From Mustelus asterias (lineage: Eukaryota): a stretch of DNA of 64,000 nt. This document shows positions 1-64,000 of this stretch, piece by piece. Location: the NCBI RefSeq assembly GCF_964213995.1, contig NC_135818.1:88040001-88104000 (forward strand), written 5' to 3'. Positions within the stretch are counted from its first letter, which is position 1; each line of letters opens with the position of its first letter. Position numbers and translations under genes: made by a program. The notes under the pieces were generated by a model. The model was given only the letters and a program-made list of their open reading frames with translations. It did not search any database and was not told the DNA's origin.

Positions 1-83
1 GGCAGGCAGGAGGAGAGAGCAGTTAATAAAGCAGATAGTATTCTGGGTTTGATTAATAGGGGCATAGAATACAAGAGCAAGGA

Positions 84-730
84 GGGCGGCACGGTAGCAC
101 AGTGGTGCTGCACTGCTGCATCACAGCTCCAGGGACCCGGGTTCAATTCTGGCCTTGGGTGACTCTCTGTGTGGAGTTTGCACGTTTGCCCCGTGTCTGC
201 ATGGGTTTCCTCCGGGAGCTCCGGTTTCCTCCCACAGTCCAAAGATGTGCAGGTTAGGTGGATCGGCCATGATCAATGTGTAGGGTTACAGATACAGAGC
301 AAGGGAATGGGGCTCGGTAAAGTGCTCTATTGGAGGGTCGGTGCAGACTCAATGGACTGTATGGCCTCCTTCTGCACTGTACTGGGCGGCACGGTAGCAC
401 AGTGGTTAGCACTGCTGCTTCACAGCTCCAGGGTCCCGGGTTCGATTCCCGGCTCGGGTCACTGTCTGTGTGGAGTTTGCACATTCTCCTCGTGTCTGCG
501 TGGGTTTCCTCCGGGTGCTCCGGTTTCCTCCCACAGTCCAAAGATGTGCGGGTTAGGTTGATTGGCCAGGTTGGAAATTGTCCCTTAGAGTCCTGGGATG
601 CGTAGGTTAGAGGGATTAGCGGGTAAAATATGTGGGGGTAGGGCCTGGGTGGGATTGTGGTCGGTGCAGACTCGATGGGCCGAATGGCCTCCTTCTGCAC
701 TGTAGGGTTTCTATGTTCTATGTTCTATGT
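84..730 (+). mobile_element. Two tandem tRNA-derived V-SINEs (HE1-like; 84-381 and 384-730) inserted in a CR1 fragment
   Basis: tRNA-like head gggcggcacggtagcacagtggttagcac with B-box ggttcgattcc, V-domain gtctgtgtggagtttgcac...ctccggtttcctccca, CR1-type tail ending (ttctatg)n; CR1 sequence flanks both sides. Confidence 0.85.
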
Positions 731-769
731 ACGGATTCTATCAAAGATGACTTCTATCAAAAGTGTCTT

Positions 770-1325
770 GTATAAACTGAGCTTATACAAGACACTAGTT
801 AGACCTCAGCTGGAATATTGTGTACAGTTCTGGGCACCACGCTATAGGAAGGATGTGAAGAGAGAGCGCAGAAGAAGTTTACAAGAGTGGTTCCAGGGAT
901 GAGAAACTATAGTTATGAGGATAGATTGGAGAGATTGGGACTCATTAAAGAGAAGAAGGCTGAGAGGAGATTAGATAGAGATGTTCAAAATCATGAAGAG
1001 GCTGGACAGAGAAAGACAGGGAGAAACTGTTCACCCTCATAAAAGGATCAAGAACTAGAGGGCACAAATTTAAAGTGATTTGCAAAGGAAGCAAAAGTGA
1101 TGAGAGTAAAAAGTTTCACCCAGCGAGTGATTGGGGTGTGGAATGCCCTGCCTGGGAGTATGGGGGAGGCAGGTTCAATCGAGGCATTCGAGAGGGCGTT
1201 GGATGATTGTTCGAATAGAAACAAGGTGCAGGGGTCCGGGGAAGCGGCAAGGGGATGGCACTAAGTCATGATGCTGGTTTGGAGAGCCGGTGGGCCAACT
1301 GGCATACTTCTGAGCTGTAACGATT
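770..1325 (+). mobile_element. CR1 LINE 3' fragment (decayed)
   Basis: [19 protein letters not shown] motif typical of the CR1 ORF2 C-terminus; continues the fragment at 1-83. Confidence 0.85.
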
Positions 1326-1839
1326 GTGTGACTCTGTGGGTAGTTAAACAGGTCGTGGATGCAATGGTTTGATCTCCCAAAATTCTTTCGGTTCGCGAAT
1401 GTTCTCTGTGGATCGGAAAGCAGAAAACATACCACTGCTTATTTCGGAAAGGAGGGAGGGAGAAATCTTGGCATCAGGTAGCAGGGAAAATTCAACAATC
1501 TACTCATGAGGACATGGCAATGGAACACTTGGAAAATCTCAATATGATTAGCCAGAGTTGATACACTTTTTTTGGAAGGGAAATCATGTTTGGTGAATTT
1601 AGTAGAGTTTACTGAGCGTGTAACTCGGAGGGTAGAAAAGAGGCAATCAGTGGATATGAAGAAAATTGGATTTTCAGGAAGTGTTGGATAAAGTGTAATT
1701 AATGTAAAAGGTTATTGCACAAAATCAGGCTTTTTTGGATTGGAGATGAAATATTGGCATGGCTTTAGGATTGGTTAATAGACAGAAACAGAGGGTAGGA
1801 AGAAGCAGGTCACTTTTTTTTAAGTCACTCAAGATATAG

Positions 1840-2175
1840 GCATCTCTAGCAAGGTCTACAGTTATTGCACTTTAACTGAGTGGCTCGCTAGGCCATTTCC
1901 AAGGGCAGTTAAGAGTCAACCACATTGCTGTAGATCTGGAGTCACATATAGGCCAGATCAGGTAAGGACGGTAGATTTCCTTCCCTAAAGGACATTAGTG
2001 AACCAGATGGGTTTTTACAACAGTCCACGAGCATCTGTTTTAATTTTTAGATTTATTCAGTCACAGAATTTAGATTTCTCAGGAGCTGTGGTGGGGTTTG
2101 AACACATATCTCGAACTCATTCATACAGCTGTTTGAACTACTAACCCAGTGACATAACCACGATACTACCATCCC
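1840..2175 (-). mobile_element. tRNA-derived SINE of a second family (related copy at about 51880-52260)
   Basis: Shared body aagagtcaaccacattgctg...ggtaaggacgg...aaggacattagtgaaccagatgg in both copies; tRNA-like head on the minus strand. Confidence 0.6.
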
Positions 2176-2590
2176 CTGCAGCTGCAGCTTGGCAGGTTGT
2201 GACCAGTGAGCTGTTATAAGGAGCCGTATTCGGCTCTCTACAAGTTTACAGTTTATATCAGTGGCTTAAATGAGAAGGCTGAGTGTAACATATCCAAGGT
2301 TGCTGACGATGCAAAGCTGGTTAGGAAAGTATGAAGGAGGAATATGAGGAGGCACAGGACATAAGCAGGTTAGTGAATGGGAAAGAGGCCAGCAGATAGG
2401 GTATCATGCAGAGAAGTGTAGGGAAAATAGAATATTCTTTATAAAGGGAAAGTAAATGTTGGCATTCAGAGAGATCTCTATAAAAATTACAGAAAGTTAA
2501 CATGCAGGTACTGCAAGTAATTAAGAAGGCAGATGGTATGTTAGCCTTTATTGTAAGTGGTTTGAGGTATTAGAGTAAGGAAGTCTTGCT

Positions 2591-3083
2591 GAAAAGAGAG
2601 ACATGCTGTTGAAGCTTTTCATCTTACACTCATCAGAACAAACTCAAGAATGTCAATTTTCAAATGACCACAACAATTTCATACTACAGGACAAAAGGGT
2701 TCTGATTGATTGACAAGTCAACTCTGATTGGCCAAGACATTGTCATGGAGAAAGCAATGGGGAACTATAGGCTCCCCACGCTCCTGGGTAATTCAAAAAT
2801 GGTGGAAAGTTTAAACATATTCCTTTAGTTTGCAGACATTGGGTCCCTGTGTATGAATCTATGTCACTTCTAACAAGCGTAAATGAGCCATTTTATGAGC
2901 CAAGATTAGTTGTTACGGTAACGATTAGCACACTCAGGATTGTTCAGCAAGTGCTGCCCAATCGCAGAATCACCAATCAGCATCCTCCCTCCTATAGCAT
3001 AAATTGTTGTGATCTTTTGAAATTTGGTATTCTTGCGTTTGTCTTCAAGGTGAGAAGTTTCATCAACATGTCTGTGTTTTCAG
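2591..3083 (-). mobile_element. Penelope-like element relic with inverted terminal arms
   Basis: Minus strand reads DSAIGQHLLNNPECA...HLRLLEVT*IHTQGPNVCKLKEYV (GIY-YIG C-terminus-like); 2641-2690 is the inverted partner of about 2990-3045. Confidence 0.7.
2606..2641 (-). ncRNA. Minimal type I hammerhead ribozyme motif (Penelope-associated)
   Basis: Minus strand UUGUU-CUGAUGA-GUGUAAGAU-GAAA-AGCU-UC-AACAG: intact core, helix I UGUU/AACA, palindromic AAGCUU helix III, weak helix II. Confidence 0.55.
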
Positions 3084-3488
3084 AAAAATTTAACTCATGT
3101 ATTATTACTGAGCAACTACTCGTAAACAAGTCTTACTGCAATTATATATCAAGAAAACCTGTGCGAAAACCGAAGAAATTGTGTTTTTTTTGTTGGTAGT
3201 ATTCTTGTCATATTTTTAAACAATTAGGGAAAATGGATAGTAATTAAAGCAAGGGGCAGGGTGGCTGTAAACTGGGGGTTTGATATGTTACTGAGCTCAG
3301 CAGGACTTCAAACAGACATTTACCTAAGGTAATTTAATAAAGGTGATTACAGAGCATGAATAGATTTGAATGGGTTGTTGTGATTCGAAGGAGAAGGTAT
3401 GCGAGTTATGAAGGAAATGTATCATAGGTAAAGTATGGGCAGAGTGAGTTTACTTTTCTATTAAATTCTAAAAGCTAAAGTAAAGAGA

Positions 3489-3813
3489 TCATAGAATCCT
3501 ACAGTGCAGAAGGAGGCCATTCGGCCCATCGAGTCTGCACCGACCACAATCCCACCCAGACCCTTATCCCCAAAACCCAATGCATTTACCCTAGCTAGTC
3601 CCCCGACACTAAGAGGCAATTTAGCCTGGCCAATCCACCTAACCCGCACATCTTTGGATTGTGGGAGGAACCCGGAGCACCCAGCGGAAACCCATGCAGA
3701 CACGGGGAAAATGTACAAACTCCACACAGACAAGTGACCCAAGCTGGGAATCGAACCCGGGTCCCTGGTGCTGTGAGGCAGCAGTGCTAACCACTGTGTC
3801 ACCGTGCCCGCCC
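3489..3813 (-). mobile_element. V-SINE (HE1-like), CR1-type tail
   Basis: Reverse complement of the SINE at 384-730. Confidence 0.85.
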
Positions 3814-5143
3814 CACGATGAAATTAATCAAACCTGGGTGAGACCAGTTCTAAAGATCCTGGGTGAGATCAAAGAAAAATAATGCATTTAAGGAGGTACC
3901 AACACCTATGAAGGTGATCTCAGTAGACAGCCAGAATCACTGTCAAACACCCAACATGCAGTGTGAATGAAGCCAGATCTGAAAAGCCAACTGCTAGTAC
4001 CTCAGAGGTCTCCCCAAGAGAGAATTAAAGGCACCGTGTAGTAAACATTACCATATTTTAATAGATCTTAAAATCTGTCAGGTGTTGCTGAACAGATTGT
4101 GGAAGATTAGCTCTGAAGGTAGTTAAATTAAGATTATTTGGAACTGTATTCGTACTGTGTGAAGACCTTTTGTCTTTAGCATCTGCTACTGGTAGCAAAT
4201 TGCAAAACATAATCATGGATATTAAAATTGGCAGGGACAAGAGCTGGACACAAAGCACGCCCTCAGTGTTACACTCAGAAAAAACAAAAGCATTTGCATT
4301 TTCATAGGGCCTTTCACAACCTCAGAATGTCACAAAGCATTTTACAACCAATTAAATCCTTCCAACGTATAATCATTGTCTTTCTTAAGTGTAATTCTAT
4401 TTTATTTTATTGTTTCTTTCTCTTTCTTAATAAATCTTTACTTTGCTATAAAACCATGAGTAGTCGAGGAAATCGTTTCTGAAGTTCAAAACCTCTCCTC
4501 ATAATGTACAAATTGCACAAACAAACATGAGGGCAGTTGTTTCAAGTTTCCCTTCTGGAATATGAACAACTGGATATTTACCATGAGCAATAGCCTTACC
4601 AAAATACCTGGAGTGCAATTGGTCTCCATACCTAAGGAAACATGTACCTTTAAAAGGGTGTAATGAAGATTTACCAGATTGATTACGAGGATGAAAGGAC
4701 CGTCCTGCAAGGAAAGCTTTAGTAGAATAGGTTGATAGTCAAAGAATAAGAGGTGATTTCATGAAAACATAAAAATCTTATGGGGCTTGACAGAGAGATA
4801 CTGATAGGTTGTTTCCTGACTGGGGAATCTAGAACATGGGAGCACAATCTCAGGATAAGGAGTTGGCTATTTTGGATTATGGTGCGTGGAAATTTCTTTA
4901 ACTAAAGTGTTTGGGAATTTTTGGGGTTAGAGGGCTCAGTTCATTTACTGAGTATATTCAGGCTGACATCAACAGATCTTTGAGACCAATGTAGACAACG
5001 GGATCATGAATTATGTGGGAAAGTGGAGTTTCTGTCCAAGTTCAGCCATGATCTTATTGAATGGTGCAGGCTCAGGAGACCGGATGGCCGAATCCAGCTC
5101 CTATTTCTTACACTCTTATTATTTCTGCAAGTTTTTCACTCAC

Positions 5144-5215
5144 TCCTGAAACACTTGGTTCAGAGGATCCAAAGTGTGTCGAACTTTGCCTTTAGCATCT
5201 GCTGATGATGACAAA
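5144..5215 (-). CDS. PPP1R36: PPP1R36 putative coding exon 3 (72 nt, phase 2-2): (S)LSSSADAKGKVRHTLDPLNQVFQ(E)
   Basis: Acceptor tgtttttgttttgcag at 5216 and donor GA|gtgagt at 5143; open frame, phase-compatible with exon 2; protein similarity weak. Confidence 0.55.
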
Positions 5216-5674
5216 CTGCAAAACAAAAACATGGATATTAAAGTTGGCAGGAATTAAAGTTGGACAAGAAGCAAGCTCTCTGTCTTACACTCAGAGCAAA
5301 TGAAAACACTTGCATTTTATAGTGCCTTTCACAACCTCAGAATGTCACAAATCATTTTACAACCAATTAAATACTTCTAAAGTATAATCACTGTCACAAT
5401 ATAGGAAACAACAACTCACCAAACCTCCATCGATAGCACCTTCTGAACCCACAACCACTACCATCTAGAAGGACAACGGCAGCAGGCGCATGGGAACACC
5501 ACCACCTGCAAGTTCCCCCTCCAAGTCATTCACCATCCTGACTTGGAAATATACCACCGTTCTTTCACTGTCGCTGGGTCAAAGTCCTGGAACTCCCTCC
5601 TTATCAGCACTGTGGGTGTACCTACACCACATGTACTGCAGAGGTTCAAGAAGGCAGCTCACCACCACAATCTA

Positions 5675-6810
5675 AAAATACTGTATAGATGGAGCGTATT
5701 ATTTCAGCTATTTAATTTGAAGGTTATACGCCTGGCAGGAAGAGAGAACGTGATTGCAGATGCTTTATCATCACATTGATGAAGAAGGATGGAACATTCA
5801 ATGGTGGACAAGAAGGACTGAACTGGACCATGCTAACTGTTAGATTTGCATGCTTACATATAATAAGAGTAGTAGTAGTGTGCAAAACTTTTATTCGCTC
5901 CAACATTGGCAACTGTGCCTTCAGCTGCCTCCTTAAACCTCTGTATCCCACTTCCCTCTTTTAAGACACTCCTTAAAATTTATCTCTTTAACCAAGCTTT
6001 TGGTCACATGTCCTAATGTCTCTTTTTTCATCACAGCTCACTGCGTCCGATAAAACTTTGGAAAGTGAAGCCATGTTCTCACATTGTTAGTTCATGTCTT
6101 TTAACGGGGAGGTATAACAATATTAGTTGCTATAGATTTTTTATGTTTAAGGGCAATGTTTTGCAATTCAGATTTTTTCTACAGGCAGTCAGTATATCTG
6201 CAGGAAAAGCAGCTCAGATGCTGGGAGAGTAGCTAAATACTCATCCTAGCCATCTACTGTATACTTAGGAGAGCGCGAATGATTTTTTGTTTATAAATGA
6301 AGGTTTCTCCTGGGGTTTCTGATTAGGTTGATTGACAGGGTCATGTGATAATGTGGTTAATGGGAGGAGCTAGGTATGTAGCAGAGAAAAACAGCTTTCA
6401 GTTCTGGCTGGGGTTTGTTTAAAGTCAGAGGTCTGCAAGCTGCTCTGAAACGCAAAATCTCTCTCTGAAAGCATCAAGGCTGACTACATCCTTTATAGCA
6501 AGTATATTTATGGTTGCTAACTGTATTTAAAATGGGGTTTTAAGTCTGTAAGAGGATGTTGCTTACTTGGAACAGAAATTGTGTTGTTAGAAATTAAAGT
6601 TGTTTCCCTTCATATTTTTAACTATTGTTCCGCTGTTAAGTTGCTTCATTTTGTTAGAGTTATACTTAAACTGTGTTATTAAATAAAGTTTGTTTTTGTT
6701 TTAAAAGATCCCTAATTTGTCAGTGGAATTACTCCTGGAGTGAAACACCTTATCCTCACATTTTATGCCAAAATAGAAAAAATTATTAGGGTCTAGTCTG
6801 GCTTCCTGAT
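5675..6810 (+). mobile_element. 3' end of a Gypsy LTR retrotransposon (RNase H end, PPT, LTR), interrupted at about 5890-6055
   Basis: LYRWSVLFQLFNLKVIRLAGRENVIADALS* (RNase H ADALS motif ending pol, Gmr1-like order); purine tract ggggagg at about 6106-6112 followed by LTR-like sequence with AATAAA. Confidence 0.6.
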
Positions 6811-6992
6811 AAAGTAAAGTTTATTTATTAGTGTCACAAGTATCTTACATTCACACTGCAATGAAGTTACTGTGAAAATCCCCTAGTCGCCACACTCCGG
6901 CGTCTGTTCAGGTACACTGAGGGAGAATTTAGCACGGCCAATTCACCTAACCTGCACACCTTTGGACTGTGGGAGGAAACCGGAGCATCCGG
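6811..6992 (-). mobile_element. V-SINE 3' part with alternative (Rex/Babar-like) tail
   Basis: V-domain fragment joined to a tail reading ...cattgcagtgtgaatgtaagatacttgtgacactaataaataaac on the minus strand. Confidence 0.7.
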
Positions 6993-7556
6993 AATGTGGG
7001 ATTCTGGTCCAGTGCCCATACAAACTTGTACACAAAAGATCTTCCAAAAACTACCGCCCTTGTGATGATCTCCCTTGTAACTCAACTGCATTCATATCGG
7101 ACGCAGTGAGCTGTGAGAAAAAAAGAGATATTAGGACATGTGACCAAAAGCTTGGTCAAAGAGATAGATTTTAAGGAGTGTCTCAAAAGGAGGGAAGTGG
7201 GATACCGAGGTTTCGGGAGGAAATTCTTGCAGCCCAGGCAGCTGAAGGCACAGTCACCAATGTTGGAGCAAATTAAATTGAGAACGCACAAGTGGGCAGG
7301 ATTAGAGAAGCACAAAGATCTCAGAGGATTGTAGGTCTGGAAGAGATGACAAAGATAAGGAGGAGTGCGGAATGAGAATTTTAAATTGGAAGTGTTGACA
7401 GACAGAAATGAAAATGATTTTTGGACCAGACTGGACGGTGCACAGGGGCAAGGTCAGAATTTCCATCAGTCTTTTCCTGAAACAAGTGATTGAACAACCC
7501 TATAGGGGACGAAGGCAGCGGGCAGCATTTAGTACAGAACGGGTTAAATCACTTAC

Positions 7557-7621
7557 CTGACCAACTCGAGCGTGTTTGTGTCGTCCTTCCAGACCCAATG
7601 TGCCGGTACAGCGGCAATCAG
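7557..7621 (-). CDS. PPP1R36: PPP1R36 coding exon 2 (65 nt): LIAAVPAHWVWKDDTNTLELV
   Basis: Acceptor tgtgtttttgcag, donor AG|gtaagt; WxWKDxTxTLE matches recalled human PPP1R36 MWYWKDETRTLEF; syntenic position downstream of HSPA2. Confidence 0.8.
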
Positions 7622-8040
7622 CTGCAAAAACACACATAGCCCAATTTGGAAAATGAATCCATAAGATTTGCAACAGGGTATCACAAAATAAAGAATAAAA
7701 GGGTCAAGATATCAGCAATACACCCTTGTCTTGCCGGCCTTCTAGGATTGTCCTGGAGTCTCCAGGGATTGAAGATTAATCTTCTGGAGAATACTCGGAG
7801 CGAAACGCCGGAGAAAAATCACAGGAATATTTAACAAAACTGTGTTTCTTTTACTTTCTATCAAACCTTTGGTCTTTCAGTTGTATAAAAAAATTGGAGA
7901 TGTCTACAGTAAGTTGTTGGACAGCAAAGATTAATCCTATTGGGTACAAAGGGTCAGTTCTATTTCCATTGGCTATGAAAAGACAGTGTTCCTAGAGGAC
8001 AGCAGTGCCAGGCAGGGGCAATTTGAGCTTGGAGGTCAAG

Positions 8041-8730
8041 CATACAAAGAACAAAGAAGATTACAGCACAGGAACAGGCCCTTCGGCCCTCCAAGCCTTC
8101 ACCGACTATACTGCCCGACTGAACTAAACCCCCTACCCTTCTGGGGATCATATCCCTCCATTCCCATCCTATTCATGTATTTGTCCAGACTCCCCTTAAA
8201 AATCACTATTGTATCTGCTCCCACTACCTCCCCCGGCAATGAGTTCCAGGCACCCACCACTCTCTGTGTAAAAAAATCTGCCTCGTACATCTCCTTTAAA
8301 CCTTGCCCCTCGCACCTTAAACCTGTGCCCCCGAGTAATTGACTCTTCCACCCTCGGAAAAAGCTTCTGACTATCCACTCTGTCCATGCCCCTCATAATC
8401 TTGTAGACTTCTATCAGGTCGCCCCTCAACCTCCATTGTTCCAGTGAGAACAAACCAAGTTTCTCCAACCTCTCCTCATAGCTGATGCCCTCCATACCGG
8501 GCAACATCCTGGTAAATCTTTTCTGTGCCCTCTCCAAAGCCTCCACATCCTTCTGGCAGTGTGACGACCAGAATTGAACACTATATTCCAAGTGCGGCCT
8601 AACAAAGGTTCTATAAAGCTGCAACATGACTTGCCAATTTTTAAATTCAATACCCCGGCCGATGAAGGCAAGCATGCCGTATGCCTTCTGACTACCTTCT
8701 CTACCTACATTGCCACTTTCAGTGACCTGT
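8041..8730 (-). mobile_element. CR1 LINE 3' fragment
   Basis: ORF 8196-8771 KAYGMLAFIGRGIEFK...VRPHLEYSVQFWS; (ttctttg)n tail. Confidence 0.9.
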
Positions 8731-8914
8731 ATACCCCAATACTTCCCCTTTTTGAACTCAACATGGCCCAAACTATCTACACACCCTTCCCCAGACTCAT
8801 CGTCCTTCTCTTTGATCGATACTGACGAAAACTACTCATTTACATGCAGTTGACTCACCCATGTACTCGCCACAGGATTCCCAGCCTCTGCCCTGCTCTT
8901 GACGCCACAGTATT

Positions 8915-9415
8915 TATATTTGATTTGATTTATTATTGTCACATGTATTAACATACAGTGAAAAGTATTGTTTCTTGCACGCTATACAGACAAAGCATAC
9001 CGTTCACAGAGAAGGAAACGAGAGAGTGCAGAATGTAGTGTTACAGTCATAGCTAGGGTGTAGAGAAAGATCAACTTAATGCAAGGTAAGTCCATTCAAA
9101 AGTCTGACAGCAGCAGGGAAGAAGCTGTTCTTGAGTCAGTTGGTACATGATCTCAGACTTCTGTATCTTTTTCCCGAAGGAAGAAGGTGGAAGAGAGAAT
9201 GTCCGGGGTGCGTGGGGTCCTTAATTTTGCTGGCTGCTTTGCCGAGGCAGCGGGAAGTGTGGACAGAGTCAATGGATGGGAGGCTGGTTTGCGCGATGGA
9301 TTGGGCTACATTCACGACCTTCTGTAGATCCTTGCGGTCTTGGGCAGAGCAGGAGCCATACCAAGCTGTGATACAACCAGAAAGAATGCTTTCTATGGGG
9401 CATCTGTAAAAGTTG
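8915..9415 (-). mobile_element. Rex1/Babar-type LINE 3' fragment
   Basis: Reverse complement resembles the Rex/Babar RT C-terminal region at 59050-59300; tail ...tacatgtgacaataataaatcaaatcaaa. Confidence 0.65.
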
Positions 9416-9689
9416 GTTGGTCCAGTTTAGTTTCTGGTCAATGGTAGTCCCCAGGATGTTGATGGAGGGGGAATTCAGAGATGGTAATGTTGTTGAATGT
9501 TGAAGGGGAGATAATTAGATTCTCTTTGTTGGAGATGGTCATTGCTTGGGACCTCTATGGCACAAATTTTACTTGCCACTTTTCAGCCCAAGCCTGACTT
9601 TTGTCCAGGTTTTGCTGCATGCAGCATCTGAGGAGCTGCAAACGGTACTGAACATTGTGCAATCATCAGCAAATTCTGACTTTATTAGA

Positions 9690-10230
9690 CCATAAGACAT
9701 AGGAGCAGAATTAGGCCACTTGGCCCATCGAGTCCGCTCCGCCATTCAATCACGGCTGATATTTTTCTCATCCCCATTCTCCTGCCTTTTCCCCATAACC
9801 CCTGATCCCTTATTAATCAAGAACCTATCTATCTCTGACTTAAAGACACTCATGACCTGGCCTCCACAGCCTTCTGTGGCAAAGGGTTCCACAGATTCAC
9901 CACTCTCTGGCTGAAGAAGTTCCTCCTCATTTCTGTTTTAAAGGATCGTCCCTTTAGCCTGAGGTTGTGCCCTCTGGTTCTAATTTTTCCTACTAGTGGA
10001 AACGTCCTTTCCACGTCCACTCTATCCAGGCCTCGCAGTATCCTGTAAGTTTCAATAAGATCCCCCCTCATCCTTCTAAACTCTAACGTGTACAGACCCA
10101 GAGTCCTCAACCGTTCCTCATACGACAAGCTCTTCATTCCAGGAATCATTCTTGTGAACGTCCCCTGGACCCTTTCCAAGGCCAGCACATCCTTTCTTAG
10201 ATATGGGGCCCAAAACTGCTCACAATATTT
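9690..10230 (-). mobile_element. CR1 LINE 3' fragment
   Basis: ORF 9850-10188 LERVQGTFTRMIPG...RRNFFSQRVVNLWN; (tcttatg)n tail. Confidence 0.9.
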
Positions 10231-10854
10231 ATTATAGAGGGAAGGTCATTTAAGCAGCTGAAGGTGGCTTCGGATAATACCCTGAGGAACTCCTGCAACA
10301 ATGACCTGAGGTTGAGAGAGTTGGCCTCTGTAACCACAACCGTCTTCCTTTGTGCCAGGTATGACCCCAGCCAGCAGACAGGTTTCCCGATTGCCACGGA
10401 CTTCAATTTTCCTCGGGCCACACTCAGGCAAATGCCATTGATGTCAAGGGCAGCCACTCTCACTCACCTCACCACTTGAGTTCAACTCTTCTATCCATGT
10501 TTGGACCAATAAGGTTAGAAGCTGAGTGGCCCTGGTGGAACCCAGGCTGAGCGTCAGTGAGCAGGTTATTGCTGAGTAAGTGCCACTCGATAGCACTGCT
10601 GGTGGCAGCTTCAGACATCACAATGTGATTATCTTATAACAAACACAGATGCTGTTACTTATTATCAGCCAGTTTTCCATGGCATTGCCACATAGGAACT
10701 CAGAGTCATGAAGTCTTCAGGTAAACTGGGCTGAGAGGGAAGGATAGAAAAGAAACAGGCACTGCCACCTCAAAAAGGTCACTCCTTATTAAACAATCAC
10801 AGTCTACTCTCCTTTTATGTGACACGACATATTATTTGCAAAAATTATAAAGAT

Positions 10855-11005
10855 TTGTATTTCTATTGTGGTTTTCACAACCTCAGGATGTCTCAAAGTG
10901 CTTTACAGCCATTGAAGCTGCAGTAACTGCTGTAAGGTAGGAAACATGGCAGCTAATTCGTACCCAGCAAGCTCCGAGAAACAATGTGATAATGATCTGA
11001 TTTTC
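10855..11005 (-). mobile_element. DeuSINE-like (SacSINE1/AmnSINE1-type) 3' fragment
   Basis: Minus strand ...ggctgtaaagcactttgagacatcctgaggttgtgaaa resembles the recalled AmnSINE1/L2-derived tail; related pieces at 4290-4380, 5305-5410 and 24100-24170. Confidence 0.5.
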
Positions 11006-11461
11006 TTTTGGTTGAGTTTAAAGTTTTTCTAAGTTTATTTGTTAGTGTCACAAGTAGGCTTACATTAACACTGCAATGAAGTTACTGTGAAAATCCTCTA
11101 GTCGCCACACTCCAGCGCCTGTTCGGATACACTGAGGGAGAATTCAGCATAGCCTATACCAAAGTTGGGGAGAATTCCCCTGCTCTTTTTCGAAATATGG
11201 CGATGGTATCTCACTTTAACATCTCATCCAACAATAATGACCAGGAGAACTGATAGGAATGCATTAACACTAAGGCCCTCTGGTCAATCCAGCCTGTCCC
11301 ACACGAATTCTGGCATCTTGTACTCCTCACACCACCATGTGATCGCCTGGACGTGGTGAATTAATCCAGGGTGATATTAGGGCATGAGTTGGCAGTGTTT
11401 CAGCGATCCACATTTCTCCCTAATATTATTAATTAGAACAATCAGTCAACTGTATCGTAAT

Positions 11462-11897
11462 TGTGGTGTCACCAGGGGCTGTGTGCTGAAAGGGCAGAAT
11501 TTCCCTCCCAATATCCTCCAGTTTCTGGATAAGAGATATACCTACCAAGATGGAAGTCACATGGCAGACTGATGAGGAATCAGTGCACCGAGGATGGGCT
11601 GTACAGCCTTATCAGGCTATATAAGCAGAGTACTGAGCCCTGATAAAGGAAGAAGATCACTTGTGAATGAGAGGAACCAGCACTGGAGAGGGAAGGATTT
11701 GCTGTGTGTAGAACTGTGTGGAGAGTTAGGCTTGAGGAAGAGCTAGGTATTTATTTCCTATTTTTTCTGTTTTGATGAGTGTCTGAAAATCTTTAAATAA
11801 ACATTCATCTTTATATTGTATCTGGACAACTTTGAGTTATTGAACTGAGAGAACTCTACTTAAACTAGCAAAGTGCCCGGCCCCTGGTGACATCACA
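11462..11897 (+). mobile_element. Solo LTR
   Basis: TG...CA ends with a 16/17 inverted repeat (tgtggtgtcaccagggg / cccctggtgacatcaca), internal TATAA (about 11620) and AATAAA (about 11796), flanks taat/caat as a near 4-bp TSD. Confidence 0.65.
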
Positions 11898-12603
11898 CAA
11901 TTAAATCCTGTTATTGTTTTATAAACCTCAATCAGATCACCTCTCAGTCTCCCCTTCTCTATACAAGTTCAACTCTTGTATCATTTCTTGATAACTAAAA
12001 TGTTTTACACTGGAGATTAGTCTATGCACCCTCTCCAAGTCTCAAGATCATGCACTATGCAAGGACTGTATGTAAAGTTGGACACCTTTTCACTTAGGGT
12101 CAAGGGTTAGTGATTGGATTTTAAGTTTTGGGTTTAGTGGTTTGAGTTGGATAATCCATGTATTTTATCTTTTTTAATGCGCTATTACACAGACACCGCT
12201 ATGAGCAGTTTGTACAATCCTACACAGAGTCTGTACTAAAATAGGAACTGAGTACCTCCAACACGTGTAGTTAAATGTTAATACCATAGTTCTAAAAGTT
12301 CCAGTGATTTTTCAGCATGATGTTTAAGATCATGATTAGGGTTGGGTTTTAGGGTTGGGTTTTAGGGTTAGTATCTGTGTTTAGTTTTGTGGTTAGGGTT
12401 TAGAGTCAAGGCTAATGGTGAATGTTTAGAATTTAAACCCCCGCTATGTTTCATTAAGTTGTCCCATTATTAAAGCCCGCGAGTTGCACCGTGAGTTGTG
12501 GAGCTGAGTGAGAGATATCTCCCCAGCGGGAGCTCCTCAGCCCCTTCCCCGCTCGCCTCGCCTTGACTAGCGGCTTCTCTCCCAATCTTTCCCCAGTTCT
12601 CAC

Positions 12604-12639
12604 CTGGTCCAGTTCGAGATAGCCGTCCATCCTTCCCAT
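12604..12639 (-). CDS. PPP1R36: PPP1R36 coding part of exon 1: MGRMDGYLELDQ
   Basis: Donor CAG|gtgaga at 12603, phase 0, joins exon 2 to give YLELDQ|LIAAVPAHWVWKD versus recalled human YLMDQ|LGLRLGMWYWKD; locally CpG-rich. Confidence 0.7.
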
Positions 12640-12672
12640 ACAACCGCAACTCCACACATGCTGTTTACATCG

Positions 12673-12685
12673 GTATCCTGGCAAC
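12673..12685 (-). promoter_or_regulatory. RFX X-box-like site at the PPP1R36 5' end
   Basis: GTTGCCAGGATAC (minus strand) resembles the X-box GTTGCC-N(1-2)-GGNAAC/GATAC; about 35-45 nt upstream of the ATG. Confidence 0.55.
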
Positions 12686-12905
12686 CGCAGCAAGCAACCA
12701 TTCCAGGAACAGAGTAACAATTGCCGAGCAAAGAGAAGCCAAGCCCTCCCCCACCGCAAAGGGCTCAGTGTAAGAGTCCCCACTAGGACTGACAGTAACA
12801 ACCCCAATGGGAGAGTAACCTTCCTGGAATTGTGATAACCCCGGAGCAGCGTAGAGTAAAACTCTCCCTCCCCAGGAAAAAGGTAACCCCGGAGGGGGAA
12901 GTACT

Positions 12906-13200
12906 AGGTGGCAGGTTAGCACAGTGGTTAGCACTGGTGTCTCACAACGCCAGGGACCCAGGTTCGATTCCTGGCTTGGGTCACTGTCTGTGTGGAGTTT
13001 GCACATTCTCCCCATGTCTGCGTGGGTTTCCTCTGGATGCTCCAGTTTCCTCCCACAGTCCGAAAGACATACAGGTTAGGTGGATTGGCCATGGTAAAAC
13101 GTGCAGCGTTACAGGGATAGGGCGGCGACGTGGGTAAGATGCTCTTTCGGAGAGTATGCGGAGACTCCTTGGGCCAAATGGCCTCTTTCTGCACTGGGGA
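12906..13200 (+). mobile_element. V-SINE (HE1-like)
   Basis: tRNA head, V-domain and CR1-type tail. Confidence 0.8.
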
Positions 13201-13398
13201 TTAAGAATCACTCAGGCAGATTACCTGGGTGAGAGAGCTCCTGGGAATTGTGCCAGTATGGAAAAAGAGGATCAGTCAGATGAATGCACACTGGGGGAAA
13301 AAGGATCAGGAGGGAGGGCTTTAGATTCTTGTGTCATTGGGACCAGCTTTGGGGGAGATGGGACCTGTGCAGGCTGGGCTGGTTTCACCCGAACAGAG

Positions 13399-13838
13399 AA
13401 CATAAGAACTAGGAGCAGGAGTAGGCCATCTGGCCCCTCGAGCCTGCTCCGCCATTCAATAAGATCATGGCTGATCGTTTCATGGACTCAGCTCCACTTA
13501 CCTGCCCGCTCACCATAACCCTTAATTCCTTTACAGTACAAAAATGTATCTATCCTTGCCTTAAAAACATTCAATGAGGTAGCCTCAACTGCTTCACTGG
13601 GCAGGGAACTGCACAGATTCACAACCCTTTGTGTGAAGAAGTTTCTCCTCAACTCAGTCCTAAATCTGCTTCCCCTTATTTTGAGGCTATGCCCCCAAGT
13701 TCTAGTTTCACCTGCCAGTGGAAACAACTTCTCTGCTTCTATCTTATCTGTTCCCTTCATAATCTTATATGTTTCTATAAGATCTCCCCTCATTCTTCTG
13801 AATTCCAATGAGTATAGCCCCAGTCTACTCAGTCTCTC
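13399..13838 (-). mobile_element. CR1 LINE 3' fragment
   Basis: ORF 13488-13808 EFRRMRGDLIETYKIMKG...GKWS; (ttcttatg) tail. Confidence 0.9.
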
Positions 13839-15697
13839 CGGGCTCCAGACAAAAAGAGGTCACGAAATGTTCTTGGCAGGCAGGATTAAGGAGAATCCTA
13901 AGGCATTCTATTCATACATTAGGAACAAAAGAGTTGTCAGGGAGAAAATCGGACCTCTCAGGGACAAAGGAGGGGAATTATGCTTAGAACCCAAGGGAAT
14001 AGGGGAGATCCTAAATGAATACTTTGCATCGGTATTCATGAAGGAGAGGGGCGTGTTAACCGGGAGTGTCTCGGAGGGAGGTGTTGACCCGTTAGAGAAA
14101 ATCTCCATTACAAGAGAGGAAGTGTTAGGTTTTTTAGGGAACATTAAAACTGACAAAGCCCCAGGGCCTGATGGCATCTATCCTCGACTGCTCAGGGAGA
14201 CGAGAGATGAAATTGCTGGGCCTCTGACGGAAATCTTTGTCGCTTCTTTGGACACGGGTGAGGTCCCTGAGGATTGGAGGATAGCGAATGTGGTCCCGTT
14301 GTTTAAGAAAGGTAACAGGTATAACCCAGGAAATTATGGGCCGGTGAGCTTGATGTCCGTGGTAGGGAAGTTGTTGGAGAGGATTCTTAGAGACAGGATG
14401 TACGTGCATTTAGAACGGAACAATCTCATTAGTGACAGACAGCATGGTTTTGTAAGAGGGAGGTTGTGCCTTACAAATTTGGTGGAGTTTTTTGAAGAAG
14501 TGACAAAAACGGTTGATGAAGGAAGGGCCGTGGATGTCGTCTATATGGATTTCAGTAAGGCATTTGACAAAGTCCCACATGGCAGGTTGGTTAAGAAGGT
14601 TAAGGCTCATGGGATACAAGGAGAAGTGGCTAGATGGGTGGAGAACTGGCTTGGCCATAGGAGACAGAGTGTAGTGGTCGAAGGGTCTTTTTCCGGCTGG
14701 AGGTCTGTGACCAGTGGTGTTCCGCAGGGCTCTGTACTGGGGCCTCTGCTATTTGTGATATATATAAATGATTTGGAAGAAGGTGTAACTGGTGTAATCA
14801 GCAAGTTTGCGGATGACACGAAGATGGCTGGACTTGCGGATAGTGAAGAGCATTGTCGGGCAATACAGCAGGATATAGATAGGCTGGAAAATTGGGCGGA
14901 GAGGTGGCAGATGGAGTTTAATCCGGATAAATGCGAAGTGATGCATTTTGGAAGAAATAATGTAGGGAGGAGTTATACAATAAATGGCAGAGTCATCAGG
15001 AGTATAGAAACACAGAGGGACCTAAGTGTGCAAGTCCACAAATCCTTGAAGGTGGCAACACAGGTGGAGAAGAAGGCATATGGTATGCTTGCCTTTATAG
15101 GACGGGGTATAGAGTATAAAAGCTGGAGTCTGATGATGCAGCTGTATAGAACGCTGGTTAGGCCGCATTTGGAGTACTGCGTCCAGTTCTGGTCGCCGCA
15201 CTACCAGAAGGACGTGGAGGCGTTAGAGAGAGTGCAGAGAAGGTTTACCAGGATGTTGCCTGGTATGGAGGGTCTTAGCTATGAGGAGAGATTGGGTAAA
15301 CTGGGGTTGTTCTCCCTGGAAAGACGGAGAATGAGGGGAGATCTAATAGAGGTGTACAAGATTATGAAGGGTATAGATAGGGTGAACAGTGGGAAGCTTT
15401 TTCCCAGGTCGGAGGTGACGATTACGAGGGGTCACGGGCTCAAGGTGAGAGGGGCGAAGTATAACCCAGATATCAGAGGGACGCTTTTTACACAGAGGGT
15501 GGTGGGGGCCTGGAATGCGCTGCCAAGTAGAGTGGTGGAGGCAGGCACGCTGACAACGTTTAAGACTTACCTGGATAGTCATATGAGCAGCCTGGGAATG
15601 GAGGGATACAAACGATTGGTCTAGTTGGACCAAGGAGCGGCACAGGCTTGGAGGTACGAAGGGCCTGTTTCCTGTGCTGTACTGTTCTTTGTTCTTT
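13839..15697 (+). mobile_element. 5'-truncated young CR1 LINE with uninterrupted reverse transcriptase frame
   Basis: About 590 open codons including KAPGPDG, QHGF, GVPQGSVLGPLLF and FADD; (ttctttg)n tail. Confidence 0.95.
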
Positions 15698-15737
15698 CTC
15701 AGCTCCGCGCCGATTTCTGGCGTGATTTGGCGGAACG

Positions 15738-16310
15738 TGGTTGGAGAAACTTGGTTTGTTCTCACTGGAACGACGGAGGTTGAGGGGCGACCTGATAAAA
15801 GTCTTCAAGATTATGAGGGGCATGGACAGAATGGGTAGTCAGAAGCTTTTTCCCAGGGTGGAAGAGTCAATTACTAAGGGGCATAGGTTTAAAGTACAAG
15901 GGGCAAGGAGATGCACGAGGCAAGTTTGTTTTTTACACAGAGGATGGTGGGTGCCTGGAACTCGATAGGGTCTTTTAAGACACTTTTAGATAAGTACATG
16001 GAACTTAGTAAGATAGAGGGTTATAGGTAAGCCTAGTAATCGCTAAGGTAGGGACATGTTCGGCACAACTTTGCGGGCTGAAGGGCCTGTATTGTGCTGT
16101 ATTTTTTCTATGTTTCTAACTCGCTGCCGGGGGAGGTAGTGGAAGCAGACACGATAGTGAGTTTTAAGGGGCGTCTTGACAAATACATGAACAGGATGAG
16201 AATAGAGGGATATGGTCCCCGGAAGGGGAGGGGGTTTTAGTTCAATCGGGCAGCATATTTGGTGCAGGCTTGGAGAGCCAAAGGGCCTGTTCCTGCGCTG
16301 TAATTTTCTT
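15738..16310 (+). mobile_element. CR1 3' fragment carrying a nested CR1 tail (15965-16117)
   Basis: Host frame resumes after the insert; aactcg duplicated at 15959-15964 and 16118-16123. Confidence 0.75.
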
Positions 16311-17147
16311 TGTAACAATTCTGCAAAATGCCTGGAAGTACAGTGGAAAGTTCCTGAATCTGGTAGGGAGTATTTCTGCATTCTCACAGGAAGCTGAGTG
16401 GATTTGGTGACATTTCCACACCAAGGTATAATAGGTATGGGAGCAGGAGTAGCAGTGCTCTGGGTCTATAACATGACAAAGAGCTGGAGCAGAGACTGCA
16501 GGGTGAAGAAGCTCTACCTGATGCTGTCTGCCAACTAGATGCTGACTCCACCATGCTTCTTGGCAGGGATAGGCATCAAGCATCTCGGTGTGCATCCTCA
16601 TCACCGTTCTCCCATACGCGACATCATTGAGGTCCCCTGCATCGGAATCCATCTCAGGACCTGGCAAATAAACCATCCTTTCTCCCTTGGCCTGGCTGTA
16701 GCCCATTCATGTCCAGTGATAATCTCAACAGTATCTAAGACATGTGCAGTGACAGTATCTGAGCAGGTGGCAGCGAGTATCATGTAGGAGTCCAGACAGT
16801 GTGTTGGCTACTTGTTCATAGAGGGTGGGGACTATAGTAAACCTGTATGAAGCCTTACCTGACCTCCAAGTATTCTCACTAGATACTGGTTAGGATTTTC
16901 TCAGACTTGAGTTGTTATAGTGCCTTTCATGTCATCTTTTAGGTTACTTAACTCAGTACCAAGTAAGAATTAAAAGCAGCAACTTCTTCAATGATGTTAG
17001 GTCCCATCTATAGAAACTCTGCTCCAGACAGCACAGAATTAAGGTTGTCTTTATTTTTTTTGTTATTTTTAAAACATTTCACATCTGGGTTAAACACAAT
17101 GAATTAAAATAGATGTAAACAAAAAAACTCAACAGGAATTTTAGTTA

Positions 17148-17632
17148 AGCAAAAAGCAGAATACTGCGGATGCTGGAAATCTGAAATAAAAACAGAAAAT
17201 GCTGGAAATACTTAGCAGATCTGGCAGCATCTGTGCAGCGAGCAAGAAAATTAATGTTTCAGGTTGATGACCTTTCATCAGAACTGGGAAAAGTTTAGAG
17301 ATGTAATAGGATGCATATTTCTGGCTTTCTCTTGTATTAGCTTTCAGACAACAGCAGACCGAGTCTTGGAAGATCTTTTGTTTTTTTTCTTGCCCCATCA
17401 ACATTCCCTTTAGCACTGGAGGACTCTTCTATCCTTCAATTTCTCCCGTCTCCCACCCTGTCACAGACCTTTGACCTTGCCGCACTTACCCCTGGCTCAA
17501 AACCAATTACATCTCTAACTTTTCCCACTTCTGATGAAAGATCACTGATCTGAAAGGTCAACTCTTTTCCCTTGCTCCACAGATTCTGTCTGACCTGCTA
17601 AGTGTTTGCTGCATTTTCTGCTTTTATTTTGA
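17148..17632. mobile_element. Penelope-like element termini in inverted arrangement (second family) with degenerate hammerhead motifs
   Basis: 17150-17290 is the reverse complement of about 17520-17630; cores CUGAUGA-A-AGGU(CAUCA)ACCU-GAAA (minus, 17249-17285) and CUGAUGA-A-AGAUC(ACU)GAUCU-GAAA (plus, 17527-17563). Confidence 0.65.
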
Positions 17633-18778
17633 ATTTTTTTGTTAATTTAGGAACACAGAAGCGGCTGAATATAACACTCAAAGCTTTATATCCACAGAGA
17701 GCTGCCACATTCTTATAACCAGAGTTAACTATAATGTTTTGCAGAAGTTATAATTTCACCTATTCGAAAGCATGTTGTTGTAAAGACTTAACATTCCACA
17801 AGGAACAACGAGTAACATTGTTCCATTGCGCTACATAGAAGCATGAGATCTATTCCAACAGTTTCTTGAATCTATGCAATACTTATTTCAGGAGTCTACA
17901 GGTTAATTTCAGGAGTCTACAGATTGAAATTCATCCATAGAAGGGGTGCAGTTAACATTCTCCAGTAGTACAGAAGGTTTACACTTTCTCGGACACCACA
18001 ATAAGGTGGAGGTGTCATTCCTCCTCCCCTTCCAGGAATATAAAAAGGCTAGCCCCTCCAGTAGCTCCCACTCCCTCAATAAAAAGGTCTCTGACCCTCC
18101 TCCCATTAGCTGCTTTACCAGGAAATGAACTATGTAGCGGCAGTCTCACATCACTGCATACTTGCCAAATTTGTGGCTGAAAATAATGGCATCTTATTTA
18201 TTGGTTATTTAAATATTTCCCCAAAATTAACCGAACAATACATTCCTTATTCTACTCAGGGACAGTATCCTACCTAAAGAAATTGGGAGTTTGTTGTGGT
18301 GGATCCCAATTGATTGTATCCATTCTTCCCCTGTCTCTATCAACACAGTTTGATAACTGCAAATTTCATTAGAATAAGCACATGTTTGAGTTTGTGAAGA
18401 AATTCACTGATAATTGAAAATTGGAAAGAAAATGGGCGACATGGATCATAATCGGGGTATGGGGGTGTACCTATACAACATGGACTGCAGCGGTTCAACA
18501 AGGCAGATCACACCACCTTCTCAAGGGGTAATTGGGGATGGGCAATAAATGCTGAACTTTTGAAAAAATGAACTCTGGTAATTAATTTATAATAAGCTAA
18601 TGATCCTTAGATATCTCACACTTCAAGGTAACTAAGCTGTTGAGTGACTTGCCAATGCACTATCAGACATTTCCTCTTTCCTTCCTTCTGTAATGCTGAA
18701 GTAATCTGGAAGCTAAGCAGTAGTTAGTAATTCCAAACCTAATGGTTTAAAGTTTTCCAGTGCTCCTACCCATGTCAC

Positions 18779-20418
18779 TCAGTCAACTTCTTCAATAGTG
18801 GGTCCAGAAGCATTGCTAGGATTGGAGGTACTGCCAGCCCCCCCAGGCATACCAGCACAAGGACAGCGAAAGAATTTAGCTATTGGCTTGCAAACTTTCT
18901 CCAGCTCCTTCTGCTGGTGCTCAAACTCATCCTTCTCTGCTGCCTGGTTTCTTTCCAGCCAGCTAAGGACTTCCTGACATTTCGCAAGGATTTTACTCCT
19001 TTCCTCATCAGTGATTTTTCCTTTCAGCTTCTCATCTTGTACCACTTGCTTCACAGCATATATATAAGTCTCTAGGGCATTTTTGGCAGCCACTTTTTCA
19101 CGGTTTGAATCATCCTCGGTCCTGTAGTGTTCTGCATCCTGTACCATGCGCTCAATCTCATCTTTGCTCAGCCGTCCCTTGTCATTAGTGATGGTGATCT
19201 TGTTTTCTCGCCCTGTGCTCTTGTCCACAGCTGAAACATTCAGGATACCATTGGCATCTATGTCAAAGATCACCTCTATCTGTGGCACTCCACGCGGAGC
19301 TGGTGGGATATTAGAAAGGGCAAATTTGCCAAGCAGATTGTTGTCTCTGGTCATTGCCCTCTCACCTTCATAAACCTGAACGAGGACGCTGCTTTGATTC
19401 TCTGAATAAGTGGTGAAGATCTGAGTCTGCTTGGTGGGGATAGTAGTGTTTCGTTTTATGAGGGGAGTCATGACACCTCCAGCTGTTTCAATACCTAGAG
19501 ACAGGGGAGCAACATCCAACAGCAACAGGTCCTGCACATTTTCAGACTTATCGCCTGTTAAAATAGCTGCCTGTACAGCAGCACCATAAGCCACAGCTTC
19601 ATCTGGGTTGATGCTCTTGTTCAGCTCTTTCCCATTGAACAATTCTTGAAGCAGTTTTTGGATTTTAGGGATCCTCGTGGAGCCTCCGACAAGAACAACA
19701 TCCTGAATCCGAGTCTTGTCAATTTTTGCATCGCGAAGGGCTTTTTCAACAGGGTCCAGTGTGGCTCGGAACAGATCGTTGTTCAATTCCTCAAACCGGG
19801 CCCTTGTGATGGATGTATAGAAATCAACCCCTTCGTACAGCGAGTCAATCTCAAGACTGGCTTGTGTACTTGAGGATAGGGTCCTCTTGGCACGCTCGCA
19901 AGCCGTACGCAGACGTCTTACTGCTCTCTTGCTCTGGGCGATATCCTTTTTAAATTTCCGTTTAAATTCTTCCATGAAATGGCTTACCATGCGATTGTCA
20001 AAATCTTCTCCTCCCAAATGAGTATCACCAGCAGTGGACTTGACTTCAAAGATACCTTCTTCAATGATAAGAACAGAAACATCAAATGTTCCACCTCCCA
20101 AATCAAAGATGAGGACATTATGCTCACCAGGTCCTGTTTTGTCTAGTCCGTAAGCAATGGCAGCTGCAGTTGGTTCATTGATAATCCTCAGCACATTTAA
20201 CGCAGCAATGGTTCCAGCATCTTTAGTGGCTTGTCTTTGACTATCATTAAAATAAGCTGGCACTGTGATCACAGCATTCCTCACGGCAGTGCCCAGGTAT
20301 GCTTCTGCGATCTCCTTCATTTTTGTCAGCACCATAGAGGAAATCTCCTCAGCAAAGAAAGTCTTCTGTTCTCCTTTGTATTCCACCTGAACTTTGGGTT
20401 TCCCTCCTTCACTAATCA
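18779..20418 (-). CDS. HSPA2: Hsp70, HSPA2 orthologue, coding exon 2
   Basis: [24 protein letters not shown] and terminal GPTIEEVD; HSPA2-type residues MTPLIKRN and [13 protein letters not shown]; acceptor tcatctttccccag|TG at 20419. Confidence 0.9.
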
Positions 20419-20516
20419 CTGGGGAAAGATGAATGAAGACATTTTTAATAAGTGAAATAAATCTCTTTCCATTTCTTAACAGAATATTTGTAATCTTTTA
20501 ATGTCAAATACTTCCC

Positions 20517-20603
20517 TACCAAATAAACCTGTTGGACTTTAACCTGGTGTTGTTAAACTTCTTACTGTGTTTACCCCAGTCCAACGCCGGCATCTCCACA
20601 TCA
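20517..20603 (+). mobile_element. 87-bp Penelope-like terminal fragment with 13-bp target-site duplication
   Basis: tcaaatacttccc at 20504-20516 and 20604-20616; insert matches the terminus of the elements at 32476 and 29780-29861. Confidence 0.8.
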
Positions 20604-20740
20604 TCAAATACTTCCCCTCACAGGTAAATGGTAAGGCATACTCGCAGACCACCCCTGCCAATTCTAATTTATAACCATCTAGGTATGGTGTGGACAAGAA
20701 CGCAAAGCAGCTGATCTTCAGAGATTAGATGCTTACAGCA

Positions 20741-23226
20741 ACATGACCCATTATGTTTGTGTTCTTTCCAAAACTAATCTCATTGGACTGCATTTTCCCT
20801 CTGTTATGGTTCAGGTTAGAAACTCCAAAGTGTTTTATGAAGCTCACCTGAATCATCAGTTTTGCAACTTGAATTTGACTAGGATAAGCATGATATGTTC
20901 CAGCTCAGGTGTGATTCCAAAGACCCACTAGGGAGCTTTTATCAAAGTTTATTTAAGAATATAGCTAACATGTATTGTAAGAAATTTAGCAATAACTTTT
21001 ATCAATTACAAACAAGAAACAAAACAACTACTACAATGTATAACCCTTAACAAATGTATCTAATATGTTCCAATCAAACCAATCACATGGACAAAAGACC
21101 TTTTTCACAGGTTTAACATAGCATAGACTAATGCTCATGTGATACTGGATTTGGGACCTTTGGACAAAGTCTGTAGTTCTCTGGATTCACTCCGAACAGT
21201 TTGAAGACAAGGCAGCTTCCCAAAACACCAGAGAGATTCTGGTCCAGCCCCCAACAACACCAGATTTTCACCCTTCATGAAAACAAGACAATTTCCAAAA
21301 AAAAAGGGAGAGAGGGAAAACACTTCTTTTTAGCTTGCTGTCCCTTCTAAAATTTAAAACTCAAACCTACAGCTGCAAACTGAAACTGAAATTGAATCTG
21401 ACACCTGACCTGCCCAGTTTTTTTCTTCTCCCAACAATTACATCACCTAAGGCTGTGAGCATAAATTTTTTTTTTTAATTCTTAAAGGTACAAAAACATC
21501 ACACCTCCATCCTTAAGAAAGAAAATTAACCATCAACATTCAAAGATAGTTTCATTTTTCAAACCCCTTCAGTTTCACAGTACTCGTACTCTGCGATAAG
21601 TATACATACATTTTACAAAATCAAAACATGCAAACATAATAGTAATATAGTCCATTTCAGTTTTTGTCTTCCACCATTGAACACTTTTTTAAAGTCACAT
21701 TCATGACAAAGCATCCTCCCCAAAATTCTCCTTTAATCTTTAATCCTGCGTTGATTCCAAGTTCAAATTCAGTTTGTTATTGTGATAAATTAGCTCTGGT
21801 AATGTCCTCACAGAACTAGGCAGGATCAGCAGGATAACACATTACATGGGTGTAGTCAGCGGCATTTAGAAAGGTAATTTTATCTGTGTCCTCTTTCTTG
21901 TTCATTGGCCTTAGCTCCTCCTCTGTCAAGCAATTTGACTCCTTTGTTTGCTCTGGATCTGTACCATCATTTTCTGCACACTCTTTGACAAAGACACATG
22001 GCAGATTGTCTTTCTTGGTGTCAGAACCCATTTTGACCATGGTTCCAAATAGCTACTGTAATGTATTTGAACACTAGCAGTGTACAGTGCGGTTTCACTG
22101 GGCATCCACATCTCTGCACGCTGTACACAATCATTATGCCAGCAGTTCATTTTAGATGATGGTACAATTTTGGCAAACAGTCTGATTCCACCTTGTTGTC
22201 CTTTCCTTTGATCCACATTAATATGATACTTCCACTCCTCAATCTCCTTTTTTAGATCACACATGACCGTTGATTCATCCACACTTTCCTTTGCATGGAT
22301 GATGTGCTGTTTCTGATGGTCCTGCAATTTATGTTCAGGCAATTTGAACAACTCAGGAACATGTTCCAAAACAGCCAACTTGTCTTGTATCTCTCTCTCT
22401 ACACCTGCTCACTTTCTTTGTTCACATTTGTGTCCATTAACTGGTTTTCCTTCTTCAGTTTTGTGTGATTGGTCGAGACTTTCAGCTGCTGCATCTCAGA
22501 CTCAGTAAACATGACCATCAAAATTTAATAACACCTTTATAGAGTCCAGGCCAATAAAAATGTTTTTGTATTTGAGGCTGAGTTTTCCTTACTCCCAAAT
22601 GACCTCCTACTGGTATCTCCTACGCTACTCGCAATATCTCCTTTCTATACCCTACCGGCAATATCACTTGATGAACTTCTGCCTACTTTTCATCCGAATA
22701 TGTAAAGGTCTCCATTTCCTCATTAAGACATCATTTTTAAGGTAATAACATTCTAGTATACACTCAGATTCTTCTTCTATGTATGCTTTCTGATACAACT
22801 GTTTTATTTCTGTATTTTTCTGTTGTAACTCTGTCTACTTTCCCGAACTAAAAATATCCACCTCATCCACTGGATTTGGGACCTTTAGATGAAGTCTGTA
22901 GTTCTCTGGATTCACTCCAAACAGTTTGAAGACAAGGCAGCTTCCCAAAATACCAGAGAGACTCTGGTCCAGCCCCCAACAACAAGAGATTTTCACCCTT
23001 CAGGAAAACAAGATAATTTCCAAAAAAAGGGAGAGAGGAAAAACACTTCTTTTTAGCTTGCTGTCCCTTCTAAAACTTCAAACTAAAAACTCAAACCTGC
23101 AGCTCCAAACTGAAACTGAATCCCTGTCACCTGACTGCCCACAGTTTTTTCTCTCCTCCAAACAATGAAATCACCCAAGGCCATGAGCATGAATAAAAAA
23201 AACTCTTAAGGTACACGAAGATCACA
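20741..23226 (-). mobile_element. Internally deleted Gypsy LTR retrotransposon in the HSPA2 intron
   Basis: Direct repeats 21145-21503 and 22870-23226 (LTRs starting TGTGAT on the minus strand); PPT aaggatggagg before 21503; decayed pol ECYYLKNDVLMRKWRPLH...HLGVRKTQ at 22550-22860. Confidence 0.75.
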
Positions 23227-23404
23227 TCGCTGTATAAACCCAGCTTCAGACATTCATACATTTTTTTGTTGAAAGATGTCGGGCCCAACCAGTTCCTTTA
23301 ATAAAGCATTCAATCTCTAACAACTCTCTGCATGTTGAAAGTCGACAATTTTTCTCCTCATTAGCACTGGCTTGTGTAACATGACATCCGCTCCTTAGCC
23401 AGTT

Positions 23405-23650
23405 CCCCAGGGGGGAAAGGTTCAGTGGGGATGTGCGGGGGAAGTTTTTTTACACAGAGAGTGGTGGTGACCTGGAATGCACTGCCATGTGAGGTGGTTG
23501 AGGCAGATATGTTAGCGGCATTTAAAACTTAACTGGATAGACACATGAACAGATGGGGAATAGAGGGTGGGTCTAGATAGGACAACGTGATCGGTGTAGG
23601 ATTGGAGGGCCGTAGGGCCTGTTTCTGTGCTGTTCTTTGTTCTTTCTCTA
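23405..23650 (+). mobile_element. CR1 3' end fragment
   Basis: ttttttacacagagagtggtg...gggccgtagggcctg...ttctttgttcttt. Confidence 0.75.
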
Positions 23651-24179
23651 CTCATTCAATCAACATATAAACTAGAAGCAGGAGTAGGCCATTTGGCCCT
23701 TCGAGCCTGCTCTGCCATTCATTTTGATCATAGCTGATCATCAAACAGATTTAACATCTGTTAAATCTCTTAGTATCTTATGCACCTGCACTCACACTTT
23801 CTGGGAATCACGCATTTTAAGAAAGAGGGTTTTTCTACTTCACTGTATCCATCAGCACCTGCCATTAGTGCAAAGTCCCATTTCTGTTTTTCCTTCCAAA
23901 GTAGATCACCTCACAGTTCCACATTAAAATTGCATTGTCACTAAACTGCCTATGTCCTGCTAAACACGGCATGGTGGCACGTCTCCTCCCCATGCTCCAT
24001 TTGCTTTCCTGTATCTCTGACCCCCTCCAACCCTCTAACTGGAGACAAGCTGGAGAGATCGCCCCAGAGTCCTGATCCATCGACCCACATCACCAAATCA
24101 GATGATCTGGTCATTATCACATTGCTGATTGTGGGGTCTTGCTGTGCACAATTTATTTTTTACATTACTGGAGTGTCGT

Positions 24180-27100
24180 AGAGTCACAGAGGTTTACAGC
24201 ATGGAAACAGGCCCTTCGGCCCAACTTGTCCACGCTGCCCCTTTTTTTAACCCCTAAGCTAGTCCCGAATACCTGCGTTTGGTCCATATCCCTCTGTACC
24301 TATCTTACCCAAGTAACTGTCTAAACGCTTTTTAAAAGACAAAATTGTACCTGCCTCTACTACTATCTCTGGCAGCTTGTTCCAGACACTCACCACCCTC
24401 TGTGTGAAAAAATTGCCCCTCTGGACCGTTCTGTATCTCTCCCCATAAACCTATCTCCTCTAGTTTTAGACTCCCCTTCCTTTGGAAAAAGATATTGACT
24501 ATCTAGCTGATTTATGCCCCTCATTATTTTATAGACCTATATAAGACCCTCGTCAGACCCCACTTGGAATACTGTGCTCAGTTCTGGTCGCCTCATTACA
24601 GGAAGGATGTGGAAAAGATTGAAAGGGTGCAGAGGAGATTTACAAGGATGTTGCCTGGATTGAGTGGCATGCCTTATGAGGATAGGCTGAGGGAGCTCGG
24701 TCTTTTCTACTTGGAGAGACGTAGGATGAGAGGAGACCTAATAGAGGTGTATAAGATGTTGAGAGGCATAGATCGGGTGGACTCTCAGAGGCTTTTTCCC
24801 AGGGTGGAAATGGCTACGAGAGGACACAGGTTTAAGGTGCTGGGGGGTAGGTACAGGGGAGATGTTAGGGGTAAGTTTTTCAGAGGATGGTGGGCGAGTG
24901 GAATCGGCTGCCGTCAGTGGTGGTGGAGGCAAACTCAATAGGGTCTTTTAAGAGACTCCTGGATGAGTACATAGGACTTAATAGGATGGAAGGTTATAGG
25001 TAGGTCTAAAAGGTAGGGATATGTTCGGGGGCCGAAGGGCTTGTTTTGTGCTCTGGTTTTTCTATGTTTCTTTCTATGTTTCTAAGATCACCCCTCAGCC
25101 TCCTACACTCCAGAGAAAAAAGTCCCAGCCTCTCATAACTCAAACCATCAAGTCCCGGTAGCATCCTAGTAAATCTTTTCTGCACTCTTTCTAGTTTAAT
25201 AATATCCTTTCTATAATTGGGTGACCAGAACTGTACACAGTATTCCAAGTGTGGCCTTACCAATGTCTTGTACAACTTCAACAAAACATCTCAACTCCTG
25301 TATTCAATGTTCTGATCAATGAAACCAAGCATGCCGAATGCCTTCTTCACCACTCTGTCCACCTGTGACTCCATTTGAGCATGAACCTGTGTCCCGAGAT
25401 CTCTAAGTTCTATAACTCTCCCCAACGCCCTATCATTAACTGAGTAAGTCCTACCCTGATTCAATCTACCAAAATGCATCACCTCGCATTTATCTAAATT
25501 AAACTCCATCTGCCATTCGTAAGCCCACTGGCCCAATTGATCAAGCTCCCGTTGCAATCCAAGATAACTTTCTTCACTGTCCACTATGCCACCAATCTTG
25601 GTGTCATCTGCAAACGTACTAACCATGCCTACTAAATTCTCATCCAAATCATTAATATAAATGATAAATAACAGTGGACCCAGCACTGGTCCTTGAGGCA
25701 CACTGCTGGTCACAGGTCTCCAGTTAGAAAAACAACCCTCCACAACCACCCTCTATCTTTTGTCATCAAGCCAATTTTTTTATATCCATTTAGCTACCAC
25801 ACCCTGGATCCCATGAGATTTAACCTTATGCAACAACCTACCATGTGGTACCTTGTCAAAGGCCTTGCTAAAATCCATGTAGAAAACATCAACTGCACTG
25901 CCCTCATCTACCTTCTTGGTTACCCCTTCAAAAAACTCAATCAAATTTGTGAGACATGATTTTCCACTCACAAAGCCATGCTGACTGTCCCTAATCAGTC
26001 CTTGCATCTCTAAATGCCTGTAGATCATGTCCTTCAAAATACCTTCTAGCAACTTACCCACCACAGATGTGAGGCTCATCAGCCCGTAGTTCCCAGGCTT
26101 TTCCCTGCAGCCCTTTTTAAACAAAGGCACAACATTTGCCACCCTCCAATCTTCAGGCACCTCACCTGTGACTATCAATGATTCAAATATCTCTGCTAGG
26201 GGATCTGCAAATTTCTCCCTAGCCTCCCACAACGTCCTGGGATACACTTCATCAGGTCCCAGGGATTTATCTACCTTTGTGCCCTTTAAGTCTTCCAGCA
26301 CCTCCTTCTCTGTTATATGACATCACTATTTATTTCCCAAGTTCCCTAACATCCATGCTTTTCTCAACAGTGAATACTGATGAGAAATATTCATTTAGGA
26401 TCTCACCCATCTCTTGTGGATCCATACAGAGATGACCTTGTTGATCCTTAAGAGGCCCTACTCTCTCCCTTGTTACTCTTTTGGCCTTTATGTATTTGTA
26501 GAAGCTCTTTGGATTCTCCTTTGCCTTATCTGCCAAAACAATCTCATGTCCCCTTTTTGCCCTCCTGATTTCTCTCTCAACACTACTTCTACTCCCTCTA
26601 TACTCTTCAAGAGATCCACTTGATTCCAGCTGCCTATGCAGGTCATACGCCTCCTTCTTCTTGACTCGGGCCTCAATATCCCGAGCCATCCAGGATTCCC
26701 GGCTTCTACCACCCTTGCCCCTCACTCTAAGAGGAATGTGCTTACCCTGAACACTGGTTAACACACTTTTGAAAGCCTCCCGCTTACCCTTTGCCTTCCC
26801 ACAGACTCCTCCAATTAACTGTTGAAAGTTCCTGCCTGATACCACTGTGGCCCTGCCCCAATTTAGAATTTTAACTTTTGGGCCAGACCTATCATTCTCC
26901 ATAGCTATCTTAAAACTAATGGAATTATGGTCACTGGTCCCAAAGTGATCCTTCACTAACACTTCTGTCACCTGACCGTCCTTATTTCCCAAGAGGTCAA
27001 GTTTTGCCCCCTCTCTAGTCGGGCCATCCACATATTGAATGAGAAACTCCTCCTGAATGCACTCAACAAATTTCTCTCCATCCAAGCTCTAATACTATAG

Positions 27101-27720
27101 CTGTCCCAGTCAAAGTTGGGAAGGTTAAAATTCCCTACTATTACCACCCTATTTTTCTTGGGGCTATCTGTAATCTCCTTACATATTTGCTCCTCAATTT
27201 ACTGCCAGCTTTTTGGGGACCTATAGTGCAACCCTATCAAAGTGATTTCCCCCTTCTTATTTCTCAGTTCTACCCATATAGACTCAGTGGGTGAACCCTC
27301 GGATATATCCGCTCTCAGTATTGCCGTGATGTTTTCCTTAATCAAAAGTGCAACTCCCCCTCCTCTCTTACCTCCTGTTCTATCTTTCCTATAGCATCTG
27401 TACCCTGGAACATTGAACTGCCAGTCCTGTCCTTCCCTTAGCCATGTTTCAGTAATTGCTATGATATCCCAGTCCCACGTACCCATCCATGCACTGAGTT
27501 CATCTGCCTTGCCTGTCAGGCCTCTTGCATTGAAATAAATGCAGTTTAATCTGGACTTCCCTTGCTCTCTGTCTTGCTTTTGCCTGGTCTGTCTGGTACT
27601 ACGATTACTGACACTGCCTTTACTGTTTAATGTGGTCTCTTTAACTTCTGTGCTGTCCTCAACCTTCTCTTCCGTCTCCTTACTGCTTTGGGTCCCACTC
27701 CCCTGCCAAACTAGTTTCAG
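24180..27720 (-). mobile_element. Long degenerate CR1 (APE endonuclease plus RT) with a nested plus-strand CR1 3' piece at about 24538-25083
   Basis: ORF pieces CIYFNARG/IAITETW, SDH, GPD, QHGF and FADD; the nested copy is near-identical to 41330-41860. Confidence 0.9.
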
Positions 27721-27826
27721 TAAGGGCGGCACGGTGGCACAATGGTTAGCACTGTTGCCCTCACAGCACAGTAAGAAGTCTCACAACACCAGGTTAAAGT
27801 CCAACAGGTTTGTTTGGTAGCACAAG

Positions 27827-27863
27827 CCACAAGCTTTCAGAGCGCTGCTCCTTCATCAGGTGA
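27827..27863 (-). ncRNA. Minimal hammerhead ribozyme motif, sense to the HSPA2 pre-mRNA
   Basis: UCAC-CUGAUGA-A-GGAGC(AGC)GCUCU-GAAA-GC-UU-GUGG. Confidence 0.6.
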
Positions 27864-27950
27864 GTGGGAGTTGTGTTCACAAACATGGCATATAAAGACA
27901 CAAACTCAATTTACAAGATAATGGTTGGAATGCGAGTCTTTACATGTAAT

Positions 27951-29000
27951 TGCCTGCAGAAGGCAGAGAGTGGCTGTGGAGGGGTCTTTCTCTGCATGGA
28001 GGTCAGTGACCAGTGGAGTGCCCCAGGGATCTGTTCTGGGACCCTTGCTGTTTGTCATTTTCATAAATGACCTGGATGAGGAAGTGGAGGGATGGGTTGG
28101 TAAGTTTGCTGACGACACCAAGGTAGGTGGTGTTGTGGATAGTTTGGAGGGATGTCAGAAGTTGCAGCGAGACATAGATAGAATGCAAGACTGGGCGGAG
28201 AAGTGGCAGATGGACTTCAACCCGGATAAGTGTGTGGTGATCCATTTTGGCAGATCCAATGGGATGAAGCAGCAGTATAATATGAAGGGTACCATTCTTA
28301 GCAGTGTAGAGGATCAGAAGGACCTTGGGGTCCGGGTCCATAGGACTCTTAAATCGGCCTCGCAGGTGGAGGATGCGGTCAAGAAGGCGTACGGCGTACT
28401 GGCCTTCATTAATCGAGGGATTGAGTTTAGGAGTCGGGAGATAATGCTGCAGCTTTATAGGACCCTGGTTAGACCCCACTTGGAGTACTGCGCGCAGTTC
28501 TGGTCACCTCATTACAGGAAAGATGTTGAAGCCATTGAAAGGGTGCAGAGGAGATTTACAAGGATGTTGCCTGGATTGGGGGGCATGCCTTATGAGGATA
28601 GGTTGAGGGAGCTTGGTCTCTTCTCCCTGGAGAGACGAAGGATGAGAGGTGACCTGATTGAGGTTTACAAGATGTTGAGAGGTCTGGATAGGGTAGACTC
28701 TCAGAGGCTATTTCCAAGAGCTGAAATGGTTGCTACGAGAGGACACAGGTTTAAGGTGCTGGGGGGTAGGTACAGAGGAGATGTCAGGGGTAAGTTTTTC
28801 ACTCAGAGGGTGGTGGGTGAGTGGAATCGGCTGACGTCGGTGGTGGTGGAGGCAAACTCGTTGGGGTCTTTTAAGAGACTTCTGGATGAGTACATGGGAT
28901 TTAATGGGATTGAGGGCTATAGATAGGCCTAGAGGTGGGGATGTGATCGGCGCAACTTGTGGGCCGAAGGGCCTGTTTGTGCTGTGGCTTTCTATGTTCT
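27951..29000 (+). mobile_element. Young 5'-truncated CR1 inserted in the Penelope arm
   Basis: Open RT C-terminal frame (27925-28926); atgtaat duplicated at 27944-27950 and 29001-29007. Confidence 0.9.
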
Positions 29001-29730
29001 ATGTAATCAAGTCTTAAAGGTATAGACAATGTGAGTGGAGAGAGGATTAAGCACAGGTGAAAGAGATGTGTATTGTCTCCAGCCTGGACTGTTAGTGAGA
29101 TTTTGCAAGCCCAGGCAAGTCATGGGGGTTACAGATAGTGTGACATGAACTCAAGATCCCGGTTGAGGCCGTCCTCATGTGTGCAGAACTTGACTATCAG
29201 TTTCTGCTCAGTGATTCTGCGTTGTCATGTGTCGTGAAGGCCGCCTTGGAGAACGCTTACCCGAAGATCAGAGGCTGAATGCCCATGACTGTTGAAGTGT
29301 TCCCCAACAGGAAGAGAACACTCCTGTCTGGTGATTGTCGAGCGGTGTTCATTCTGTCGTAGCCGTCACAGGCATTCAGCCTCTGATCTTCGGGTAAGCG
29401 TTCTCCAAGAGGGCCTTCACGACACACAACGCAGAGTCGCTGAGCAGAAACTGATAGCCAAGTTCCGCACACATGAGGACGGCCTCAATCGGAATCTTGG
29501 GTTCATGTCACACTATCTGTAACCCTCACGACTTGCCTAGGCTTGCAAAATCTCACTAACAGTCCAGGCTGGAGACAATGCACAGCTCTTTAACCTGTGC
29601 TTAATCCTCTCTCCACTCAAATTGTCTGTACCTTCAAGACTTGATTACCTGTAAAGACTCGCATTCCAACCATTATCTTGTAAATTGAGTTTGTGTCTTT
29701 ATATGCCCTGTTTGTGAACACAACTCCCAC

Positions 29731-29767
29731 TCACCTGATGAAGGAGCAGCGCTCTGAAAGCTAGTGG
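29731..29767 (+). ncRNA. Minimal hammerhead ribozyme motif
   Basis: UCAC-CUGAUGA-A-GGAGC(AGC)GCUCU-GAAA-GC-UA-GUGG. Confidence 0.6.
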
Positions 29768-30859
29768 CTTGCGCTACCAAATAAACCTGTTGGACTTTAA
29801 CCTGGTGTTGTGAGACTTCTTACTGTGCTTACCCCAGTCCAACGCTGACATCTCCACATCATAGCCTCACAGCGCCAGGGACACGGGTTCGATTCCCGGC
29901 TTGGGTCATTGTCTGTGCAGAGTCTGCACATTCTCCCCATATCTGCATGGGTTTCCTCCCATAGTCCGAAAGACGTGCTGGTTAGGTGCATTGGCCAAGC
30001 TAAATTCTCCCTCACTGTACCCGAACAGGCGTCAGAGTGTGGTGACATAGGGGATTTTCATAGTAACTTCATTGCAGTGTTAATGTAAGCCTACTTGTGA
30101 CACTAATAAATAAACTTTAAAGTTGAAACTTTTTATCAGCCTTGCTATTTGAAAAAACCCTTATTTTTGCATTTTAGGCAAATTGTTATCTTGTGATCCC
30201 TAAGCCCAACTCCAAATCATTAGTGTAAACACCAGGAAGCAAGAAAATGGACGTTACACTGGTTCTGAAGGTACACTAAGTCCAACTCTTCTCCCAAGCT
30301 GGCAACTAGCTCATTGCCTCTTGGCCACCAACAGATTTTCTGTCCATGGTTCATTCTTCTTGCACCATGTACTTAAAATTTTACAACAAACCTCTGTGGG
30401 ACATTCTCAAAATCTTTCTTAAAACTTCATGTAAATATCAGCTTTTATTGCACCACTTTCCCATATGTTACTCTCATCTGTCACTGTTTCAAGAACTGTA
30501 GGGGACCTAATAACAGCAAAAACCCCAGAGTTAGCGAGGAAAAGGAGGAGTGGAAGAGAGTGGAAGAGGAAGACCTCAAAGTGAATTGAAGAATGTTTGT
30601 GGAGAAAGGAAATGAGGTTTTGCTTTTGGCTAACTTGTGTTTGAAGTGTTTCATAAATCTTTAATGTTCAGATCAAGAATTGCATTATTTCCTGAGGCAA
30701 TTGGGGGGGGGGGGGGGGGGGCGGGGGAGGGGGGTACATTTCTATTTTTGATTGTGATCCCGTTATGTCATGTAACATCATGCTCAGAGTACCATCTAAA
30801 GATGCAGTATTATTGGAATGTTATCACCACACAAAATTTTTAATAAATGTGGAGGTGTT

Positions 30860-32120
30860 CATATCATGGAGGGATCCACTGTCAATGACAGAGCTTCCTT
30901 GAGATGAACAAAGACTAATGTCAGGGGAGTCTTGTTGTGGAAAACCTCGTGTCTCATGGCACTGTACACCTTGCCCTTCCAGTAGCCATCAGAATCATTG
31001 TAGCCTTGAATTTCTTCACTTCTGGCTTCTTCCAAAGAACAGCTGTGGGCTTTGGTGGTATATCGCAAATGGCTGCATCTCAAGTTCTTGATGTCCTCTT
31101 TGCAGTACTTCCAATTCCAGACATAGGGTGCCTCACAAGAACAAAGGGTTTTGTCTCCAACACTTGATTTGTGCAGATGTAGGAGGGACATCATCGATTG
31201 ATGGCCATCAAAGCATTTAATGACCGGCTTGTGAGATTTATTAATAGGAACTGCTTTCACTTGCTCAACATTCAATTGGTCTGTGACCACAACAAGAGTT
31301 CTGTCTGTGCGCTCACTTTCCTGACAGCTGCCATGGGTCCTTCATCACCCTCCAGCCCAGGGTGCAGAAGCTTTCACTCCACCAACTAAACTCCATGGAT
31401 CCATTCTAAGGGACGAATGATAGCCGTTGAAGAGATAGCTATTTACCCTTTGCAAGAATCCAACACAGGGGCAGAGCTATTACAATTATAGCCATCTGCT
31501 CACTAAGACAACCAATGTGCAAGCCATCAAGCTTCTGAAGATGTGATTTTGGCGCTTGGACCAGTCGGGTGACAGTCGGGGGGTGGCGGGGGGGGGGGGG
31601 GGGGTGGCGGCATAGTGCTTAGCATTGCTGCCTCACAGCTCCAGGAACCTGGGTTCAATTCCGGCCTTGGGTCACTGTCCGTGTGGAGTTTGCGCATTCT
31701 CCCCATGTGTGCATGGGTTTCCTCCAGGTGCTCCGGTTTCCTCCCACTGTCCAAAAGATGTGCAGGATAGGTTGATTGGCTATGCTAAATTGCCCCTTAG
31801 TGTCCCAGGATGCATAGGTTTGAGGGATTAGCGGGCTAAATATGTGGGGTGACGGGGATAGGGCCTGGATGGGATTGTTGTTGGTGCAGACTCGATGGGC
31901 CAAATGGCCTCCTTCTGTACTGTAGGGATTCTATAAACAAATACAGTACACTCCTTTGATGTTCTCCAGAATGATAGTGGTCTGCTATATTCTCAAAAAC
32001 ATTACTCTCCAGAGAGGTGCAGACCTTGAAGAGGATGCAGTTCATAGGAGGAGGAGGATGAAGAGGAGGAGAAAGATGAAGACCCAGAGTTGCTGTGAGG
32101 TGGCAAAAGAATCCTTTAGA
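30860..32120 (+). mobile_element. PIF/Harbinger transposase relic, interrupted by a V-SINE (about 31600-31933)
   Basis: ALPVAIRIIVALNFFTSGFFQ...GGISQ, AIKA...FINRNCFHLLNIQLVCD and QYTP...SRMIVVCYILKNI match HARBI1-like motifs; frameshifted. Confidence 0.75.
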
Positions 32121-32475
32121 ATGTCCTGTGATCGTCTTTTATGTACAGATGGTTTACTTAAATTGTATCAAAGAATGATTAGTATCAAACATACAAATTC
32201 AGCTAAAAAACGTTGTTGTCTGTGCCTTAAAACGCACCAAGTTTCATTCTTCTATCACTTTCTGCTCGCTGAACTACACTGGTTTCTGGTTGGCAATGTC
32301 TCAATTTTCAAATTCTCATCCTTATTTTCAAATCTTTCCTTGGTCTCTCCCTTTTCTATCTCTGTAACCTCCTCCAGCCACACATCACATCATAATCTTT
32401 GTGCTCCTATAGTTCTGGTTACTCAAGTATTCCAGATTTTAATCGCTGCACCATTCAGCTGTTTACAATTGTCAA

Positions 32476-32719
32476 GATGTGGAGATGCCGGCGTTGGACT
32501 GGGGTAAACACAGTAAGAAGTTTAACAACACCAGGTTAAAGTCCAACAGGTTTATTTGGTAGCAAAAGCCACACAAGCTTTCGAGGCTCTGAGCCCCTTC
32601 TTCAGGTGAGTGAAGAAGGGGCTCACCTGAAGAAGGGGCTCAGAGCCTCGAAAGCTTGTGTGGCTTTTGCTACCAAATAAACCTGTTGGACTTTAACCTG
32701 GTGTTGTTAAACTTCTTAC
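32476..32719. mobile_element. Penelope-like fold-back mini-element with two hammerhead motifs and a 12-bp TSD
   Basis: Near-perfect inverted repeat of about 100 bp; tacaattgtcaa at 32464-32475 and 32720-32731; cores CAC-CUGAAGA-A-GGGGCU(CAG)AGCCUC-GAAA-GC-UU-GUG at 32572-32609 (-) and 32623-32661 (+). Confidence 0.85.
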
Positions 32720-32729
32720 TACAATTGTC

Positions 32730-32915
32730 AATGCAGGGGATTGTTAAAACTCTATATAACTGCAGGTTGTTAAGGCGCTACATCAATGCAGGGGTAGTTA
32801 AGGCGCTGTATCAGTGCAGGGGGTTGTTAAGGCGCTGTATCAGTGCAGGGGGTTGTTAAGGCGCTATATCAGTGCAGGGGGTTGTTTAGACGCTATATCA
32901 ATGCAGGGGTTTGTT
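32730..32915. repeat. Minisatellite of about 29 bp, about 6 copies
   Basis: Unit atcagtgcagggggttgttaaggcgctgt. Confidence 0.85.
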
Positions 32916-32979
32916 GTTGACGGAAGCAGCTCCGGTGCCGGCGGCCATTTCATGCCCTTCCCATCCTCACCCCGCTCAC

Positions 32980-33265
32980 CGGTGAAAGGCCAGTGCTTCA
33001 TGTCGGTCTGCACCATCGGGTCATCGAAGGTGCGACCGATCAGCCTCTTGGCGTCGAAGACGGTGTTGGTGGGGTTAATGGCCACCTGGTTCTTGGCGGG
33101 GTCGCCGATCAGGCGCTCGGTGTCGGTGAAGGCCACGTAGCTGGGAGTTGTGCGGTTTCCCTGGTCATTGGCGATGATCTCCACCTTGCCGTGCTGAAAT
33201 ACACCGACGCACGAGTAGGTGGTGCCCAGGTCAATGCCGACGGCCGCCGCCGAACGGTCCGCCAT
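32980..33265 (-). CDS. HSPA2: Hsp70, HSPA2 orthologue, coding exon 1 (95 codons + 1 nt)
   Basis: Kozak gcgccATGG; [37 protein letters not shown]; donor ACCG|gtgagc at 32979; the splice gives [14 protein letters not shown], 641 aa in total. Confidence 0.92.
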
Positions 33266-33299
33266 GGCGCCCGACTGAGACGCTGAGGGGAGCGCGCTG

Positions 33300-33620
33300 G
33301 GCAGATGGCCGTTTCTCCGCTGGCGCTCTTTTATACCCGGCCCGCCGCCGTTTTCCTCACACCTCATGCACCGCGGGCCAATCAGAGCGCGGCATTTGTC
33401 CAGCCCTGTTCGTAGAGAGATGACGCTGCGGGACGCCAGCCAATCAGAGCGCAGCGCTACGGTGCGAGGGCCGTGACGCCTGGCACGTGGGCCAGCCGCG
33501 CTTGCGCGGTAGGCCTCAGGCTCCGACCAATCAAAACAAAGGGCGCGTCGGCCAGCGCGTTTGATTGGAGAGTGGGGTCGGGGTGACGTCACCAACCGCC
33601 AGCGGCACGCGCTTCGCCAG
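33300..33620 (-). promoter_or_regulatory. HSPA2 CpG-island promoter
   Basis: TATAAAA 33329-33335; CCAAT/ATTGG at 33378, 33440, 33527 and 33564; E-box CACGTG 33484-33489; CRE TGACGTCA 33584-33591. Confidence 0.85.
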
Positions 33621-33784
33621 GCCGACCTTTGAAAAGCCCCTGGATGCGCGCCTGGCACCTCATAATATTCAGGGCTGTGGCTCGCGTGCTGGCAAGTGGG
33701 ATGAGGTGGACAGCTCGGGGCTTTTAATGGGTCCGTGCAGACTCAATGGGCTGAAAGGCCTCTTCTGCACTGTAGGATTCTGTG

Positions 33785-35220
33785 AGAGACACGGCCCTTC
33801 GGCCCACACTGCTCCATATTGACCAACTTCCCCAAACTGAACTGGTCCCATTTGCCCACATGTTTTCCCTTTCCCTCTAACCCCATCCACGTACCTGACC
33901 AACTATCTTTTAAATGTTGTAATTGTGCCCGACTCTACCACCTCCTCTGGCAGCTCATTCCATGCACGCACCACCCGCTGTGGGAAAACATTGCCCCTCA
34001 GGTCCCTTTTAAATCTTTTCCCTCTCACCTTAAACCTATTCCCTCTAGTTTTGGACTCCCCCACCCTGGGGAAAAGACCTTGGCTATTCACCTCATCTAT
34101 GCCCCTCATGATTTTATAAACCTCTATAAGGACACCCTTCATCCTCCTATGCTCCAGGGAAAAAAGTCCCAACCCATCCAGCCTCTCATAATTCAAACCT
34201 TTCAGTCCCGGTAACATCCTTGTAAATCTTTTCTGCACCCTTTCCAGTTTAATAACATCAATCCATTGGGCGACCAAAATTGTACGCAGTGCTCCAAATG
34301 TTGCCTTACCAATGCCTTGTACAGTTATAACACAACGTCCCAACTCCTGTAATCAGTGCTCTGACCAATGAAGGCAAGTGCGCCAAACACCTTTTTCACC
34401 ACCCTGTCTACCTATGATGCCACTTTCAAGGAACCATGTACCCGCACCCCCAGGTCTCTCTGTTCGATAACACTCCCAAATGCCCTACCATTAACTGTGT
34501 AAGTCCTGTCCTGGTTTGTCTTACCAAAATGCAACACCTCGCATTTATCTTGAATTAAACCCCATCTGCCAATTCTCCGCCCACTGACCCAGTTGATCAA
34601 GATCCCGTTGTAGTCTTAGATAATCTTCTTCACTGTCCCTTGCAACAACAATTTTGGTATCATCTGCAAACTTACTAACCATGCCTCCTATATTTTCATC
34701 CAAATCGTTTACATAATTGACAAACAGTGGGCCCAGCACAATCCCTGCAGCACACTGCTGGTCACAGGTCTCCTGAAAAACAGTCTGAAAAACAACTCTC
34801 TACACCCTCTGTGGCAAGCCAATTTTGTATCCAATTGGCTAGTTCTCCCTGGGTCCCATATGACCTAACCTTACTGACCAAACATGCAGTACCTGGTCGA
34901 AGGACTTGCCAAAGTCCACGTAGACAAGATCTTCCTCACTGTTCCCATCTATTTTCTTGGTCACCCCTTCAAAAAAAACTTATCAAATTTGTAAGACACA
35001 ATTTCCCACGCACAAAGCCGGGCTGACTATCCCTAATCAGTTTTTGCCTTTCCAAATGCATGCAGATCCTGTCTCTCAGAATCCCCTCCCACAACTTACC
35101 CACCACTGGCATTAGGCTCACTGATCTGTAATTCTCTGGCTTTTCCCTGCCACCTTTCTTAAATAACGGCACAACATTTGCCTCCCGCCAGTCTTCCGGG
35201 AACCTCACCCGTGGCTATCA
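33785..35220 (-). mobile_element. Degenerate CR1 RT fragment
   Basis: DWREANVVPLFKKG, FADD and [14 protein letters not shown] in broken frames. Confidence 0.85.
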
Positions 35221-35649
35221 ACTTGGTTAAGGGCGGCGGTGGATTTTGATTGGCATCTCACAGGAGCGGCATCATCGTCCGACTGGCCAAACAGGTAAGC
35301 AATTAGCGAAGCATGCTGAGCGGAAGGTGGCGGTTTGAATGGTTACAGATACTGCTGGATACAATGATGCCATGTGCTGAGTGCATATGGGAAATGGACA
35401 GAAATGGAACATTTTCCAAGGAGCATTCTGGAAACTTGCTAATTCCTCCAGCTCCTTGAGCATGTCCACTTTCCAATAGTTTACTGGAGAGATCAACAGG
35501 AAAAACACACCTTGGAAAGTATGTTGCCCTTGAATAGGACTGCATTGATGCCCAGACTCCAAGGGATAACCAAAGGGGAAAGATTTATCAAATGAGAGTT
35601 ATATTCCCTGGTAGTTAGAAGTTTAAAGCCGAGCTTAAACTGTGGATCA

Positions 35650-36900
35650 CAGAATTGTTACAGTGCTAATAGGAGGTCATTCAAACCATTGCATCTGCAC
35701 CAGAGAGTCTCATTACCCCGCCACCTCCCTGTAACCCTGCACAATCTTCTTGTTCAGATAACAGTTTAATTCCCTTTTGAAAGCTTTGATTGAACCTGCT
35801 CTCAGGCAGTGCATTCCAAACCTTAACCACTCATTGTGTGAAGAAGTTTTGTCTCATATCGCTTTTTTTTTTGTAAATCACTTTAAATCCATGCCCTGTC
35901 TTTCTCAATCCTTCAACGGGTGGGATGTTTCTCCCTATCCACACTGTCCAGCCCTCTTCTGATTTTGAATAATTCTACCGTATCTCCTGTCAGCCTTCTT
36001 TTCTCAAAGGAAAACAATTCCTACTTCTCCAATCTATCTTCATAACGGGAGTTTCTCATCCCTGGAATCATAATCTTGAATCCTTTCTGCACTCTCTCCA
36101 ACACCTTCGCATCCTTCCTAAACTGCAGCACCCAGAATTAGACAATATTCCAGAGGTCAAACTAGTGTTTTATAAAAGTTCAAAATAACCTTGCTCTTGT
36201 ATTCTATGCCCCACCATCCATTAACCACTACTAAAACCAAGGATGCTGTCCATTTTTAAATTCTCTCTCAACCAGTCCTGCCACCCTTAATCACTGATGC
36301 AATTATACGGCCAGGTCCCTCTACTCCTGTGTACCCTTTAGAATTGTACCTTTTATATTGTTTCTTCATGTTCTTCCTACCAAAATGAACAACTTCACGT
36401 TCCTCTGCATTGAACCTCGTTGTCACTTGTCCACCTATTCCACCAGCTTGTTCCTCTGCCTTTGAAGTTGTGCACTCTCCTCCTCACATTTCACAATACT
36501 TGCAAGTTTCAGAGCACCTGCAAATTTTGAAATTGAGGTCTGCACACCACATATTGAGGACTGGCCCTGGGGAACTCCACTGCAAATCTTCCTCCAGTGT
36601 AAAAAACATTCATTAACCACTACTTGTTTCCTGTCACTCAGACAACTTTGGAATCGATGTTGCCACTGTTCCTTTTATTCCTTCAACTATAACTTTGTTC
36701 ACAAGTCTGTTGAGTGGCACTGTATCAAACACCTTTTGGAAGTCCACGTATGACACATTAACTGCATTTCCCTCATCAACCCTCTAATACCTCTTCAAAA
36801 ACTCCACCAAGATAGGTTTTCCCTGAACAAATCCGTGCTGGCTTCACTCAATTAACTTGCATTTGTTGATTACTATTAATTTGGACCCTAATTAAATTAG
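35650..36900 (-). mobile_element. Old CR1 fragment
   Basis: SGVPQG motif and CR1 3' region, heavily decayed. Confidence 0.65.
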
Positions 36901-38134
36901 CTGCCAGTTTCTTTTCACACTCTCTTTTTGCTTCTTTTATTTGCTATTTCATTTCCCTTTGAACCTTCTACATTCAGCTTGGTTTTCAGTTGCATTTTTG
37001 AGTTGACATTATCATGAGCAAACATTTTCTTCTTTAATTTCCATCTCTTGTCATCCAGGCAGCTCTGGATTTAAAAGCAAAATACTGTGGATGCTGCAAA
37101 TCTGAAATAAAAACAGAAAATGCCGGAGAAACCAGTCTGAGGCTATCTCAGCCAACATTCACATAAACCGCCGCAGCTCATCATCACTTTTCAAGGGCAA
37201 TTAGGGAATGGCCACCAAATACTGGCATCATTACTGACACTCATCCACAAAAAGAAGCTTGCTTTCTAGTTCAGGGTGACTGGATGATCATTAATGGGCT
37301 CATTCTGTACTATCCCATCAAACATGCACAGCAATGACTGATCACAAACACAAAACCTTCACTCTGCTTATGTCCCCACAGATCCGCTGAGAGTTTCCAG
37401 CATTCACTGTTTCTATACCAAAAAGTAGTGTAGAGATGAGAACATAATTGAAAAGTCTAATAGAATAATGGCCTTTATCTTAAACAGTTGGAATACACAG
37501 TGGATAGATAACATGATGCTGCAGTTGTATAAAGCACTGTTCAGACTCTACAGATCAGGAAGGCTTTGTTAGCCCCTGAGAAAGTGCAGCACAGATTCAC
37601 TAGAATCGCACTGACAATGAAAGGATGGAAGTACTGGTCACATAAATTGGACTTGCATTTCCTTTGGTACATAATAAAGATACGCTCTGATTGATTTAAT
37701 AAGGGTTTGTTAGATAGAGAAACTTATTCCTCTTGTTGGGGGAAGGTCTCCTAACTTTAAATCTAGTGCTTCTTTTCAATGTGCAATAGCTTTAATTATT
37801 TTTGCATAGCCACAGACAAGCAATATTTAAACAAGACCTACACACACATAACTTAGCAGTTGTATTCTCTCTCCACAGATGCTGCCAGACATGCTGAGTT
37901 TAGCCAGCATTTTTTGTTTTTATTAGCAGGTACATTGTTTGAGGTACAGATCAGCCAATGATGTAATTACAAAATAGATCGAGCTCAAAGAATTTAATGA
38001 TCTATTCCACTTCCTTTGTTCAGAAAACTCCCGGGGGCAAGTACCATAAGAATTAAAATAGATAACAAATAAACTGCCATTAAATACTGCTATGAAAGCC
38101 ACAACATGAATTAGATCTTTTTAATATTCAGAGT

Positions 38135-38880
38135 ATAAGACCATAAGACATAGGAGCGGAAGTAAGGCCATTCGGCCCATCGAGTCCACTCCACCATTCA
38201 ATCATGGTTGATTTCAACTCCATTTACCCGCTCTCTCCCCATAGCCCTTAATTCCTCGAGAAATCAAGAATTTATCAATTTCTGTCTTGAAGACGCTCAA
38301 CGTCTCGGCCTCCACAGCCCTCTGTGGCAATGAATTCCACAGACCTACCACTCTCTGGCTGAAGAAATTGAAGTCAGTCAGAATTCCACAGACCTACCAC
38401 TCTCTGGCTGAAGTATGTGAGCATCATCGCTGGCTAGGCCAGCATTTATTGCGCATCCCTAATTGCCTTTGATAAGGTGGTGGCGAGCTGCCTTCTTGAA
38501 ACGCTGCAGTCCATGTGGTCTAGGTACAGCCTCAGTGCTGTTGGGGAGGAAGTTCCGGGATTTTGACCCCTGATAGTAAAGAAACGGTGATGTATTTTGA
38601 AGTCAGGATGGCGAGTGGCTTGGAGGGGAACTTGCAGGTGGTGTTGTTTCCATATATCTGCTGCCCTTGTCCTTCTAGATGGTAGATGCCATGGGTTTGG
38701 AAAGTGCTGTTGTAGGAGCCTTGGAGAGTTGCTGCAGTGCATCTTGTAGATGGTATACACTGCTGGCACTGTGCGTCGGTGGCAGAGGGAGTGGTCCTTG
38801 GTGATGGATGGGATGCCAATCTAGTGGGCTGTTTTGCCTTGGATTGAGTTTGAGTATTGTTTCATCTGCACTCATCCAGG
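38135..38880 (-). mobile_element. CR1 3' end (38135-38370) followed by the 3' part of another LINE family (38420-38880)
   Basis: HRRTVPAVYTIYKMHCSNSPRLL C-terminal motif; pieces of the same family at 5410-5670, 48795-48940, 60985-61150 and 63450-63630; family uncertain. Confidence 0.6.
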
Positions 38881-39339
38881 TGAATGCAAAATGTTCCAGT
38901 CTTAGTGAGGGAGTCCATATAAGGTCATCTCCGGGTCAAATAGAGGCAGATAATTAAAGGAGTGGAAATGCAGCTCAGGGTCAAACCTGATGCTAAAGTT
39001 GTGAACAGTCTGGTTCAGATGTGAATCTAGTGAATGGTACAACATGACGTCAATATAGTTGCTGGTTTTGCTGGTGGAATGTTATGTGGGATGGAGAAAG
39101 TGTGAAGATGGAGGAGTGAACTGAGAGCACATTGGAAAGAAATAAGAGAAACAGGACTCCAGCATTGGTTAGTGTTGCTGCATACATACGGAACAGTTTT
39201 ATTAAAAATGGAATAAAAAAATTAAAGAAAGATTTAACCATCTACTTTCAGGCTCTTTAAACAGTACATCAATTCACAATTAATTTTTCATATTGCTTCT
39301 ATAAGGCATTTTTGAGGCCCAGAAAACTTTGGGCCTCAC

Positions 39340-41870
39340 TTTGCTGGGAGTTTTCTATAGGCCGCCCAATAGTAACAGGGAGGTGGAGGAGCAGATAGGG
39401 AAACAGATCCTGGAGAGTTGCAATAATAGCAGAGTTGTTGTGATGGGAGACTTTAATTTCCCAAACATAGATTGGAATATCCGTAGGGTAAGGGGATTGG
39501 ATGGGGAAGAGTTTGTTAGGTGTGTTCAGGAGGGTTTCCTGACACAGCATGTGGACAAGCCTACAAGAGGAGAGGCTGTACTTGATTTGGTATTAGGGAA
39601 TGAACCTGGGCAGGTGTCAGATCTCTCAGTGGGAGAGCATCTTGGGGATAGCGATCATAACTCTATCTCCCTTATGCTTGCATTGGAAAAAGAAAGGATC
39701 AGGCAAGCTAGGAAAGTGTTTATATGGAGTAAGGGGAAATATGAAGACATGAGACAGCAAATTAGAGGAGTAAATTGGAAGGAGGTATTCTCGGGGAAAT
39801 GTACTGAAGAGAGGTGGTAGTTTTTCAAGGAATGTCTGTCTAGAGTTCTACAGGACAACGTTCCGAGCAGACAGGGAGGTGTTGGTCGGTTAAAGGAACC
39901 GTGGTGCACGAAAGCTGTGCGGGACCTAGTCGAGAAGAAAAGGAAAGCGTACAAAAGGCTGAGAGCTTGGTGAAGATAGGGATCTAGATGAGTATACGGC
40001 TTGTAGGAAGGGACTAAAGAAGGAAATTAGGAGAGCCAGAAGGGGTCACAAGAAGGCCCTGGCAGGTAGGATTAAGGAGAACCCTAAGGCGTTCTATAAA
40101 TATGTGAAGAGTAAAAGGATGAGACGTGATGGAATAGGGCCTATAAAAGGTGAAGGCGGAAAAGTCTGTTCGGAACCAGTAGAAATGGCAGAGGTGCTCA
40201 ATGAGTATTTTGCCTCGGTTTTCACAGAGGAGAAGGACCTGGGTGGATGTACTGCGGGCGTGCGGTGGACTGAAAGGATTGAGTATGTGGACTTTAACAA
40301 AGAGGTTGTGCTGGAATCTTTGAATGGCATCAAGATAGATAAGTCGCCGGGTCCGGATGGGATGTACCCCAGGTTACTGTGGGAGGCGAGGGAGGAGATT
40401 GCAGAGCCTCTGGCGATGATCTTTGCGTCATCGATGGAGACGGGAGAGGTGCCGGAGGATTGCGGATGTGGTTCCTATTTTCAAGAAGGGGAATAGGGAT
40501 AGCCCAGGTAATTACCGACCGGTGAGTCTAACCTCAGTGGTTGGTAAACTGATGGAGAAGATCCTGAAGGACAGGATACATGAGTATTTAGAGAGGTTTA
40601 GTATGCTCAAGAATACTCAGCATGGCTTTGTCAAGGGCAGATCGTGCCTTATGAGCCTGGTGGAGTTCTTCGAAAATGTGACTAAACACATTGACGAAGG
40701 GAAGGCGGTAGATGTGGTTTATATGGATTTTAGCACGGCGTTCGATAAGGTCCCCCATGCAAGGCTTCTAGAAAAAGTGAGAGGGCATGGGATCCAAGGG
40801 GCTGCTGCCCTGTGGATCCAGAACAGGCTTGCCCAAAGGAGGCAGAGAGTGGGTATAGATGGATCTTTTTCTAAATGGAGGTCGGTCACCAGTGGTGTGC
40901 CCCAGGGATCTGTTCTGGGACCCTTGCTGTTTGTCATTTTCATAAATGACCTGGATGAGGAAGTGGAGGGATGGGTTGGTAAGTTTGCCGACGACACGAA
41001 GGTTGGTGGGGTTGTGGATAGTCTGGAGGGATGTCAGAAGTTACAGAGGGACATAGATAGGATGCAAGACTGGGCGGACAAGTGGCAGATGGACTTCAAC
41101 CCAGATAAATGCGTCGTGGTCCATTTTCGTAGGACAAATGGGATGAAGGAGTACAATGTAAAGGGAAAGGCTCTTAGTACTGTAGAGGATCAGAAGGACC
41201 TTGGGGTCCGGGTCCATAGGACTCTAAAATCGGCCCCGCAGGTGGAGGAGGTGGTTAAGAAGGCGTATGGTGTGCTGGCCTTTATCAATTGAGGGATTGA
41301 GTTTAGGAGTCCGGGGATAATGATGCAGCTATATAAGACCCTCGTCAGACCCCACTTGGAGTACTGTGCTCAGTTCTGGTCGCCTCACTATAGGAAGGAT
41401 GTGGAAAAGATTGAAAGGGTGCAGAGGAGATTTACAAGGATGTTGCCTGGATTGAGTGGCATGCCTTATGAGGATAGGCTGAGGGAGCTCGGTCTTTTCT
41501 CCTTGGAGAGACGAAGGATGAGAGGAGACCTAATAGAGGTGTATAAGATGTTGAGAGGCATAGATCGGGTGGACTCTCAGAGGCTTTTTCCCAGGGTGGA
41601 AATGTCTGCTACGAGAGGACACAGGTTTAAGGTGCTGGGGGGTAGGTACAGGGGAGATGTTAGGGGTAAGTTTTTCACACAGAGGGTGGTGGGCGAGTGG
41701 AATTGGCTGCCGTCAGTGGTGGTGGAGGCGAACTCAATAGGGTCTTTTAAGAGACTCCTGGATGAGTACATGGAGCTTAATAGGATGGAGGGTTATAGGT
41801 AGGTCTCGAAGGTAGGGATGTGTTCAGCACAACTTGTGGGCCGAAGGGCCTGTTTGTGCTGTAATTTTTT
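39340..41870 (+). mobile_element. CR1 LINE (APE C-half plus RT) with stops and frameshifts
   Basis: VVMGDFNFP, SDHN, KSPGPDG, GVPQGSVLGP and FADD. Confidence 0.95.
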
Positions 41871-42344
41871 TTAAAAACCTGTCACTTACAACTTGTGTTT
41901 TATCTCCCTAACCCAGGAATATTATCAATTGAATTGGTTATCCGTAATCAACAACATAGCAGGATTGGGGTGGCATACTGCACTGGGGAGATGGATTAGA
42001 GAGAGAAGGGAAGGGAGAGAGGGATACAGATAGGGTGACATACAGGAGTTCTGGATCAGAGAGGGGGCGGAAGACACATGGTTGATGGAGAGGGAGGAAG
42101 AGACAGAGAGAAAGACCATGAGCAAACTGCCTCTGCAAAGCAGCAACACGATTGCTCTGCACCCAAGACTTCTTTCATAATAATGGTTTTGTTCCAAAAG
42201 ACAGAGTGGGTTGGGAGTGGTTATAGCACTCGGATTGGGAAGCTCCAAGATAATCGCCTTGGTGCTGGGAGATTAGAACCAGATGGTTTTTTTGCACCGG
42301 TCAGCAAATACTTGCTGAATCAGCCACAATGACACCACAGAGAC

Positions 42345-42740
42345 TAGAGTGGAGGAGAGAGAGAGGGAGGGAGGAGAAAGGGAGGAAGGAGAGAGGGGGA
42401 GGGAGGAGAGAGAGGGAGGAGAGAGAGGGGGAGGAGAGAGAGGGGGANNNNNNNNNNNNNNNNNNNNNNNNNNNNNNNNNNNNNNNNNNNNNNNNNNNNN
42501 NNNNNNNNNNNNNNNNNNNNNNNNNNNNNNNNNNNNNNNNNNNNNNNNNNNNNNNNNNNNNNNNNNNNNNNNNNNNNNNNNNNNNNNNNNNNNNNNNNNN
42601 NNNNNNNAGAGAGCGGGAGGGAACAGAGAGGGAGGAGGGGGGAGAGAGAGGGGGAGGGGGGAGAGAGAGGGGGAGGGAGGAGAGAGCGGGAGGGAACAGA
42701 GAGGGAGGAGGGGGGAGAGAGGGAGAGACTGAGGACAGAG
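42345..42740. repeat. GA-rich low-complexity tract containing an assembly gap (N at 42448-42607)
   Basis: Purine-rich runs on both sides of 160 N. Confidence 0.95.
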
Positions 42741-43927
42741 AGGGTCAGCTATTCATCTCCTTACCCTTTTCAAATTGTTTCCAGAATCATGGTTGGTGTG
42801 CCCATTTATTAACTGACAGGATGATACAGGAGGCCATTTGGCCCATTATGTCCACACTCTGAAAGACTGATCCAATCAGTCCTACTTCTCTCACTCTGTC
42901 CCCATAACTCTGAAAATGTCCTCTTTCCGATCAGAATTCACTGCAGAAAACTGTCTTGTTTCCCTCCCTGGTTCATTGTTATCCTCAATCCGTGTCCCTG
43001 GTCCCTGACTTCCAGTCACCAACCCGCAATCTCTGATCATTGATTCTCAGGTCCGTGGACACTGACCCTCTTGCCTCTGGTCACAGTTTCTATTCACTCT
43101 TGTCAAAACCCATTTGTAATTTTGAACAACTCTCTCAAATCTGCCCAGAACCTTCTCTGCTCCAAGGAGAACTCTGCCTTCTCCAGTCTCTGTGTCCAAC
43201 ACCCAGAGGGAACTGCTGGACACAGATGCGTCTCTGTTACGTGTCACTCAGGAGTATTCACTAACAATTTGTTGGATTGTATAGCAGGGCCACTCACTAA
43301 CAGAGAAAGGAAATCAGTTCATCAGAGCCGGAAATGGTGGAGAATCATGAACAAAAAATTGGATTTCTGGAGCCATGTGCAAAATGAAAATAAAGTAAAG
43401 AAAGCACCTTCCGGATCTGTGAGACACCGAGTAACCGGCGAGATAATACTTGTTTAGTCTGAAGATTATAGTATGGAACTGACGTGAGCGGTGTCAGTGA
43501 GCCCTCTCAGCGAGTGAGTGGTCAAATGTGAGATACTGAGCCAAACGATCCCATAATATCCTGAGTGAGCTGGTCTCACAGGTTGCTGATGGTGACAATG
43601 GGTGAGAGTGTCAGGAGGTGAGGATGGTGAAGAATGCAGCTAGACTCCTGCTGATAAAGGTGGCTGGGTTTGAGGAGGAGGAAATGCTGCCTTTAGTCTC
43701 CGATAGTTCCACCAACAGACAGCCGTGTCATTGTACAGGTGGGGGGGGGGTAAGAGCTGCCTGGGTACCCCAACAAGCATCAGCACCCAGGGTGGCGGGC
43801 GGGCTGGGGAAGTTGTTTGCAATGAGGAAAGAGATTCCAATTCTTGACAGGTCCAGTGAAGAACTTAGCCCATCATCATCATCATCGTGGGGGAGGGGGG
43901 GTTGTTTGGGGGTTGGAGGAGGGTCAC

Positions 43928-46048
43928 TCACATTTTCTTGGTGTGGCTGCTCAGATGGTGCATTGTCAGCTCTTTCTTCAGCTTGAACTTGTCCCCGCAC
44001 AGGGTGCAGGCGTGGAGGTGGACATCAGTGTGACGTTCCAGCGACTCTCCATCCCCAAACACCTGGAAACAAACCTCGCAAATGACCTCTCTGCCCGCAA
44101 GGTGGGACACCATGTGCCGCAGGTGGTCATGCTTCCGGTAGCTGCCCTGGCCACACCTGGGGCAGACGTAGCGGGCATCGCCTCTGTGCATGTCGAGGTG
44201 GAGCCGGAGCAAACGCTCCCGCAGGAATTCCTTGCCACAGATCTGACAGGCAAACTCCTTCTCCTTGGTGTGGGTGGTGAAGTGTTCCCGAAGGTGGCAT
44301 CGTTGGTAGAAAGCCTTCCCACAGAGGTTGCAGACATGTTTCCGCCGATCCACATGCTCAGATGAGGCCTCGCGGGCAGGCTGTCCAAACATGCAGCGGG
44401 AGACATGCTCGACCCACAGTTTCTCCTGGTCAAAGGCTCGGGCACACTGCGGGCACTGGAAGTTGCGGCCTGTGTGCCGGTACATGTGCTCCTGGAGCTG
44501 CCAGCGTTGCTTGAAGCTTCCCCCACATACCTGGCAGGTGAACCGGCTCACTTCATGCCCAGGGCTCTCGGGTGAGGGACCCTCCGTAGATGCTGCAGCC
44601 GAGGAGGGGAGCAGTTCCCCTCCAGCCTGCCAGGTGTACAAGGTGTCATGTGCTCCCAGGCATTGCTCAGCATGTTCCTGCAAGCGACCCCCCTTTACCA
44701 GGATCCGGCCACACTTACCGCAGGCGCACACACTTTCCACATGATGTGCCACGTAGTGAGCAGATCGCTCACTCTCGGGCAATGCCACACCGCACAGCTC
44801 ACAGGCTGGCCCCAGAGGACTGTCCCCCTCTCTCTGTGGCTCCATCTTCAAGACACCCTCCAGTCCGTCCTCCTCTTCGTCCTCCTCCTCCTCCTCTTCC
44901 TCCTCCTCTTTCTCATCCACTGTCCAGCCAGATTGACCCTTGCCCTTCTCCACTGTCCGTTGATGGCTACTGCCCACAGCTGCCCTCCTCTGGGTGGGGA
45001 AGCTGTTGTAGACTTTGCCAGCTTCCTCAAAGGTCATTCTGTCTTCCTTCTCCTCGTCAGAGGGGAGGTCGGCATCATCCATCACCTGAACCACGGTGAT
45101 ATCACCGAGGTCGACAGCTGCCGTGTCCTCGGGCTCACTTTTCACCAGGTGACTGTTGGTTGCAGAATCCAGGAGGTCCCCCTTGGAGTCAGTGTCATTT
45201 TCTGAGCTCTCCTCAGTTGGGATCTCGGAGGAGTCTGCCCGTCCCCCAGGGCCTTCCTCGCCTGCCCGTTCAATCTTGTCAGAGCTGCTCTCCTCCCCCG
45301 CTCCGTCGGTTCGGGGGGGCGCGCGTCTGCTGTTGCATGTCAGTGCATGCTCGTTGAGGAGCTTCTCACAGCTGAAAACAAAGCCACAACAGTCACAGGT
45401 GTAACGCTTCCCAAAACGATGGTGCAGCCTCCCCTTCAGGCCCGTACGGCTCTGCTTGCGGGGAGGGCTGGAGGCCTGCTTCTTGGGCAGGCAGTCCACG
45501 CTGGAGGGCAGCAGCGGGAGAGGGGGCAGGAGGGGCAGAGGGACAGTACAGGCCTTGTTAACCTCGGGACTCGGTTCCCTGCGGGTCCTCTTGGTCGCGT
45601 CCAGTGGGTCATCATACATACGGACCCCGAACATCATGGAGTCTTTGGGGCAGCCAAAAGCCAACGGTGGTGACTGCACAGACTTTCCATTGCTCTCCTG
45701 CAACTCATCCAAGCTCTTTGGCACGTAATAAAGCTGCAGGAAGGTCATGGCTGACCGCAACTCCTCAAAGTCAGAAGGCACTCCCACCAGCCTGCCCAGG
45801 TACATGATCTGCAGAATGAGGTCAAAGCACTCAGCACTGATGTTGACATTGCTCAGACTCAGGTTCCCTGTTAGTTGCTGCTGGCTGATGAACATCATTC
45901 GGAAATAGGAGCTGCAGGCAGTCAGCACTGCCCGATGGGCCCGAAAGTAAATGTCATTGATAATGATACAGCAATCACACAGGAAGCCCCATTCTCTCTG
46001 GTTGTTCAGCTGCTGCAGGACGTATTCACTATGGCTCAACCGTGACAT
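43928..46048 (-). CDS. ZBTB1: Zinc finger and BTB domain-containing protein 1 (706 aa, single coding exon)
   Basis: BTB start SHSEYVLQQLNNQREWGFLCDC, FGVRMY motif and C-terminal fingers CNLCGKAFYQRCHLREH and RKHDH match recalled ZBTB1; acceptor tttctgtttctttctag at 46076. Confidence 0.95.
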   Translation of the reverse strand: MSRLSHSEYVLQQLNNQREWGFLCDCCIIINDIYFRAHRAVLTACSSYFRMMFISQQQLTGNLSLSNVNISAECFDLILQIMYLGRLVGVPSDFEELRSAMTFLQLYYVPKSLDELQESNGKSVQSPPLAFGCPKDSMMFGVRMYDDPLDATKRTRREPSPEVNKACTVPLPLLPPLPLLPSSVDCLPKKQASSPPRKQSRTGLKGRLHHRFGKRYTCDCCGFVFSCEKLLNEHALTCNSRRAPPRTDGAGEESSSDKIERAGEEGPGGRADSSEIPTEESSENDTDSKGDLLDSATNSHLVKSEPEDTAAVDLGDITVVQVMDDADLPSDEEKEDRMTFEEAGKVYNSFPTQRRAAVGSSHQRTVEKGKGQSGWTVDEKEEEEEEEEEDEEEDGLEGVLKMEPQREGDSPLGPACELCGVALPESERSAHYVAHHVESVCACGKCGRILVKGGRLQEHAEQCLGAHDTLYTWQAGGELLPSSAAASTEGPSPESPGHEVSRFTCQVCGGSFKQRWQLQEHMYRHTGRNFQCPQCARAFDQEKLWVEHVSRCMFGQPAREASSEHVDRRKHVCNLCGKAFYQRCHLREHFTTHTKEKEFACQICGKEFLRERLLRLHLDMHRGDARYVCPRCGQGSYRKHDHLRHMVSHLAGREVICEVCFQVFGDGESLERHTDVHLHACTLCGDKFKLKKELTMHHLSSHTKKM

Positions 46049-46789
46049 CCTGGATTACCAATCCCAACCAGGATCCTAGAAAGAAACAGAAATTTGGATC
46101 ACTGAACAGCAAAGCACAGGAAGAGCCCATTCAGCCCATTAACTCCATACTGGCTCTTTCAGAGTCTCACTCCGCTGCTCTGCACCCATTCATTTGCAAC
46201 ATTTAACCAATTTGCCTTCAAATGCAATGATTCAATCTGCATTTCAAATCCTGAACCAGGGCTCTGAAACTGGCCATCCCATATCCACACCCAGTTCCTT
46301 CACATCTAATTTACGATTCTCAGCCTTCCCCAGTTGGAACACATTAAGATGAAAAAGGCCTTTAAAGTAAATGTGCGATGGAATTAAGGGGAAAAGTCAC
46401 AATTCCACAAATAAAAACAATAGACTCAGAGACAGACTTTGTAAAATACACAAACTGGATGTAAATGATTGAGAATTTAATAAACTCAACCTGACAACAT
46501 AGGGTCTGTGGACTTCAACAGAAAATGCAGCAGACTGTACACTTTTTTTCTGTAAATTAAAGAGACCAGCATTATCAGCTCTAGAGGTACAGTGACTCCC
46601 CGGCCGTAGAGGTCCAGTCACACAACTGTCATCAAGGTCCTGTCACACTATGACTGCAGATTATTCCTTTTCTTTGAGGAGCAGGTTTTTAGGATTGTGA
46701 CTATTATCAATGCTAATACAGCATAGGGCCTCAACCCTAGAACCATTCCCATGAATCCTTTTTGCATCCTCACATATCCTCCGCTAGAC

Positions 46790-47950
46790 CTAAGATGTAG
46801 GAGCAGAAGTAGGCCATTTAGCCCATCGAGTCTGCTGCACCATTCAATTAGATCATGACTGATCTGATCTGACAATTCTCAACTCCACTTTCCTCCTTAT
46901 CCCCATAACCCTTGACTCCATTACTGATTAAAAATCTGTCCATCTCAGATTTCAACACAACAGCCCAGCCTCTACATCCCTCTGTGGTAAATTATTCCAC
47001 AGATTCACTACCCTCGAGAGAAGAAATTCCGCCTCACCTCTGCCTTAAATGGGGCCACCCCCTTACTCTGAGATTATGCCCTCTGGTCCTAGACTCTTCC
47101 ATGCGGAGAAACAACCTCTCAACATCTACCCTGTCAAGCCTCCAGGGAATATTATATGCGTCAAATGTGGTGCCCAGAATTGGACACAGTATTGTAGTTG
47201 AGGCTGAATGACTATTTTAGAAAGCACAGGGGATAGCAGCTCCTCGTCTTGTGAAAGCATTGACTCAAATGTGCCATTGATAGTCATCAGCTGGCTGAAT
47301 GTCCTGTGCCTGATCCCAAAATCCCAAACCACCAATTAATGCAAGACAGGTGGAATATCTTCCAGTGTTTGTTGCATTACACAACGCACCTGTATTTCCG
47401 GGGGAAGATATTGGTGTCATGGTATTGTCACTGGACTAGTAATCCAGAGACCCAGGCTGATGCTCTGGGTCAAGGCAACTAAAGACATAGCCACCAATGG
47501 TGGAGCAGATAAAATGGGAATAAAGAACAAAGAACAAAGAAAATTACAGCACAGGAACAGGCCTTTCGGCCCTCCAAGCCTGCACCGACCATGCTGCCCA
47601 ACTTAACTAAAACCCCCTACCTTTCCGGGGACCATATCCCTCTATTCCCATCCTATTCATGTACTTGTCAAGACACCCCCTTAAAAGTCACTACCGTATC
47701 CGCTTCCACTACCTCCCCCGGCAACGAGTTCCAGGCACCCACTACTTTCTGTGTAAAAAATCTGCCATGTTGAAGATATAAGAACATAAGCACTAGGAGC
47801 AGAAGTAGGCCATCTGGCCCCTCGAGCCTGCTCTGCCATTCAATAAGATCATGGCTGATTTTTTCGTGGACTCAGCTCCACTTACCTGACCACTCACCAT
47901 AACCCTTAATTCCTTTACTGTTCAAAAATTTATCTATCCTTGCCTTAAAA
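46790..47950 (-). mobile_element. Cluster of three CR1 3'-end fragments (46790-47200, 47522-47765, 47775-47948)
   Basis: Reverse-complement CR1 tails (aagaacaaag, aagaacataag) with 3' ORF remnants. Confidence 0.75.
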
Positions 47951-48939
47951 TATTTGGGAGTGTTGTGAGGTTGGAGGAGGATATAGAGATAGGAGAGGGT
48001 GAGACCATGGAAGGGTTTGAAAATAAGGATAAGAGTTTTTTTTAAAATCAAGGTGTTGCTTATTCAAGTGCCAATGTAGGTGAGCGAGCACAAGGAGTTT
48101 GGCTAACTGAGACTTGGTGTGAGCTGGAACATGAATAGGAGAGTTCTGATATCTGTGTTTGGGGCAGTGGGTGTGGGTAAAAAGCATGTGGGTTATTTGC
48201 ATATATTTTCCAAAGAGCATGTTCAAGACACCTGCACTACTTCCAGCTCAAATTAAATCTCATTTTAGCAACATACCCAAAACCTAACCAATCACCACGG
48301 TTACAGGTTGCTCAATGGAGTGTCACTGGGTTAAACATTCCTGACTCACAACAACCTGCCAATCTTAGCCAGGGCAGTGGAATTAAAGTCTAATCATCAA
48401 GTCAAGGGAGAGTGGCCAAGACTTCTCCACCAGGATAACTATACCTCCAAACCTACAGAATCAATCTGGAGAATTCAGGGATGAAAGATTAATCTCCCAG
48501 ACACTCCCACAAATGAACAAATTATTCCAGCTGAGAACAAACTGGTGACTTATTAAGGGTGAACATAACTTCTTTGTTTAATGCCTCTGACCTTTTACAG
48601 TCTGCCCTACTGCCTCCCTAGACAAATATTCACCTACAGAACGTGCAAATCAAATGATATCCAAAGGCAACAACTGGGGCAGTAACAATTCGAGCGACTT
48701 TGTCATCTCCCAAATACTCCATAAGGCACAAGATTCCTCCAAACGCAAGGGTCCAGATGCAACCGTGTAGTGCGGACACCCGTGCTTTATGAGACATCAT
48801 CCAGGAAACTGCAGCCCACTTGATCAGCACCCCATCACCACCTTCAACATTCACTCCCTCCACCACTGACACAGTGGCAACAGTGTGTACCACCTCCAAG
48901 AGGCACTGCAGTAATTCACCAAGGCTCCTCCAACAGCAT

Positions 48940-50090
48940 ATAAAGATGTAAATTCGGAGCAGGAGTAGGCCACTCAGCCCCTCGGGCCTGCTCCACCATT
49001 CAATAAGATCATAGCTGATCTGATTTTAACCTCAACTCCACATTCATAGAAGCATAGAATCCCTACAGTGCAGAAGAGGCCATTCAGCCCATTGAGTCTG
49101 CACTGACTCTCTGACAGAGTATCTTACCCAGGCCCTCTCCCCCATCCTACCACCAGAACCCCACACATTTTACCGTGGCCAATCCACCCAACCTGCACAT
49201 CTTTGGACTGTGGGAGGAAACCGGAGCACCCGGAGGAAACCCACGCAGACACGGGGAGACTGTGCAATCGCCACAGTGATCCAAGATCGGAATTGAACAG
49301 TCCATGGCGCTGAGAGACAGCAGTTCTAACCACTGTGCCATCGTGCCGACCCCCGATAGCCTTTCGCTGTTTTGTTAATCAGGAATCTAACTAGCTCTAC
49401 CTTGAACATATTCAAGGGCTCTGCCTCAACTCTGCCTTTTTGAGGAATAGTGCTCCAAAGACTCGCACCCTCTGAGAGAAAAACTTTTTCCTCAGCGCTG
49501 TTTTAAATGGACAACCTCTTATTTTTAAACAGTGAACTTTAGTTCTAAATTCTCCCACAAGAGGAAACATCCTCTCCACATCCACCCTGTCCAAGATCCC
49601 TCAGGATCATATATGTTTCAATCAATTTGCCTCTTATGTCTCTAAACTCCTGTGGATACAAACCCAGCCTGTCCAACCTTTCCCCATAAAACAAACTGCC
49701 CATTCCAGATATTAATCTGATAAACAATCTCTGAACTGCATCCAATGCATCTGCATCCCTCCTTAAATAAGACCAATACTGCACACAGTACTCCAAATAT
49801 GGTCTCAATAGTGCTCTGTATAACTGAAGCATAACCCCCGGACTTCCGTATTTAATTCCTCTCCCAATAAATGATAACATTCTATTAACTTTCCTAATTA
49901 CTTGCTGTACTTCTATACTAGCCTTTTATGATTCATGCACTAGGACACCCAGAGCCCTGCAATCTCTCCCCATTCAAATAATAGGCTTATTTTTCTCATC
50001 AAAGGCTTTGCTGAAATCCATATAAACTACATCAACTGCACTATCCTCATCCATACACCTGGTCACCTCCCCCAAAAGTTTGCAATCTCT
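48940..50090 (-). mobile_element. CR1 fragment interrupted by a V-SINE (49045-49352)
   Basis: LYRALLRPYLEYCVQYWS; SINE V-domain on the minus strand. Confidence 0.8.
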
Positions 50091-50116
50091 CCTCCGTCAC
50101 AATCTCCCCAGTGCAA

Positions 50117-50897
50117 TGCCAGGGCCCGGTTGCAACGCTCCCTGCGCCAGGGCCCGGTTGCAACGCTCCCTGTGCCAGGGCCCGGTTGCAACGCTCCCTG
50201 TGCCAGGGCCCGGTTGCAACGCTCCCTGTGCCAGGGCCCGGTTGCAACGCTCCCTGCGCCAGGGCCCGGTTGCAACGCTCCCTGCGCCAGGGCCCGGTTG
50301 TAACGCTCCCTGCGCCAGGGCCTGGTTGCAACGCTCCCTGTGCCAGGGCCCGGTTGCAACGCTCCCTGCGCCAGGGCCCGGTTGCAACGCTCCCTGTGCC
50401 AGGGCCTGGTTGCAACGCTCCCTGTGCCAGAACCCGGTTGCAACGCTCCCTGTGCCAGGGCCCGGTTGCAACGCTCCCTTGCCAGGGCCCGGTTGCAACG
50501 CTCCCTGTGCCAGGGCCCGGTTGCAATGCCCCAGTCCCCCAGCTGAATTGCAATCTCTCTCCGGTTGCAATGCCCCTGTCCCCCGGCTGGGGTTGCAATA
50601 TCTCCCCGGTTGTAATGTCCCAGTCCCCGGGCTGGGTTGCTATATCTCCCCGGTTGCAATGTCCCAATCCCCAGGTTGGGTTGCAATATCTCCCCGGTTG
50701 TAATGTCCCAGTCCCCGGGCTGGGTTGCAATATCTCCCGGTTGCAATGCCCCAATCCCCAGGCTGGGTTGCAATCTCTCCCCGGTTGCTGTGCCCCGGTC
50801 CCCGGGCTCCGTTGCAATCTCTCCCCGGTTGCTATGCCCCGGTTCCCGGGCTCCGTTGCAATCTCTCCCCGGTTGCAATGCTCCGGGCTGGGTTGCA
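50117..50897. repeat. GC-rich minisatellite: about 14 x 28-bp units grading into about 8 x 42-44-bp units
   Basis: gccagggcccggttgcaacgctccctgy repeated to about 50527, then a ggttgcaatatctccccggttgtaatgtcccagtccccgggctg-type unit. Confidence 0.95.
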
Positions 50898-50905
50898 GCT
50901 CTTAC

Positions 50906-51070
50906 CCTGGCTGGGTGTAGATGGCTGTCCTGCTGCCGGTGCCTGAGCAAGGGGCTGTGAGCCGGGTTCTGTACCGGGCGGTGTGGGCAGTGGAAGCCGG
51001 GACTCGCTGCTTTTTCCCCGGGACAAGCTGCAGCTTCTGCCGGGCTCGGGGCCTCAGTCACAGGAAATGA
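50906..51070 (-). other. Candidate non-coding 5' exon or alternative promoter of ZBTB1
   Basis: Strong donor CAGG|gtaaga at 50905, CpG-rich, upstream of the acceptor at 46076; 5' boundary unknown. Confidence 0.45.
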
Positions 51071-51431
51071 GCCAGGGTGTCTCCTCCCAGCTCAGCCCAG
51101 TACACAGGCTGCTTCCTCCCACAACTCTCCTCGGATCAGACAACACAGCAAGAGGCCATTTGACCCATTGCCCCTGTGCCAGCTCTTTGTTGGAGCTGGC
51201 CAGTAAATGGCACACTACTCCCCCATAGCCATACAAACTTTTCTCTTCTAATATTGATCTAATTTCCTTTCTGATAATTACCATTGACTCTGCTCCCAAT
51301 GCCCTACATACATTCTCCTGCTTTTTAAAATATATTTTTTAATGTTTTTGCATTATTGATGCAGTTCCTCTCAAAACCAGTCAAGAAGATGCCAGTTTCT
51401 TTCTCTTTCTCTCTCTCCCCTGTCCTGTCGA

Positions 51432-51548
51432 CACTGTAAGAGTTTTAACAACACCAGTTAAAGTCCAACAGGTTTATTTGGTAGCAAATACCATTAGCTT
51501 TTGGAGCGCTGCTCCTTCGTCAGATGGAGTGGAAATCTGCTCTCAAAC
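51432..51548 (-). mobile_element. Penelope-like terminal fragment with a hammerhead variant (51491-51527)
   Basis: CCAU-CUGACGA-A-GGAGC(AGC)GCUCC-AAAA-GC-UA-AUGG; G12 mutated to A. Confidence 0.7.
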
Positions 51549-54049
51549 AGGATACTGGCCAGGATTCCCTGATCTCGTTTGCCCTGCCACCGCTGCCAGC
51601 GAGAATGGAGAATTTGGCGCTCAGCGGGACAGAAGAATCTCAGCCACGGGCGAAGTTGGAGAACTCCGGCCACCAAAGGGGTTTTGGTGGAGTAAATAAT
51701 GATAAACCATTTCCACTGGCAGAGCGATCGATAACCAAGGGCTTTAAAATCATTGAACCAGAGGGAGGATGGAGAGACTTTTTTTGAATCCTCCAAGTTG
51801 TTGTGATTGGGAATGCACTGCCTGGAAAGGGCAGGGGAAGTAGATTCAATGAAAACTTTCAAAATAACTTGTTTTTCTTCTTTATTATTTCATGGGATGT
51901 ATTTGTTTGCCTATCCCTAATTGCCATTGAACTGAGTGGCTTGTTCGGCCATTTCAGAGGGCTTTCAGAGTCAACCACATTGCTGTGGCTCTGGAGTCAC
52001 ATGTAGGCCAGACCGGGTAAGGACGGCAGGTTTCCTTGCCTAAAGGACATTAGTAAACCAGATGGTTTTTACAACAATCGATGACAGTTGTCATGGTCAC
52101 CAATACTGAGACTCGGTTTCAATCCCAGATTTATTAATGGAAATCAAATTCCACCAGCTGCCGTGATGGAATTTGAACCCATTTCTTTACACCCCCAGAC
52201 ATTAGCCTGGGCCTCCGGATTACTACTCTAGTGACATTGCCGCTACCCAACTGTCTCCCCAAATTGCAGGGCTATGGAGAAAGAACAGGGGAATGAGACG
52301 AGTCAGATAATATTATCATTCCAGTCTGATTTCGGAATGAAATGTTCATGTGCTTACAAACATAGAAACACACATACCGACATACAAACATACTCTAGGT
52401 ATGTATACCTAAGTATCCAAAGTGCCACATCACTCACTACTGCACCACAGTCAGTGTATTGAGCTAACAATCTGTCAGTCTGCAGTGTATACTGTGATCT
52501 GAGAAGTACAACGAAGCTCCAGCATTTGCATTTAAATTGTGATTATTTTCAATGTCTCGGAACAACAAGAACTGACACCGGCACAAATGGGCTGAATGGC
52601 CTCCTTCAGTGCCGTATCACGCTATGATTTTCCTGAGAAGACAGTTCCATAGATACTGGTCAAGTGAGGGAATACAGAAGAAAGGGCAGCATCAATCATC
52701 TCTTCTACCACCAATCATTTTGATGAAGCTAGCCTACTCATTTACCCTTGAAATCTTACATAGAAGCTGGAGGAGGCATTCAGCCCCTTCAGCCTATTCC
52801 ATCATTGATTTGTATCTGATCTGTACCACAACTCCACCTTGCTTTATATCGCTGGATACCTTTACTCAACAAAAATGATCAATCTCAGTTTGGAAAGCTC
52901 TGATTGACCCAGAATATTCACACCTTTTCAGAGGAGAGAGTTTCAGAATTCCACTGCCCTTTGTATGAGAAAGTGTTTCCTGAGCTCACCCTGAATGGCC
53001 TGGATTGAATTTTAAAATTCTGCCTCCTTCTTCTGGACACTACCCACCAGAGGGAATAGTTTCTCTGTCTCCATCACATCAAATCCCTTTGTGATTTTCA
53101 AACTCTCCATTAAATCACCCTTCAACCTCATAAGGTCAAGGAAATTAATCCAAGTTACTTCCTTCCCTTTGCTAATATTCAGTTTTCTTTAAACAACTTT
53201 TTCATAGAATCACAGAGTCCTAAAGTGCAGAAGAGGCCCTTTGGCCCATTGAGTCTGCACCGACGCATGAAAGGCCCTGACCTGCCCACCTAATCCCACT
53301 TGCCAGAATTAGGCACATAGTCTTGAATGTTATGGCGTGCCAAGTACTCATCCAGGTACTTTTTAAAGCATGTGAGGCATCTCGCCTCCACCACACTCCC
53401 AGGCAGCGCATTCCAGACCGTCAATTACTGGGAGACACCTCCCTGTGACATCACTCAACCTCCAAAAACAAGTTACATTTATATAACACCTTTAGTCTAA
53501 TAAATCATCGCAATGTACTTCATGAGAGCATTATAAAACACTGAGTCACACGAGGAGATATTAGAGCAGATGATGAAAAGCGATAGCTGTTAAAGGGAGA
53601 GAGAGAGACAGAGGTGGAGAGAGGGAATTTCAGAGCCTAGGGCCCAGGCAGCAGAGGGCACGGCTGCCAATGGTGTGGAGTTTATAACTGGGAATGTGCA
53701 GGAGATATCACTCCCTGTGACATCACTGTCACTGAGATACTCGCTCCCTGTAAGCACAGCAAAGTGTTTCACAAAGTTAACAGAATTGTAGCTCATGAGA
53801 TAGGAGATTCCGTGTTAAACTTGGATATAAAATTTGCTTAAGGTCAGAAAGCAGCTAGTGGTGATAAATGGTTATTTTTCAGGCTGGAGGGGGGTTAGAT
53901 AAGGTTCAGTCCCAGGACCACTGTTTTTCCTGACTTGAGTACTGGAATAAAGAGTAAAATGCCAACATTTCTTGATGATACTAAACTCACAGGTGTGGCA
54001 ATGAGGATGATACAAGTCAACTGTAACTGGACATCAATAGACTAGCTGA

Positions 54050-54520
54050 ATCATAGAATCCCGACAGGGCAGAAGGAGGCCATTCAGCCCATCAAGTCTG
54101 CACCGACTCTCTGACAGGGCATCTTACCCTGGCCATATCCCCTAACCCCACAGATTTACCCCACTAATCCCTCTAACCTACACATCTTGGGACACTAAGG
54201 GGCAATTTAGCATGAACAATTCACATAACCTGCACATCTTTGGACTGGGGAGAAACATGCAAACTCCATACAGACAGTCACCCAAGGCTGAAATTGAACC
54301 TGCAGGTAGAATTTATTACAGAAAACTGTGAGGTGATGCATTTTGACAGAAGGGATTGGAAGAGGCAATATAAACTTAATGGCAAGATTAAAGCAAAATA
54401 CTGTGGATGCTGGAATCGGAAACAAAAACACAAAATCCTGGAAAATCTCAGCAGGTCTTTCAGCATCCGTGGGGAGAGAATAGAGCCAATGTTTCAAGTC
54501 TGGATGACCCTTTGTCACGA
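54050..54520 (-). mobile_element. V-SINE fragment (54050-54300) and Penelope-like terminus (54390-54520) inside an old CR1
   Basis: Matches the SINE tail and the 17150-type terminus; hammerhead core decayed. Confidence 0.6.
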
Positions 54521-57500
54521 GGTGACTGGGAGAGAGGAGGTTAGCTTAAAAATAAAAGGGGCTTGTATACAGTGTGAGAGGGAGGATAGGCAGGTGATGG
54601 AGAAGGGGAGCGCTCAGACCGAAGGGTTGAGATGTGTGTATTTTAACGCAAGGAGTGTAGTGAACAAAATGGATGAGCTTAGAGTGTGGATCACTACTTG
54701 GAAGTGTGATGTGGTGGCCATTACAGAGACTTGGTTATCTCAGGGACAGGACTGGATACTTCAAGTGCCGGGTTTCAGATGTTTCAGGGGGGACAGGGAA
54801 GGAGCAAAAGAGGTGGGGGAGTGGCACTGTTGATCAAGGATAGTGTCACGGCTGTAGAAAAGATGGATGCCACAGAGGGATTGTCTACGGAATCTCTGTG
54901 GGTGGAGGTTCGCAACAGGAAGGGGTCAATAACTTTACTGGGTGTTTTCTATAGGCCGCCCAATAGTAGAACATAGAACATAGAACAGTACAGCACAGAA
55001 CAGGCCCTTCGGCCCACGATGTTGTGCCGAGCTTTATCTGAAACCAAGATCAAGCTATCCCACTCCCTATCATCCTGGTGTGCTCCATGTGCCTATCCAA
55101 TAACCGCTTAATTGTTCCTAAAGTGTCTGACTCCAGTATCACTGCAGGCAGTCCATTCCACACCCCAACCACTCTCTGCGTAAAGAACCTACCTCTGATA
55201 TCCTTCCTATATCTCCCACCACGAACCCTATAGTTATGCTCCCTTGTAATAGCTCCATCTACCCGAGGAAATAGTCTTTGAACGTTCACTCTATCTATCC
55301 CCTTCATCATTTTATAAACCTCTATTAAGTCTCCCCTCAGCCTCCTCCGCTCCAGAGAGAACAGCCCTAGCTCCCTCAACCTTTCCTCATAAGACCTACC
55401 CTCCAAACCAGGCAGCATCCTGGTAAATCTCCTCTGCACTCTTTCCAGCGCTTCCAAATCCTTCTTATAGTGAGGTGACCAGAACTGCACACAATATTCC
55501 AAATGTGGTCTCACCAAGGTCCTGTACAGTTGGAGCATAACCCCACGGCTCTTAAACTCCAACCCCCTGTTAATAAAAGCTAATACACTATAGGCCTTCT
55601 TCACAGTAGCAGGGATGTGGAGGAGCAGATTGGGAAGCAGATCCCGGAGAGATGTGATAATAACAGAGTGGTCGTGATGGGAGATTTTAATTTCCCAAAT
55701 ATCGATTGGAATATCCCTAGGGTAAAGGGTTTAGATGGGGAGGAGTTTGTTAGGTGTGTTCAGGAGGGCTTCCTGACACAGTATGTGGATAAGCCTACAA
55801 GAGGAGAGGCTGTACTTGATTTGGTATTAGGGAATGAACCTGGGCAGGTGTCAGATCTCTCAGTGGGAGAGCATTTTGGGGATAGTGATCATAACTCTAT
55901 CTCCTTTACATTAGCATTGGAGAGAGATAGGATGAGTCAAGCTAGGAAAGTGTTTATTTGGAGTAAGGGCAATTGTGAGGCTATTAGGCAGGAAATTAGA
56001 GGCATAAATTGGAAGGAAGTTTTTTCAGGGAAATGTACAGAAGAAATGTGGCAAATTTTCAAGGAAAATTTGTCTGGAGCTCTGCACAGCAACGTTCCAA
56101 TGAGACAGGGGAGTTATGTTAGGTTACAGGAACCATGGTGCATGAAAGCTGCAACGAACTTAGTCAAGAAGAAAAGAAAAGCCGACAAAAGGTTCAGGGA
56201 GCTGGGTAAGGTTAGAAATCTAGAAGATATACGACTAGTAGGAAGGAACCTAAGAGGGAAATTAGAAAAGCAAGAAGGGGTCATGAGAAGGCCTTGGCAG
56301 ACAGGATAAAGGAAAACCCCAAGGCATTCTACAAGTATGTTAAGAGCAAGAGGATAAGATGTGAAGGAGTAGGACCTATCAAATGTGACGGTGGGAAAGT
56401 CTGTATAGAACCGGTAGAAATGGCAGTGGTACTCAATGAATACTTTGCTTCAGTATTCACAGTGGAAAAGGATCTTGGTAGTTGCAGTGCAGATTTGCAG
56501 TGGACTGAGAAGATTGAGCATGTGGACATTAGGAAAGAGGATGTGTTGGAGCTTTTGAAAAGCATCAAGTTAGATAAATCGCCGGGACCGGATGGGATGT
56601 ACCCCAGGTTACTGTGGGAGGCAAGGGAAGAGATTGCTGAGCCTCTGACGATGATCTTTGCGTCATCAATCAAGACGCGAGAGGTTCTGGAGGATTGGAG
56701 GATTGCGGATGTAGTTCCGTTATTCAAGAAAGGGAGAAGAGATAGCCCGGGAAATTATAGACCAGTGAGTCTAACCTCAGTGGTTGGTAAGTTGATGGAG
56801 AAGATCCTGAGAGGCAGGATTTATGAACATCTGGAGAGGAATAGTATGATCAGAAATAGCCAGCACGGCTTTGTTCAAGGCAGATCATGCCTTACAAGCC
56901 TAATTGAATTTTTTGAAGATGTAATTAGACACATAGACGAGGGAAGAGCGGTCGATGTAGTTTATATGGATTTCAGCAAGGTGTTTGATAAGGTGCCCCA
57001 TGCAAGGCTCATTGAGAAAATGAAGGGGCACGGGATACAAAGGGACATTGCTTTGTGGATTCAGAACTGGCTTGCCCACAGAAGGCAAAGAGTGGTTGTA
57101 GATGGGTCTTTTTCAACATGGAGGTCGGTCACCAGTGGAGTGCCCCTGGGATCTGTTCTGGGACCCTTGCTCTTTGTGATTTTTATAAATGACCTGGATG
57201 AGGAAGTGGAAGGATGGGTTGGCAAGTTTGCTGATGACACAAAGGTTGGTGGGGTTGTGGATAGTGTAGAGGGATGTCAGCAGTTGCAACAAGACATAGA
57301 TAAGATGCAAGACTGGGCGGAGAAGTGGCAGATGGACTTCAACCCAGATAAGTGTGTGGTGGTTCATTTTGGCAGGTCGAATAGGATGAAAGAATATAAT
57401 ATTAAGGGTAAAGGCAGTGTGGAAGATCAGAAGGATCTTGGGGTCCGGATTCATAGGACGCTCAAAGCAGCGTCGCAGGTAGAGGCTGTGGTTAAGAAGG

Positions 57501-58122
57501 CATATGGAATACTGGCCTTCATCAATAGAGGAATTGAGTTTAGAAATCGGGAGATAATGCTGCAGCTGTATAGGACCATGGTCAGACCCCACCTGGAGTA
57601 CTGTGCCCAGTCCTGGTCCCTCATTACAGAAAGGATGTGGAAGCCATAGAAAGGGTGCAGAGGAGATTTACAAGGATGTTGCCTGGATTAGGTGGCATGC
57701 CTTATGAGGACAGGTTGAGAGAGCTAGGTCTTTTCTCCTTGGAGAGGTGAAGGATGAGAGGTGACCAGATAGAGGTGTATAAGATGTTGAGAGGTATTGA
57801 TAGAGTGGATTCTCAGAGGCTTTTACCCAGAACTGAAATGGTTGCCACAAGAGGTCACAGGTTTAGGGTGCTGGGGAGTAGGTACAGAGGAGATGTTAGG
57901 GGTAAGTTTTTCACTCAGAGGGTGGTGGGTGCATGGAATCGGCTGCCGGTAGTGGTGGTGGAGGCAGATTCGATAGGATCTTTTAAGAGAATTTTGGATA
58001 AGTTCATGGAAGTTAGTAAGATAGAGGTTTATAGGTAAGCCTAGTAGGTAGGGACATGTTTGGCGCAACTTGTGGGCCGAAGGGCCTGTTTGTGCTGTTA
58101 CTTTTCTATGTTCTATGTTCTA
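54521..58122 (+). mobile_element. Near full-length CR1 ORF2 with a nested antisense CR1 3' piece (54970-55604)
   Basis: CVYFNARS, VAITETW, GDFN and FADD; agtag duplicated at 54965-54969 and 55605-55609; (ttctatg)n tail. Confidence 0.95.
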
Positions 58123-58569
58123 TCCCAGGACGAGAGGTCATAGTCTTAGGATAAGGGGTAGCAAATTTAAAACAGAGTTGAGGAGAACTACTTCTCCCAA
58201 AGGGTTGTGAATCTGTGGAATTCACTACCCAAAGAGCAGTGGATGTTGGGACAGTGAATAAATTTAAAGAGGAGTAATACAGATTTTTAATTGGTAATGG
58301 GTTGAAGGGTAATGGGGAGAAGGCAGGAAAATGGGGATGAGGAGCATATCAGCCATGATTGAATAGTGGAGCGGACTTGATGGGCCGAATGGCCTAATTC
58401 TGCTCCTGTATCTTATGAACCAATTGGTCTCCCAAAGTGAAGCAGACAGTCGCCTCAGATCCAATGGCAGGAGCTTGCATGTCACAGAATCACAGAATCT
58501 TTACATTGCAGCAGGAGGCCATTTGGCCCATCGAGTCTGCACTGGCTCTCTGAAGGAGCATTCAACCTC

Positions 58570-59320
58570 GTCCCTCCCACGGACCGCAATCAGAAAGGAT
58601 AGTTGTCTTCAGCCCCATACTATACTCCTTGTACATTTATGACTGCGTGGCCAAATTCTGCTCCAACTCCATTTTCAAGCGTGCTGATGACACCACCGTA
58701 GTGGTTCGGATCTCAAACAAAGATGAGATGGAGAACAGGAACGAGATAGAGACTCTGGTGAACTGGTGCGATGACAAAAATCTCTCCCTCAATGTCAGTA
58801 AAATGAAGGAGATAGTCATCAACTTCAGGAAGCGTAGTGGAGGACATGCCCCTATCTCCATCAACGATTATGAAATGGAAATGGTCAAGAGCTTCAAGTT
58901 TCTAGGTGTTCAGATCACCAACAACATGTCGTGGTCCCTCCACACCGATGCTTACATAGAACATAGAACAGTACAGCACAGAACAGTCCACCAATGCCTC
59001 TACTTTCTCAGAAGGCTCAGGAAAATTTGCATGTCCACTACGTCTCCCACCAATTTTTACAGAAGCAACATGGAAAATATCCTTGCCGAATGTATCACAG
59101 CTTGGTATGACTCCTGCTCTGACCAAGACGGCAAGAAACTACAAAACGTTGTGAACGTAGTCCAGTCCATCATACAAACCAGCCTTCCATCCATTGACTG
59201 TCTTGGAAAAGCAGCCAGCATAATTAAGGAACCCACGCACCCCGGGACATACTCTCTTACACTTTCTTCTGTCAGGAAAAAGATACAAAAGTCTGAAAAC
59301 ACGTACTAACTGATTCAAGA
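58570..59320 (+). mobile_element. Rex1/Babar LINE RT fragment
   Basis: YDCVAK...ADDTTVV...NLSLNVSKMKEIVINFRK...FKFLGV...LYFLRRLRK; small CR1-tail insert at about 58953-58986. Confidence 0.8.
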
Positions 59321-59524
59321 ACTTTTAGACAGTTACATGGATAAGATGGGTATAGAGGGGATATGTGCCAAATGCGGGCAATTGGGATTAACTTAGGGGT
59401 TTAAAAAAAAGGCAGCATGGACAAGTTGGGCCAAAGGGCCTGTTTCCATGCTGTAAACCCCTCTGACTCTAAGAACTTGGAAGACAACCAATTTGGAAGA
59501 TAACCCCTCCAATCCAGAAATTAG

Positions 59525-60420
59525 TGGAGTGAACTCTCTGCAGAGAGATTTGGACAGGCTGAGTGAGTGGGCGAGGATATGGCAAATGGAGTATAACGTT
59601 GAGAAATGCGAGGTTATACACTTTGGAGGAAATAATAACAAATGGGATTACTATCTCAATGGAAACAAATTAAAACATGCTACCGTGCAAAGGGACCTGG
59701 GGGTCCTTGTGCATGAGACGCAAAAGCCCAGTCTGCAGGTACAACAGGTGATCAAGAAGGCAAATGGGATGTTGGCCTATATCGCGAGGGGGATAGAATA
59801 TAAAAGCAGGGATGTCTTGATGCACCTGTACAGGGCATTGGTGAGGCCGCAGCTGGAATACTGTGTGCAGTATTGGTCCCCTTATATGAGGAAGGATATA
59901 TTGGCATTGGAGGGAGTGCAGAGAAGGTTCACCAGGTTGATACCGGAGATGAGGGGTTTGGATTATGAGGAGAGGCTGAGGAGATTGGGTTTGTACTCGT
60001 TGGAGTTTAGAAGGATGAGGGGGGATCTTATGGAGACTTATAAGATAATGCGGGGGCTGGATAGGGTGGAGGCGGAGAGATTCTTTCCACTTAGTAAGGA
60101 AGTTAAAACTAGAGGACACAGCCTCAAAATAAAGGGGGGTCGGTTTAAGACAGAGTTGAGGAGGAACTTCTTCTCCCAGAGGGTGGTGAATCTCTGGAAT
60201 TCTCTGCCCACTGAGGTGGTGGAGGCTACCTCGCTGAATATGTTTAAAGCGCGGATGGATGGATTCCTGATCGGTAAGGGAATTAAGGGTTATGGGGATC
60301 AGGCGGGTAAGTGGTACTGATCCACGTCAGATCAGCCATGATCTTATTGAATGGCGGGGCAGGCTCGAGGGGCTAGATGGCCTACTCCTGCTCCTATTTC
60401 TTATGTTCTTATGTTCTTAT
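59525..60420 (+). mobile_element. Young 5'-truncated CR1
   Basis: Open frame LQRDLDRLSEWA...GKWY*; (ttcttatg)n tail. Confidence 0.9.
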
Positions 60421-60667
60421 GAACCTTCTCTGAACAGCTTCTAATGCAATTATATTCTTTCTCAAGTAAGGAGATCAAAACTGTACATGTTGCTCCAGAT
60501 GTGGTCTGAAACCATGGCCTGTAGCCATGTAGAGATTCTAGTTCAAAGGCAGGGATGCACCACAACACCTGCTTGAAAGGGAAATGGATGTACACTTGAG
60601 AGAAACATCACCATTGACCAGAAACTGAACTAATCCAGCCATATAAATCCTGTGACTTAAAGAGCAA

Positions 60668-60978
60668 AGTTTAAAGTTTTTAAACGTTATTCATTTATTA
60701 GTGTCACAAGTGGACTTACATTAACACTGCAATGAAGTTATTGTGTAAATCCCTTAGTCGCCACAATCTGGTGCCTGTTCGGGCACACTGAGGGGCAATT
60801 TAGCATGGCTGAGGCACCTAACCAGCACGTCTTTCGGACTGTGGGAGGAAGCAGGAGCACTCAGAGGAAACCCATCCAGACACAGGGAATACGTGCAGAC
60901 TCCACAGAGTGACCCAAGCTGGGAATCGAACCAGGGTCCCTGGCACTATGAGGCAGCAGTGCTAACCACTGTGTCACC
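60668..60978 (-). mobile_element. V-SINE with Rex-like tail
   Basis: Same tail as 6811-6950 and 30000-30120. Confidence 0.8.
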
Positions 60979-61264
60979 TACTGTGTCACTGTGGCTGGGT
61001 CAAAATCCAGGAACTCCCTTTCTAACAGCACTGTGGGTGTACCCACACCACATGGACTACCGTGGGTAAAAGGCAGCTCATCACCACCTTCTCAAGAACT
61101 GTTAGGGATGGGCAATAAATGCTGGTCCAGCCAATGATGCCCATGTCTCATGGGAAGCAGATGCGGGAATGGGACTGGATTGCTCCACAGGGGGACAGCA
61201 TGGATAGGATGGGCCGAATGTGCTCCTCCTGTGTGGCATCGTGGCGTCATGGATGTGAGGGTTC

Positions 61265-61620
61265 TCCCAGTGACGCCACAGGGAGAGTGTCAGTTTCCCG
61301 CTGACGTCACCGCGCGCGGGAGGGGGTTCCCGCTGACGTCACCGGGAGGGTCCTGCTGCAGGGATCGTGGCGGATCCGGTAAGGGAGCGAGTGGATCCCG
61401 AGAGATCCAGGACTGGGAGGGATCCGGCACCGGGCGGGCGGGGAGAGAGAGAGAGAGAGAGAGAACCCGTACCTGGGGGAGCCGTTACTCAGAGCCAAGG
61501 CCGCGCACAGGCCCTCATCCCCGGGCACTCCCGTTGCCCCAGGCCCGGGTCGCCGACCGCGGAAGGACAGCCGCAGTCGTCCGAGATCCAGCGGCCTCCG
61601 ACCCGGCGAGTGGGGTGGCT
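61265..61620. promoter_or_regulatory. CpG-island promoter, probably bidirectional (ZBTB1 and a plus-strand neighbour)
   Basis: Direct repeat ttcccgctgacgtcaccg at 61295-61312 and 61327-61344 (two perfect CREs); plus donor CCG|gtaagg at 61379; minus donor CAG|gtacgg at 61472. Confidence 0.65.
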
Positions 61621-61754
61621 CTGTGTCTTTGGAGAGAGGGGAGTGTGCGGCTCTGTGTCCCTGGGGGGAGGGGGGAATGTGAGCTCTGTGTCCGGGGGGT
61701 GGATGGCGGTGGGGTGGTGCTCTGTGTGGGGTGGGGGTGGGGGTGGGGGGAGGT

Positions 61755-63250
61755 AGAGTGGGAGTTCTGTGGAGGGGGTGGAGTGGGAGTTCTGTGGAGG
61801 GGGTGGAGTGGGAGTTCTGTGGAGGGGGTGGAGTGGGAGTTCTGTGGAGGGGGTGGAGTGGAGTTCTGTGGAGGGGGCTGGAGTGGAGTTCTGTGTGGGG
61901 GGGTGGAAGGGTTGGAGTGGAGCTCTGTGTGGGGGGAGGGTGGAAGGGTTGGAGTGGGAGCTCTGTGTGGGGGGGGAGTGGGAGCCCTGTGGGGGGGTGG
62001 GGGGAGTGGGAGCTCTGTGGGGGGGGGGGGGGGGTGGGGGGAGTGGGAGCTCTGTGGGGGGGGGGGGGTGGGGGGAGTGGGAGCTCTGTGGGGGGGGGGG
62101 GGGTGGGGGGAGTGGGAGCTCTGTGGGGGGGGGGGGGTGGGGGGAGTGGGAGCTCTGTGGGGGGGGGGGGTGGGGGGAGTGGGAGCTCTGTGGGGGGGGG
62201 GGGTGGGGGGAGTGGGAGCTCTGTGGGGGGGGGGGGGGGGTGGGGGGAGTGGGAGCTCTGTGGGGGGGGGGTGGGGGGAGTGGGAGCTCTGTGGGGGGGG
62301 GGTGGGGGGAGTGGGAGCTCTGTGGGGGGGGGGTGGGGGGAGTGGGAGCTCTGTGGGGGGGGGTGGGGGGAGTGGGAGCTCTGTGGGGGGGGGGTGGGGG
62401 GAGTGGGAGCTCTGTGGGGGGGGGGGGTGGGGCGAGTGGGAGCTCTGTGGGGGGGGGGTGGGGGGAGTGGGAGCTCTGTGGGGGGGGGGTGGGGGGAGTG
62501 GGAGCTCTGTGGGGGGGGGGTGGGGGGAGTGGGAGCTCTGTGGGGGGGGGGGTGGGGGGAGTGGGAGCTCTGTGGGGGGGGGGTGGGGGGAGTGGGAGCT
62601 CTGGGGGGGTGGGGGGAGTGGGAGCTCTGGGGGGGTGGGGGGGGTGGGGGGAGTGGGAGCTCTGGGGGGTGGGGGGGGTGGGGGGAGTGGGAGCTCTGTG
62701 GGGGGGGGGGTGGGGGGAGTGGGAGCTCTGTGGGGGTGGGGTGGGGGGAGTGGGAGCTCTGTGGGGGGGGTGGGGGGAGTGGGAGCTCTGTGGGGGGGGG
62801 AGTGGGAGCTCTGTGGGGGGGGGGAGTGGGAGCTCTGTGGGGGGGGGGGGTGGGGGGAGTGGGAGCTCTGTGGGGGGGGTGTGGGGGGAGTGGGAGCTCT
62901 GTGTGGGGGGGGGTGGGGGGAGTGGGAGCTCTGTGTGGGGGGGGGTGGGGGGAGTGGGAGCTCTGTGGGGGGGGGGTGGGGGGTGGGGGGAATGGGAGCT
63001 CGGTGGGGGGAGTGGGAGCTCTGTGGGGGGGGGAGTGGGAGCTCTGTGGGGGGGGGCGGAGTGGGAATTCTGTGGGGGGGGGGGGGCGGAGTGGGAGTTC
63101 TGTGGGGGGGGGCGGAGTGGAAGCTCTGTTGGGGGGGTCGGAGTGGGAGCTCTGTGGGGGGGTCGGAGTGGGAGCTCTGTGGGGTGGGGTGGGGGGGGGA
63201 GAGTGGGATCTCTGTGGGGGGGGAGGGGGGGCGAAGTGGAGGCTCTGTGT
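61755..63250. repeat. Extremely G-rich minisatellite
   Basis: Unit gagtgggagctctgt(g)8-16t(g)6, dozens of copies. Confidence 0.95.
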
Positions 63251-63639
63251 CCCTGTGGTTGGGGGTGGGGGGTGGAGTGGAACGGAAACTGTTCTCATTC
63301 ATCAGAATGAGAGGAGTGCAGAGATCTGGGGGAGGAATGTGCGGCTGGAGGAGATTACAGAGAGAGGCAGGGGTGAGGCCATGGAGAGACTTGAAAACAA
63401 GAATGAGAGTTTTAAGTTTGAGGTTTTGTTTAATCGGGTGTCAGGGTAGGCCAGCTTCATGTTCATGTGGGCATCACTGGCAAGGCCATCCCTAGTTGCC
63501 TCTTGAGTTGCCTTGAACCCCTGTAGTCCGAGGTGTACGTACAACCACAGTGCTGTTAGGAAGGAAGTTCCAGGATTTTGACCCAGTGACAGTGAAGGAA
63601 CGGTGATATATTTCCAAGTCAGGATGGGCATAGAGTTTG

Positions 63640-64000
63640 ACAACGTGGAAAGAGGCCCTTTGGCCCATTGTGTTTGTTATGGCCATCAAGTACCTATCTA
63701 TTCTAATCCCATTTTCCAATACTTGGTCCGTAACCTTGTATACTGTGGTATTTCAAGTGCTCATCTAAATGCTTCTTAAATGTTGAGAGGGTTCCTGCCT
63801 TTACCATCCTTTCAGGCAGTGAGTTCCAGATTCTCACCACCCTCTGGGTGAAAATGTTTTCCCTCACATCTCCAATAAACTTCCTGCTCCTAACCTTAAA
63901 TCACTGCCCCCTGGTTATTGACCTCTCTACTAAGGGGAAAGGTTTCTTCCTATCTATGACCCTTGTAATTTTGTACACCTCCATGAGGTTCTCCCCTCAG
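63640..64000 (-). mobile_element. CR1 3' fragment (runs off the window)
   Basis: caccaccctctgggtgaaaa and adjacent CR1 3' sequence in reverse complement. Confidence 0.7.

Follow-up and report, generated by a model that had tools for sequence, protein, structure and literature searches.

What are five hammerhead ribozyme cores doing in one 64,000-nucleotide stretch of the Mustelus asterias genome (hereafter the window), and does any of them cut RNA? Reading the sequence bears out a preliminary description of this locus at all five of its sites: the core CUGANGA...GAAA-NN-UH, in type I order, is intact in four copies and carries G12>A in the fifth. The form TCAC-CUGAUGA-A-GGAGC-AGC-GCUCU-GAAA-GC-U-H-GUGG lies at 27827-27863(-) and 29731-29767(+), the GGGGCU/AGCCUC form of stem II at 32572-32609(-) and 32623-32661(+), and the CCAU/AUGG form of helix I, with the G12>A change, at 51491-51527(-). 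These represent three independent insertions and not five, the motifs at 27.8 and 29.7 kb being the arms of one and both 32.6-kb motifs belonging to another (Table 1). Insertion 1 split an element that we take to be a tRNA-type SINE; the arms of insertion 2 form a near-perfect hairpin of ~100 bp. Two decayed motifs of an older family C and a tail-only stub, also listed in Table 1, had been overlooked.

Table 1. Element-derived features, target duplications and the host intron in the window
Feature	Position	Strand	Remarks
Decayed minimal hammerhead, older family C	17249..17285	-	helix I AGUU/AAUU, stem AGGUC/AACCU
Second family C motif	~17527-17563	+	more decayed
HSP70 single intron	20419..32979	-	12.6 kb; hosts insertions 1, 2 and stub
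Tail-only stub, same PLE family	20516..20604	+	starts 12 nt after predicted cut, without hammerhead; ~13-bp target duplication
Target-site duplication of insertion 1	27759..27767	.	9 bp; second copy 29865-29873
Left arm, inverted PLE insertion 1	27768..29365	-	GIY-YIG C-terminal remnant 29365-29132, pLTR, short tail; blastn
Minimal hammerhead motif, left arm of insertion 1	27827..27863	-	C11.1>U (CpG decay), H17=U
LINE 3' fragment (RVT_1)	27951..29005	+	later insertion into left arm of insertion 1; ~7-bp target duplication
Right arm of insertion 1	29360..29864	+	GIY-YIG C-terminus (stop near 29522), then pLTR and long tail; approximate inner boundary
Minimal hammerhead motif, right arm of insertion 1	29731..29767	+	C11.1>U, H17=A
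Target-site duplication of insertion 2	32464..32475	.	12 bp; second copy 32720-32731
Long-tail arm of insertion 2, holding motif 32572-32609	32476..32612	-	matches intact element L073 at 137/137 nt
Short-tail arm of insertion 2, holding motif 32623-32661	32622..32719	+	
Solo short-tail arm, CCAU/AUGG subfamily, holding motif 51491-51527	51432..51551	-	G12>A breaks core

Searched by itself, the loose core hardly exceeds chance expectation in the window (10 matches against 5.67 expected, with 6 of 100 shuffles as high), and an Rfam 15 scan at E<=1 returned six matches, none of them a hammerhead family; with no helix III in the monomer either, the motifs fall outside the canonical type I hammerheads. 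The miRNA matches in that scan lie below the gathering score and reflect only the 32.6-kb hairpin, and a miRNA reading was discarded. Chance, too, is rejected as an explanation, because the full structural descriptor and the genome-wide pattern stand far above their controls: in genome stretches taken at even spacing and totalling 1.0 Mb the descriptor matched 40 times, against 0-1 times in five shuffles and never in reversed sequence, and a genome-wide search found the core pattern 138,932 times, against 252 in the control.

Judged by sequence, the five motifs are the pLTR ends of an endonuclease-bearing Penelope-like element (PLE). Two of them are preceded by a GIY-YIG C-terminus, the remnant in the left arm of insertion 1 aligning by tblastn to residues 815-892 of the protein P0001 at 78%, and the motif recurs in the pLTRs of intact pLTR-ORF-pLTR elements elsewhere in the genome (L073, L074 and L083), where it flanks the ORF on both sides, the two motifs standing 3.1 kb apart on the same strand and the predicted cut falling 99 nt before the ATG. 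Their single 893-aa ORF, P0001, holds RVT_1 (E=4e-10) and then a C-terminal GIY-YIG, with the residue motifs ADKG, GTAMG, YIDD, WYIGET, RMNEH, EHF..H.H and AEQKLI and, between RT and EN, a CX2-5CxxC linker (C754-X4-C-X2-C, C754-C762). Pfam gave no GIY-YIG match on P0001 itself, PF01541 being precomputed for many homologues; no match was returned by Pfam on a 336-aa RT-thumb piece and a 58-aa EN piece, or by a PDB sequence search with P0001. Most insertions consist of two inverted arms, one with a long and one with a short tail, inside a 9-13 bp target duplication, and the hallmarks of EN+ PLEs (pLTR tandems, inverted 5'-truncated copies and a 30-40 nt tail at one end) are all present. The available part of Craig et al. 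(2021, PMC8557442) describes the same traits for Neptune/Nematis-type EN+ PLEs, together with a single ORF of RT then C-terminal GIY-YIG, the DKG motif and the CX2-5CxxC linker; the likeness is one of sequence features. Since no more than 1-3 of 2,670 nt distinguish the intact ORFs at three sites with separate flanks, the shark lineage is, as had been claimed, recent and probably still active.

As an annotation, the motif is ordinary: a shark example of a PLE feature described in 2014. In the accessible portion of that account (Cervera and De la Pena, PMC4209133), the minimal hammerheads of metazoan PLE pLTRs likewise show a type I core without a real helix III, a palindromic 15.2-16.2, an extra nucleotide between 9 and 10.1, G10.1-C11.1, a short helix I and covarying families. 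Both the extra A and the reduction of helix III to a palindrome, pointed out here earlier, are real, but the viroid parallel drawn for the former is unneeded, the two having been listed as PLE hallmarks since then. Although the descriptor allowed 0, 1 or 2 extra bases between 9 and 10.1, all 40 matches have an A there; the 10.1-11.1 pair is G-C in 36 and G-U, through CpG decay, in 4; and 15.2-16.2 is GC in 38. In two other families the core is the same, but the stems differ and the palindrome reads ACGU (7,456 matches against 235 in the control, and 2,166 against 17), and decayed relatives of these follow GIY-YIG ends 30-36% identical to P0001 (L177, L199). Families B and C have CG at 15.2-16.2, or CpG-decay forms of it, and family C has A-U at 10.1-11.1. 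By comparison with the same source, as far as its text is available, shark stem II is shorter (5-6 bp against 7-8), the A10.1-U11.1 of old family C departs from the rule, and the copy number of ~139,000 exceeds the ~4,000-9,000 of coelacanth and Xenopus; the arrangement is alike, with mostly single truncated copies and dual motifs either on opposite strands 100-700 bp apart or in tandem at ~3 kb. No shark is named as host in the consulted sections of that paper or its searchable supplement files, and narrow literature searches found no paper on Penelope-like Neptune elements in shark genomes and none on a shark Penelope hammerhead, the sole match using 'shark' for a shape.

A related possibility, a retrozyme tandem array, does not fit. 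Animal non-LTR retrozymes also carry type I hammerheads related to those of PLE pLTRs, and were found in one chondrichthyan among 31 vertebrate genomes, according to the consulted part of the preprint (bioRxiv 10.64898/2026.07.22.740005); they are, however, head-to-tail non-coding tandem repeats, whereas the shark copies are stubs of an autonomous element, scattered through the genome and for the most part inverted. In the window each copy is either inverted or solitary, and neighbouring motifs in 1.2 Mb form 1 same-strand pair against 13 on opposite strands.

The preliminary description called the motifs selected catalytic RNA structures. As far as substitution patterns reveal it, the selection acts on source elements only and not on the copies in the window, which decay neutrally and sit in inverted pairs. 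Departures at non-CpG sites number 28/949 in the core against 34/2,190 in the tail anchor, so there is no conservation after insertion. CpG decay affects three of the five window motifs and recurs among 73 tail-anchored arms (C11.1>U in 10, G12>A in 6), of which 55 keep an intact core; stem II does pair in both its GGAGC and GGGGCU forms, as had been noted, but the U in 'GCUCY' is decay and not a subfamily trait, and the same is true of the G12>A at 51491-51527. It is accordingly very improbable that the window copies are themselves selected, working ribozymes, cutting for example the HSP70 pre-mRNA. The gene is intact (exon 1 33265-32980, exon 2 from 20418; 641 aa, no stop), and its one pre-mRNA does contain, 4.7 kb apart, two motifs in sense orientation that share the AGCU palindrome (27827-27863 and 32572-32609), the 32.6-kb pair having an intact core. 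Yet every paired motif has an inverted partner, the four within the HSP70 intron being inverted and not tandem; in such pairs the motif is predicted to be hidden within long double strands, and for the 32.6-kb pair the hairpin reaches about -200 kcal/mol whichever strand is folded. Local density equals the genome average, ~40 per Mb. Decay, inverted partners and average density together led us to reject a host-domesticated ribozyme.

Between lineages, the covariation proposed for the helices holds: across 19 lineage representatives, hand-picked and with kinship ignored, 95.7% of 209 cells pair (26-46% in slid-register controls) and double-sided changes are seen in 9 of the 11 pairs, several of these double changes being one event (family A versus B/C). 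Helix I of the youngest subfamily has only 3 contiguous pairs, with pair 1-39 broken in its 7 rows. Among subfamilies the core is no better conserved than the adjoining tail, so that conservation alone is no proof of catalysis.

We think it likely, with good though not full confidence, that these end-pieces of a PLE with ~140,000 motif copies carry a minimal type I hammerhead that cuts slowly, only as an AGCU-paired dimer, in element RNA and not at the dead genomic sites. The AGCU of one motif would pair with that of another to build helix III, the element's own protein probably assisting the folding as in the anole PLE. Reverse transcription would begin at two tail sites 36 nt apart on templates that are mostly uncut, because an intact motif could otherwise not be copied, barring religation; the few percent of templates already cut would yield arms beginning exactly 3' of H17. 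A close parallel is Poseidon PAc of the green anole, whose hammerhead also sits at the pLTR-ORF junction and in which a tail of 30-40 nt is present or absent depending on which of two RT start sites is used (in the shark 36 nt, long and short tails combining in 31 of 32 inverted pairs), according to the consulted sections of Frangieh et al. (2024, PMC11167929). The shark element belongs to another clade, its protein having a CX4CxxC linker, and its cut lies upstream of the ATG, at which the long tail ends, whereas PAc is cut inside the ORF (PMC11167929, same sections).

Alternatively, the fold may be kept at the RNA front as a protein-binding, promoter or RT-positioning structure, with cutting in vivo negligible or incidental, a reading we consider improbable. 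Metazoan minimal hammerheads have very low activity in vitro, hammerhead mutants of PAc insert normally in vitro (PMC11167929, as far as available), and Naiad PLEs thrive without hammerheads. Nor is the hammerhead fold an energy minimum: ViennaRNA puts the dimer hammerhead at -13.5 to -20.7 kcal/mol, while the best dimer reaches -28.5 to -40.6; for the monomer, 4 of the 5 window copies have an optimum in which AGCU is taken up by a different hairpin. Most copied templates, moreover, were uncut, 73 of 99 sampled arms holding a recognisable whole core. A purely structural role is nevertheless hard to reconcile with a position 17 that avoids G (794 of 108,406, against 107,612) while A, C and U all occur in expanding subfamilies, with variation falling at N7, the free core position, or with a palindrome that switches as a pair from AGCU to ACGU in two other families. 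The anole motif, in addition, cuts with protein and shows C3/G8 rescue, and the shark copies start in excess at the cut site.

This excess is the fresher clue, a possible trace of cutting in living cells. In the youngest subfamily 1,034 copies start at the predicted cut, against 325 at -1, 312 at -2, ~115-350 at +1 and ~360-390 at +2, where the last two controls, swamped by a 2-nt-shorter intact variant (88 of 100 rows) and by other intact variants (56 of 100 rows), were corrected by eye among the matches listed. The excess in this one subfamily is thus about threefold over neighbouring positions and involves a few percent of young copies. No peak is visible among the 99 arms of the 1.2-Mb sample, which is too small and has broad 5' ends; ends beyond ~60 nt upstream are unreliable in that map, some of the reference sequences including an inverted partner themselves, and of its three position-0 calls one (L179) is the end of a SINE. 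Metazoan minimal hammerheads have low in vitro activity, and no RNA-seq reads ended at the cut in the anole, at least in the consulted sections of that report (PMC11167929); the shark start excess differs from that result and makes the question of cutting in vivo testable from genome sequence alone. A narrow literature search found no earlier report of cleavage-site truncation.

For the peak itself, an origin in DNA, by microhomology joining of cDNA ends or central deletion of palindromes whose centre is the AAGCUU just upstream, or in RT pausing at the structure, without RNA cleavage, is a tentative but substantial alternative. The palindromic hexamer AAGCUU ends right at the cut site, a 1-nt microhomology recurs at junctions (10 of 40 inspected are ambiguous between 0 and +1 through it), and AAA/AAG junction flanks are also found at +2. 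Against this, position +2, with a G as its first base too and an equal chance of microhomology, has about a third as many starts, none of the 40 inspected cut-site copies is an internal deletion of the motif, and an RT stalling at helix I should leave ends a few nt 3' of the cut. The partner arm also starts at or after the cut in 30 of 34 cut-site copies with an adjacent inverted arm, and in 2 further copies its start is within a 2-nt ambiguity; the control for this asymmetry is limited to 10 arms that are not independent, 5 of which start upstream (Fisher p=0.004).

The start excess is possibly a footprint of cleavage in vivo, and we give an even chance to the reading that the genome is a fossil record of cutting at H17, written in one to two thousand or more young insertions. 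Since both arms stop at the cut with different tails, the dimeric ribozyme may be built from two RNAs that share one dimeric RT-endonuclease particle and are cut jointly. With ~139,000 core motifs and near-identical intact elements, this genome is a good substrate for testing PLE hammerhead function.

By every feature testable at sequence level, the motifs in the window are minimal hammerheads (min-HHRs) of a metazoan Penelope-like element (PLE). All five motifs of the preliminary description are present (Table). On its own the core shows no clear excess over chance in the window (10 matches versus 5.67 expected); with stem II, helix I and U16.1 built into the descriptor, 40 matches occur in 100 evenly spaced 10-kb stretches and 0-1 in five dinucleotide shuffles, and across the 3.68-Gb genome a degenerate core pattern matched 138,932 times versus 252 for the reversed pattern. 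A canonical Rfam hammerhead is ruled out, as an Rfam scan of the window matched no hammerhead family. Retrozymes are reported in one chondrichthyan in the accessible portion of a 2026 preprint (10.64898/2026.07.22.740005); a retrozyme array is ruled out here, since 13 of the 14 neighbouring motif pairs spaced up to 4 kb are in opposite orientation. A narrow literature search turned up no publication about PLE hammerheads in sharks.

Support for a selected structure comes from comparison between lineages. In the main family (palindrome AGCU), both bases differ from one subfamily to another in three pairs, namely the first (C-G/U-A) and fourth (U-A/C-G) pairs of helix I and the third of stem II (A-U/G-C via G-U), and variation in stem II 3' strands opposite G is restricted to C and U. 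The core is retained in two further families whose stems differ and whose palindrome is ACGU instead of AGCU: family B (7,456 matches versus 235 in the control) and family C (2,166 versus 17 genome-wide), the latter with A10.1-U11.1. The window copies of family C carry this A-U where G-C is usually conserved, and their helix I is AGUU/AACU. Across 19 representatives, pairing is kept in 95.7% of the 209 cells, against 26-46% in a slid-partner control, and both bases vary in 9 of the 11 pairs, a count biased towards structure and not phylogeny-aware because the rows were hand-picked from 167 haplotypes and the descriptor match list: recurrent main-family forms free of CpG decay, plus single copies, two of them older members of the main family and the others the best preserved of families B and C. 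In the youngest subfamily the fourth pair of helix I is disrupted. G17 blocks hammerhead cleavage; 794 of 108,406 matches have G at H17, and there are expanding lineages with A, with C and with U. Association with the ORF reaches B-like motifs, decayed examples of which follow GIY-YIG ends 30-36% identical to the 893-aa query protein at two loci (L177 and L199), and family C is represented here by motifs alone. Family B copies (L131-L160, around 1500) mostly lose similarity right at the helix I 5' strand, where family C has TCAGTT, which we take to be initiator-like; the 5' boundary of both families may be the point, at the leading edge of the ribozyme, where transcription begins. In main-family arms, the 5'-truncated end-pieces of the element, starts form only a mild cluster at -4 to -14 from C3.

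Intact elements exist elsewhere in the genome. From 51,750 protein-search candidates, 120 were scored and 20 loci were followed up for long frames. A complete 892-893-aa ORF that begins directly after the long tail is present in four of these (L072, L073, L074, L083), and in the last three the motif flanks it on both sides at a spacing of about 3 kb. L072-L074 differ from one another at 1-3 of 2,670 nt and have distinct flanks, and one window arm equals L073 over 137 nt without a difference. Among named proteins the closest belong to sharks, namely Mustelus asterias (95%), Scyliorhinus torazame (86%) and Heptranchias perlo (85%), followed by turtles (43-46%). L072 and L073, nearly identical, lie 16 kb apart in opposite orientation, possibly through local re-insertion. 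In the youngest subfamily about 75 additional nt at the ORF end alter the C-terminus and make the stop-to-motif distance longer (about 285 versus 210 nt). Copies lack poly(A) tails although the invariant tail contains an AATAAA 17 nt beyond the predicted cut. Contigs from four sequencing runs match the element (L073:3000-6500) with the same subfamily motif variants; these are contigs only, and an RNA origin is a guess.

The window copies themselves are relics. The 27.8- and 29.7-kb motifs, each downstream of a GIY-YIG endonuclease C-terminus on opposite strands, belong to the opposite arms of a single inverted insertion, which has a 9-bp target duplication and was interrupted afterwards by a LINE fragment. 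The 32.6-kb motifs likewise represent the arms of another insertion, 244 bp long (12-bp duplication), which folds in ViennaRNA as a single hairpin of about -200 kcal/mol. In the 73 of 99 tail-found arms with a recognisable core, departures number 28/949 at non-CpG core sites and 34/2,190 in the tail anchor, both anchors capping mismatches; inserted copies therefore decay neutrally. The C11.1/G12 CpG departs at 16/146, so that GCUCU and G12>A, first described as variants, are CpG decay. The covariation first proposed holds between lineages; it is source elements that are under selection, and the inserted window copies are subject to neutral decay.

Cleavage, predicted 3' of H17, may have left a footprint in the youngest subfamily, where 1,034 arms start at the first base after H17, against 325 at -1 and 312 at -2; the 2,892 raw starts at +1 and 894 at +2 (also G) reduce to about 115-350 and 360-390, with 4-12 and 40-44 of 100 matches listed being junction-like. 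This threefold excess is rough because flank filters differ by position and microhomology shifts ends; cut-site starts make up 1.5% as counted, perhaps 3% after filtering, of about 67,000 arms (extrapolated from 22 in 1.2 Mb). None of the first 40 cut-site copies listed has an internal motif deletion, and 34 of them are accompanied by an inverted arm no more than 20 nt away. The start of this arm is at the cut or beyond it in 30 cases, up to 2 nt before it in two and further upstream in two, clearly so in one (L308). Partners of control arms starting at +1 to +25 extend upstream in 5 of 10 (p=0.004, non-independent). The tail of the cut-site arm is long in 27 of the 40 and short in 13, a split more readily explained by two priming events than by a single snap-back. 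We give RNA cleavage about an even chance of explaining the excess; a DNA-level origin of the peak remains the rival account.

In the proposed mechanism, following the accessible part of PMC4209133, helix III would form between two motifs by pairing of their AGCU palindromes. ViennaRNA does not favour this dimer fold, in agreement with the low activity of metazoan PLE min-HHRs described in that part and with the protein requirement of the anole PLE hammerhead in the portion of PMC11167929 available. A long tail is combined with a short one in 31 of 32 sampled inverted pairs and in 87 of 95 across all loci, as expected if reverse transcription starts at two sites, here 36 nt apart, as described for the anole PLE. 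An intact motif in a copy implies that its template RNA was uncut or religated; we infer that cutting is slow or late.

Coordinates of features in the window and at related loci
Feature	Position	Strand	Remark
Decayed min-HHR pair, family C	17249-17285; about 17527-17563	-; +	older family
HSP70 gene	18779-33265	-	intact, 641 aa
HSP70 sole intron	20419-32979	-	12.6 kb, after codon 95
Tail-only stub	20516-20604
Motif	27827-27863	-
Motif	29731-29767	+
Motif	32572-32609	-
Motif	32623-32661	+
Arm equal to L073	32476-32612
AATAAA	32675-32680; L073:3238-3243
Tandem repeat	32733-32910		unit about 30 nt
Run of 160 N	42448-42607
BTB plus C2H2 zinc-finger ORF	43931-46054	-	708 aa
Motif	51491-51527	-	solo arm
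L072 and L073	C10:119505001-119531000		intact
Extra ORF-end stretch	L073:5990-6075		duplicated coding-sequence end; also in L072, L074, L078, L086, L089

Both inverted insertions and the stub sit in one HSP70 intron, crowded with PLE, LINE and SINE insertions. At 260 nt from the splice donor of this intron, a 100-bp hairpin with near-perfect pairing is a possible dsRNA or editing substrate, and the tandem repeat lies between the 32.6-kb insertion and that donor. Overlapping long frames near 50-51 kb and 61-63.5 kb suggest that more tandem arrays lie there.
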